The notes beneath the pieces were generated by a model that saw only the letters and a list, made by a program, of their open reading frames with translations, was not told the DNA's origin and ran no database searches. Position numbers and translations under genes: made by a program. A DNA stretch of 64,000 nucleotides from Flaccisagitta enflata (taxonomy: Eukaryota): the NCBI GenBank assembly GCA_965153355.1, contig OZ231126.1, forward strand, positions 3,472,001 to 3,536,000. Reading direction: 5' to 3'. Positions 1 through 64,000 of the stretch are shown here, in pieces. Each line of letters opens with the position of its first letter. Positions within the stretch are counted from its first letter, which is position 1.

Positions 1-14
1 TCTCTCTCTCCCTC

Positions 15-129
<115 letters not shown>

Positions 130-136
130 TCCACAG

Positions 137-989
137 TAATTTCTCCCTCTTGCGGTCCCACTTGAAAACTGATCACGATATCGAGTTCGATTTGGTGAAA
201 AGCTGCGAAATTTGCTTCGACAAATTCGGGTTTGCAGGGGCCGATTGCAGCTTCGTCCACGACATGTACATCGACCACGTCGAGGAAGATCATTGCAGAG
301 ACTTTAAGATTAGATGCTTGGACAAGATGGAAAGGCTCGTCGAGAAGATGGGGAAGGGGAAGGGGAAGAGGGTGGTGGAGGAGGAAGAGGAGGAAGATGA
401 AGAGGAAGATGAAGAGGAAGGAAAAAGTCCTGGAAAGCCCAGCATAACAGAACGGAAGTCCTTTAGAGCGTCCGACAAAAAGAGCAGAGACGAAAAGAAG
501 GGAGGAAAAGAAACGAAAAACAAGCGAGCGCTGATGAAAGAAGATGATGAGGAAGAAAAGAAAGATGATGAGAAAGAAAAGAAGAAAGCTGACGGAGAGA
601 AAGATGAGGAAAAAGAAGTGAAGAAAGAGGAGAGCGACAAAGAAGAAATGGGGAAGAGAAAAGAGGAAAAAGATAAGAAAGACGAACCGAACTCCAGGGC
701 TAAAGAGACTAAAACTGATACGGAAAAAAACGTCAAGAAAACGAAACCCGAAGAAACGAAAGAATCTACGGAAAATGGAGGTTCCGCGAATCTCCGTAAG
801 AGCGCGCGACGTCAGTCCGCCGAAGATCCAACGGAAACTGACAAAAGAGCAACGAGAAGTGCAAAAGACCAATCCGACCAATCAGAGGATAGAAGATCGA
901 CGAGGAGCGCCAAAGACGCCGACCAATCAGAGTCGTCGACGAGAAGGACATCTAGAAGATGCAGCGGCCAACAGAAAGACAAAAACTGA
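137..989 (+). CDS. Terminal coding exon of a C2H2-zinc-finger-like protein with a charged low-complexity tail (gene begins before the window)
   Basis: (CT)n tract then CCACAG acceptor at 131-136. Open frame to TGA 987-989. LRSHLKTDH and CEIC...HVEEDH spacing resemble C2H2 fingers, followed by an E/K/D/R/S-rich tail. Confidence 0.6.
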
Positions 990-3900
990 ATTAATAATTT
1001 ATAGGTTGTTTTATATCATTCGATTCATTCATATGTCAAATCTTGTCCCGAAGTCATTTGCAAATTATTCGTGGTCATGGAAGCTAGTTTTGTTTGTTTT
1101 TTTGTTCTTGATGATAATCTTCAAAGATAGTTTTGTCTCATTTTCATTCATATTCAAACCCTCACTTTACTTTTTTCCTCTCTCCTCCCCCCCTTCCCTC
1201 TCTTTCCCTATGGATCCGTTCTTGGAGTTACAAGCCCACCCAAACATCCCCTTGCTCTTACCCCCGGAACTGCCCTCTCGTTCCTCCTCTTCCCATCTTA
1301 CAATCATCAAAAACGCCCACTTAACTAAAATCATATTATTTTAATTTTTCTAGTTTTCATCGATTTTAACGTAGGCCCTTTTATTTTATTATAAACTTCG
1401 TTTCTGTTTGTTGTTGCATTATCATTTTTGACTCGAAAATTGGAAAATTAGCTATATGTTTTCCGTGGGTTGATTTAGCTTGCATTTTCTGTTGACAATC
1501 AGCTTGTCATTGTGATCGGTATCAATCTGACCAATTTTAGATCGTCGCTGTCGTTAGTTTTTTTCATCGGTAATTATCCCTCATTAGTTAACGCTGGACG
1601 GTCATCAGAAAACGATCTTTACATCGAAACGATTTAGTTATTGTAGTTGCATCCTGGTATTTCTACAAGAGGGTTTATAAGAGGGTCCGTCATTTAATGA
1701 CTGACAACGTCTGTCGGTCTGAAAAGTAACTACTAAAACCCTTTCCCTGCCCCTCGACGAATGACAATTGCCAACCGATCGAATGACTATTTAAAGTGTT
1801 ACAACGCTACACGATGAAAGAATACAAACTTTTTGGGGGCATACATGTAGTTACATTTTGTGAGAGAGGACGCCTGGTGTGGCTCGTTTTTTAGTTGCGG
1901 ACTATCGCCTCCATAAGAGGCTCTGTCCGTCCATCAGTCCGTCGGTCTGCCGTTCCATGGGTCACGCTCCTGTTGGGAAGTGTGAAAACGTGCAATTTGA
2001 ATGCTGTGTTCGGGTGCTTCACAGAGCAAACGTATGGAGTTTACCTTCACCCTACTTAGGTAATATAGAGAAGCAAAAATCATGAATATGATTATTTTCC
2101 TTCTTTCAAAATTCCTTTCTCTTTCTAGTTTGTTTTAGCCTTAAAGTTTTCACAAAGATCCCAGAAATCAGAAAAATGACATGTAGTTTTGTTACTAAAA
2201 GGATAATAATTTGTTTTAAAGAATCATAGTATTTGTTTGAATAGTCTTAAATATCAGAATATAAACTGTTAAAGAGCTTACTTAAGAAACAGATTAACAA
2301 CTCTATAAAGAGAAAAAATTAGGATTATAGCTAATTCAAATATTGTCAGTCTATTGATTTATTCCACTGCATTATGCAAATCAGGTTCTCAAAATAAAAT
2401 TGTTAAGAAATTGAAGTTGAATGATTTTTTTTTAATGGCAAGGGTAAAAAAATTAGCTACTCCATATTAGGTAAAGAGGGATGTTGTACGCTCCTGTCCA
2501 CCCGCCCGCGACCACATTGTAACCTCGGGTTACTTGTTTAAATGGGAAGTAGTGAGTCACGAGTCAAACGGCAAAAGCTCTTCCCGAAAAAGGGGAGAGA
2601 GTACTGGACTGTTCATTTCAGTTGTGGGTGGAAATTGCAGCGGACCAAAAAAAAAAAAAAGCTTTAAATTGGGGAAGATCAAAAGTTGTCACATTGAAAA
2701 TACACACTGAACGATACTAATCGCCGATTTAAAGTTTTATCTCAAATAAAAATAAGAACGCAGTGAATCCCCAATATGAGAGATGAAGTTTATTGATTTC
2801 TCTATGAAATACGATGGGAGGGAGAAGAGCAAATTGTCTTTCAACCGAATAGATTCTATCTCCATTAGGCATTACATTTGATTCCCTCTCTCTGTCTCTC
2901 TCTCATTTTCGGCGATTATGAATTCAATGCGGGTGTATCATTCTCCCGCTACCAGTTAAGTCGAAAGAAGGACAACCCTGTCGATCGTCGGTCAAACAAA
3001 TCAAATCTAATTCGAAATCAATTCTAGGTCGCGTGAAACTTAAATCTGTTTGTTGATTTTTTTTTTTTTTTTTTTTTTTTTTTGTGAATGGTCTTGTCCG
3101 TTTGTTAAAGTGTCCCTCCAAAGATTTTTTTTTCATTTTACTACATTCATCCATTAAAAAAAAGGCCGGATACTCGGCAATCCAGTCGCGGACGGTTGGG
3201 CAGGAGCAGTAATGCGGAAACCGCTCGGAATTCGATAATGTGACGGACGGACGGACATACCGACTGACCTACCGACCGACCTACCGACCGACACGGCAAG
3301 GTGTAGTCGCGTGTCCGCGACTAAAAACCACAGATAACTTAAAGGAGATTCCTATCAGAACAAGGCCGGATACACGGCCACTAGTTGCGGGCGGGTGGGC
3401 AGGGGCGGAAATGCACGTTTTCACACTTTTCAACTCGATCATTACAGACCGACGACCGACAAAGCCTCTTATAGAGTTGCGTGTCCGCAACTAAAAACCG
3501 ATATGTCTCAAAGGAATGCAACGTCAGCTTAACAAAATAGCGGACGCACCCAAGGCCTTTTTAACCGCGATTCTATATCTCACTGAATCGCTCAATCTGT
3601 CCGTCCGTCCGACACACAGATGCCGCGGTATCCGGCCTTGTTTTATCGCAGAATTGGAGAAACAACTAAAATGTTGAATGTTGAATTAAATTCTCACGCG
3701 ATTTTGTAATTCACCATTTTTAGACCAAGTTTATGACATCACTGAATGATCGATGAAAAAATCAGCTTCTGCAACAATGCCCCTGCCCACCCGCACCAAA
3801 TCAAATTTTTTTAAAAGCTAGTGATGTAAAAAACCGTCCATTTACGCCGGTATCACAAAGTATTACAGAAAGACCAACGGTTGCAGCAAAAAATGAAGTT

Positions 3901-4310
3901 GCGTGCGCGTAATTTGAAACTTGATCCGACAAGGCCAAGTAAGCCAAAATGTATCGCGTATGGATCGTCGAACGAATGCGTTACCCGACCGACCAACCGA
4001 CTGAAGGACAAAGCTTCTTATTTATGTGCGTTGTAGCAGGTCAAAAAGAAAGTTGTTGAAAGAACAGAAGCGCCGTCAAGTTAATCGATTCCTCATTGTG
4101 CTTTTTTCATCGGAAGGAATTCAGTTCGTACAATCGTACTTTTCGTTTGTCTGTTGGTCCGTCCGTCGCGCTGAGACGCTTTTACATAAACCGAAAGGAA
4201 TCGAGTGAAATTTTTTTTTACTAAATGACTTTTGCTTGTTTGCTTTATTTTTTCTTTCTTTTTCTTTCCTTTCTCTTTCCTTTCTTTCTGTCTTTCTTTC
4301 TTTCTTTCTT

Positions 4311-4404
<94 letters not shown>

Positions 4405-5804
4405 GTCATGTCTTCTCCATTCTGGGATTGAATAAACAACGATGATGATGATGATGGACTGAAGTCAACTGACAATCTAAATCGAAAATGGAAAGAGAGA
4501 GACTGAAAATTCAAAACAGAACAGAACAGAACAGGCCGAGGAAAGAATAAGGAAAGAAAAGAAAAATAATACTATACCTCTCATTTAGTGGAGGAAGGCA
4601 AAATAAACAAAGCCGAGTACATGGCTACCTTTGTTGTGCAAGGCTGGGCAGGGGCAGTGATGAGAAGGATCTGTCAAGCACTTTGGCAGAAGCGGCGAGG
4701 TTAAAAAACGCACTCAATAGAAAAATGAGATGGACCGACCAATGAACTAAAGGACGGACGAACGGACGGACCAAAAAGTGGCGACTGAAAACCCATAGCC
4801 CAGTCTCAGCATATGCGTTTCGTCAAGTTATGAGGCAAAAGGAAAGAAGTGGAAGAAAAAGTAAGTCAGAAAAAGGCGGCTAGAATCGGAATACGCACCC
4901 TGGCTAAAATTGGCCTATCTTCCATCCGACCTCCCTAATCACTCCTGGGAGGCAAGGGGGAAGGGGGGGGGTTAGCCGGTTAGAATGGCATGTGCCCATG
5001 ACTCATAGCCTTAGGGCATTTGTGACTCGCCTAAAAGTTGACTCTGCTGACAATATCTAGAATCAAGACCGAGAGGGAAAGAATTAGGGAAAGGGTCCAG
5101 AAACCCAGCCCCCCCCCTCCCCCAAAAAAGCGTTAGATGGTCAGCAGTACCCGCGCCCTGCTTAAGTAGTTTGTTATTAAAGTTGAGGGAGCTGGGTAGC
5201 AGCCCCAAAGGGTCCAATAACCTTTGCTTTCACACACGTGCAATTTTCTCCTCTTTCTCAAAGGCGAGAGTGTTGGGGGGGGGAAGGGGGAGGTGGAATG
5301 AGGACAAAGATTAAAGAGAAAATTCACAATATGTGTAAAAGCACAGGTGATTGATTCCTGTGGGGCCGCTATCCCCTTCCCCCTCCATTAGAATAAAGGG
5401 GGGGGGGGGTGATGCGCCCGCGCGCTTGCTTGGGATGACTCACTTTTCACAGAAACGCCTAGAATAAAGCGCCTCCAGTGCGTCGAGTACGGCGAAGCAA
5501 CATGTAGTCGTGTATAGCCTAAACATTCGAGCTAACTTCGCTCAGTTGTTCTTCATGGTATCGATGATGGCTGTTAGCTAACTTACCTCATTCAATAGGC
5601 GATGAAAGACTGATTAAACCTACCTTGTCCGTCCGACCGTCCGTCCGTCCGTCTGTCCATGACATACATTAAGCCGCTCAGTTCATTATGGGGGAATCTG
5701 TGCATATCAGGCCGTGTTTTTACGTTTATGACTGTTTGCCATCACCAAATCCTCGATGTGTCGTTTGTTTACAGTAGTTTCCTTTGTTGTGCTGCTTAGT
5801 TCGC

Positions 5805-6712
5805 TGTTACTAGTTCAGTGACTCACAGTAAGCTTTTTGTTTACTCTCTCGCTACTTCAGTGAGTTGCTTGTTTTGTTACTAGCTAAGTCAGTTGCTTGC
5901 TTGTTTTGTTACTAGTTCAGTAAGTTGCTTGTTGTTTTGTCACTAGTTCAGTGAGTTGCTTGTTTGTCTTGTTACTAATCAAGAGAGTTGCTTGTTTGCT
6001 TTTTTACTAGTTCAGTAAGTCGTTTGTTTGCTTTGTAACTAGTTTAGTAAGTTGTTTGTTTGTTTTGTAACTAATTCAGAGAGTTGCTTGTTTGCTTTCT
6101 TACTAGTTGAGTGAGTTTCTTGTTAGCTGGGTTTTTAGATGCGTCCTCGCATCTCTATAAGAGGGTCTGTCCGTCCGTCCGTCCCTCCGTTACCCTTCTT
6201 CGAAAATCCATCAATCATCAATTCAATCCCTCCCACACCACTCCCAATCATTTTTAGATGCGTCCTCGCATCTCTTGAGTTATGGGACAACTATCCTTAT
6301 ATCTATCATTCTGACTGCTAGGATCTTGCCCCCATCCCTCCCACCTCCAGAATTCAGTTTTTTACATATCAAATCCTTTGAAATCATTGGTCAATACTGA
6401 TACCGATCTGATGTCTTGCCAATATACATAATTGGTTCTTTTTTTCAATATCATTTAACTATTTAATCGGCAAACAGGAGCTGCATTTTTTATTTATAGG
6501 TATAATCATAGCATGATGTATTTTTTAACCATGAAAAGCGATATTGACAATAAGAACTGCAATATGCAAAAAACGTGGAATTCTTTCTATAAAGAGATCA
6601 GTAGAGGACGCATCGTTGCCCGATCGGGCTTGTTTGTTCAGCGAGTTGCTTGTTGACTTTGTCACTAGTTGCTTGTTTGCTTGGTTGCTGGTTCAGTGAG
6701 TTGCTTGTTTGC
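5805..6712 (+). repeat. ~31-bp tandem array (ACTAGTTCAGTRAGTTGCTTGTTTG) interrupted by an inserted element at ~6132-6633
   Basis: About 10 units before and 2-3 units after the insertion. Confidence 0.75.
6132..6633 (+). mobile_element. DINE-1/HINE-like non-autonomous element (family B; inverted relative at ~50698-51015)
   Basis: TTTTTAGATGCGTCCTCGCATCT short inverted repeat, (GTCC)n, 3' GACGCATC plus GCCCGATCGGGC hairpin, T-rich flanks. Confidence 0.65.
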
Positions 6713-7271
6713 CTTACCTTAGTTTGCTCTGATCCGTCTCTTTTAACTATTTCTGTCCTTCTTTCCTTCTTATCAGATTTTTCTCCTTCCTCCCTTTTCT
6801 CCTCCTCCTCTGCCTCCCTCTCCTCCTCCTCCTCTTCTCATTCTTCCTTCTCTTCCTCCGGTTTTCTGTAATTCCTTCTGCTTTCGTGTTCCTTCTACTA
6901 AAGTGTTTTTTCTTCTTCCTAACATATTCATATAAGAGAAAACTGTTTCATGTTTATAGGTCAGACTCAAAGTTACAATCTCTGCTCTGTCACTTTGCCG
7001 CATTGCGCAATCCCCGTCAGCTGATATGAGGCATGATAGTGTATACATGGCAGCCTCCTGTAGTTTTTAGTCGCGTGCACGCGACTCTACAACCCGCTTT
7101 GTCCATCCGCGATATGAGGCATGATACGTAATACTTGGCAGCCTCCTGTTTTGTAGTTTTTTTTCCTTTCCTTTTCCTTTTTCTTTCTCATTCTTCTATC
7201 TTTGCGAATTTCCTTCTTCCTGCCTCCTTCCGACATGTTCTTTTTGTGAGGAATTTTTTTCTTTCTTTCTC

Positions 7272-7315
<44 letters not shown>

Positions 7316-7442
7316 TATTTCTTCCTGCCTTTCTTGTTTTCTATTTTCATTCATTTATTCATTACTTGTTCATTCACTCTTTCTTTCTTTCTCCCTTTTT
7401 TCTTGCCCTTTTATTCTTTCTTTCTTTCTATTTTTCCTTCTC

Positions 7443-7501
<59 letters not shown>

Positions 7502-7554
7502 ATCTTTCTTTCTTTCTTTCTTTCTCTCTCTTTCTTTCTTTCTTTCTCTTTTTT

Positions 7555-7842
<288 letters not shown>

Positions 7843-8567
7843 TCTCTTTCCACCATGTGAATAACCACACCAGCCAGATTTGGTTCTCATGAATGATGCA
7901 TTGCTGGAGCACGAGAATTTCTGCTCCTGCAACTTACAAACGAAAGCAGATGGAGCACGCTTAAGATTGTGCCTACATCAGAATTGTGTAAACAAAGTTA
8001 AAAGCACGGCTCCGTTGTAAACAAACGACAACGCAAACAAATACGTGAACGCCAGAAAAAAAAAAGAAGAAAATACGCCAACCCTAATTGCTGCCAGTTG
8101 GGAAAAAAAGTGCTAAAAAAAAGAAAGAAAGAAAAAAGCTCGTAAGAAATACGGCGCGTCCGTCTGAAAATTTCAAGGACAAAAAGTTTTGAAAACATTA
8201 GAATAAAAAATATATGTTAAAAGACAAAAATTGTTTTGAAAAATGATCAAAATGCGTGTTTTCCCAGTTTTACTCGGCTGACTTTCAGATAAACAAGAGA
8301 AAAAAAATAAAAGATTGATCATCGACGGATTATCAGATGGACAGATGGACAGACGGGTGGAGGGACAAATGGACGGACTGACTTGTACAGTCGCGTAACT
8401 CGTGACTAAAACCTTGTTTCCTCTGAAATAATGGGGGAGGGGGAAATCCCTCCTCCTTCTGAAGTCTAGACTAATGCTTTGCACAAACATCACAATGAGA
8501 AAAAAACTGTCACCTAAGTTAACAGCAGACCACGACATACTTAGATCAAACACAGCATCACGGCTCG

Positions 8568-8666
<99 letters not shown>

Positions 8667-8944
8667 TCAGAGATCAAAATGATTCGTTCTTATACTTTTA
8701 ATCGTATCTGCCAAGTGAGCAGTATCTCATTTGATGCCATACTTGCAACTAAATGTATACGCAATACGTAATGCTCTTCTGTTAGTTCGTTGGTCTGTCT
8801 TTGGACTCTTGAAAAAGGTGTGTCCTTAAGTAGGTCTGTCTGTCCGTCCATAATGTGAAAATTGGTATGAAGCAAAATTGGCCCTCTACAGACGAGAGTG
8901 AAATACAAGAAGTCAACCCCCCAAAAAACTGTAGCACTCCCCTA

Positions 8945-9353
8945 CTACTCGACTCATAAAAAAAGCCGCACTTTTAAATTGCAGATTGTCATACTGAATT
9001 TCAAAATAATTAATTGAAATCTTAAACCGTTTCAAAGCTCTTGAAAAGATCTTTCATTTGGCTCCAATCTGAAAATTCTAGCTTTATTGGTTTAGAAATG
9101 GCATAAGAATGATTAAAAACATTGCCATTTTCAGTTTGCATTCCTATTAAAAAATGAGCATTTTTACAAATTAGGAGATAACTTTGACAAGCTCTAGCTA
9201 TTAAACCGTTGGAGATACAGATTTGGGATTGATCTAGAATGAAAGAAAGTTTGAAATTCTTTCAAATCACTTCTATAAAAAAATATTCAAATCATTTGTT
9301 TTTTTTTATCCTTTCACTCAAAATAGGGTGCGGCTTTTTTTTGAGTCGGGTAG
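8945..9353. mobile_element. MITE, TA target duplication
   Basis: TA|CTACTCGACTCATAAAAAAAGCCGCAC ... GTGCGGCTTTTTTTTGAGTCGGGTAG|TA. Confidence 0.75.
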
Positions 9354-9661
9354 TACAGCCTCAACTGTTGAATGGAGAAAGAAATATAACATATAGAACA
9401 GAAGCTTATATCCTTACAATTAGCCTCATCAGAGGGATTTTGGAATTTTATTCCTGATCTGAAAATATTGCTAAAAACCCAGTGAAAAATTGCAGATTTA
9501 GCAAAATTCAAAAAATGTTATTTTTAATTAGTTTCTAAGCTGTATTTCTAAACTGGGCGATAAAATGAATGATTCCCTACACAATTTTGTTTTTATTTCT
9601 AAATCCTCCGCCAGAGCGAATTTAATTCGAATAGCTTTGGGCCGTAATCCATAAACCCAGC

Positions 9662-9754
9662 CAACCCTTAGCCCTAAAGCTAACCCTGTCTCTAACCCTA
9701 ACCCTAAAACTATCCCCAACCCTATCCCTAACCCTATACCCACCCCTAACCCTA
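9662..9754 (+). repeat. Degenerate (CCCTAA)n telomere-like tract
   Basis: CCCTAA/CCCTAT/CCCTAG hexamers over about 90 bp. Confidence 0.55.
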
Positions 9755-11509
9755 ATTTAAATAGTCGCAAGCGTCAGATGGTCAGCAGCTGTGCCCCTAT
9801 GTGTGTGGGTATGTGTGGTGTGGTGGTAAGAGGCAGCGGCGAAGAGCCGATGACCTATGCTTTTGGGCAGCGGCGAAGGGGCCGATGACCTATGCTTTCA
9901 CATATGCAGAAATTTCTCCTTCTCCGTCCGTCCGTACCCCCCCCTGCCTCAAGGCCCAAATCCTGGCCTTGAGACCCAAGTCCCAGCCTTGAGGCCCAAA
10001 TCCCAGCCTTGAGGCTCAAAACCAAACCTGTGGGCCTAAATCCTGGCCCCAAGACCCAAATTCCAGCCTTGAGGCCCAAATCCACACCTTGTGGCCAAAC
10101 CCCAGCCATGAGATCCAAAACCCAGCCTAGGTGTCCAAATCCCAACCATGAGACCCATATATCAACCTTGAGGCTCAAATACCAGCATTGAGGTCCAAAA
10201 CCCAGTCTTGAGGCCCAAAACCTAGCCTTGAGCCCAAAATTCCTGCCTTGAGACAAAATTCCAGCGATTCGATTCGATTTAACAACATCTATTAGCCCGA
10301 GACGAGCCGCAAGTAAAAATATAACGAACGACACATCTAAAAGGGAATTACATACTCAAGTGTACAAGAACACAATTCAATGTCCAGTGCAGTGACTCTT
10401 CTTTCAGATCAAACTCCCCTCCTCCCCATAAAATTCCAGCCTTGAGGCTCAAATCCAAGCCTTTAGGCCCAAATACCAGCTTTGAGGTCCAAATTACAGC
10501 TCTGAGGCCAAAATCCCTAAAACATACTAAGCATAGGTCATCGGCCCCTTCGGGGCCGCTGCCCCTCTAACCACCTCACACCCACATATACTCACATGGG
10601 GGCAACGGGTACCGCTGACCATCTAATGCTTTTGCGACTATTATTTGTGCTTCAAGGCTGGAATTAGGGCCTGGAGGCTGGGATTTGAGCCTCAAGACCA
10701 GAATTTGGGCCTTGAGACCAGGATTTGGGCCTCAAGACCAGGAATTGGGCGTCGAGGCTGGGATTTGAGCCTCGAGGCTGGGATTTGAACCTCAAGGCTG
10801 GGATTTGAGCCTCCAGGCTGGGATTTGAGCCTCCAGGCTGGGATTTGAGCATCGAGGCTGGGATTTAAGCTTCCAGACTAGAATTTTGGCCTCAAGACTA
10901 GGATTTGGGTACGGAGAAGAAGGAGAAGAAGAAGGAGAAGGAGAAGGAGAAAGTTTCCCATATGTGTGAAAGCATAGGTCATCGGCCCCTTCGGGGCCGC
11001 TGCCCAAAAACTGCTTAAAAAGTCTTGAAAACAACAGATCACAGATGATCGTACAATTGTACCAAACTGGGAATAAAATTCCAAAATTGCTCTGATGAGG
11101 CTAATTATATTGATATACACTGTCAATTCCTATTTTTTATGCCTTTCCTTATTCAGCGGTTGAGGTTGTAGGGGGAGGGAGCTACAGTTTTTTTGGGGGT
11201 TAACATCTTGTATTTCACTATCGTCCGTAACTTGCTGCCCCTCCCACCTGCAATGCTGCCCCCGCCCACCGGCAAGCAACTATTTATTGGCCGTGTATCT
11301 GGCCTTGTTTATCGTTTGTAATGTTTTTGAGGTCTCGTGCACGCGACTCTATAACCCTCTATATTTGTCAGGCAGTCCGTCCATCCATCTGTGCGTCCAT
11401 CAGTTGGTAACACTTTGCTTGGCAATTTTCTATTTCCTTTTTTTTTCTTTTGTTCATATAATTTTTTTAAAGTTTTTGTAAAACGAATGAGGATATCGCT
11501 GCCATCGTT

Positions 11510-12011
11510 TGTTTATCTTTTGTTTGTTTGTTTTTTTCAGAGGTTTTTGTGAAGTGAGCGAAGATGTCCCTAAAACTGAAGGTGGCATTTTTAGTCGCGG
11601 ACTAGCGACTCTATAAGAGGCTTTGTCCGTCCGTCGGTCGGTCGGTCGGTCGGTCGGTCGGTTGGTCCGTCCGTCCGTCCATCACGCTCGAGTCAATAAG
11701 CGGGAAAACAAGCATTTCCGCCCCTGCCCACCCGTCCGCGACTAGTATTGGCCTTGTATCCGGCCTTGTTTGTTTATCTTTTGTTTATCTTTTGTTTTCA
11801 GAGGTTTTTGTGAAGTGAGTGAAGATGTCGCTGAAACTGAAGGTGGCATCTTTTGTTTATCTTTTGTTTATCTTTTGTTTATCTTTTGTTTATCTTTTGT
11901 TTTCAGAGGTTTTTGTGAAGTGAGTGAAGATGTCGCTGAAACTGAAGGTGGCATCTTTTGTTTATCTTTTGTTTATCTTTTGTTTATCTTTTGTGTATCT
12001 TTTGTTTTCAG
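11510..12011 (+). repeat. Three extra tandem copies of the talin start-exon acceptor plus first ~45 nt (including the ATG)
   Basis: TTTTCAGAGGTTTTTGTGAAGTGAGYGAAGATGTCSCTRAAACTGAAGGTGG at ~11534, 11795 and 11900, and the true copy at 12005. Confidence 0.92.
11589..11770 (+). mobile_element. DINE-1/HINE-like element (family A; other copies at ~3163-3325, 3358-3497, 19235-19812, 20364-20514, 32941-33145, 41626-41763, 52147-52314, 60602-60809)
   Basis: 5' TTTTTAGTCGCG-n5-GCGACT inverted repeat, (GTCG/GTCC)n microsatellite, 3' CGCGACT plus GGCCGTGTATCCGGCC hairpin, inserted in T runs. This is the architecture of Helentron-associated interspersed elements. Confidence 0.7.
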
Positions 12012-12034
12012 AGGTTTTTGTGAAGTGAGTGAAG

Positions 12035-12149
12035 ATGTCGCTGAAACTGAAGGTGGTGGCGTTAAACGGAAGTTTGACAAAAACAATCGAATTCCGGAAT
12101 TCAGATTTGGTCTTTGACGCCGCAAGAAAAATACAAGCTAAAATCCCAG
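12035..12149 (+). CDS. TLN: Talin coding exon 1 (FERM F0 start)
   Basis: Acceptor TTTTCAG ends 12011, ATG 12035. MSLKLKVVALNGSLTKTIEFRNSDLVFDAARKIQAKIP aligns with the talin N-terminus (LSLKI...KTMQF...VYDACRIIRERIP). Phase-1 donor GTGAAT at 12150. Confidence 0.88.
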
Positions 12150-12159
12150 GTGAATGATA

Positions 12160-15750
<3,591 letters not shown>

Positions 15751-16029
15751 ATAATTACCCATAATTCTTGGCTTAGAGATGCACCAACGCATTTTTCCCA
15801 ATTGGGGGCCTTGTGATACACTATATTACCTTATTTCCTTGAAACACCCAATTGGAAATCATGAGATTTAGCATTTCACCATTTTTTTGTGTTACACCCG
15901 ATTGGGAGCAATGCTATAGAATGAAGGAAGGGAAGGAAAGAATGAAGGAGGGAAGAAATGAATAAAAGAAAGGGATGGTGGAATGGAGGTAAGATAAGAA
16001 GGGAGGAATGGGAGGAGGGAAGGAAGGTA

Positions 16030-16947
16030 CCCTGTCTTCAAAAGCAACTGTAACCAGCAAAAGATGTATAGTGTGAAAACTAATTCTATTACATAATTCA
16101 GATTTTTTTTGTCTGTAAGCATATCAACTGCGGTTTCATCATGCCAAATTTCAGCACTTTTTGTTTAATGGTTTAGCTTCTACATCATTTTTAAAAATAC
16201 CCAAATTTCCCTCAAATGTTGCAATTTTGATGTAGAATAAAAGAATTAAGTTTATTCTACTTGGTCTAAATAACAAAAAAAAAAAAAGATTTTAAGAGTC
16301 TGCATTGATCCCATATTAAAAAATCTTTATTACTAAAATGAGTTTTGTTCATATTGTGCGTAATTCTAAGATATTGTTATTAAAATAATGAATCTTTAAC
16401 ATGAAATATTGTTGGAATATAAAAAATCAAGGAAAAACCTGGTAAAAGCATAACAAATACATGATAATGTGGGTTTTTCTAAAACTTGACATTGTCTCCT
16501 TCAAAAATTTTTCACTTTGAGAACAATCTGGAAGTTTTAACTCAAAGCGTAAAAAAGTTTTAGAGGTTTGTTTGAAAGACATCATTACACAGGAAGTATA
16601 ATCGAAGAAAAAACACTTATTTTATGGAGGATACTGTGTATTTTTACATCAATAAAATTGATGTAAAAATACACAGTATCCTCCATAAAATAAGTGTTTT
16701 TTCTTCGTTTTAGAGGTTTGAAGTCAAACACCCCATTCATGTCCAATATGAAAAGCTGTATTGCCACAAATAGTGTTTTACTTCAAAATGGTGCAGAGGC
16801 TAAACCACTTGATAAAAAGTGCTGAAATTTTTCATGAAGAAACCGCAGTTGATATGCATTATGATAGATAAAAATCCAAAGTTTGTAAAAGGAATAATCA
16901 TCACATAACATAACTTTTGCTGGTTGCAGTTGCTTTTGAAGACAGGG
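16030..16947. mobile_element. MITE with long imperfect TIRs, TA target duplication (Tc1/mariner-type ends)
   Basis: TA|CCCTGTCTTCAAAAGCAACTGTAACCAGCAAAAG ... CTTTTGCTGGTTGCAGTTGCTTTTGAAGACAGGG|TA. Confidence 0.85.
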
Positions 16948-17942
16948 TAGGAATTGAAGGAAAGAAGAAGGAACAAAGGGAGGAATCTAAAGAAGGAAGG
17001 GAGCTATGGAAACTAGTCAACCACCGATTGAACATGTTCAGCGGCACCAGAGGCCCTGCTTTGAGTGATGAGCTGCAAAAATTGAGTGAGAGCAGGGCAG
17101 TGGCCCCAAAGGACCAATGTCCTTTAGAACACAGGGGTGAATTACCAGACTTCCTATGAGGGCACTATGGAGGACTGATTTGATTTCTTACAGGGCAAAT
17201 ATGAGGCATCCAGAGGCTGATTTGAAGCCCCATAAGAGAGCCAATATGATGCATGAGGGCAGATTCGAGGCCTGAGAGGGTAATCTGAAGGCGAGATTGA
17301 AGCCAGAAAAGTCAGATTAGAGGCTTGAGTGGGCAAATTTTAGACAGAAGATGGCTTACTACAAGCATGACGGGGGTGAATTTGGATGGAGGGACAGACA
17401 TCTGGAAACTCACCTTTGTTTGCTACAGTGCAACAGTTGCTGCTGAAAAAGGGAGGAGGGTAGGAATGAAAGAGAAGAAGGAAAGAAGGAAGGCAGAAAG
17501 GGAGAAATGGCAAAAAGGAATTAACCAATGCGTCCGTCGAATCAAATGTGAAAGCATAGGTCATCGGTCCTGAAGGAAGGAAGGAATGAAGAAAGGGAGA
17601 AATGGAGGAACAAAAGAAAGAAAAGAAGGAAGGAAGGAAGGAAGGTCGTAACCAAGTAGGGAATGGATGTAAGGGAGGTTGAAATAGTAGGAAGGGTGGA
17701 TGAGAGGAATGGGTGAGGGAAGATATGTAGTTGCAAAAATGAGCACACGACTGTCGCCATCTTGTTGTAAGTGGAAAGAGGGAGACTCCTGCTATGGGTA
17801 TCTGCTATTTCCTTCGCGTCGTCTCACTGGGGGGAATTTCCTCCACTTTCCTCCTTTTTTGTCTCACTAGAGGGGATTTTAGTGAGAAAAAATTCCCTCC
17901 AGTGAGACTACATTTTTTTCCCTCAAGTGAGACACTTTTTTT

Positions 17943-18009
<67 letters not shown>

Positions 18010-18152
18010 GCTGGAACCCTCAAGATGAAGTCAACTACGGTATCTACCGGCCTCCTTCAGCATCAAATCAAAATGGAATTTGGTTGGAAACTTCCAAACC
18101 TCTCAAGCACTACCTCCTCAAGGACAATGACATCCTTGAGTACAAGTCAAAG
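18010..18152 (+). CDS. TLN: Talin coding exon 2 (F0)
   Basis: (CT)n-CAAG acceptor. (G)WNPQDEVNYGIYRPPSASNQNGIWLETSKPLKHYLLKDNDILEYKSK matches talin F0 GIWLE..K.L.YY.L...D..EY.KK. Donor GTATGT at 18153; phases match both neighbours. Confidence 0.92.
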
Positions 18153-18556
18153 GTATGTCCTTGAATTTGAAAGACTAACATAATCTCCTCAAAGACAACG
18201 ACATCTTTGAGTACAAGTCGAAGGTATGTCCTTGAAAGACTAACATTACCTCCTTGAGGTCAATGACATCCTCGAGTACAAGTCAAATGTATGTCCTATA
18301 ATTTAAAATACTAACATTTTCTCCTCAAGGACAATGACATCTTTGAATACAAGTCAAAGGTATGTCCTTGAATTTGAAAGACTAACATTACCTCCTCAAA
18401 GACAATGACATCCTCGAGTACAAGTATAAGGTGTGTCCTTGAATTTGAAAGACTAACATTACCTCCTCAAGGACAATGACATCCTTGAGTACAAGTCAAA
18501 AGTATGTCCTTGAAATACTAACATTACCTCCTCAAAGACAATGACATCCTTGAATT
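18153..18556 (+). repeat. ~67-bp tandem copies of the talin exon-2 3' end plus donor
   Basis: CTCCTCAAGGACAATGACATCCTTGAGTACAAGTCAAAGGTATGTCC, 5 diverged full copies plus 1 partial. Confidence 0.92.
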
Positions 18557-19009
18557 TAAATAGTTATTTGACTTATTTCCTTGAAACACCAACATCACCT
18601 AACAGATGTAGAATGGCCTGTACCTCCCTCTCGCCAGCAAATGAGAAAAAAAAATAACATATGAATCATTACTTGGCTTATAATCAAATTTCATGAGTGA
18701 ATTAACAATCAAGAATTGCGGTATGATCATTTGGACAAATGAACTATCGTTTGTAACATATATACCCATCACATTTAAAACAGATACTATAGGTCGTTCA
18801 CTCAAAAAAAAAAAAAACCTCGCCATTCCGAAATATTCACTTTTATGAATGTCAAATTCAGAATCCAGAATGTAGTCAGGGACAAAAACACGCAGCCCTC
18901 TTGATTATGATTAATTAAGATTTTTGGGGCTAAACAGTGCTACTCGGAAGAAAAACATTTCTAAGGGGGCTGAAGAACAGCTTTTCATCATGAGAAGGTT
19001 TCTTAGATT

Positions 19010-19119
19010 TCAGTCCTGTACAGTGAGATGTTGTGCACCTCTCAATGGTCCAACAGTGATACATCCGTACCAGCCAGAGTCTTCTTTCTTCAAATCCTTC
19101 AAAGTGTACGATACATAGT
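19010..19119 (-). CDS. Nested Ig gene 1, last exon: second half of Ig domain 2 and stop
   Basis: TTTTTTGCAG acceptor. (D)YVSYTLKDLKKEDSGWYGCITVGPLRGAQHLTVQD* has D.G.Y.C and a G-strand HLTV; TGA at 19012-19010. Confidence 0.8.
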
Positions 19120-19310
19120 CTGCAAAAAAGTAAAGGGAGAAATTGTTCCTGATTTTAAAGGTGTATGCGAAAAACTAAAGGGAGTCTTGCAAATGCTGCT
19201 CCAATCACCATCCTTCCAATTGACCACCAGGTGTTTTAGGTCGCGTGCTACGCGACTCTACAACCTGCTTTGTCGGTCCGTCCATCCGTCGGTCTGTCTG
19301 TCAGTCAGTT

Positions 19311-19665
19311 GCACCATGCATCAAAATCACCAACGACCAGGATGTAAACCAACCAACCACCCAACCCACCCATATGGCCCATAACACCATCACCATGCAT
19401 CAAAATCACCAACGACCAGGAAGTAAACCAGCCAATTACCCAACCCACCCATAGCACCATCACCGTGCATCAAAATCACCAACGACCAGGATGTAAACCA
19501 ACCAACCACCCAACCCATAACACCATCACCATGCATCAAAATCACCAACGACCAGGAAGTAAACCATCCAACCACCCAACCCACCCATAGCACCATCACC
19601 GTGCATCAAAATCACCAACGACCAAGAAGTAAATCAACCAACCACAAAACCCACCCAGAACACCA
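19311..19665 (+). repeat. ~63-bp tandem repeat inside a HINE-like element
   Basis: CACCATGCATCAAAATCACCAACGACCAGGAWGTAAACCA..., 5 copies. Confidence 0.85.
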
Positions 19666-20033
19666 CATGTCGGTTCGTCACACTTTTACTTTTTTTAATC
19701 AATTTTATTTCCTAAAGTCATTTTAATTCATTTAAGTCATTCTTAGTCATTCTTAGTCATTCTAAGTCATTATGTAAGTCACGCACGCGACTTAAAGATG
19801 TTGGCCTTGTTCAGGAGTAAGCTGGATTTTCTGTTTCTTAATATTGAGAATGGACGGACAGACGGACCAACACAGTTACGTCTGGAGTCGCTTGTCCCCG
19901 TGTAAAAACAATGAAAGCCTATCAACGACTACCTCACTGATTGATTGCCTAAGAAGTGACAATACGACATTGACCTAATTTGGAATGTCCATTGGTCCGT
20001 CCGAGACTGTTGCTCTTTGAAGGGCTTTAATAC

Positions 20034-20216
20034 CTCCATCATCGCCATTGACCAGTTGTGCTTCCAGCCTATTGGGGGCGTCAGGAGTCTTCGTTGTTCC
20101 ATATGAGTAAAAGATGAATTTTCTGCCTCCTGCTGGTCTAAACTTGAATGATGGATTGTACCTGCCTTTTGGACAGGGGGAGAATGTGAAGCTGTCTCCA
20201 ACATGGGCAACTGAAT
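20034..20216 (-). CDS. Nested Ig gene 1, exon 3: first half of Ig domain 2
   Basis: TTCTTTTCCTACAG acceptor. (D)SVAHVGDSFTFSPCPKGRYNPSFKFRPAGGRKFIFYSYG...NRLEAQLVNGDDG. Donor falls at the same GATGGAG|GT position as in exon 1. Confidence 0.75.
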
Positions 20217-20775
20217 CTGTAGGAAAAGAATGACAGATTACCAAGATATGGGCGCCAAAAGCCTCCTCAGACATATGGGATGCCCCTGTTTATTTGTTTT
20301 GTTTTGTTGTTTTTTTTTTTTCATTTAAGAAGACAGTATATTTTGTCTATCTTACAAATATACTTTTTAGTCGCCGACACGCGACACTACAGTACTACAT
20401 CTTGCCGTGTCGATTCATCTGTCGGACATGACATATCAGAATTACAAGCAGTTTTTGCATTATTAGCCCTGCCCAACCGTCCGCGACTGTCCTGCCGTGT
20501 ATCCGGCCTTGTTTTCTCCTAAACTGAAAAAAAAGCTCGAATCACGCACCTTCAAGACACAAGAAAGCACAAGAAAGCACTAGAAAGACATTGAATACAA
20601 TCTTAGACTTGCTTGCCAATAAAGCCATACTCACACCTGTATTGTGTACTTTGTACTATGATGTTTAAAACCTGGGGTTTAGAAATGTTATTCATACTGA
20701 GGAACCACATCAATGTCGTATGTACTATGTACACTTACGCTGTAAGCGGCTGTACAGTGCTAAATCGTTCCATAC

Positions 20776-20796
20776 CTGGGTTCTCTAGATGCTTAA
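20776..20796 (-). CDS. Possible 21-nt microexon of nested Ig gene 1 ((V)KHLENP)
   Basis: ATTCCTTTATAG acceptor and GTATGG donor, frame-preserving. Resembles the end of exon 2 (RLENP). Confidence 0.4.
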
Positions 20797-20861
20797 CTAT
20801 AAAGGAATCATATCAAAATTGTAAGCGCACTTTCGCTCCGCGTTGCTGCACGGTTCCAAAC

Positions 20862-20975
20862 CTGGATTTTCCAAACGTTGGATAGGCTGAGGTATGGAAT
20901 CATTGTCGTATTCACACTTGAATTCTCCCGCATCCGATGTTGTTAAATTCTCCAACACGTAGGAAATGTATTTGA
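20862..20975 (-). CDS. Nested Ig gene 1, exon 2: second half of Ig domain 1
   Basis: CTCTCGCAG acceptor. (V)KYISYVLENLTTSDAGEFKCEYDNDSIPQPIQRLENP carries the Ig L.NL...D.G.[YF].C motif. Phase 1-1, 114 nt; donor GTTTGG is weak. Confidence 0.75.
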
Positions 20976-22407
20976 CTGCGAGAGTGAGGACAAATAGTCA
21001 AAAGTTAGAAATAACAAGGCCGGATACTCGGCTACCCCGAATTCATGGATGTAAAGGAGCTCTGAAGTTTGCCACGTCCACTAAGCATTTCAAGACCGAG
21101 TCAGAATCAAGACCAACTTAATCAAAAAGTAAAAACTAAATAAAAAATATTCACTTTTTGCATTATTCATGAATGAAAATCTTCCATCTAGAGACTTTTT
21201 AGTGATATTTCAAACAAACTTAGCCAATATTTCTCTTTTAAAATTGTTTTTCAATGAAATTTCTAATTTTTCAAACCTTGAATCACTCCTTTTTGGGCAG
21301 CGGCCCCAAAGGGCCGATGTCCTGTAGGATACAGGGGTGAATTTCCAGACGTCCGTCCGTACGTACGTCTGTCCCCCCCCCCCGAGGCCCCTCTCAGGCC
21401 CCAAATCAGCCCTCTCAGACCCCAAATCAGCGCTCTCAGGCCCCAAGTCTGCCCTCTCAGACTTAAAATCGCCCCTCTCAGGCCTAAAGTCGGCCCTTCT
21501 ATATCCTAAATTAGCTCACTCAAGCCCAAAATCAGCCCATTAAGGCACTAAATCAGACTTGTCAGGCCCCAATTCAACCATTTCAGGCCTGAAATTAGAC
21601 CTCTCAAACCTAAAATCTGTCTCAATTCAGCCCTCGAAATGACCTTCTCAGGTTCAAATCTGCCCTCATCCCTGTTCTCCAATCAATCAACTCAGTCCTG
21701 AAATGTGCTTTCTCACGACGTCTGGAAATTCACCCCTGTGTCCTACAGGACATCGGCCCTTTGGGGCCGCTGCCCTGCTCCCACTCAGCTTCTTCAGCTA
21801 ATCACTCCAAGCAGGGCATCGGGTACCGCTGACCATGTGCAATCCTTGGATGACTAGTTCAAGTCCGACTTGGTTTTCAGGACCGACTTTTACCACGTCC
21901 ATGGACGTGGTGGACATGGCGTCCCCTACATCCATGACCCCAATCTCGAGTGGGCAGGGGTGATGATAGAAAAGGACACTGGGGCATTTTGGCTGGAGCA
22001 GTGAGCTCAAAAAGCTCAAAAACGCCGAAATAGTAAAAAGGGGACCAACCAACCAATGATTGAACATTTTTGAAGGAAACTGAATTTAATAAACGAGGTT
22101 GTATGAAAATTGAAAATAGAGTAACAGGAATTTTGAAAGAGGTAACCATTGTCTCTTTAAAACATGTGTATATTACTTCAAGAACCAAGGTCAAAGGAGT
22201 TGAATCAGAATGGCAATAACTAAAATGCATAAACAAATGATTATCAAATCTGATGATATGAATGACATGATATTTATATCAATGAGTAACCTAGGGTTAC
22301 AATGTTTTCATAACAAATTTGCAGTATCAGGGCACAGTACAGTGTGCAGTATCAGTGTACAGCTGCAGTACAGTGTATGGTGCAGTGTAAGTGCAAGTAG
22401 TCAATAG

Positions 22408-22959
22408 GCTGTCTCACCTTCATAGACAGACTCTAGTGGTTTCACTTTGAGTCTGTCCGTCGTGCCTGGACGCTTTTCATCTATCACTGTATACATACAT
22501 ATGTCAACAGACTGTTTATAGACTGTCTATAGACTGTCTCACCTCCATCGACCGACTCTAGTGGTTTTACTTTGAGTCTGTCCATTGTGCCTGGACGCTT
22601 TTGTTTTCTGTTTACATACATATGTCTACAGACTGTCTATAGACTGTCTACAGACTGTATACAGACTACCTATAGACTGTCTTTAGGCTATCTTACCTCC
22701 ATCGACCGACTCTAGTGGTTTCACTTAGAGTCTGTCCGTCGTGCCCGGACGCTTTTGTTCACTGTATACATACATATTTCTACAGACTTTCTACGGACTG
22801 TCTATAGACCGTCAATAGACTGTTAATAGACTGTCCATAGACTCTCTTCCCTCCATCGACCGACTCTAGTGGTTTCACTTAGTCTGTCCGGCGTTTTTTG
22901 GCGCTTTTGTTCACAGACCGTCTACAGACTGTCTACAGGCTCTCTATAGACTGTCTTAC
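22408..22959 (-). repeat. Four tandem copies of the nested Ig gene 1 exon-1 3' end plus donor
   Basis: (+) GTCTYACCTCCATCGACCGACTCTAGTGGTTTCACTTTGAGTCTGTCCGTCGTGCCYGGACGCTTTT, separated by AGACTGTCTA-type repeats. Confidence 0.9.
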
Positions 22960-23236
22960 CTCCATCGATCGACTCTAGTGGTTTCACTTTGAGTCTGTCC
23001 GTCGTGCCCGGACGCTTTTGGTCCCCGTATGCAATCAAATGCCACCAAAAATCCCCAGCTGGCCTATGTTGGAAAACGGGGCCGTATTCATCCACAGGAC
23101 ACAGCAGGAATTGATGATTTTGACCGACTTTCAACATTTCCGAGTGGACTTGATGCCCTTTGGATGCCAGAAGGGCCAAAATGATGCAGGACGAGGCGCG
23201 GAAGAACGAATTTGCGGCGATTGATGCCATAGCCAT
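22960..23236 (-). CDS. Nested Ig gene 1, exon 1: signal peptide plus first half of V-type Ig domain 1
   Basis: MAMASIAANSFFRASSCIILALLASKGHQVHS then EMLKVGQNHQFLLCP...VFQHRPAG..HLIAYG...DRLKV...DG. Phase-1 donor GTAAGA at 22959. Confidence 0.72.
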
Positions 23237-23294
23237 TGTGATAGGTGTCGAATATTCTCGTGAAACTTCGTATCTCTATTTTTACGGGGATTTT

Positions 23295-23536
23295 GGGTGC
23301 GTTTCTAGTCATAGACAATCGCGTTTTTAACGGGCCACTCAGTCGCTCGCACCGCTTACCAGCTCCACAGCGCACCACTTTACAATGCTTGCTTTGCTTG
23401 CTCGCGCCGTTCACGGTCTCGCTCACTCACTTCGCTAACTCCCTCATGGGGCAGTAAAATTTTTGAATATGTGTTCATAATGTAAATGCGTTCAATGGGA
23501 ACAAACGCGTTTTTGGTCGTCACTAGAAACGCACCC
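23295..23536. mobile_element. Short MITE just upstream of nested Ig gene 1
   Basis: 15-bp TIR GGGTGCGTTTCTAGT / ACTAGAAACGCACCC. Confidence 0.75.
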
Positions 23537-24666
23537 TTAGTTGTAGGAATATGAATGGGTCGGTATTCATAAAAGGAAATTGATCCACAGGGCGATCTTT
23601 GTCAACAAGGCCAAGTAGACAAATAAGTGCGCCGGGTGGGTTGTCAAACGTTTGCGTGACCATTGACCATTGGTGATTGGGCGGGGGTGAGGGCGTGATG
23701 GGGTAGGGGTAGGGGCTTGATTGGGCAGGGGTAGGGGCTGGATTGGGCAGGGGCAGGGGCTTGATTGGACGGGGCGATTATGCCCGAGATTTTGCATCAT
23801 GAAATAATATGGTCTTATGGACCAACCTAACCATTTACCGAGGATTAGACCCTCTCATGGAATAATAAACAGTATTTTTTCAGTCGCACAAACGCGCCGC
23901 TTTGTCGGTGCATAGGTCCGTCCGTCCGTACGTACGTCTTTTTCCATGGTTTTGACATAGCTGCCCCTGCATAAATGCCCGTGTGATCTCCCACATCACT
24001 GCCCCTGCACATCCACACGTAATTTGCCGACTGGCCTTTTTTCATAGTCTTCCAGATACTTATCACACCGGAGTTACCTATAAGCAAACTGAAGTGGTAC
24101 TTTCTGTAGCCACACAAAGCATCGCTCTCATCGCATTTCTGTTGCAGTTTCATATTTTGCATAGCCACACAAAGCAGCGCTCTCATTGCAGGCCTGTATA
24201 TAATTGAGTTTTCTTTTATATAACTTTTGACAGTACCAAATCATAAACACTAGTTATTAAAACACGATTTAGCACTATTTAAACGTAAACCACACTGTTT
24301 ATTGCTTTATGGGGAAGAAAATCATAGATTTCAAAATGCATCGCGTTGCGTCGCGGGAAAGAAAATCAAAGGCAGGGTCGGGGGGAATCAAAAGCGACTC
24401 AATTATATACACCCATGCATTTTTGTTAGACTGTTACAATGTCTTCCTTTCATGAACTATGAAGACATGAACTCAGTAAGGGGATGAGCCGAACTTTGAT
24501 AGCAGATAAAGCAATCTTTGTGCAATTGTCAATCAGTCTTCATGCGACTACAAAAAGGAAGTAAACAAATTCCCACGTAATTCTTTTCTTTTCTTTTTTT
24601 TTCTTTTTTTCTTTTTTTCTTTTTTTCTTTTTTTCTTTTTTTAATTTTTTCTTTTTTTCTTGTTTT

Positions 24667-25226
24667 CAGCGGCCCCGAAGGGGTCGATGACCTATGCTTT
24701 CACACATGGGGGAAATTTCTCCTCCTCCTCCTTCTCCTCCTTCTCCTTTGTACCCCCCCCCCTCAAATCCCAGCCTCAAGGCCCAAATCCCAGCCTCAAG
24801 GCCCAAATCCCAGCCTTGAGGCCCAAGTCTTAGCCTCAAGGACCAAATACCAGCCTCGAGGCCCAAAACCTAGCCTGGAGGCCCAGATCCCAGCCTTGAG
24901 GCCAAAATCTCAGCCTTGAGGTTCAAATCCCAGCAAAGAGACCCAGATCCCAACCTCGAGCCTGAGATTTGGTCCTCGAGGCTGCGATTTGGGCCTCAAG
25001 ACTGGGTTTTGGGCCTGGAGGCTGGGATTTGGGCCTTGAGGCTGGGATTTGATGGGGGGACGGAGGAGCAGGAGAAGGAGGAGGAGGAGGAGAAATTTCC
25101 CCAATGTGTGAAAACATAGGTCATCAACCCCTTCGTGGCCGCTGCCCTGCTCCCCCTTCAACTTTAAGCATAACCTACGTTAGCAGGGCACAGGTACCGC
25201 TGACCATCTAACGCTTTTGCGACTAT
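24667..25226 (+). mobile_element. Interspersed element with internal ~21-bp tandem repeats (family D; relatives at ~5135-5370, 9860-10645, 10660-11008, 21293-21856, 33700-34130)
   Basis: CAGCGGCCCCGAAGGGG..GATGACCTATGCTTTCACACAT end and its inverted copy, internal (GAGGCCCAAATCCCAGCCTT)n, shared 3' GGTACCGCTGACCAT tail. Confidence 0.65.
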
Positions 25227-27725
25227 TTCTTTTCTTTTTTTCTTTTTCTTTTTTTTTCTTTTTTTTATCCTTTTTATCTTTTTTTTTCCCTTTTTTTTCT
25301 TCATTTTCTTTTTTTTTTCTTTTTATCTTTTTTTCCATTTCTTTTTCTTTTTCCTCTTTTTTTTTCTTTTTTTTTCTTTTTTTCTTTCTTTTTTTTTTTC
25401 TTTTTTTCCTTTTTATCCTTTCTTGTCATCTCCATCGCAAACTTTTGTCATAGGTTTGAGTAACTTTACTATATTTTGACCGTCCTCAGATCTAATTGAA
25501 ATATTAAAGGCTCTCAGAGTACTGACCAGAATACTGACAAAGTATCTTCTAATTTTCCGTTCGTATCTCTGCTATTTTGTCACTACAAAACTCGTTTTTG
25601 AGTGCTAGATATCTGAAGATGATTAAGTTATTTGAGACCAATCCCAGCTCAATTTGTAACATCGCCTCAAATGAGAAAAAAATGATTTAGACGCATCCTA
25701 AGCTGTTAAATGTATTTCTCTGCAGAGTTACAGAGTGTCCACTGCTGTTTACTGCTTCATATCAATCTTTGTTATAATGCGATGAACGCACATATGAGAA
25801 ATTTAAAATCAATCAATCAATCACAGCAAAATTCTTTATTTTCCGGTTTTGATTTTCGGTTTGAGAAATTTTTCCTTGAAATCCTTGATAACGTTAATCC
25901 TCAGTCTCTTCCGGCGGGCCTGAAATTTAAAATGTTATTAGTTCAGAAAAATGAATGATAAAAGTACTGCGTTTTGAGAATTTGATAATGGTGGCAAGTG
26001 TCACGCTTCGGCAGCAAGCAAGGGTGCCCGACTCTCCAACATCTTAAGAGTAACCAGGCTTGAGCTATGGCTTTGAACTATGAATCAATGGTTTGATGTC
26101 ATCCCTAATAGTCAGGTGTACATTATCGAACCTATTTTTGAGACACTCGTGACCCCTAGGGGGCCCTTAATTAGGGTCAAATGGTCAAATTTGGCTTGTC
26201 TCCTGCTTGTCTCCACATGAAAAGTGCAAGCAGAAGCAATCAAAGAATGTCTAAATGGACCGTATCATGACTCCTTATAATTTATTATTAATCACTTGAA
26301 ACGTACAAAAAATTTGTTTGAGCTCCGTTGACCATAAGTTCCTTAAAAACGGTTTTCTAGCGTTCAGTACACCCTCTCTATTTTTGAGCGAAATTTCACT
26401 CAGATCACAGTATAATAATTATTATTTTTTAAAACTTAACTTTGCTTCATAGTTAAGCATATTATGTTTGTTTGTCTGAAAGACAACTACTTGAAGGGTA
26501 TATTTCCCAAATTTCATGTTTCCAAGTGGCTCCAAAGCGGCTCAATTGCATTTTTTCTAGAGCGTATCAATTCGCGCACACCCCCAGATTTGTTCCTAAC
26601 GCATACCTAACGCTTAAGATATGCCACTATGGCGTGAAAACGAAACAATTTACACAAAATCTGATCACACCACGTGAAAGAGCGTGAAATTTTGAATCTA
26701 AACTGAAAATTTCAAGTCTTAACTACCAGACGTTTGGTCACAATGAAATTTTACATTTTGTTGGTCCTGAAGTGTGAACAGAATTGATACGCTCATTGAC
26801 GGCTCATTGTAGTTAATTCTTTGTTTCCACACAGCGCTCCTCACACAAATGCGCGATGCTTTTTTGTCTTAATTTGATAAAATTTCTTAAAATTAAAATT
26901 GGCATATCTCAGGAACTGTTCGAGCTAGCCCATTGAAATTTTGCATGGTTAGTACCTAGACCAAGAGGGTCTTTTGCTTAAATTCTGATGCGACCTACAG
27001 AATGTCAAGCAGTCCAACCAGACCAACCAGCCTACTAGATGAAAAAATGAAAAAATGGCATAACTTCTAAAGTAATTGTCCGATTTGGTTGAAATTTTTC
27101 ATGAAGCTTCCTTTAAAGGTTCCTCGTCACTGACATAAAAAAGAGCTTGGGGAAAAAATATTTTCTTCCGACAGCCCACCCAGCCAGAAATGGTACTTAT
27201 AGAGATTTTTTTAAAAAACTATTAAAATTCAAAAAGATTTCAGAAACATGATCTCACATGTTTGCTTGAACCTTATCAATAAGAATTCAACTGTCAAATT
27301 GATTTCTTAGTTGAATTTAGCTAAATTTTCTAGTAATAAAATTGCCAACAATATCTATTTAAGTAGTCCATATCCGTTTACTGAATTTTGAAACTTTTTT
27401 TGCAAAAGTTCTAAAACACAACTTGATTATGTTGTATGGGCAAAAAACAAACTGACTAGAACAAATTTCAGGTCAATAGCTCGATTTCCCATAGAGGATA
27501 AATTCAAATTAAGGTTTTTACAATGAGCAGATTTTTCGCGCACTCGCATTTCAATCGATAGGAACGATATTCGAGTCTGATGTACCATGTAATTAAAGCA
27601 AAACGTGTTACATGAATCGGACCTAACTTTTATGACAAGGCTTCGCCTAGAAGAGAGGAAAACATAAAAAAGTCCTTTCTTTTCAATCAGAGAGCTTTTT
27701 TCTCTCTCTCTGTCTCTCTATTGTG

Positions 27726-27772
<47 letters not shown>

Positions 27773-27779
27773 AAAAAGG

Positions 27780-29850
27780 CCAACTCATTCTGAGCTGAAA
27801 ATCATTTTCCAGAATCTGTACAAGCAAATGATCACACCTGTTGAAGGACTCCGATTTAGCTCCATTGAAAGGCATGCTCTACCCACGCTACAGGGTCATC
27901 CACCTGAGTTGTCGGATTCTGTTAAGCTTTTACTCTCAGATGCAAAGAGACATGGATTTGAAATTGATCAAGTCTTAAAGAGTATGGATTGACATTTTTT
28001 GTATAAAAATTTCAGCCATTTTGGTCAAGCAGTTTGTCTTTTACGTAAATTTGAAGTAACACAAGTATTTTACCATTTTACAGATTGTCCATCAGAAATT
28101 CAGAATTCTGCTTGCATTCATGTTCATTCTTTTTTTACTATTCATGCCATAGAGAGAAAATTAATCTCCAATGGAAGATAAACTGACAAACATATTGCAA
28201 TACTTTAATATCATCACTGATTCAAGCCTGTTTTGGATTGATTACTAAAAAAATTCAAAAACTAATTGGGGTGTTAACATGCGCAATTCCTAGAAAATCT
28301 GCTCAGTCTTGAAATAAAAGCTTTACGTAAAAATCCATGTTAAAGACAAACTACTTGACCAAAATGGCTGAAATTTTTATGCAAAAAATGTCAATCTATA
28401 CTCTTTAAGACTTGATCAATTTCAAATCCATGTTTCTTGGCATCAGAGAGTAAAAGCTTAACAGAATCCGACAACTCAGGTGGATGACCCTGTATCTGAT
28501 GGATTTGCTAGAGAATACAAAAAAACATGGCTGACTTCTTTCAAAAAAAAGTTGGAGGAATTTGATGCAGACAAGTTGGAAAATGCCATGCAAACAGTGA
28601 TGAAAATGCTCGCAAATTGCCTTTCAAGCCAGCGTGGCATTCAGTATGAGTTTGGCCCTGAGTACACAGAGTATCTTGCTCAAAAAGCTACAGGGACCTT
28701 AAAGCAGTCACACCTGAGACCACTTTCAGAGATTTTCTCTGATGGACAGCTTGACAAAATCCCCATTGACAACAAAGTTAGAGAAAATTATTTTGGAGAG
28801 TTGTCAGAGCAGCTCAGAAAAAAAGGTGGATCTGCATTTCGTGCTGTTGGGGAGCGCTTAGTTCTTAGCTCAAATGCTGACTTGGCCTTCTCAAAAGGGT
28901 TAGAGAAGATGCTTAAGGACAAGGAATTGAAGAAAAGGAAGAAAAGGAAGAAGGAAATAGAGCAGCTCAATGCACAATGGTCAAAAGCCCAAAAAGATGT
29001 GGCAAGGGCTAAAATAACAGTTTCTGATGCAGAAGCAGATATCTTAGCAAGAGAGCAAGCAAAAAACAAGCAAATTTCTGACTACAAACGCAATGGAGAA
29101 AAGTTCAATTATGAAGCTCCTATGTCATCCCAGGCAGATGTAAACAAGATGTTCACAAAAAAAGTTGAGTGAACATGACCGGCTTTCCATCATGAGGAAA
29201 GAGGTAAAACTCAAGAAAATGATGTTCTCTCAGCTCCCAGCAGATTTTGTCTTGTTCAAACAGTACAATCTTTTTTCCTCTCAAATGTACAAAAATCTCC
29301 TGGATCTTCATGCTGTTGACCCGGCCAATCAAGAGACAGTCTCAAAAGCAGATATCTATGTTGCCACTGATGATCTTTCAGTCAATCCCTCACTCACTGC
29401 GTAAAAGACAAAGAAAAAAACTAGAGAAGCTCAAGTTGACACTTCAGAAACATCCCTGGTTGAGGTGGAATGGCCACCTCATGATGAAGAGTTTATTGTG
29501 TCATTAGAGGAGGATGGCTGGCTGCTTTCATTTGATGAAACTAGCAATTCCATAAAAGCTCAACAATTTAATCCCCTCAAGACAAGAGCCAAGGATGATG
29601 TGGGAAAAACCTATTGGGTTTATTCTGATGAAGAAAATGTAGATACATATGAAGAAAAGCACATCCTCTCAGTCAGGCCCTCCTTGACACTTGCCAAAAA
29701 CATCAAAAGGAAGGAGCCTGTTTTTGCATTACTCAATCATGAGTTTATTGAAGCATTTTCATCCGACCTTTATCAGAGGACAGGTTTCATGTTTTTTAAC
29801 CTGTTGTTGTCCTCATCCATACTCGTTGTAGCTCAAGGTTTTTGATACCC
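27780..29850 (+). pseudogene. Decayed putative transposase (copy 1), interrupted by a MITE
   Basis: Frameshifted ORFs 27723, 28480, 29165 and 29465 align end to end with ORFs 42696-44057 (QRGIQYEFGPEY, IP.DNKV.EN.FG, LKTRAKDD.GKTYW). Confidence 0.7.
27891..28492. mobile_element. MITE with long TIRs and TA target duplication, inserted in the transposase
   Basis: TA|CAGGGTCATCCACCTGAGTTGTCGGATTCTG ... CAGAATCCGACAACTCAGGTGGATGACCCTG|TA. Excision restores ALPTLSDGFAR. Confidence 0.9.
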
Positions 29851-30069
29851 TAAATTTTTTACCCTCAAATTATGGAACAGATTGTTATTTTGCCCAATCA
29901 AAGTCATACAATGATTTAACTGTATCTCCAGAATCACTTCACCAATAATTTCGACATTGTTCTCTGTTTAAATTGTCTCTTTTTCAGTATCTTATGCTGT
30001 GTGTGCATTTTAATTTCAATACAATAATTTGTCCAGTATAAAAAACTTGCACTTTTGATGCAAAAAGGG

Positions 30070-30167
<98 letters not shown>

Positions 30168-30759
30168 AAGAAATATGGAGAAAAAAGAAAAGAATATGAA
30201 AAGAGGCAGAAGAAGCATCAAAAAGAAGCAGCTATTCAACTTAATTGAAAGTTTTTCACAGAAATCAGCTTTCATGGCATAATCTGCGTCATAAAAGTTA
30301 GGTCCAATTGTTGTAACATATTAGCTTTATTGTTGTTGTTACATTCGGCGCTCGCTTAGGCGCTATTTCCGAAATTACGTGCTCGCGAGGGTTTTAGTTC
30401 ATAGGGAAACTTAATTTCAATTTATCCTCTATGGGAAATTGAGTTAGGGGGTTGAAATTTGCACAAATCAGTTTATAATTGGCCCATATACCAATATCTG
30501 GTCGTGTTTATAGACATTCTCATTGTTGGAGCAAAGGGATTTGGACTAATTTAAGCCTAATTTGCATGAAAAATGAGCTTACTTAAGAAAATCCAAGTAT
30601 GGATTCATATGTAAGAATAGGTAAGCTACATGATGACGAATGGTTTTGTTCAATATTCAAACATGTAAATTTGATGAATTTCATCCTGTCCATGTCGGGT
30701 TAGCATGACACAAGCCTGGTATGTCGATTCATACATAGTCTTTTGAAAATGCTCTTTGA

Positions 30760-30920
30760 TTAAATGACTGGATTGCAATAAATACGCGTGTCCAATTCCG
30801 TTCCGTTTTTGTCCAAAGCATTTGTGTCTAAATCAAATAGATGATGTTCAGGAGCATCTATGCCATCGATGGTCACATTACTACATCTGTACCTGCTATA
30901 CACAGGTGTTGTTAAGAAGC
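30760..30920 (-). pseudogene. Second degenerate or out-of-frame second-half Ig segment
   Basis: FLTTPVYSRYRCSNVTIDGIDAPEHHLFDL echoes GRYRC...PVHHLTV of the adjacent exon. I found no in-phase acceptor. Confidence 0.45.
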
Positions 30921-30948
30921 ATTATTGGTTCCATAACTGCATCCATAC

Positions 30949-31053
30949 CTGATACAGTCAGATGATGTACAGGAGTTTTCGTCGGGCCGTAATAGCATCT
31001 GTACCGGCCCGCATCAGACTTCAAATTCTCCAAGAAGTAGAAAACATATTCGA
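30949..31053 (-). CDS. Nested Ig gene 2, second half of the Ig domain (C-terminus uncertain)
   Basis: TCTTTTCTTAAG acceptor after a (TTCA)n tract. (V)EYVFYFLENLKSDAGRYRCYYGPTKTPVHHLTVS. Followed by donor GTATGG, or read-through to TAG at 30898-30896. Confidence 0.75.
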
Positions 31054-32270
31054 CTTAAGAAAAGATGAATGGATAAATGAATGAATGAATGAATGAATGA
31101 ATGAATGAATGAATGAATGAATGAATGAATGAATGAATGAATGAATGAATAAATGAATGAATGAATGAATGAATGAATGAATGAATGAATGAATAAAGGA
31201 ATGAAAGAATGAATGAATAATTGAATAAATGAATGAAAGAATGAATGAATAAATGAATGAATGAATGAATGAATGAATGAAAAAATGAATGAATGAATGA
31301 ATGAATGACTGAATGACTGAATGAATGACTCAATGAATGAATGAATGAATGAATGAATGAATGAATGAATGAATGAATGAATGATGAAAGTAACATGGGT
31401 CAGATCATTATTTATAAACGTTCGGTCAAAAAACTAAGATAAGATGAGGTGAAACTTCAGGACCGAACGACGGAATATAAGAGAATTTAGCATGTCATTC
31501 ACCCGTTTAAACTACAGTGAAACTGAAACCATGATAAGCAATGCAATCTCTCAATTTCTCAGTCAATACTTACGACACGCTTCTTTTGAGCGCGCAATTG
31601 TTTTACCAGTCAGGTTAAAATACTATATTTGTAGTTACCATTTACAATATTGATTTCTTGACCTGATTCTGAACAACTATTACAAGCTCAATACGCTTTT
31701 CAAATCCCCATTCAAGGCCAAAATACCTTTCATCAACAACACATGGATTACTTGAGATGACGTTATACTGAAAAAAAACTGATAAAATTCTTAAATTGGT
31801 CCCACGGAAAATTCTTAATCTGCTTCAAAATGAACTTTTTGGCATTTCCAAGAACATGGCTTCTTTCCTAGGCGGTGGGTCTGCCAAAACACAAACAGCT
31901 GTCTTAAGACGAGGGCCATGTTTTTAGTTTTTTTGAATTAGCTATTTTCTATGCAAATTAAGAGGCATATCTTGTGATAAAAGATAATTCTTAGGTGCGA
32001 AAATGCACCTCTATAACTTGCTGTGTCCGTTGGTTAGTCAGTCGGTCGGTCGGTCGGGTAACCCATTCGTTCGACGATCCACATGTCGCACCTTACTGGC
32101 CTACTTGGCCTTGTCTTCTGAAAAAGCTATCTTTAGGTGGGGCAAAGCACCTCTATAACTGGTTGTGTCCGTCGGTTGGTCGGTCGGTCGGTCGGGTAAC
32201 GCATTCATTCAACGATCCACATGTCGCACCTTATTGGCCTACTTTGCCTTGTTTCATTGCATATTGATAC

Positions 32271-32380
32271 ATTTCGTACTGTTAAAGTCGTCCCAACGAG
32301 AGTTCCATGCAAATTCTCAATGAGTATACTCGTCCATACGTTTTGGGTACATTGATGAGAGTGTTTGATCTATTTATCTA
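32271..32380 (-). pseudogene. Degenerate second-half Ig exon
   Basis: TTTTTCATTCAG acceptor 59 nt after the 32440 donor. Reads SNTLINVPKTYGRVYS, then after a frameshift at the expected Cys codon ENLHGTLVGTTLTVRN. An early TAG is present. Confidence 0.55.
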
Positions 32381-32439
32381 CTGAATGAAAAACTGGCTGC
32401 GACAGTGAAAATCGTGAATTGCCGCAGAGCTTGTCTTAC

Positions 32440-32597
32440 CGCCATTTATTGTCTTCACTCGCCAAGCCTTGAGTCTGTCCGGCGTATCAGGACGTCGGCC
32501 TTCACCGTAGGCAAGGGAAATCCATTCCTTCCGGCCTTCCGGCTGGAACTCGAAAATCGGCGTCCACGGTTTCAAAGGACACAACAAGAATGGGATG
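32440..32597 (-). CDS. Nested Ig gene 2, first half of the V-type Ig domain
   Basis: (S)IPFLLCPLKPWTPIFEFQPEGRKEWISLAYGEGRRPDTPDRLKAWRVKTING is clearly paralogous to gene 1 exon 1 (FLLCP, AYG, RP..DRLK). Phase-1 donor GTAAGA. Confidence 0.75.
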
Positions 32598-33423
32598 CTA
32601 ATGATTTAAAAGTACAGTCAAAATAATTTTGATCATTTGAGTGACTGTTGTTCTTATGTTATGTTATGGAGGCATATATTCCTCTGTTCTCTCTTCCCCC
32701 TTTCCCATTTTATCTCTCTCTGAAGTACTGCAGTCACTGCAGTACAGTGTAAATTATAAGGAAATTCCCATGCAATTTTGCTCCACGTTGTATCATACAA
32801 GTCAAGACCGACTGACCTACTTACAAGATGTATAGAATTGTTTTCGTATGTTACATTACACACTGCAGAAAACGTCTGATCTCTGAAACGAGGTTTTATA
32901 GTATTTAAACTGCATCTTCATATTTTCTTTCAGAAATGGATTTTTAGTCGCGTGCTACGCGACTCTACAACCCGCTTTGTCGGTCCGTCCGTCGGTCGGT
33001 CCGTCTGTCCGTCACACTTTACTTTTTTTGGGTTTTTGCGGTTTTTGGCCTCACTGCTCCTGCCCAAATGATGGAGTGACCTCAATTATGGCCCCTGCCC
33101 ACCCGCACGCGACTGGGGTAGCCGTGTATCCGGCCTTGTTTTTTATTTCAGAGGAAACCAAAAGTACTAGTTTTCTTTTTGCATTTATCAACGTGAAAGA
33201 TATCTTTTAGAGGGAATAAAAATGATTGTTTTAAGTCAACCAGATAACTTTATACTTTATACCTTATACTTTATACTTCATAAGCTTTCCTACAGGTTTG
33301 TTTTGATTGTGAATATGAGTTTTTACTCTGAGACGATCAATAGTTATTACAGATGATTTCAAGCAACAAACATTTTGATGCAGATGACACTGCGAATATC
33401 TATTCAAAACGAATTAGAATTAC

Positions 33424-33548
33424 CTTTGTCCAATTTGTTCAACTTGACTTGTTCCTGATGGCCGTGCATCAATCGAAGTCAGATAAGAAAACGAAATGCA
33501 GAACAGCATCAAAAAATGCAGCCGGGATGTAAAGTGCGCACCCATCAT
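33424..33548 (-). CDS. Nested Ig gene 2, signal-peptide exon
   Basis: MMGAHFTSRLHFLMLFCISFSYLTSIDARPSGTSQVEQIGQ has a hydrophobic core and an IDA cleavage-like site. Phase-2 donor GTAATT matches the acceptor at 32598. Confidence 0.72.
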
Positions 33549-34145
33549 CCCTGAATATATGTTTCTTTTAAAGCTGAATGTCTTTTTAAAAAAAAGCTTG
33601 AAATTAGTTAGGACTCGGACTCGGGTTAGGTTATGGTTGTCTTAAATACTAAATCGCGGAACAAGGCCGTAGATGGCGACATGATGAGTGAACACATGCT
33701 TTAATAAGGTCGCCCAAAGGCAATATGTGATCAGCGATACCCGTTGCCCTGCTTTGTATGATTGTAAATTGGAGTGAGAAGGAAACAGGGCAGCGGCCCT
33801 GAAGGGGATCAAGTCCTGTACAATACCGGGAAACTTGTTCATTCCTTTGTCTGACTGTCCCTGCGTTTGTCCGTCCATCCGTCCTTTCCAGGCCCTCTCA
33901 GGCCTGAAATCAACCCTCTCAGGCCTGAAATCTATCCTATCAGGCCTGAAATCAGCCCTCTCAGGCCTTGAATCTGTGAGGGCAGATTTAAGATCTGAGA
34001 GGACAGATTTCAGGACTGAGAGGGCCTGGGGAGGACAGACAAACGGATGAACAAACTAACGAATGAACAAAAAACAAAAGTTCCCCTGTGTTCTACAGGA
34101 CTTAGTTCCCTTTGAGGCCGCTGCCCAAAAACCAAAATATACCTA

Positions 34146-34747
34146 CAGTGGGGTTCGTGGAATAACAGCCTAAACTGGAGGAAGGTATTTAGGTGTCTTA
34201 ATATCATTTGACAAACTTGATATTTGAAATATAAGTTGTTCACTTGATACTTTTGTCTATGAGTTTTTTGGTTGCTATGGAAACCAAAATCATTTTTTTG
34301 AACATTTATAACAACTAGAATATCAATATTTTGACAAATATTATCAGGGAACATTGCTCAGATTTAAATTTGCTACAACTTTCCCACAGTATGTCCTGTA
34401 AGAATATTGCTCGTTTAGCCGTTGCTAGGGAGCATCATTTAGCGGTTGCTAGGTGTGATGCCCCCTAGCAACGGCCAAACGAGCAATATTCTTACAGAAC
34501 ATACTGTCGGAAAGTTGTAGCAAATTTAATTTTGAGCAATGTTCCATGACAATATTTCTCAGAATATTGATATTTTAGTGGTTATAAATGTTCAAAAAAA
34601 TAATTTTGGTTTCCATAGCAACCAAAAAACTCAGGGACAAAAGCATCAAGTGAACAACTTATATTTCAAATATCAAGTTTGTCAAATGAAATTAAGTCAC
34701 TTAAATACCTTCCTCCAGTTTAGGCTGTTATTCCACGAACCCCACTG
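34146..34747. mobile_element. Foldback MITE (near-complete 602-bp palindrome), TA target duplication
   Basis: TA|CAGTGGGGTTCGTGGAATAACAGCC ... GGCTGTTATTCCACGAACCCCACTG|TA, with arms of about 290 bp. Confidence 0.9.
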
Positions 34748-37207
34748 TAACAATAAAGTGAGCAAAGAGCAGAGTGGGCCCAGAGATGGACTATTCCCCC
34801 TGCATTTCCATCTACAGGTACGTATGCAGAAACACAGTCGCTGTGTGGTCAGGAATACGTCTCTCCTTCATCTACAGTTTTGTTTTCAAGCGATACTTCA
34901 AACAGGGAAGTTTCATTTTTGATCTTTTCCTCGTGGGTTAGAATAGTAATAAGCAAAGTAGGTACAGTCTCACTTTTTAATATTTAGACATTTTAATGTT
35001 TTCAACTTATCATCGAGGCCTTGCCTCATTGGGGTCGGTATTTGGTTTTTTATTTCTGGGTTATTTTGGAAGGATCGAATGACGATGCTCCTATGATCTA
35101 AGTATATGTTGTCAATATTAGTGTTTAATCTAGCGTGGTTGTTTGGCAACAGAGTTCTTTCTTTTTTCCGTCAAATTTTTCACAAGTCTTTATTTGTTCA
35201 TGATAATAATTCATATTGCCATTGTCTCACTCTTCTCTATATACTCCCTTTTTTTTTTTTTTCTTTTTAAGAACGTCATTTTTTGGGCAGGCCTTCAATG
35301 TTCTTAAATTTTGAGCAGTTTCAAGGCTTGAATGTTCTTAAATTGTTCTTAATTTAAACGCACTTTTTAACCTTCAATTAAGAACGTTCTTAATTAATTT
35401 AAGTTTGTCCTTTTGAGAAAATGAAGAAAATGTCAGTGAAACAACGAAGCAACAGGTTTTACCATTTTAAGTAAATTTAAATCAATGTAAGTAGAAAGGT
35501 ACACGCTATATAAAGTGAAAGAAAAGATACAGAGTCTGTCTATTTACAAAAACAATCGATTAAAATAGCTCCCAAAAAAAATGTTCTTAAATTTTTTAGA
35601 TCTTAAGCCTAATGTTCTTAAATTTTTGAAGAGATGGAGCCTTCCTATCTTCTTAGCATGTTCTTGAATTTTTAGCGATTTGAAGCCTATTGTTCTTATA
35701 AACTTAGTTCTTATAAAAGTGTAAACAACACCTTTTTTTTTTCATGTTTTGGAGCAAGATCCTTGAAATTTATTAACGGAGTTCCCCCCCTTCAATATCG
35801 TTTAGCTCCATCATTTGTTTGTATTTCGCTGTAGTATTGGACACTAGGCTGATAATTTTAACTGTTACCTGGTCCTGCCATGCATATGTTACGAGTCTAT
35901 CACGCAATGGACCTCACCGCTTTGTTTATTTTCTTGATTGCTTTACATAAATTCCGCAGGCGCCATAAGAGCATTCTGGGCATGCCCTTATTCAGCAGGG
36001 TAACAGGGGCCCATGTTATGGCCTCATTGAAGCCCCGAGATTCCTGATACTCATTGTCAATCGAAGGTGTCTGCCTTCACCTGTTCGACAGAGCGCTCTA
36101 TTTAGAGAGGCGTCTATTCTACGATTAAGAAATGCGCTTGTACTGTAGTTCCGGGTGTTGCGAAGCTTTTGCAAAGTGAATTAGCGGGCCATGGTGGTCT
36201 GTCAATCTTCCGGCGCCACAATGCCTCAATGCAGCCTCCAGAGATACTGTCAGTTCTGACGCTGAGGGTAGTCGGTAATGATCAGTGTGGCTCGGCTTGT
36301 AGCAGCCACAGTGGGAGTTTGATGCAGGCTGTTTAGGCTGCTCAGCCAGTGCTGCAGGTGCAGTAAGTTGAACCAATGCAGGGGTCAGTGCGGCAGAGGT
36401 GGCGGCCGTCGTGACTTGCAAGACATGGACAATACTACAGATAAATGAATCTCCAGTGATACCTTGATGCGTGAGTTTGCTTCTTTCCCTAATGAGTACT
36501 CTTCAATCTTTTATTTTTGCTAGGCCTTTTTGCTTGTGATCATATTTTGTATTTTTGACTTCTCCAGTATATATTCTTTTGTTTATCTTTATCTTTAAGT
36601 TTTGCCGTATGCAATTCAAATTATCGATTAACTTTGAGCCAATCATAGTTTTGAGTAGATCTATGACTTTATCATGATTTCTTTTTTTTTTTCTTTCCTT
36701 TGTTTGTCCCCCTTTTCTTACTCTATTTCTTTCTGGCTTTCATGAACGCATTATAAGGTAGCTGGGTGTACATTGTGTCGGAGGTGCTTGGGTTTCGCCT
36801 AGGCGGTGATCTGTTTTGTTTGAGTCTTGCTGAGGTTATTGTTGGGGTTTTGACTGTTTGTTGTGTCTTGGGTTTGTTTTGTTTGTTTGTTTTGTTTCTA
36901 GGGTCATACCTGGTGTGTTAAGTTTGGGTTTCGATGTTAGAGCTTAGCAATATTATAATGTTTCTTTCAGTTTTGGAAATAGTGGTAACTATGCTTTGGG
37001 TTTTTGTTAGGATTTGGGGTTCCTAGTTTTAGGCCTGTATGTGGGTTTTAAGGATATCCTCAGCTGCAGAGGTGTTGGGCCAAGCTTAGCAGATCTGCGT
37101 CAGTTTAATTTGTTGGGCGCTGCCCAGCGGTCATTTTCAATGGCTTTATTTTACTCTCGGGCGCAGCTCGGCAGTGACATGGCACAATTAGTGTGGTTTT
37201 GTGACTC

Positions 37208-37924
37208 GAGATGGCTTCTTGTTCTAGTCGGGCAAAGCCTGGCGGCATCTCCTGCTGGTTATCTAATGGGTTGAGATGGCTCCTTATTATAGTCGGGCAA
37301 AGCCTGGCGGCATCTCTTGCTAATTATCTAATGGATTGAGATGGCTTCTTGCTATAGTCGGGCAACGCCTGGCGGCATCTCCTGCTACTTATTTAATGGG
37401 TTGAGATGGCTCATTGTTATAGTCGGGCAAAGCCTGGCGGCATCTCTTGCTAGTTATCTAATGGATTGAGATGGCTCCTTGTTATAGTCGGGCAACGCCT
37501 GGCGGCATCTCCTGCTAGTTGTTTAATTGGTTGAGATGGCCCCTTGTTATAGTCGGGTAAAGTCTGGCGGCATCTCTTGCTAGTTATCTAATGGATTGAG
37601 ATGGCTTCTTGCTATAGTCGGGCAACGCCTGGCGGCATCTCCTGCGAGTTATCTAATGGGTTGAGATGGCTCCTTGTTATAGTCAGGCAAAGCCTGGCGG
37701 CATCTCTTGCTAGTTATCTAATGGATTGAGATGGCTCCTTGATATAGTCGGGCAAAGCCTGGCGGCATCTCATGCTAGTTATCCAATGGATTGAGATGGC
37801 TCCTTGTTATAGTCGGGCAAAGCCTGGCGGCATCTCTTGCTAGTTATCTAATGGATTGAGATGGCTCCTTGTTATAGTCGGGCAACGCCTGGCGGCATCT
37901 CCTGCTAGTTATCTGATGGGTTGA
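37208..37924 (+). repeat. 65-bp tandem repeat, 11 copies
   Basis: GAGATGGCTCCTTGTTATAGTCGGGCAAAGCCTGGCGGCATCTCTTGCTAGTTATCTAATGGATT at an exact 65-bp period. Confidence 0.95.
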
Positions 37925-39179
37925 GTTTACAAGTCTAGTGACAATTTGTCTTAGTTGGGAGTTAGTGCTCCAGGAGGTCCTGTGACGTTATCACCAATAT
38001 GTTATATGGAATAGTGATGCCTGAGGTTGGCATCAGTTAGATTTTTCATTGGAAATATGCGCTTACGAATCATCCAGTTTGTGCAGCTTTGTCAGTGATA
38101 TGCTCCAATTGCTGCCCAAGTTCCTATTTATGTCCTAGCTAAGTTGGAAATGCTTTTTGTTGCAGTTTGTTCCTCTCTTGCGAGCTGCTGAGTACATGGA
38201 ACCTGCTTTCATTGTGCATTATCAAATTCAATCTGAATCATACTGCTGAGAGATTATAGATTTAGCTGTCCCACGGACATTCACATCTTTTTAACTTGTT
38301 CACATGTTTCCGTTATTGTTTTTACATTCATCTTTACAATCGCTCTGACATTTTTATCATGCTGACTGGATTCTGTGAGCTTTCGGCTTTTCTGCTCTCA
38401 GTTTTGCCACCTTTTAGATTCCTGTTTAGCGTATAATCATGATTGCCTAAATCGGCACGGTTTTGGTGCCAAAGGTATTTTAAATGTTCATTTACGTTTG
38501 TCCAAACGTTGCTTCTTGTGTTTGGAGTGCCCTAATGCATAGGTAACTGATATATTTTCCAATTCCTTGTTGGAATGGGTATCCCCCTGCCATTATCGCT
38601 CGCGGTTGTCTGCCTATGTCACTGCCAATATGTAATAGTTAAATGTTAGTGGGTTGTGACCCCAGCTGCAGGGTATGAAGTTGGAATTTCTTGTAATTGT
38701 GTTTTGAGCACTTCCCCATTTGGCCCTTCTTGCATAATGCACTTTTTATTGTATCTTTGCCTCGGTCTATTTAGTCAACGGCCTATTGTTTATGCTCTCT
38801 TACCCTGCCTCACCTTTAGGCCTCTCCATGGTAATTTAATTGTAAATATCTATCTTACAGGGCAGTTTGAATGGAATCTTTTTTCCTATGGGCTTCATTA
38901 TCATGATCTTTTATTTTTATTGAAGGCTCAATGTGCCCTAGCATTCTTGATTCGCATATTCTTGCCATTCTTCTTGGGTTGGGGCATCCTTATTAGTTAT
39001 TACATTTGTTTACTCTGCTCATTCACATATCTGTGAGGCTTTTCTGATCATATCTATGTGACAATGCCCTTATATTTTCATATTGTAGATTTAATCCATA
39101 TTTTCATTTTGTGGATTTGATCCATTTCCCCACAATTATGCTTATGTATCATAAGTTTAAATCTAGGGACACGTTATTC

Positions 39180-39810
39180 ATTTGTGACATTTTCATCCTT
39201 ATTAATTGGAAGTTTCATTGCTTGGCACATATGACATATTGGTTTTGCGACATGAAATTTTAAAGCCTTGCGCATAAATGATGAGTAAAACATTTTGGTC
39301 CCAATGAATTTCGAGTAAGAAGCCTCACACATTTGTGGTATGTCTGACATTTTGATCCCTACAGTAATTTTTCAAGCTTAGTGCATGTGTGACATGTGTT
39401 ACATTTTGGTCCCTATTAGTGTTGAGTTTTCAACATAGTTTGTGCATGGCATGCAAGCCATTTTAGTTCCTTAAAATTACGAGTTTAAAAGCTGAGCACA
39501 TGTGTGACATGTGTGATGCTTGGTCCCTACAACATACTAGTCTTGTTGCTAAGCACATGTATGACATGCGATACATTTTGGTCCCTATGAATATTGTGTT
39601 CAGAGGCTTAAACATATTTGGCGTGTTTGACATTTTGGTCCCTGTGATTCAAGTTTTAAAGCATAGCACATGCGTGGCATGTGTTACATTGTGGTCCCTG
39701 AACATACAAATTGAATGGCTTGACACATGTGTAACATGCGAGACATTGTCCCTATGGATTTCCAGCTTGGCACATGTCAGCGACATTGTCACGCATGATA
39801 TTTTGTCCTT
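39180..39810 (+). repeat. Degenerate ~55-bp tandem repeat (CACATGTGTGACATG...ACATTTTGGTCCC)
   Basis: ACATTTTGGTCCC-like motif recurs about 10 times. Confidence 0.65.
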
Positions 39811-41467
39811 ATAAAATGTTATTTGTTGGGCTTAGTAGTAGAATATACAATCAAGGGTAGTTACAAATCTGGCTGATTATTGGATTGCAATCGAAATACA
39901 TGCTTTTGGTCCAATACAGATCGTCTATTTGGTCCAAATTAGCTACATTTGCCCAGTCTGAGATATGGGTGAGTGTTGGGTGTGGTTTGGTAATGGGGTT
40001 ATGTTGGTCTGTGGCCGTTCCATGTTGGGCTTAGGCTTTGGTGACCATCATCCCCAATACTTAACCAGGTACGTAGATGTAATGTAGGGGTATATGTATA
40101 GTTAGGCGGACTGCATTTAATGCAGGAGGCATATTATACTATTCCCCCTGCATTTCCATCTACAGGTACGTATGCAGAAACACAGGCGAATCTGTGTTCG
40201 GGAGGAGAAGTAGTCGCGCATTCAGATATTAGGTTATGGTTAGAAACAGATTGAGAGCCATTATTCCGGCTGTTAGAATTAGTTTGCTAATTCTTTCCTT
40301 TTCTCTTTCTCTTTCTCTTTGCATATGCTCCGGTTTCGCGACGAATTGGCGATTACGGCGATCCTCAATTTTGATCCCCCCGCCATCCCCTCCACCACCA
40401 TGGGGTTTTCATCATCTGCCGTCCGACTCCATGGGGCTTGGCTTTGGTGACCATCATCCCCAATACTTAACCAGGTACGTAGATGTAATGTAGGGGTATA
40501 TGTATAGTTAGGCGGACTGCATTTAATGCAGGAGGCATATTATACTATTTTTTTCATTTTTTGTGATGTCCATAACTATGGGCAACACAAAAATGCATTA
40601 TCATTGTCCAGAATTATTTGAGAATAAAACAATTTATCATAAAAAAAGAATCTAGGTATGAAAAATAATCTTCATTTGTCCTTTCCTGTTTCAATACTTT
40701 AAGATTTTAAAAATAGATACTGTATCAATTTTTTGAAAAATGAAAAATATCATTTTTGATATTTTTTTAAGAATCATAAATCATTAAAAGATGACATAAA
40801 AAAATTGATGAGTGAGGCACGTAAGATCTAAATAAGGCCCAAAAAATTTTCTTTTTGAAGTTGATTTTAGATACACTCAAGTAAGAAGGGGCAGTTAGAG
40901 TTGAAAACCACAAAAGTCCGATTCTACCTTGAGTGGTTTGGGAGCTTACTGCCCTCATTTTAAAATGAGGATTCGGCCTTTACTAAAGTGAAGTTAGGAC
41001 CCTACTGAAGAATCTTCGAAACTTCGACTTTTTTCCAAATAATTATATTTGACTCCTTCCAATTAATGCATTCTGCAAAAGTTTTTCTTATGAAAAATCC
41101 AAATCCATTTCTATCTCCTAATGGAGCGAGGACGCAACAAGATTGAAAAGAAATTGAAAACGTTAACGATTGTTTGGTGAAAGGGAGAGGCCAGAGGGGA
41201 GAGGCACTACAATTGCAAATATACGTCTCTGATCTAGAGAGGAAGAAAGAAAGAAAAAAAAAGACAGAAAGAGAGAAAGAAAGAAAGAAAGAAAGAGAAA
41301 TGGAGAGAAAGAAAGAAAGAAAGAAACAAAGAAACAAAGAAACAAAGAAACAAAGAAACAAAGAAAGAAAAAGAAATAGAGAGAAAGAACGAAAGAAAGG
41401 AAGGAAGAAAGAAAGAATGAAGGAAGGAAGGAAGGAAGGAAAGAAAGAAAGAAAAAAGGGAAAGAAA

Positions 41468-41551
<84 letters not shown>

Positions 41552-41908
41552 AATGGAGCTTGTGCTGAAGTCAACACTTGTCACTGGGTCAGAACAAATG
41601 ACAATAAGATCTTGACAATCCAGAGATTTTTAGTCGCGGTCACGCGACTCTTCACCTTGCCGTGTCGGTCGGTCCGAAGTATCGTTGAATTGCGAGCGGT
41701 TTTTGCATTACTGCTCCTGCCAAACCGTCCGCGACCGGATTGTCGTGTATCCGGCCTTGTTTTAAGATTATGCTGCAGATTTCTGTGGATCGCAAATTCA
41801 GACGGACCTACCTACCTTCCTCGTGACAAACCCTCTTACAGAGATGCGTGATCGCATTCATAAAAAATGTTGACACTGCGAAAACAAGGAAAAATCGCTC
41901 TCTTACAG

Positions 41909-44900
41909 TAAGGGAGTACGAGATTCAGGAGAAAATCACTTTTTTCAAAATATCACCCTTGCTACCAGATAAACATGTGAGTAGGGCTTAGATAAGATGT
42001 TAGAAACTTTTTTCAGCTCAATTGGTTGAAAAAAACCCCTGGGCTCGCTTAAAAAACCGAATTTTCTATGGTTTTCACGTTTTTGCCAGTTATTTTTGGA
42101 AAGAAAGTGTTTTAATTTAATTCTAAAGCTATATTTCAACTTTAAAACTAGAAAGTGTGCCTGAAATAGTGAAAGGACACTGCCAGTCTAAGAATTGATT
42201 AAAAAAAAATTCAATTTTTCTCATGATCTGTCTGCATTCCACGAGAACTTGGAGGCAAACATTGGGCGAGATAAGTTGAAAGCAGCTTTGCACACGCTCT
42301 CTGACAAAAGTAAGATGAAGAATAACTTAGCAGCACAAACAAAGGACTTGGCTCTGAAATTTGTTGCAATGGAGAATGTTTCAAAGCCATGAAACAGAGC
42401 AGAGGAATTTAGTGAGTTTGAAGAACAAAATGGACGCAGAAATGATGCAATGCTGATGAAAGAGGGTCGTTTTGGTTGCCAATGCAAAGCATCCCTCAAA
42501 GTCCTTGAAATGAAGGATAATCTTATGGCATATCTTGACCTTGACACAAAATGTCAAAATGTCAAAATGAAGTGGCCAAACTCCTTCGTTCCCTGCTTCC
42601 TTCCCCTGTAGTTCATTATGAATGGACTTCTTGGCATTCTGTTGGATCAGCAACCTAGACCAACTCATTTGGCTCTTTGAAGTATCCTTCAAAATTTGTA
42701 CAAACAAATGATGGAACCAATCCCAGGTTTGAAATTCAGCTCAGTTGAGAGGCAAGCTCTGCCAGCTCTTGAGGATGGATTTGGAAGAAAGTACAAACAA
42801 GAATGGATGGAGTCTTTTTGCAAGCATCTTGAGCAGTACGATGTCAATAAACTGGAAAGTGCAATGCAAGTCTTGATGAAACAGCTTGCTGCAACTCTGT
42901 CAAGGCAACGAGGAATTCAGTATGAATTTGGTCCAGAATATCTGGAATACTCAGCAAAGAAAGCAGCAGGAACATTGGGAGAGACACACTTAAAGCTTCG
43001 GTCAGAAATCTTCACTGAAGAACAGCTTAAGACCATCCCTGTGGACAACAAAGTTGGAGAAAATCATTTTGGACATTTTTCTCAACAGCTAAGAAGCAAG
43101 GGAGGCTCTGCTTTCCAAGCTATCAGTGACAGACTTGTGCTAAAAACAAGTTCAGATCTTGCCTTTGGTAATGAGGGAGCCAACATGTTGAAAGACAAGG
43201 AGCTCAAGGCCAAATAGAAAGAAGTTCATCAAATTGAAGCAGATTTTTCAAAGTCTCAGAAAGAGATCATGAAAGCAAAGTTGGCCTTGACAGACAGTGA
43301 AGCAGACAAGCTGGCAAGAGATATGGCCAAAAATAAACTGATTTCTTTATGTGTGCAAAATGGAGCAAAACAAAAGTATATTGCACCGCTCTCATCTCAA
43401 GCTGAGGTTAAAAAGTGCTATGACAGGATCAAAAAGCTGAGTGAGGCTGATCAGTTGGCTATTCTGCGCCAAGAAGTTAAGTTGAAAAAGGCTTTGTTTT
43501 CAGAAATGCCAAATGATTTTGTCTATTTCAAGCAGTACAATATCATAGCCAAACAGATGTATGAAAATCTGCTTGCTTTGCACACAGTTGACCCATCTGA
43601 CCAAGAGGTCATTACTGTAGAAGATGTTTATGCGGCTTCTGAGTCAGTAGGTACTCAGTCTGCCAATAAGCAAGCCAAGAGGTCTAGGGTACCTGTGGAG
43701 GAGCTTCTGAGAGACTTTAATTAGCCATTACAGGAAGAAGAATTTGTTGTCACATTGCAAAAAGATGGCTGGAACCTTGGTTCTGTGCAATCTTACAATC
43801 AGCAACAAGATAGCATTTGTGTGCAAGCTCTCACTACTCTGAAAACAAGAGCAAAGGATGATCAAGGAAAAACATATTGGATCTATCCCAATGATGAAGT
43901 TTTTGATGACTTTGAAAGGAAACACATACTTGAAATCAGGCCTTCTGTCACCTTGGCTAAAAATGTAAAAAGAAAAGATTTGGTCTTTGCCCTTCTCAAC
44001 CGTGAGATCATTGAGGCCATGTGGAGACAACTGATTGGCTCAGATGGGGCAGAGTAATGGTTAAAGGTGCAATCTACACTCACACAGAACTCTTTGAGAG
44101 AGCTTATGAGTTTCAAAATCATTGTGGGAGAACAGTCATTTATAGTCATGTTGCATTAGAAAAAAACTGGCATATGAAATGGTCTTTCTATTTATGTCCC
44201 TCCTGTCTCCCACACTCTGCTCTCTGATCTTCCCCATGATTTCTTTCATATACCATTTCCACATACATGCAATTTTTTGACAATCACACCAACTAAAACT
44301 CATACTTCCTATTTTTGCTCATCCAAATTGTCTGCTTGATCATTGGATCTTTTATTCAAGATTCTTACTCAGTTGTGTTTGGTATCAAAGCTTATTTTAT
44401 GTACTTCATTGTTTTATGCAATTTTAATTTCTGAAAAACGGTTGATGTGATTACAGATATTTACGTGTACTGAAGAAAATATCTGAACTTTTTCTTTCAT
44501 CTTTTTCCAATTGGTGAGGTTGTGATCAAATCAATTCAAGCTAGATAAACAGAGCACTACTTGAAACGCTCAAGAATCATAATATATTTGTATAATATTG
44601 ACTAATTCTTTTCAAGAACAAAGAAGCTACTTATCATAAATGAAGAAAAGTAGAGTCTATGCATTTAGATTCATGAATTAGTACATGAAAACTTAAGCAA
44701 GTTTTTTATTTTCACTAAAAAACTAATATTTTGTCTCAAAAACGCCTTAAAAATGCTGAAAATATGGTCGTTTTCATTTTTTGAGCCTGCCCAGGGGTTT
44801 TTTTCAAGCCACAGCCCCCAAATTGGTACAAACCCATATATTTTGAGTCTACTGAGCCAAAAAAAGGGTAGCAAGCTCATTTCCTTTCGGTGACCCATTC

Positions 44901-44913
44901 TCGTACTCCCTTA
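41909..44913 (+). mobile_element. 3.0-kb cut-and-paste DNA transposon with a decayed, 5'-deleted transposase-like ORF (copy 2)
   Basis: 15-bp TIR TAAGGGAGTACGAGA / TCTCGTACTCCCTTA. 7-bp direct duplication CTTACAG at 41902-41908 and 44914-44920. Internal ORF fragments 42195-44057 are broken by stops and frameshifts. Confidence 0.85.
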
Positions 44914-45112
44914 CTTACAGCAGATCAAGATAATCCATAGTATTATCGATAGTATTCGAATTGATTTGATAAACTAATCTTATTTTTGTATGTACCCGTC
45001 AATCTGTTCCTCACGCGATCACGTGACCACAAAAAAAACATCAAATAATCTCCCGCACAAAATTTCTTTCTTTTTTTCTCTCTTTCTTCCTTTCTTTCAT
45101 TCTTTCTTTCTT

Positions 45113-45151
<39 letters not shown>

Positions 45152-45156
45152 TTCAG

Positions 45157-45268
45157 ATTCGTAAGCTTAAAGTGCGTATGTTAGATGGCGCTGTTAAGAC
45201 GACTCAAGTCAGTGAAAGCGAAACAGTTGCACAACTCATGATCCATATCTGCTCCAAAATTGGAATCG
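45157..45268 (+). CDS. TLN: Talin coding exon 3 (F1)
   Basis: IRKLKVRMLDGAVKTTQVSESETVAQLMIHICSKIGI matches talin F1 LKIRMLDG.VKT...ICARIGI. Acceptor ATTCAG, donor GTACTT. Confidence 0.95.
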
Positions 45269-45298
45269 GTACTTACAAGATGTCTGTTTGTGTTTATC

Positions 45299-45459
<161 letters not shown>

Positions 45460-45796
45460 GCTGATTTTGTTGTAGTTGGTGATGATGTTGTTGTTGTTGT
45501 TGCTGTCTCAGCTCTTGATTGTGATAGATGTAAATTTTGTTGTTATTGTTGTTTCCGTTCTAAATCGTCATCGAAGTTGTGAACTTTTGGAGTTGTTTTG
45601 TTGATGGTTATTTGTGTTTATCGCTGTTGTTGTTGTGTCTTTTCTTGCTCTCGTCGTTGCTGTCATCTCTACTTCCCCATCTGTACCTCCTCATATTTAA
45701 TTCCTCATATTTACCTCCCCATCTGTACCTTCCCATATGTACCTCCCCATCTGTACCTCCCTCGTCTGTAACCCCCCCCTCCCGCCATCTTTGCAG

Positions 45797-45922
45797 CCAA
45801 TCACGAAGAATATTCTTTGATTCTCGAAGTTGAAACTGATGAAGCAGCAGAAAGAGAAAGATTGGCTACTATGTCAAGACATGAAAGGAAACATGAAGAA
45901 CTAAAAAGAACTGTCAAAACAG
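45797..45922 (+). CDS. TLN: Talin coding exon 4 (F1 loop)
   Basis: TTGCAG acceptor. (A)NHEEYSLILEVETDEAAERERLATMSRHERKHEELKRTVKT matches NHDEYSL plus the F1 loop. Donor GTGAAT at 45923. Confidence 0.93.
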
Positions 45923-46790
45923 GTGAATGAATGAATGAATGAATGAATGAATGAATGAATAAATGATGAAGCAGTAGGAAGAGAAAGATTGGCTACCATG
46001 TCAAGACATGAAAGGAAACATGAAGAATTAAAGAGAACTGTCAAAACAGGTGAATGAATGAATGAATGAATGAATGAATGAATGTATGAATGAATGAATG
46101 AATAATGAAACAGCAGAAAGAGAAAGATTGGCTACCATGTCAAGACATGAAAGGAAACATGAAGAACTAAAAAGAACTGTCAAAACAGGTGAATGAATGA
46201 ATGAATGAATGAATGAATGAATGAATGAATGAATGGATGAATGATGAAGCAGCAGAAAGAGAAAGATTGGCTACCATGTCAAGACATGAAAGGAAACATG
46301 AAGAACTAAAGAGAACTGTCAAAACAGGTGAATGAATGAATGAATGAATGAATGAATGAATGAATGAATGAATGAATGAATGATGAAGCAGCAGAAAGAG
46401 AAAGATTGGCTACCATGTCAAGACATGAAAGGAAACATGAAGAACTAAAGAGAACTGTCAAAACAGGTGAATGAATGAACGAATGAATGAATGAATGAAT
46501 GAATGAATGAATGAATGATGAAGCAGCAGAAAGAGAAAGCTTGGCTACTATGTCAAGACATGAGAGGAAACATGAAGAACTAAAGAGAACTGTCAAAACA
46601 GGTGAATGAATGAATGAAGGAATGAATGAAAGAATGAATGAATGAATGAATTAATGAATAAATGAATGGATGAATGAATGAATGAATTAATGATGAAGTG
46701 TCAGAAAGAGAAAGCTTGACTACCATGTCAAGACATGAAAGGAAACATGAAGAACTAAAGAGAACTGTCAAAACAGGTGAATAAATGAAT
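45923..46790 (+). repeat. Six copies of the talin exon-4 3' ~85 nt plus donor, spaced by (GAAT)n
   Basis: GATGAAGCAGCAGAAAGAGAAAGATTGGCTAC...GTCAAAACAGGTGAAT repeated. Confidence 0.95.
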
Positions 46791-46969
46791 GAATGAATTA
46801 ATGAATGAATGATTGAGTAAGTGAATGAAAAAAATAATAAACGAATAAATGAATGAATGAATGAATGAATGAGTGAATGAAAAAAATAATAAACGAATAA
46901 ATGAATGAATGAATGAATGAATGAATGAATGAATGAATGAATGAATGAAAATGATAAATGAATAAATGA

Positions 46970-49405
46970 ATGATTTATTTTCCTTTTACAGACGACGATG
47001 TTGGGTGGTTGGATCCTGAGCTGATTTTGGCTGCTCAGCCATTCTCAATTCTGGCTGATACAACTTTGCTTAGCCAATGAACTAATAAACGAATAAATGA
47101 ATGAATGAATGAATGAATGAATGAATGAATGAATGAATGAATAAATGAATGATTTTTTTTACTTTTACAGACGACGATGTTGGGTGGTTGGATCCTGAGC
47201 TGATTTTGGCTGCTCAGCCATTCTCAATTCTGGCTGATACAACTTTGCTTAGCCAATGAACGAATAAACGAATAAATGAATGAATGAATGAATGAATGAA
47301 TGAATGAATGAATAAATGAATGATTTTTTTTCCTTTTACAGACGATGATGTTGGCTGGTTGGATCCCGAGCTGATTTTGGCTGCTCAGCCATTCTCAATT
47401 CTGGCTGATACAACTTTGCTTAGCCAATGAACTAATAAACGAATAAATGAATGAATGAATGAATGAATGAATGAATGAATGAATGAATGAATGAATAAAT
47501 GAATGATTTTTTTTCCTTTTACAGACGACGATGTTGGCTGGTTGGATCCCGAGCTGATTTTGGCTGCTCAGCCATTCTCAATTCTGGCTGATACAACTTT
47601 GCTTAGCCAATGAACGAATAAACGAATAAATGAATGAATGAATGAATGAATGAATGAATGAATGAATGAATGAATAAATGAATGATTTTTTTTTACTTTT
47701 ACAGACAACGATGTTGGGTGGTTGGATCCCGAGCTGATTTTGGCTGCTCAGCCATTCTCAATTCTGGCTGATACAACTTTGCTTAGCCAATGAACAAATT
47801 AACGAATAAATGAATGAATGAATGAATGAATGAATGAATGAATAAATAAATGAATGATTTTTTTTCCTTTTACAGACGACGATGTTGGCTGGTTGGATCC
47901 AGAGCTGATTTTGGCTGCTCAGCCATTCCCAATCCTGGCTGATACAACTTTGCTTACCCAATGAATGAATGAATAAACGAATGAATGAATGACTGAATGA
48001 ATGAATGAATGAATGAATGAATGAATGAATGAATGAATGAATAAATGAATGATTTTTTTTACTTTTACAGACGACGATGTTGGGTGGTTGGATCCCGAGC
48101 TGATTTTGGCTGCTCAGCCATTCCCAATTCTGGCTGATACAACTTTGCTTACCCAATGAATGAATGAATAAACGAATGAATGAATGACTGAATGAATGAA
48201 TGAACGAATGAATGAATGAATGAATGAATGAATGAATGAATGAATGAATGTTTTTTTTTTACTTTTACAGACGACGATGTTGGGTGGTAGGATCCCGAGC
48301 TGATTTTGGCTGCTCAGCCATTCCCAATTCTGGCTGATACAACTTTGCTTACCCAATGAATGAATGAATAAACGAATGAATGAATGACTGAATGAATGAA
48401 TGAATGAATGAATGAATGAATGAATGAATAAATGAATAAATGAATGATTTTTTTTCCTTTTACAGACGACGATGTTGGGTGGTAGGATCCCGAGCTGATT
48501 TTGGCTGCTCAGCCATTCCCAATTCTGGCTGATACAACTTTGCTTACCCAATGAATGAATGAATAAACGAATGAATGAATGACTGAATGAATGAATGAAT
48601 GAATGAATGAATGAATGAATGAATAAATGAATGATTTTTTTTACTTTTACAGACGACGATGTTGGGTGGTTGGATCCCGAGCTGATTTTGGCTGCTCAGC
48701 CATTCCCAATTCTGGCTGATACAACTTTGCTTACCCAATGAATGAATGAATAAACGAATGAATGAATGACTGAATGAGTGAATGAATGAATGAATGAATA
48801 AATGAATGATTTTTTTTTACTTTTACAGACGACGATGTTGGGTGGTAGGATCCCAAGCTGATTTTGGCTGCTCAGCCATTCCCAATTCTGGCTGATACAA
48901 CTTTGCTTACCCAATGAATGAATGAATAAATGAATGAATGAATGAATGAATGAATGAATGAATGAATGAATGAATGAATGAATGAATGAATGAATGAATG
49001 AATAAATGAATGATTTTTTTTACTTTTACAGACGACGATGTTGGGTGGTTGGATCCCGAGCTGATTTTGGCTGCTCAGCCATTCCCAATTCTGGCTGATA
49101 CAACTTTGCTTACCCAATGAATGAATGAATAAACGAATGAATGAATGACTGAATGAATGAATGAATGAATGAATGATTGAATAAATGAATGATTTTTTTT
49201 ACTTTTACAGACGACGATGTTGGGTGGTTGGATCCCGAGCTGATTTTGGCTGCTCAGCCATTCCCAATTCTGGCTGATACAACTTTGCTTAGCCAATGAA
49301 TGAATAAACGAATGAATGAATGAATGAATGAATGAATGAATGAATGAATGAATGAATGAATGAATGAATGAATGAATAAATGAATGATTTTTTTTCCTTT
49401 TACAG
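46970..49405 (+). repeat. Thirteen copies of the talin exon-5 acceptor plus first ~78 nt, spaced by (GAAT)n
   Basis: TTTTACAGACGACGATGTTGG...GATACAACTTTGCTTASCCAATGA, ~170-200 bp period. Confidence 0.95.
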
Positions 49406-49568
49406 ACGACGATGTTGGCTGGTTGGATCCCGAGCTGATTTTGGCTGCTCAGCCATTCCCAATTCTGGCTGATACAACTTTGCTGCTAAAGAGAAAATTC
49501 TTCTTTTCCGATACAAACGTTAATTCTTCAGATCCCAAACAACTCAACCTCCTTTATGAACAGTGCAG
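49406..49568 (+). CDS. TLN: Talin coding exon 5 (F1-F2)
   Basis: DDDVGWLDPELILAAQPFPILADTTLLLKRKFFFSDTNVNSSDPKQLNLLYEQCR matches talin TLLLRRKFFYSDQNVDSRDPVQLNLLY. This is the only copy of the repeated acceptor that continues to a donor (GTTAGC at 49569). Confidence 0.95.
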
Positions 49569-50012
49569 GTTAGCTGACGGGGAAAGGACAGACAGACTGA
49601 CAGACTGACTCAACCTTCTTTACGAACAGTGCAGGTTAGTTGCTGTGTGAGACAGACAGACAGTGCAGGTAAGCTGCCAGGAGAGGGACAGACTGACAGG
49701 CTGACTGATTGACTCAACCTCCTTTACAAACAGTGCAGGTTAGCTGCTGTGTGAGAGGGATAGACTGACTGACTGAGTGATTCATCCTGCTTGACAAACA
49801 GTGCAGGTTCGCTGTCGGGAGAGGGACAGACTGACTGACTGAGTTACTCAACCTCCTTTACGAACAGTGCAGGTTAGCTGTCGGGAGAGGGACAGACTGA
49901 CTTACTGAGAGACTGAGAGACTGATCCTGCTTTTCGAACAGTGCAGGTTAGCTGCTGTGTGAGAGACAGACTGACTGACTGACTCAACCTTCTTTACGAA
50001 CGGTGCAGGTTA
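49569..50012 (+). repeat. About seven copies of the talin exon-5 3' end plus donor, spaced by (GACT/GACA)n
   Basis: ACTCAACCTYCTTTACGAACAGTGCAGGTTAG variants at ~60-bp period. Confidence 0.88.
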
Positions 50013-50188
50013 TTTTCATGCAAGAGTAAGGTCTGTCCTTCTGTCCCTCTGTCTGTCGGCATGTCTCTCTCTTTCTCAACAATTAGCACATTCTTTTTCA
50101 CAATTCACTAATATGTCTTCCCGTTTTTTTGTTTTTTTTTTTAATTCATTTCTTTTTTTTTTCTTTTTTTTTTTTTATCCTTTTTCAG

Positions 50189-50296
50189 GGAAGGCGTTTT
50201 AAAAGGAACTCATCCTGTGTCTTTGGAAGAGAGCATCAAATTTGCCGGGATTCAATCTCAAATTCAGTTCGGAGACTTTAATCCCAACAAACACAA
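50189..50296 (+). CDS. TLN: Talin coding exon 6 (F2)
   Basis: EGVLKGTHPVSLEESIKFAGIQSQIQFGDFNPNKHK matches G.HPVS...EFAG.QCQIQFG..N..KHK. TTTCAG acceptor, GTAAGC donor. Confidence 0.95.
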
Positions 50297-51129
50297 GTAA
50301 GCCACAACAATGCAAGAGGGCATTAGTAATTACATGTTCTCTTTTTGGAGTAGTTCTTAGATGATCTCTTTTTCAAACAACATAGATAATATCTATTAGA
50401 TATACGAGTTAGGGCTTGATACACGGCTACCAATTTCGCGTGCTAGTGGGCAGGGACAGCGATAACTTCCCAAATCAACTTTGTGACAGAAAGGCGGACC
50501 AACCGACCGACCGACCGGCACAGCAAGTTCTAGAAGTTTGTGTCAGCGACTAAAAAGGGTTAAATATTTGGGCAGGGCAGTATTGCAAAAACCCAGAAGT
50601 ACCAAAAACCAATGCTGGAGATCGACCAACTGTACTGAAAGACCAACCGACTGTACCCAATAACCATGCTGCAAAAGAAAATAAAGTATATTGAAAATAA
50701 CAAGCCCGACCGGGCAAAGATGCGTCCGAACTGTGTCTCTGCGTGTATTGATCATGTGACATATACGGAGAGACAGATGGACGAACAGAAGGGTGAAACG
50801 ACTGAGTAATAGAGGAGGCTCTCAAAACATGTTGGTTGATCATTTGCGTCAGTGTAGGATCTCACCGTGGCCAAAAACAGCCGAGAAACGCGGTTTTTGC
50901 ACAGGCGTAACGGACGGACGGACCGACGGACGGACGGACCGACCGACGGACGGACCGACCGACGGACGGACGGACGGACAAACCCTCTTATAGAGATGCG
51001 AGGACGCATCTAAAAAGAATTGAAATTGACTGCCAGACATAGCGGGTTATGTAATGAGCCGCGTACACGCAAAAAAAAACCAAAAAAACAAACAAAAAGA
51101 CCATGTCATCTTACACAAGTTGTCATTTA

Positions 51130-51466
51130 CCGTATTTTTTCCATAAAGCGCTCCCCCCTCCAAAAAGCGCCCCCCCCCCAATTTTTTGTGAGTGTCAAAC
51201 TCTTCAAAAAAAATTTGCATAAAAATATCAAGTAAAATAATGTAAAAACACAACACAATGAGCTATTTGCACTGACTTACTAACGGATATATGCTATGAA
51301 TATCTCTATTTCAAGTCAAATTTAGCAATTTGATTGCCTTTCATGAAAAAGATGGATTGAATAACAGTTTATCTATAATACAAAGGGGGCGCTAGTTAGA
51401 AGGTTAAGAAGCAAAGTTATGTATCAATTTCAAAAGCGCCCGGGGCGCTTTTTAGAAAAAATACGG
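51130..51466. mobile_element. MITE, TA target duplication
   Basis: TA|CCGTATTTTTTCCATAAAGCGC ... GCGCTTTTTAGAAAAAATACGG|TA. Confidence 0.75.
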
Positions 51467-51662
51467 TATTGATAAATGATTCCGAAAACCTAAACGCTAT
51501 CTAGTGGATAGTGGATCCACTATTTTAATCATTGCTACCAATCCACCAACCAAGCCATTTACCAAACTCTTGAGAGTCTACCGACCTAATCACCTACCCC
51601 TCCCCCGTCTCTCTCCCCCCCCCTCTTTCTCTCCCCCTCCCCCTCCCCCCTCTCATTTGCAG

Positions 51663-51846
51663 AAAGGGTTTCCTGACTTTGACTGATTTCGTTCCTAAAG
51701 AATACATCAAATCACGAAACGTAGAAAAGAAGATTTTTGTGGAGCACAAATCTTTTGAGAAGCTCACAGATCTGGAAGCCAAGCAAAAATACTGCGAAAC
51801 CGCACAAAGCTTGCCCACTTATGGCATATCCTTCTTTCTTATCAAG
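51663..51846 (+). CDS. TLN: Talin coding exon 7 (F2-F3)
   Basis: KGFLTLTDFVPKEYIKSRNVEKKIF...SLPTYGISFFLIK. TTGCAG acceptor, GTAAGT donor. Confidence 0.95.
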
Positions 51847-52773
51847 GTAAGTGACACTGTCTGTGTGTGTGACTGTGTGTTTGCTTGTGTGTCTGTATGA
51901 TTCTTCATCAAATATTGAGAGAAAATAGGACGGCAAAATTTTGAAGAAAAACTAAGTGTTTCACCATACTTTTTGCATCATTTTCTGAACAATAAAGGTG
52001 CAAGAATGATTTAAAAAAATAAATTTTCTCTAAAGGCACTTGGTGTATACATTTCTATCATATGCTGACCTTAAAAGTAATTTTGACAGTGCAATTCACA
52101 TGAGAAAAGCAAGAAAAACTAGGTTTTTAATGCAATTTTGCTTACATTTTTAGTCGCGGACAAGCGACTCTATAAGAGGCTTTGTCCGTCCGTTGGTTGG
52201 TCAGTCGGTTGGTCGGTCGGTCCGTCACGCTCGAGTCGAAAAGTGGGAAAACACGCATTTCCGCCCCTGCCCACCCGTCCGCGACTGGTATTGGCCGTGT
52301 ATCCGGCCTTGTTTTGTTTATTCTTGCCGTTGAATTTCTAAGATTTTCAAATGCAGGCAAATTTTGCATTTCCAAAAACATAGTTCTCTTCAAAATCGTT
52401 TTTGGAAGAAAACTATGTTTTTTGTTTTCTCATTTTTTCATTTTCTATGCAATCTTAGAATTTCAACAAGCCCCCTGTCAGTTACCAAAAGTGAAATTTT
52501 CAGTGATTTGCATTATATTTTTTTCTTTGATTTTAGCTTCATTTGGTTCTTTTTCATGTTTGAATGTCAGTTATGCAAAAAAATATTAATCATGATATAT
52601 CTCAATGATTATTTTAGTTTATTCATTCAAATTCAATCATTTTGATTTTTTACTTTGGCTCCTTTTGAAACACAAATGTTGCCTACGGAGGAACGCCGTC
52701 ATAGGAAAATCACACTTTTGTCGTTTTCAAGAACAAATAATTCTCCTCTTCTTTATTTCATCCCTCATATCAG

Positions 52774-53056
52774 GAAAAGATGGAAGGGAAGAACAAATTG
52801 ATCGCTCGTCTTTTCGGCGTTTCCAAAGACGCGGTCTACAAACTCGATGTAACAACGAAACAAATCCTGGAAAAATGGGAATTGACCAAAGTGAAAAGAT
52901 GGGCAGCCAGTCCAACAACATTCACGCTGGATTTTGGAGAATACGCTTCGAGTTACTACGCGGTGCAAACGGATGAAGGGGAGAATATTGCCAGGCTCAT
53001 CTCTGGTTATGTGGACATCATTTTGAGGAATAGACGGATCTACGAAGGGATAGAAG
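52774..53056 (+). CDS. TLN: Talin coding exon 8 (F3, PTB-like integrin-binding subdomain)
   Basis: EKMEGKNKLIARLFG...KRWAASPTTFTLDFGEY...YYAVQTDEGENIARLISGYVDIIL is the talin F3 signature. Donor GTATGG at 53057. Confidence 0.97.
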
Positions 53057-53065
53057 GTATGGATG

Positions 53066-53222
<157 letters not shown>

Positions 53223-53504
53223 AAGAACGACAAACAGATCGACAGGCAGAGAGGGGAAAGATGAGAAAGGAAGGGAATGAGAATAGAGACAGACAGGTAG
53301 ACAGACAGAGACAGACAGACAGATAGACAGAGTCCCGCACGTAGGACTAAGAGGCCAAAGAAGAATTTAGGGACATCGTACCGAAATGCCGACTTAAAGA
53401 CAAGCAAACAATGATGACAAAATCCGAAATGAATTCACGTAGAAATCTATAGAAAATTGATCAATGCATGCAATTCAATCCCATCCCCCCAACTACTCAA
53501 ACAA

Positions 53505-53618
<114 letters not shown>

Positions 53619-53645
53619 ACAACAAACAACAACCAAACAACAACC

Positions 53646-53739
<94 letters not shown>

Positions 53740-53740
53740 G

Positions 53741-56700
53741 GCAACGAGGAGGACATCATGGAGGAGGACATCGCCCCCGGCCGAGCCCTGGCCGTCCACA
53801 ACGTCGACTATCAAGGCTCCACCGGCCAAATCGGCGAATCCCCTTTGGCCGGCAACATGATGGTGCCGGGATCCGGCCAAGTGGCTCTGGCCAGAGGCAA
53901 AATCGGCTCCTTGCGTCAACCGGGACAAATGGGCTACGTGGCTATGCCGGGAGTTATCGGCAATACTGGCAACAACGCCGACGATGGACGCCGGGAAATC
54001 GGCGGCGCCGGTGGCGCCGGTGGCGCCGGCGTTGGTAAAATCGGCTATGTGGCGCTGCCGGGCGTGATTGGCGCCGGGTCTTACGATAAAGATTACGCTC
54101 GCGGCGACGCCGGCGGCGGAATGATGATGCGCGGCGGAATGAAAGCGTCCTTGAAGGCAGTTGTCAGATCGCCGGCGCAAAGAGCTTATCTGGCGTCCAT
54201 CGGCAACGCCTATGACACCGTTAAATCTCTGCGTCAGGAGAAGAAAGACGACGATTTTGAGGATTATTCCCTCGTCGACGCCGAAGACGCGAAGAGACGC
54301 GGGGAGATGAGTCAGGAGGCGTTCCGCGCCCATGTGGCCAGTCTCAACTCGGCTTTGGGCCAACTCGTTCGCGCTTCTGGAATGACTAACGAGGAAGATC
54401 ATAAATTTCGTCAAGCGGATGAGAATCTCAACACGCTCATGTTCAACATTCATCAAGCGTTTAAGGAATCGTCAAAATTCTCCGAGTTACAAACAGCCGC
54501 GGTGAGGAAGGGCAAAATCCTGAACGCGGCTCAGGCGTTCATGGATGAATTTGGCAACTTTCTCAACGCAGCCAATTCCATCCAAAATGATCCCAAGAAG
54601 CTGAGGGAAGCGGCCGAGAAGCTGTCGGCAACCAGCAAGACGCTCACTGATACTATTGACAGCAAGAGCGTTGGTGGGAACGCAGTTGCTGTCAATAAGG
54701 ATTTCTTGGATTACTTGAAGGTGGTTCGAGAATCTGCCGAGAAGATTGCTGGGAAGATTGATGGTGAGAATCTGTATGAAGAATCGCCAAATCTTCAAGG
54801 TTATGTCAAAGATTTCTCCAAGGAAGTCCAAGTGCTGGATCACTGCGCGGGAATCATTGGGCCTTTCCTTCATGCCGCGCCTTGCCAAGAAGTGGCTTTA
54901 AAAGCAATCACGGATGTTGCAGACAGTCTTCAAGTAATGATGAATGAGTTGAATTTGTCATCCATTCCACGGGACAAATTAAAGGAAGTTGAAGATCTTG
55001 TCAAGGACTTGGCCAAAGCCTTGAAGAATCTCACCGATGCCACAGATTTGAGCAAATTGTCCAACGAAGAAAAAAGTGTGATTGACAAGTTGCTGAATGA
55101 CACTATCAAAGCCATCAATGGCATCAAGTTGTCCGCTGGAGATGAGGAGCAGCTGAAGACTCATATGGATAACTTGACTCAATCCAGTAAAGACATTCAA
55201 TCCATTCTCAAAGAAGTTGCAACATCTGAGGATTCTGATAGTGAAGACAACATCTCCGATGTTATCAAATTGCTTCATGATTCTACTGTATTGCTGGAGG
55301 AGATTGCCAAAGAACATGCCAAGGGTCAAGGTGATGGGAAGTTAGATGGTGCTTTGGGGGATTTTGTATTGGCATTAAACTTGGCTACAGATGATAGTTT
55401 AAGGCGTCTCTTGGGGGAGAACTTTGGTCGAGAGGCGACTGAACTGGCAACTGCAATGGTGCTTTGTGCTTCATCCTCAGATTATGTGGCTAGGTGGCAT
55501 CCTGAGAACCAGTCATTAGTCAAACTTCAAACATCGGAAACTAAGATGAAGGATTTGGCTCATGAGATTTCTGCATCGGTGATAAAGATGAAGAATGTTG
55601 AGAGTGATGAGCAATATGAAAAGCTTTTGGCAGAATCAAGGAGTGTTTTAGAAAATTCATTCAATCCTATCAAAGAATATGCAGAAGAGTACCAAGCAGC
55701 ATTATCCACGGTCAAAGATGATTCTCATGCGTCCATGATGACAATGCTCCATCAAAAGTTGCGGAATGCTTTGATGTCAATGCAAACTTCAAGCGCTCTC
55801 TTGCAACCTTTGCAGGCATCATCACCTTTAGACAGGACACTAAAGAGTCTATCAAACACCCAAGAACAACTCATTGCTTTGGATCAAGGATCAGATATTC
55901 AAAAGCTCATTAGGTCTCCATCAATGATTTCCCCTACCAAATCTGATATAACAAGTACAACAAAATCTCTGCTTCACTCTGCCAAGGCCCTTGTTGCATC
56001 ATTGGAAGGATCTGATCAAGAAGCAACCAAAGCTTCCTCAAAGGAAATGGAGAAATCCCTTAAAAACTTTGTTGGTGCTCTGAGAAAGGAAATGATGAAA
56101 GAAGAACTGGAGTCTGAGCAGAAGAAAGCACTTGTCAATGATGGAATTCAATTGATCAACAATACAGCTAGTGCCATGGAGGTGGCAAAAGACACAGATT
56201 TTTCTAATAAGGAGAGTGCGCAGGCATTGCAAGAAAGAATGAAAAACTTGGAGAATCTTTTTGAAAACTTTTTGAAGAATACTCCTATCGCCAAATCAAT
56301 TCAATATGCTCTGGATTCAACTGAGAGCCTTCAAGACAAATACGAACAGAAGAAATTCACAGCCAGTGGACTTACACAAGATGAAGCTGCCTCGCAGCTT
56401 ATTGCAAACTCTTCAAGCTTTGAGGTGGCAATGAAAGAAATGGCAGAGGTTCAAAAAATGAATGAGGAAAATTTGTCCAAAGCAGTCAACAAAATAACTG
56501 GAAGCTACGGTAATCTACTGATGAGTGGCTCAGAGCTCTCAAACCACCTGAGTGAGGACAAGTGTGCCAACTTGGACGAAATAATGCAAGAAGTGGGAAA
56601 AAAGACTAGGTCAGGTTTACTGGATCTTTTGAATATGAATATAGACACAAAAGTAGAGAAAAACAATGGTAATAATTTGTTGGATGCTGTAAAGGATGTC

Positions 56701-59700
56701 ACTGACAAATTGCAAGAGTTGCTGACCACACAATGGACGGAATCAGCTCATAAAAAAGAATGTGAGTCTGCAGGTAAAAGGCTGAAGTCACTAAAGATCA
56801 GTATTGAATCAAATGAACATCATGGATCTAACACAAAGCCAAGCTACTATGAAGTGGTTAAAGCTCTCAGAACAAATTCTGAAAATATAACAAATGGAAC
56901 CAATTTGCTGACAGATGCACTGAAATCTGAGGCCGGTGATGACAATGTTATTGTAGGAGTCAGAAAAATTGAGAACAGTGTCAAGGACATCGCTTCTAAA
57001 TTAGCTGCTTTAACAAATACGTCAAGCATTGAATCTTCAGTTCTTAATTCTGATCTTTTTACCAAAGCAGAAAAGCGACTAGAGGATATTGCAGCAACAT
57101 TATGCAATGATTCAGATCCTGCAAAAAGGACCAAAGCTACAGAGGATCTGGTTGTTGAGGTTAGGACTATCTGTAATGTTGCAAAGGAGTCATCTTTTAG
57201 CAGCGTTTCTGATTCACTGAAAAAGTCATACATTGCCAATTCGAAGCAACTTGCTAAACTCACCTCTTCCATTTTAGATGCCATAAAAGATGGGGAAAAT
57301 GACAGGACCAAAGACCTCACAGGGGAGTTTTTGGAAAATCTTCATCAATTGTGCTCTGCAATTAAGAACAGAAATCTGAAGCCAAATTTTGATGATTTTA
57401 AAGAGGAAAAACTTAGTATCATAAATGCCGCAGATGCATTGACCATTGAGGTTGCGAAAATGTTAGCAAATGAAGAAAAAGAGAGCCCCAAAATAGAGGC
57501 AAGCTCCAAATCAATGTTAAACGATATTGACAAAATCATCGCCAAACTTCAAAAGAGGAAACCAGGCCAAAGTGAATGCGAGGAAGCCAAGTTATTGGTG
57601 ACAGGCTTACTTAAGTCCATTGATGAGGTGGCAATGAATGGATTCACAGATTATGACGAAATGGCATCCATTGAAAGTGGTCATCAAAAATTCACCATAG
57701 CAGCCAAACAAACGTTGAAAGAGTTGAATGAGACAGTGGAAGTTGCCAACAATGATACTCAAAAAATTGGAGGCAAGGTCAAGGATTTGATCAAGTTCTT
57801 TGATCCATTGCTAAATGGCTCCCTTCGTCTTGCAGCTCAGGCACCCAACCAAAGATCCAAAGATCAAATTCTAGGCAACACCAGAACAGCGGCTGAAAAT
57901 ATGATTTCCTTTGTCGATAAGACCAGCAAAATTGATCCTGATGACATGATGACCAGAGTGACACTATCAGAGAAAAAGGCGGAAGCAGAGGCCTCCATCA
58001 ACGCTTTGATCGAATCAATTTCACATTTGATGGTTGACTTGGGACAAGTCAGTGGCATCAAAGAGGCCATTGATCAAGGCTTGGAACAACTTGACAAAAC
58101 CGAAGGACTTAGTGAAAAAGAAGTGGAGCTTGAAGACATTTTGAAGGAAGTCCAAAAACTCAGCAAATCTCTGCATCAAGTAAAAATCAAACACAGCGCC
58201 AAATCTCCAGATGTCTTTCAGAGCTTTGCAGAAACCGCAGCTGCCTTCAAGAATATCTCAGAAAACATCAATCACATGGTCAAAGATCCCAATTCCAACA
58301 CAATCCAAGCTTTCAAATTACTGGGTAATGAGCTCTTGGAAATTCTAAAGCAAGCCAAATCCACCTCTATAAACTCTGAAGAGGATTTGACCAATCATGT
58401 GAAAAAAGCCCAAGAAAAGCTGGCCTTAGCATTGAAAGGATTGAAAAAGACAGGCGAAGGAACGGAAGCCTGCGTTTCCTCCTTATCGACAATTGAAGGA
58501 TTCATCGCAGAAATTGATACAACGTTAATCTTTGCTTCCGCCGGCATGCATAGCGATGAAGGTGGGACCTTCCTGCCAGAAAAATCAAAAATCATCGACT
58601 CTTTCAATCAACTGGAAGAAGAAGTCAAAAAATTGCCAAAAAATCTGGATGATTCCAATCCCGCTATCAGACAAGCCAATGTGGCCACTCTGCTGCCAAA
58701 GATCAACCATCATTTGCACAGCCTAACAGATGCCATCAAATCCGCCAGCGCCTCGTCGGAAAAGGAAACGGAAATCCACGTCTCCGTCCTGGGATCATAC
58801 AAAGACCTCCTCTACAACGCATCTCAGATTATCAGGGATACCAAAGATGGCCTAAATCAGAAAGTCAACAGCGTCGACAGTCTGAACAAGTCAATTGATC
58901 AACTGACATCCGCATCCCAATCCGTAAAACAGATTCTGGAAAGCGCCGAGAATTCCAAATTGCAGAAAACGTTGGCTTTAGACGGCACTATCACAGCCAT
59001 TTCACAGGAAATGGCGCGCAGCAAAGAAGAAAACTACGCCGATGATTTAGTATCGAGTCCTGAGGATTTGGTGACAGCAACGAAAGCCGTTTCCTCCGTG
59101 ACGACGAAGGCTGTCGCGGCGGCGGTAAGTCAAGACCAAAAGAACATCATCAACTTCACCAGCGGCAGTCGAGAGGCGTTGACGGAATTGTTGAAGCGAT
59201 CCGCATCCGCGGCGAAATTCGCCAATGCGGAGACCAAAGGGAAAATTTCCACCTGCGCGCGGGAATGTAGTCAACACTTTTTGGCGATTTTGAAGGAGGT
59301 CAAAGCAGTCACAGAGTCAACTGGTTCTTCTTCTTCTTCTTCTACCGCTTCTGCCGCAGCAGCCGGCAGCAAAGACCAATTGGCGACCCATTCCAAGAAT
59401 GTGGCTCAATGCTTGACGACGTTGACGAAATTGGCGGAAGAGTTGAAAGGCGAAGATTGGGAGGATCCCGATGATCCAACAGTCGTCGCCGAACGCGATT
59501 TGTTGGTAGCCGCGGCGTCAATCGACGCCGCGGCCAAGAAATTGGCGCTGTTGCGGCCGCGGAAGGAGAAACGCGCCAGCATCCAAGTCGACGATTCGCT
59601 CAATTTCGAAGAGCAGATCCTGGAAGCGGCGAAATCCATAGCCCACGCCAGCTCCGCTCTCATCAAAGCCGCTTCCTACACCCAAAAGGAGCTCATCGAG

Positions 59701-60276
59701 AGAGGAATCATCGACTCGGAAGTGTCCGTCAGAGATCACGACGACGAAGAATATCGCTGGTCCAAAGGGCTCGTCAGCGCCGCGCAGCACGTCGCCGCGG
59801 CTACCAACTCACTCTGCGAAGCCGCCAACGCGGTGGTTTTAGGCACGGGATCGGAGGAGATGCTCGTCAGTTCGGCCAAGTTGGTGGCCTCATCGACGGC
59901 GCAACTCATCTTGGCGGCGCAGGTCAAAGCCGGCAAAGAGAGCGAGAACATGAAACGCCTGCAGGAAGCCGGAACAGCCGTCAGGAGAGCCTCGGACAAC
60001 CTCGTCAAGGCGGCAGAGGATCACATCAGGGGAGATCAAGCCGAGGAGGAAGAGGAGATGATGAGAAGAGGAGGAGCGGGAGGAGGAGGAGGAGAAGGGG
60101 GAGATGACGGAGAGGAGGGAGGGAAGATGATGTTCAAGAGGATGATTGAGGAGAGGAACGCGCTGATTGAAGTGGAAAAGGCCGAGAGAGAATTGAAGGA
60201 GAAGAGAGACGCGTTGATGAAGAAGAGGAAGCAGTTGAATCACCGCAAGTCGCTGAGAAAATCAAACGTACAATGA
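53741..60276 (+). CDS. TLN: Talin coding exon 9: linker, entire helical rod, I/LWEQ actin-binding domain and dimerisation helix
   Basis: 6536-nt open exon after (CAA)nCAG, in phase with exon 8. Contains GTEAC...I.GFIAEIDTTLIFASAG, WEDPDDPTVVAERDLL.AAASIDAAAKKL..LRPR, LNFEEQILEAAKSIA, WSKGLVSAA..VA.AT..LCEAAN and LVASSTAQL. Exon total is 7770 nt = 2589 aa. Confidence 0.95.
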
Positions 60277-61460
60277 AATGTAGATGTATATATGGAGAAA
60301 TGGATGTACATTAAGTGAGTTTGTGGTGAAGTAATGAAACGTAAATGAATTCATAGACGTTGAATCTGGCTTGATTCGCGGCGATAAAGAACCATTATCA
60401 TGAAGTAATGTGAAGTTGACCCGTTTGAACACGGGATCTGGACCGATTTATAGCTAGCTTCAGTGAGTTACGGTCAAGCTTGTAATTGTAGACTCGGTAG
60501 TTTTTTTATGATCGCAGAGTAATATCAAATTCTCTATTAATACTGAAATTGAGAGTACACATGCACCTCAGAGAACGATATGTGGACATGTATTTTGTGG
60601 GTTTTTAGTCGCGGACTAGCGACTCTATAAGAGGCTTTGTCCGTCCGTCCGTCCGTCCGTTGGTCCGTTGGTCCGTCCATCACACTTTACTTTTTCAGCG
60701 TTTTTGAGCTTTCTTGCCTTTCTGCTCCTGCCCAAATGATCAGCTGACCTCAAATATGGCCCCTGCCCTCCCACACGCGACTGGGGTAGCCGTGTATCCG
60801 GCCTTGTTTAATTACATTTCCTTACTCTCGTAGCATTGTGAACGAATCAAATGAATGTCCCAATGTTTTATCAATATTAACTCATATTTACTATAAACAT
60901 GTGTAAAAAAGAGAGCCGCTGGGACAGCTTAAAATGAGGGAGATACCGTGTATCTTTCATTAATTTCAAAATTGTTTGATCTTTGGATTTTTTTTTTTCT
61001 AAAACTTAAGTGGAAAGCAAAAAATAATTTTTAATCAAGGTACAACAGAACAACAATTTCTTTTTTTGATTTTTTTTTCGTCTTCAATACTAAAGCTTAT
61101 ATTTTCTTTATAATTCAGCATATGAAATTGTTATGATGAGAAAATCAAAGAACATAAACTTGGCGGCATATGAATTCTAGTGTGCTACAGCATTTGCCAA
61201 TGTAAAAAAAAATAAAACAAAAAGAAGTTATCATCTCGAATTGTCATTTTACTTCGTTTTGTCTGCTTTTTTGTCTTTTACGCAACTTATATCTCATCAA
61301 TACGTGTGAATGAGTAATGGTGTCAATGGAACATGCATTTGCTATTGTTTGCTCTTTCATAGTCTACTTATTTGAATATCTGCGTGTTTGCCCCTTTTAG
61401 AACGTTAAATCGCCCTGCAGAAACACTGTTTTACAATTTCATTCATTTGCAAGAAAATTT

Positions 61461-61524
<64 letters not shown>

Positions 61525-62384
61525 CTTTTTTATCCTTTTGGTGCTTGGATTTTTCATCGATGAATTTTCAATTCCTAGTCTACCGATCCTTTTTTTTCCC
61601 TTTTTTTCGAATACCGATTCAAACTTTGGTGTTCTACCAGATTCCAAAAGCGAACGAAATCCACCGAATACGAATGTTGTTCCAACTATTTCAAGTACAA
61701 AAAAAAAACAAAGAACAAAATGTTTGCCACTTGTTTGCCACTTTTTGCCTTGGAGGGAATTTGGAATTTTAGTAATGTTGCAAATTCTCTTTTATTTTTG
61801 GTTTGGCATTTAGAAATTCAGGTCTTTTACGTCATTCTTATACGTTTTTAGTGATGTCGTGCCTTTTTTGCAAAAAGAAAAAAATGCTTGCCTCTTTGCT
61901 AAAGAAAAAATTATGCTTGCCTTATTCTTTTCTTACTGCTGTCTTTTTTTTCTTTTTTAGACATGCCACGCCAACCTGGCTCTTACAGTCAACTATTATT
62001 ATTTATTGATATACATACATTCCTTTTTTATAAATAGAAATAGTACTAATAACATTTTATTTGTAAAACATGATGCACAATAAAAAACTTTTTTATTTGT
62101 CATTGATGACAGAATTGTTGCATTCCAGGTTTCTCCACAACGAAAAATACTCAATTTCAAAGCTGCTCTGATGAGAAAAAAAACCAAAAAAAAATACAGC
62201 AATAATTTTAGCCATTCCATTAACAATCTGTGATAACTGTAAAAAGATCACCAACAATACTCCAAAACATAACAAAAACAGCAAAAAAAAACCAAAAACA
62301 GCAAAAAAACATAAGACAAAAACGAACAAATTGACAAAAAACAAAACAAAACAAACAAAACAAACAACAACATCAAAACAAAAG

Positions 62385-62744
62385 ATGACGTCTGTATTTT
62401 CGTTCGAAGATTTGCCGATTGTTTGTCACGCTTGGAACCCAGATGCCTCTCTTCTTGCCATCTCTCAAAACTCAAACGAAATCAAAATCTACGCTAGAAA
62501 CAACAACAACAACAACGACAGCAATGATGCGGATCCCTTCAAGCTGCTGCACACGCTCGTCGAGCATACGGGCAAAGTGTTGAGCTTGGCTTGGAGTCGC
62601 TCGTCGGATAAGCTGATATCCGGTGGCGCCGATCGAAACGCCTTCGTGTGGACGTTGGAGGAAAATGTGTGGAAGCCGAGGCTCGTCATTTTGAGACTGA
62701 AAAGAGCGGCGACGAGTGTTAAATGGTCACCCAATGAAAATAAG
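62385..62744 (+). CDS. ARPC1: Arp2/3 complex subunit 1 (p41-ARC, WD40), coding exon 1
   Basis: PIVCHAWNPD...LAISQNSNEIKIY...L.EH.G.V...AWS...DRNAFVW...WKP.LVILRLKRAATSVKWSPNENK. Donor GTGAAA at 62745. Confidence 0.95.
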
Positions 62745-62810
62745 GTGAAAGCAGGTTGTTGTTGTGGTTGTTGTTGTTGTTGTTGATACTTTGTTGTTGT
62801 TGTTGTTGTT

Positions 62811-62854
<44 letters not shown>

Positions 62855-62935
62855 CGTCGTTGTCGTGCCGTTGTTGTTGTTGCTGTTGTTGTTGTTGCCG
62901 TTATTGTTGTTGCTGTCGTTGTTGCCGCCATCTTG

Positions 62936-62966
<31 letters not shown>

Positions 62967-63071
62967 TGCTGTTGCTGTTGTTGTTGTTGTTGTTATGTTG
63001 TTGTTGTTGTTGTTGTTGTTCTTGTTGTTGTTGTTCTTGTTGTTCTTGTTGTTGAGCTAATCTGCCGCGTC

Positions 63072-63135
63072 CCGTCATTTTGAGATTGAAAAGAGCAGCG
63101 ACGAGTGTCAAGTGGTCATTCAATGAAAAAAAGTT
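63072..63135 (+). repeat. Single intronic copy of the ARPC1 exon-1 3' end
   Basis: CGTCATTTTGAGATTGAAAAGAGCAGCGACGAGTGTCAAGTGGTCATTCAATGAAAAAAAG versus exon sequence 62684-62744. Confidence 0.9.
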
Positions 63136-63174
63136 ATTGTTGTTGTTGTTGTTGTTGTTACATATGTTGCTGTT

Positions 63175-63205
<31 letters not shown>

Positions 63206-63550
63206 TTGTTGTTGCTGTTGTTGGCTTGCTGTTGGTTTATTGTTGATGACTTGCTTCTGATAACTTATTGGCGGATATGGATGCCGCTAAAATTGACTTG
63301 CTGCTGCTTATAATTGACTTGTTGTTGTCGTTGGCCTGTAAAGCTCAACACAGTCAGGCAAGAGACACACCATATCTTTATGTTCTATAATTGGCTCATT
63401 GACCCGTTGCACTGTCCTTTCCTGTCACATTTCCCCCCCCCCTTCCCTTTCCTCCTCCTCTTCTGCCTCATCCGTCCCCCCTGCTCTTCCTCTTCCTCTT
63501 CCTCATTCTCCATTTCCCCCATCACAACAACAACGCGTTTTCAAAAACAG

Positions 63551-63857
63551 TTCGTTTGCGGATCTGGCGATAAAATGGCGGCCGTTTGTTACTACGACGC
63601 TGATCAAGATTTTTGGGTCTCCAAACACGCCAAGAAGAACGTCACGTCGACGATCGGTTGCGTCGACTGGCATCCCAACAACATCCTCGTCGCCACGGGC
63701 AGTTCCGACTTTCGCGTCCGCGTCTTCAGCGGCTTCGTCCGCGAGATCGAGGACAAGCCGTCGGCGACCCCTTGGGGAAGCAGGATGCCGTTTGGCGAGG
63801 AGATGGCGTCTTTTACGTGCGGAGGTTGGGTCCATGACGTCGCGTTTTCCCCTTCCG
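63551..63857 (+). CDS. ARPC1: ARPC1 coding exon 2 (gene continues past the window)
   Basis: FVCGSG...VCYY...DFWVSKH.KK...ST...VDWHPNNILVATGSSDFRVRVFSG...IEDKPSATPWGSRMPFGE...GGWVHDVAFSPSG. AAACAG acceptor, GTTAGT donor. Confidence 0.95.
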
Positions 63858-63863
63858 GTTAGT

Positions 63864-64000
<137 letters not shown>

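What the first reader, a model, noticed from the sequence alone, without database searches (positions are those of the whole stretch)
19010..33548. Two hidden antisense genes for secreted V-type Ig-like proteins nested in the talin intron
Seen: phase-consistent GT-AG exon chains give gene 1 (signal-like leader plus 2 Ig domains, ~227-234 aa) and gene 2 (signal peptide plus 1 Ig domain). Both have the B-strand Cys, the D-x-G-x-[YF]-x-C motif and (in two of three domains) a terminal HLTV, with no transmembrane segment found. The canonical C-strand Trp appears replaced by Phe (VFQHRP, SFKFRP, IFEFQP). Established: these motifs define Ig V/I-set folds. Inference: a divergent lineage-specific family of small secreted Ig proteins, possibly for recognition or immunity.
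Basis: partly seen in the sequence, partly recalled or inferred. Interest (0 to 1): 0.78.

Follow-up and report, generated by a model that had tools for sequence, protein, structure and literature searches.

The report
Two secreted Ig genes inside talin
Two small, expressed genes for secreted proteins built from unusual antibody-like (V-type immunoglobulin) domains sit back to front inside a long intron of the talin gene; they are real and belong to a rare, unnamed branch of a very well known protein superfamily.

Summary
On the minus strand there are two GT-AG exon chains. Gene 1 has 4 exons (23236-19010) and encodes 227 aa.

Three proteins assembled from marine eukaryotic metatranscriptomes (P0001, P0011, P0002) match the spliced products across all six exon junctions. 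They end exactly where the window's stop codons lie, so both genes are transcribed and spliced as predicted.

Pfam gives only sub-threshold Ig hits. Predicted structures, however, are clear V-set Ig sandwiches: VIA-align Z 10.4 (rmsd 2.5 A over 99 residues) to pIgR D2 and myelin P0, and at least 500 Foldseek hits with E <= 0.001.

Each protein has one N-terminal hydrophobic leader, one Cys pair per domain 66-67 residues apart, and no membrane segment.

Both genes lie antisense in the roughly 27-kb talin intron between the F0 and F1 exons. Only 7 credible relatives exist among 1.84 billion representative proteins. One is a 629-aa five-Ig transmembrane protein that carries this domain at its tip.

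Function is inferred: soluble V-domain binding proteins in cell-surface recognition. An immune role is neither supported nor excluded. This is a new, divergent branch of a known kind, of moderate interest.

The parts
22960..23236 (-). Gene 1 exon 1. Carries the start ATG at 23236, a hydrophobic leader, and the N-terminal half of Ig domain 1 (B-strand Cys46, motif VFQHRP). Ends with a phase-1 GTAAGA donor.
20862..20975 (-). Gene 1 exon 2. C-terminal half of Ig domain 1, with D-A-G-E-F-K-C (Cys113) and an NLT sequon. Phase 1 at both ends.
20034..20216 (-). Gene 1 exon 3. N-terminal half of Ig domain 2, with Cys145 and motif SFKFRP.
19010..19119 (-). Gene 1 exon 4. C-terminal half of Ig domain 2, with D-S-G-W-Y-G-C (Cys211) and HLTVQD. 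Stop TGA at 19012-19010.
33424..33548 (-). Gene 2 exon 1. Start codon(s) and signal-like leader. Ends with a phase-2 GTAATT donor.
32440..32597 (-). Gene 2 exon 2. N-terminal half of the single Ig domain, with Cys48 and motif IFEFQP.
30949..31053 (-). Gene 2 exon 3. C-terminal half of the Ig domain, with D-A-G-R-Y-R-C (Cys114) and HLTVS. Ends with a phase-1 GTATGG donor.
25894..25919 (-). A 26-nt mini-exon encoding GPPEETED plus stop TAA. It matches the C-terminus of P0002.
25835..25840 (-). AATAAA poly(A) signal 54 nt after the gene 2 stop codon.
22425..22894 (-). Tandem array (period 154 nt) in gene 1 intron 1. It repeats the last ~65 nt of exon 1 together with its splice donor. Four degraded partial copies.
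12035..12154 (+). Host gene talin, first coding exon (start of the F0 domain).
18009..18152 (+). Host gene talin, second F0 exon. The host intron begins at 18153. Boundaries were read by eye from the translation.
45157..45268 (+). Host gene talin, next exon (start of the ubiquitin-like F1 domain). The host intron ends at about 45156. Boundaries are approximate.

Best explanation
Shown. These are two real, transcribed, tandem paralogous genes on the minus strand, nested in the ~27-kb intron between the F0 and F1 exons of talin. Gene 1 encodes a leader plus two V-set-like Ig domains. Gene 2 encodes a leader, one such domain and an 8-residue acidic tail. Each domain is split in the middle by a phase-1 intron, at a position shared with relatives from other sources.

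Inferred (about 0.9). Both proteins are secreted and soluble.

Inferred mechanism (about 0.4). They act outside the cell as free V-domain binding modules. They would be soluble counterparts of the membrane-distal domain of an IgSF adhesion or recognition receptor of the P0008 type. They would bind another Ig domain, possibly themselves as dimers, and so tune cell-cell or cell-matrix recognition as ligands or decoys.

The confidence given is for the whole statement, mechanism included.
For: Gene models. All introns are GT-AG and the phases are consistent.

Expression and splicing. P0001 (232 aa) matches spliced gene 1 at 208 of 227 aligned residues. P0002 (137 aa) matches spliced gene 2 at 111 of 128 aligned residues. 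Together they span all six junctions and end at the window's stop positions. Their source, 'merc', is a catalogue assembled from 775 marine eukaryotic metatranscriptomes (10.1101/386110, passages read).

Fold.
- AF2 model of P0002: pLDDT 73.1.
- VIA-align against 48,161 chains: 243 with Z >= 8. The top matches are pIgR D2 (Z 10.4, rmsd 2.5 A, 99 aligned), MPZ (Z 10.4), NITR11 (Z 10.3) and CAR D1 (Z 10.3).
- Foldseek: at least 500 hits with E <= 0.001, all listed top hits being Ig domains, nearly all V-type.
- The P0001 model best matches two-V-domain chains such as scFv and diabodies, E about 3e-8.
- The nearest language-model clusters are V-set, score 0.94.

Secretion. The only 19-residue hydrophobic peak is at the N-terminus: KD 1.66 for gene 1 and 1.46 for gene 2. 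There is no C-terminal hydrophobic tail. Gene 1 has two N-x-S/T sequons. The Cys pairs are 46-113, 145-211 and 48-114.

Link to a receptor. P0008 (629 aa) carries this domain at its N-terminus, 33% identical to P0002 with pairwise E 2e-16. It is followed by canonical Ig domains above the Pfam cut-offs. A hydrophobic stretch and a tail follow those (sequence; read by eye, no hydropathy run).

Self-association. For the P0002 homodimer (residues 28-137, two copies) the verdict was that the model supports binding but does not show it. The score was 0.34 against a best control of 0.00. The mark was reached by 21 of 30 proteins solved as pairs of one chain and by 0 of 23 solved as single chains. On eukaryotes it was reached by 17 of 29 and 0 of 30. 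The runs agree in at least 84% of their contacts, and the partner's pLDDT is at least 85.
Against: - No Pfam Ig model reaches its gathering score: Ig_3 20.9 bits against 30, V-set 18.5 against 26, ig 16.1 against 21.8.
- A family profile against PDB sequences gives only a marginal hit, neuroplastin at E 0.0075.
- The model confidence is middling. It is low for gene 1 domain 1 (overall pLDDT 62.8; residues 121-133 below 50).
- The models are of database proteins 87-92% identical to the window's products, not of the window's own spliced proteins.
- The dimer score barely passes its mark (0.34 against 0.32). The tool warns that a pass may come from memory of solved Ig pairs. The interface it gives uses the B, D and E strands, not the GFCC' face used by most adhesion V domains.
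- P0008 is only about 30% identical and may come from another organism.
- No signal-peptide predictor was available.
- No canonical poly(A) signal lies within 2.6 kb downstream of the gene 1 stop.
- No partner, tissue or phenotype is known.
Confidence: 0.55

Rival explanations
1. The same secreted V-type proteins work in innate immunity. They would be soluble pattern-recognition or opsonin-like molecules that bind microbes, in the manner of hemolin or the V-region chitin-binding proteins.
For: - They are small and secreted, with tandem V-type domains.
- Three variants 88-93% identical exist, two of them from one source run.
- The leader is the most variable part, 12 of the first 32 positions.
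- The top fold hits include immune receptors such as NITR11, TCR V domains, VNAR and pIgR.
- Hemolin is a secreted invertebrate IgSF immune protein whose gene has introns within Ig domains (PMC11999971, passages read).
Against: - Variation is not focused on loops: 10 of 97 strand positions vary against 13 of 103 non-strand positions.
- There is no lectin, chitin-binding or fibrinogen effector domain.
- Only two genes are present in 64 kb, with no expanded cluster.
- Fold matches to immune receptors tie with matches to adhesion molecules; Z values lie within 1 of each other.
Confidence: 0.25
2. The two chains are fragments of a larger membrane protein whose further exons (more Ig domains, a transmembrane segment) lie elsewhere. 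On this reading the products are not small secreted proteins.
For: - The relative P0008 is a 629-aa transmembrane protein with this domain at its tip.
- Gene 2 exon 3 ends in a usable phase-1 donor.
Against: - Both RNA-derived proteins stop exactly at the window's in-frame stop codons...TVQD and ...PE(T/P)ED.
- P0001 starts with its own Met and leader.
- AATAAA lies 54 nt after the gene 2 stop.
- No other family exon is found among the 2543 six-frame segments of the window.
Confidence: 0.05
3. The loci are transcribed but decaying or functionless, as pseudogenes or passengers of a mobile element. The Ig likeness would then be a relic.
For: - The intron is full of repeats and two element-like ORF sets.
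- The 3' end of exon 1 is tandemly duplicated.
- No canonical poly(A) signal lies near gene 1.
Against: - The reading frames are intact in the window and in three independent RNA-derived variants.
- All structural residues (the Cys pairs, D-x-G-x-Y-x-C, the P-x-G turn) are kept between paralogues 33-44% identical and in distant relatives.
- The mid-domain intron position is kept in relatives.
Confidence: 0.05

Closest known systems
V-set Ig domains of cell-surface receptors and adhesion molecules (pIgR D2, myelin P0/MPZ, CAR D1, NITR11, JAML, shark VNAR)
   Same: Same predicted fold and size, with Z 9.8-10.4 and rmsd 2.5-2.9 A over 96-102 residues for pIgR D2, MPZ, NITR11, CAR D1 and JAML (VIA); shark VNAR heads the Foldseek list (E 1.1e-05). 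They share the B-F disulfide spacing and the D-x-G-x-Y-x-C motif.
   Different: Sequence identity is only 10-19% for those five VIA matches. No Pfam Ig model reaches its cut-off. There is no Trp in the C strand of the window's three domains. The N-terminal half has its own signature: C-P, P-x-F-x-[FHW]-x-P-x-G, Y-G, R-P-x-x-P-[DN]-R-L.
P0008, an unnamed 629-aa five-Ig transmembrane protein from an assembled public run
   Same: Its N-terminal domain belongs to this family: 33% identical to P0002 over the whole domain, pairwise E 2e-16.
   Different: It continues with canonical Ig_2, Ig_3, C1-set and C2-set_2 domains. After those comes what looks by eye like a membrane anchor and a Pro-rich tail (sequence). 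The window's genes stop after one or two family domains.
V-region-containing chitin-binding proteins (VCBPs) of amphioxus and Ciona (recalled; no paper was read here)
   Same: Secreted, with two tandem V-type domains at the N-terminus, as in gene 1.
   Different: VCBPs end in a chitin-binding domain. Gene 1 ends right after domain 2. No sequence similarity was seen in any search.
Drosophila Beat-Ia and insect hemolin (PMC11999971, passages read)
   Same: Beat-Ia is a secreted IgSF protein that modulates adhesion. The hemolin gene has introns within Ig domains, as these genes do.
   Different: No sequence relation was found. Hemolin has four Ig domains. As recalled, Beat proteins have a Cys-rich C-terminal part.

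Membership tests
Immunoglobulin superfamily, V-set domain | Two-sheet beta sandwich with V-type strand content, matching solved V domains | tested here: met
   Tested on P0002 and P0001, which are 87-92% identical to the window's products. VIA Z 10.4, rmsd 2.5 A, 99 aligned; 243 of 48,161 chains at Z >= 8. Foldseek gave at least 500 hits with E <= 0.001.
Immunoglobulin superfamily, V-set domain | Conserved Cys in strand B and Cys in strand F about 65-75 residues apart | tested here: met
   Cys 46-113 and 145-211 in gene 1, and 48-114 in gene 2. The disulfide itself was not tested.
Immunoglobulin superfamily, V-set domain | D-x-G-x-Y-x-C motif at the E-F turn and F strand | tested here: met
   DAGEFKC, DSGWYGC and DAGRYRC, in 3 of 3 domains.
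Immunoglobulin superfamily, V-set domain | Invariant Trp in strand C packing on the disulfide | tested here: not met
   The window's three domains read F-Q-H, F-K-F and F-E-F at this place. One relative, P0006, has F-E-W. Which Phe replaces the Trp could not be read, for lack of coordinates.
Immunoglobulin superfamily, V-set domain | Score at or above the Pfam gathering cut-off for V-set or another Ig model | tested here: not met
   P0001: Ig_3 20.9 against 30, V-set 18.5 against 26, ig 16.1 against 21.8. P0002: ig 13.1 and V-set 12.2. The window's single exons gave E 0.08-0.11 at best.
Secreted soluble protein | Cleavable N-terminal signal peptide, and no transmembrane segment or GPI signal | tested here: inconclusive
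   The only hydrophobic 19-residue window is at residues 6-24 (gene 1) and 10-28 (gene 2), and there is no C-terminal hydrophobic tail. No signal-peptide predictor or experiment was available.
VCBP (V-region chitin-binding protein) | C-terminal chitin-binding domain after two V domains | tested here: not met
   Gene 1 stops 16 residues after the last Cys of domain 2. There is no chitin-binding Pfam hit.
Nested antisense gene in a host intron | All exons lie within one intron of a gene on the other strand | tested here: met
   Talin F0 exons lie at about 12035-12154 and 18009-18152, and the F1 exon at about 45157 (+). Both Ig genes occupy 19010-33548 (-).

The most novel reading that the evidence does not exclude
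A lineage-restricted family of soluble V-domain proteins, possibly echinoderm. It would have been spun off from the ligand-binding head of an IgSF adhesion receptor. It has lost the canonical Trp. It would work as a self-associating secreted recognition system, either as decoys or bridging ligands for the membrane receptor or as a humoral recognition molecule of a new V-type lineage outside the chordates.
Probability: 0.2. Interest if true: 0.6.

Novelty: new variant of a known kind. Interest (0 to 1): 0.4.

Why it matters
The finding shows that two unannotated genes can be read out of raw intronic sequence and then confirmed from environmental RNA.

It also adds a sequence-divergent V-type Ig lineage. 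That lineage has no Pfam call, lacks the hallmark Trp and has a conserved mid-domain intron. It has only a handful of relatives in very large protein collections.

If the proteins prove to be soluble partners of an IgSF receptor, or humoral recognition molecules, they would bear on how V-type domains were used outside vertebrate adaptive immunity. As it stands this is one more divergent member of a huge superfamily, with function unknown.

Tried and rejected
- Pfam on the six single-exon translations gave only ig and Ig_2 at E 0.08-0.11 for two C-terminal halves. Half domains are too short.
- A family profile (A3) against PDB sequences gave 7 rows at E <= 1. The best was neuroplastin at 0.0075. 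This is too weak to show homology by sequence.
- The exhaustive profile search gave 10 rows at E <= 0.001. I dropped three. P0003 and P0010 are internally repetitive translations that match only profile positions 9-30 or 31-51, many times over. P0009 is a repeat protein that matches only positions 3-23.
- Word-based searches found nothing new. P0002 'near' returned only itself among 9 candidates. P0008 residues 25-140 returned only itself among 57 candidates.
- Two scans of metagenome contigs found no relative: 134 and 227 pattern matches, none confirmed.
- No whole genome is held, so family size could not be counted.
- Earlier findings of this scan: nothing by place or by sequence.
- Rfam at gathering thresholds and the tRNA scan found nothing in the window.
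- Literature searches for an echinoderm or sea-urchin secreted V-set family turned up nothing relevant in the listings. One preprint was checked by passages and was unrelated. These searches do not cover subscription papers, so I make no claim that the family is absent from print.
- Loop-focused hypervariability was looked for and not found.
- The taxon lead comes only from the nearest Atlas cluster of the talin rod, whose commonest phylum is Echinodermata (phylum known for 14 members), score 0.95. It is not a determination.


Full report
**What is in the sequence.** Joining them at GT-AG sites gives two frame-consistent chains.

- Gene 1 has four coding exons: 23236-22960, 20975-20862, 20216-20034 and 19119-19010. 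Its three introns (1984, 645 and 914 nt) are all phase 1. The CDS is 684 nt and encodes 227 aa.
- Gene 2 starts at 33548. Its exons are 33548-33424 (phase-2 donor), 32597-32440 and 31053-30949.
- Gene 2 exon 3 ends in a phase-1 donor, not a stop. A tblastn hit of the database protein P0002 led to a fourth exon of 26 nt at 25919-25894. It follows a 5029-nt intron with a TTTCAG acceptor and encodes GPPEETED plus TAA. The total is 137 aa.

**Is it more than chance?** A profile of the three N-terminal half-domains (A1) found two proteins among 252 word-sharing candidates in a 5.8-billion-cluster collection.

- P0001 (232 aa) aligns to spliced gene 1 with 208 of 227 residues identical.
- P0002 (137 aa) aligns to spliced gene 2 with 111 of 128 identical.
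- Both run straight through every predicted junction and end at the same residue as the window's stop codons.
- Their only source is 'merc'. The passages I read of 10.1101/386110 say this catalogue was assembled from 775 marine eukaryotic metatranscriptomes.
- A protein that skips introns of 0.6-5 kb can only come from spliced RNA. The genes are therefore transcribed and spliced as modelled, in the same or a closely related species.
- A third variant, P0011, shares its cluster with P0001.

**Fold.** By sequence alone the Ig assignment is weak.

- On P0001, Pfam gives Ig_3 at E 5e-4 (20.9 bits, cut-off 30), V-set at 0.0024 (18.5 against 26) and ig at 0.014. P0002 scores lower still.
- Single exons give E of about 0.1.
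- A family profile against PDB sequences gives only neuroplastin at E 0.0075.

By structure the assignment is clear.

- The AF2 model of P0002 was built from a 7-row alignment and has pLDDT 73.1 and pTM 0.59.
- Aligned without prefilter to 48,161 chains, it gives 243 chains at Z >= 8. The top rows are pIgR D2 (Z 10.4, rmsd 2.5 A, 99 residues), MPZ (Z 10.4), NITR11 (Z 10.3) and CAR D1 (Z 10.3). After these come TCR and antibody V domains, JAML, sodium-channel beta subunits and Kirrel2 D1.
- Foldseek gives at least 500 hits at E <= 0.001, led by shark VNAR, CD226, MPZL1 and JAML.
- The two-domain P0001 model is weaker: pLDDT 62.8, with residues 121-133 below 50. It best matches chains with two V domains, such as scFv and diabodies, at E about 3e-8. 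TM is only about 0.35, so the mutual arrangement of the domains is not predicted.
- Language-model neighbours of P0002 are V-set clusters, score 0.94.
- These models are of proteins 87-92% identical to the window's products. Spliced window proteins could not be handed to the tools.

**Hallmarks.**

- Each domain has one Cys pair 66-67 residues apart: 46-113, 145-211 and 48-114.
- Each domain has the D-x-G-x-[YF]-x-C motif.
- The canonical C-strand Trp is absent from the window's three domains. The strand reads F-x-[H/F], with the first Phe invariant in all 7 aligned sequences.
- One relative, P0006, has Trp at the second aromatic position. The second position may therefore be the true Trp site and the invariant Phe its i-2 core neighbour. 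I could not settle this without coordinates.
- The N-terminal half carries a family signature that no Pfam model recognises.

**Secretion.** In both proteins the only hydrophobic 19-residue peak is N-terminal (KD 1.66 and 1.46). There is no later hydrophobic segment and no C-terminal hydrophobic tail. Gene 1 has two N-glycosylation sequons. AF2 draws residues 8-24 of P0002 as a lone helix. No signal-peptide predictor was available, so secretion is a strong inference and not a result.

**Family.** An exhaustive profile search of 1.84 billion representatives gave 10 proteins at E <= 0.001.

- I dropped three of them: two repetitive translations and one repeat protein, each matching only a 20-residue stretch of the profile. 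Seven remain.
- P0004/P0005, P0006 and P0007 come from short assembled contigs of 555-1030 nt. They follow the family up to the Gly where the window's exons end. They then continue with K..., as an unspliced GTAAG donor would read. The mid-domain phase-1 intron is therefore conserved in the family.
- P0008 (629 aa, from a 3307-nt contig) has the family domain at its N-terminus, 33% identical to P0002 with pairwise E 2e-16. It continues with Ig domains above the Pfam cut-offs: Ig_2 41.9 bits, Ig_3 40.9, C1-set 30.9 and C2-set_2 22.1. After those the sequence shows, by eye, a hydrophobic anchor and a Pro-rich tail.
- Further word-based searches and two metagenome-contig scans found nothing more. 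No genome is held.

**Context.**

- On the + strand, FERM_f0 matches lie at 12029-12154 (E 5.5e-5) and 17931-18161 (E 1.3e-9, above the cut-off).
- A ubiquitin-like match lies in 45049-45582, FERM_M in 51574-51897 and the IRS-type PTB in 52741-53277.
- A 2271-codon open frame (53461-60276) ends in an I/LWEQ-like region.
- The translations show the talin start MSLKLKV... and the end of F0.
- Within the window the family has only these three domains, plus four degraded tandem copies of the 3' end of gene 1 exon 1.

**Mechanism.** What is shown: two expressed tandem paralogues encode V-set-like domains behind leaders. What is inferred: they act as free extracellular binding modules.

I favour a role as ligand or decoy in IgSF-mediated cell recognition (about 0.4), for three reasons.

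- The same domain caps a five-Ig membrane protein.
- There is no effector domain.
- The complex test on two copies of P0002 returned 'the model supports binding; it does not show it'. The score was 0.34 against a best control of 0.00. The mark was reached by 21 of 30 proteins solved as pairs of one chain and by 0 of 23 solved as single chains. On eukaryotes it was reached by 17 of 29 and 0 of 30. The runs agree in at least 84% of their contacts, and the partner's pLDDT is at least 85.

That pass is marginal, since the mark is 0.32, and it may reflect memory of solved Ig pairs. The interface it gives lies on strands B, D and E.

An immune, opsonin-like role (about 0.25) is not excluded. The three close variants differ at 10 of 97 strand positions and 13 of 103 non-strand positions, so there is no sign of loop-focused diversification.

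**Novelty.** The superfamily, secreted Ig proteins, intra-domain introns (hemolin; PMC11999971, passages read) and nested antisense genes (common in animals, as recalled) are all known. What is new is this sequence lineage. I rate it a new variant of a known kind, of moderate interest.

Noticed in passing
window 22425-22894 (-): The last ~65 nt of gene 1 exon 1, its GT donor and ~90 nt of intron are repeated in tandem (period 154, 2.5 copies by TRF). tblastn finds four partial copies, one of them with a stop. The duplicated donors could serve as cryptic splice sites.
   Followed up: partly
window 27651-29845 (+) and 42681-44057 (+): Two paralogous sets of long open frames, 60% identical over 149 aa and broken by stops. 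They have no Pfam family and lie in the same talin intron. The first set sits inside intron 3 of gene 2. They look like relics of a repeated or mobile gene.
   Followed up: partly
window 16331-19010 (-): No AATAAA or ATTAAA lies on the minus strand for 2.6 kb downstream of the gene 1 stop. The next one is at 16326-16331. Gene 1 therefore either uses a non-canonical signal or has a 3' UTR running antisense across talin exon 2 (18009-18152).
   Followed up: partly
window 53461-60276 (+): A single open frame of 2271 codons carries what looks like almost the whole talin rod and the I/LWEQ end. It is preceded by a (CAA)n tract that reads as poly-Q, poly-N or poly-T. The nearest Atlas cluster of its C-terminal 1424 aa has Echinodermata as commonest phylum (score 0.95), which is only a lead for the taxon.
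   Followed up: partly
window 62175-62786 and 63314-63862 (+): WD-repeat exons just downstream of talin resemble Arp2/3 complex subunit 1 (ARPC1). The name is by eye and from recall. One exon carries an (AAC)n-encoded Asn run.
   Followed up: no
window 150-989 (+): A long open frame rich in Lys, Glu and Asp with a Cys/His-containing start. It is probably the last exon of another + strand gene upstream of talin. No Pfam hit at E <= 0.01.
   Followed up: no
whole window, e.g. 7125-7892, 12100-15830, 31065-31388, 46300-49500: Very high density of microsatellites and minisatellites: (AG)n, (AC)n, (CAA)n, (ATGA)n and units of ~180 nt. There are also repeated SINE-like units with GACGGACC-type cores, for example 31991-32252 and 32979-33013.
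   Followed up: no
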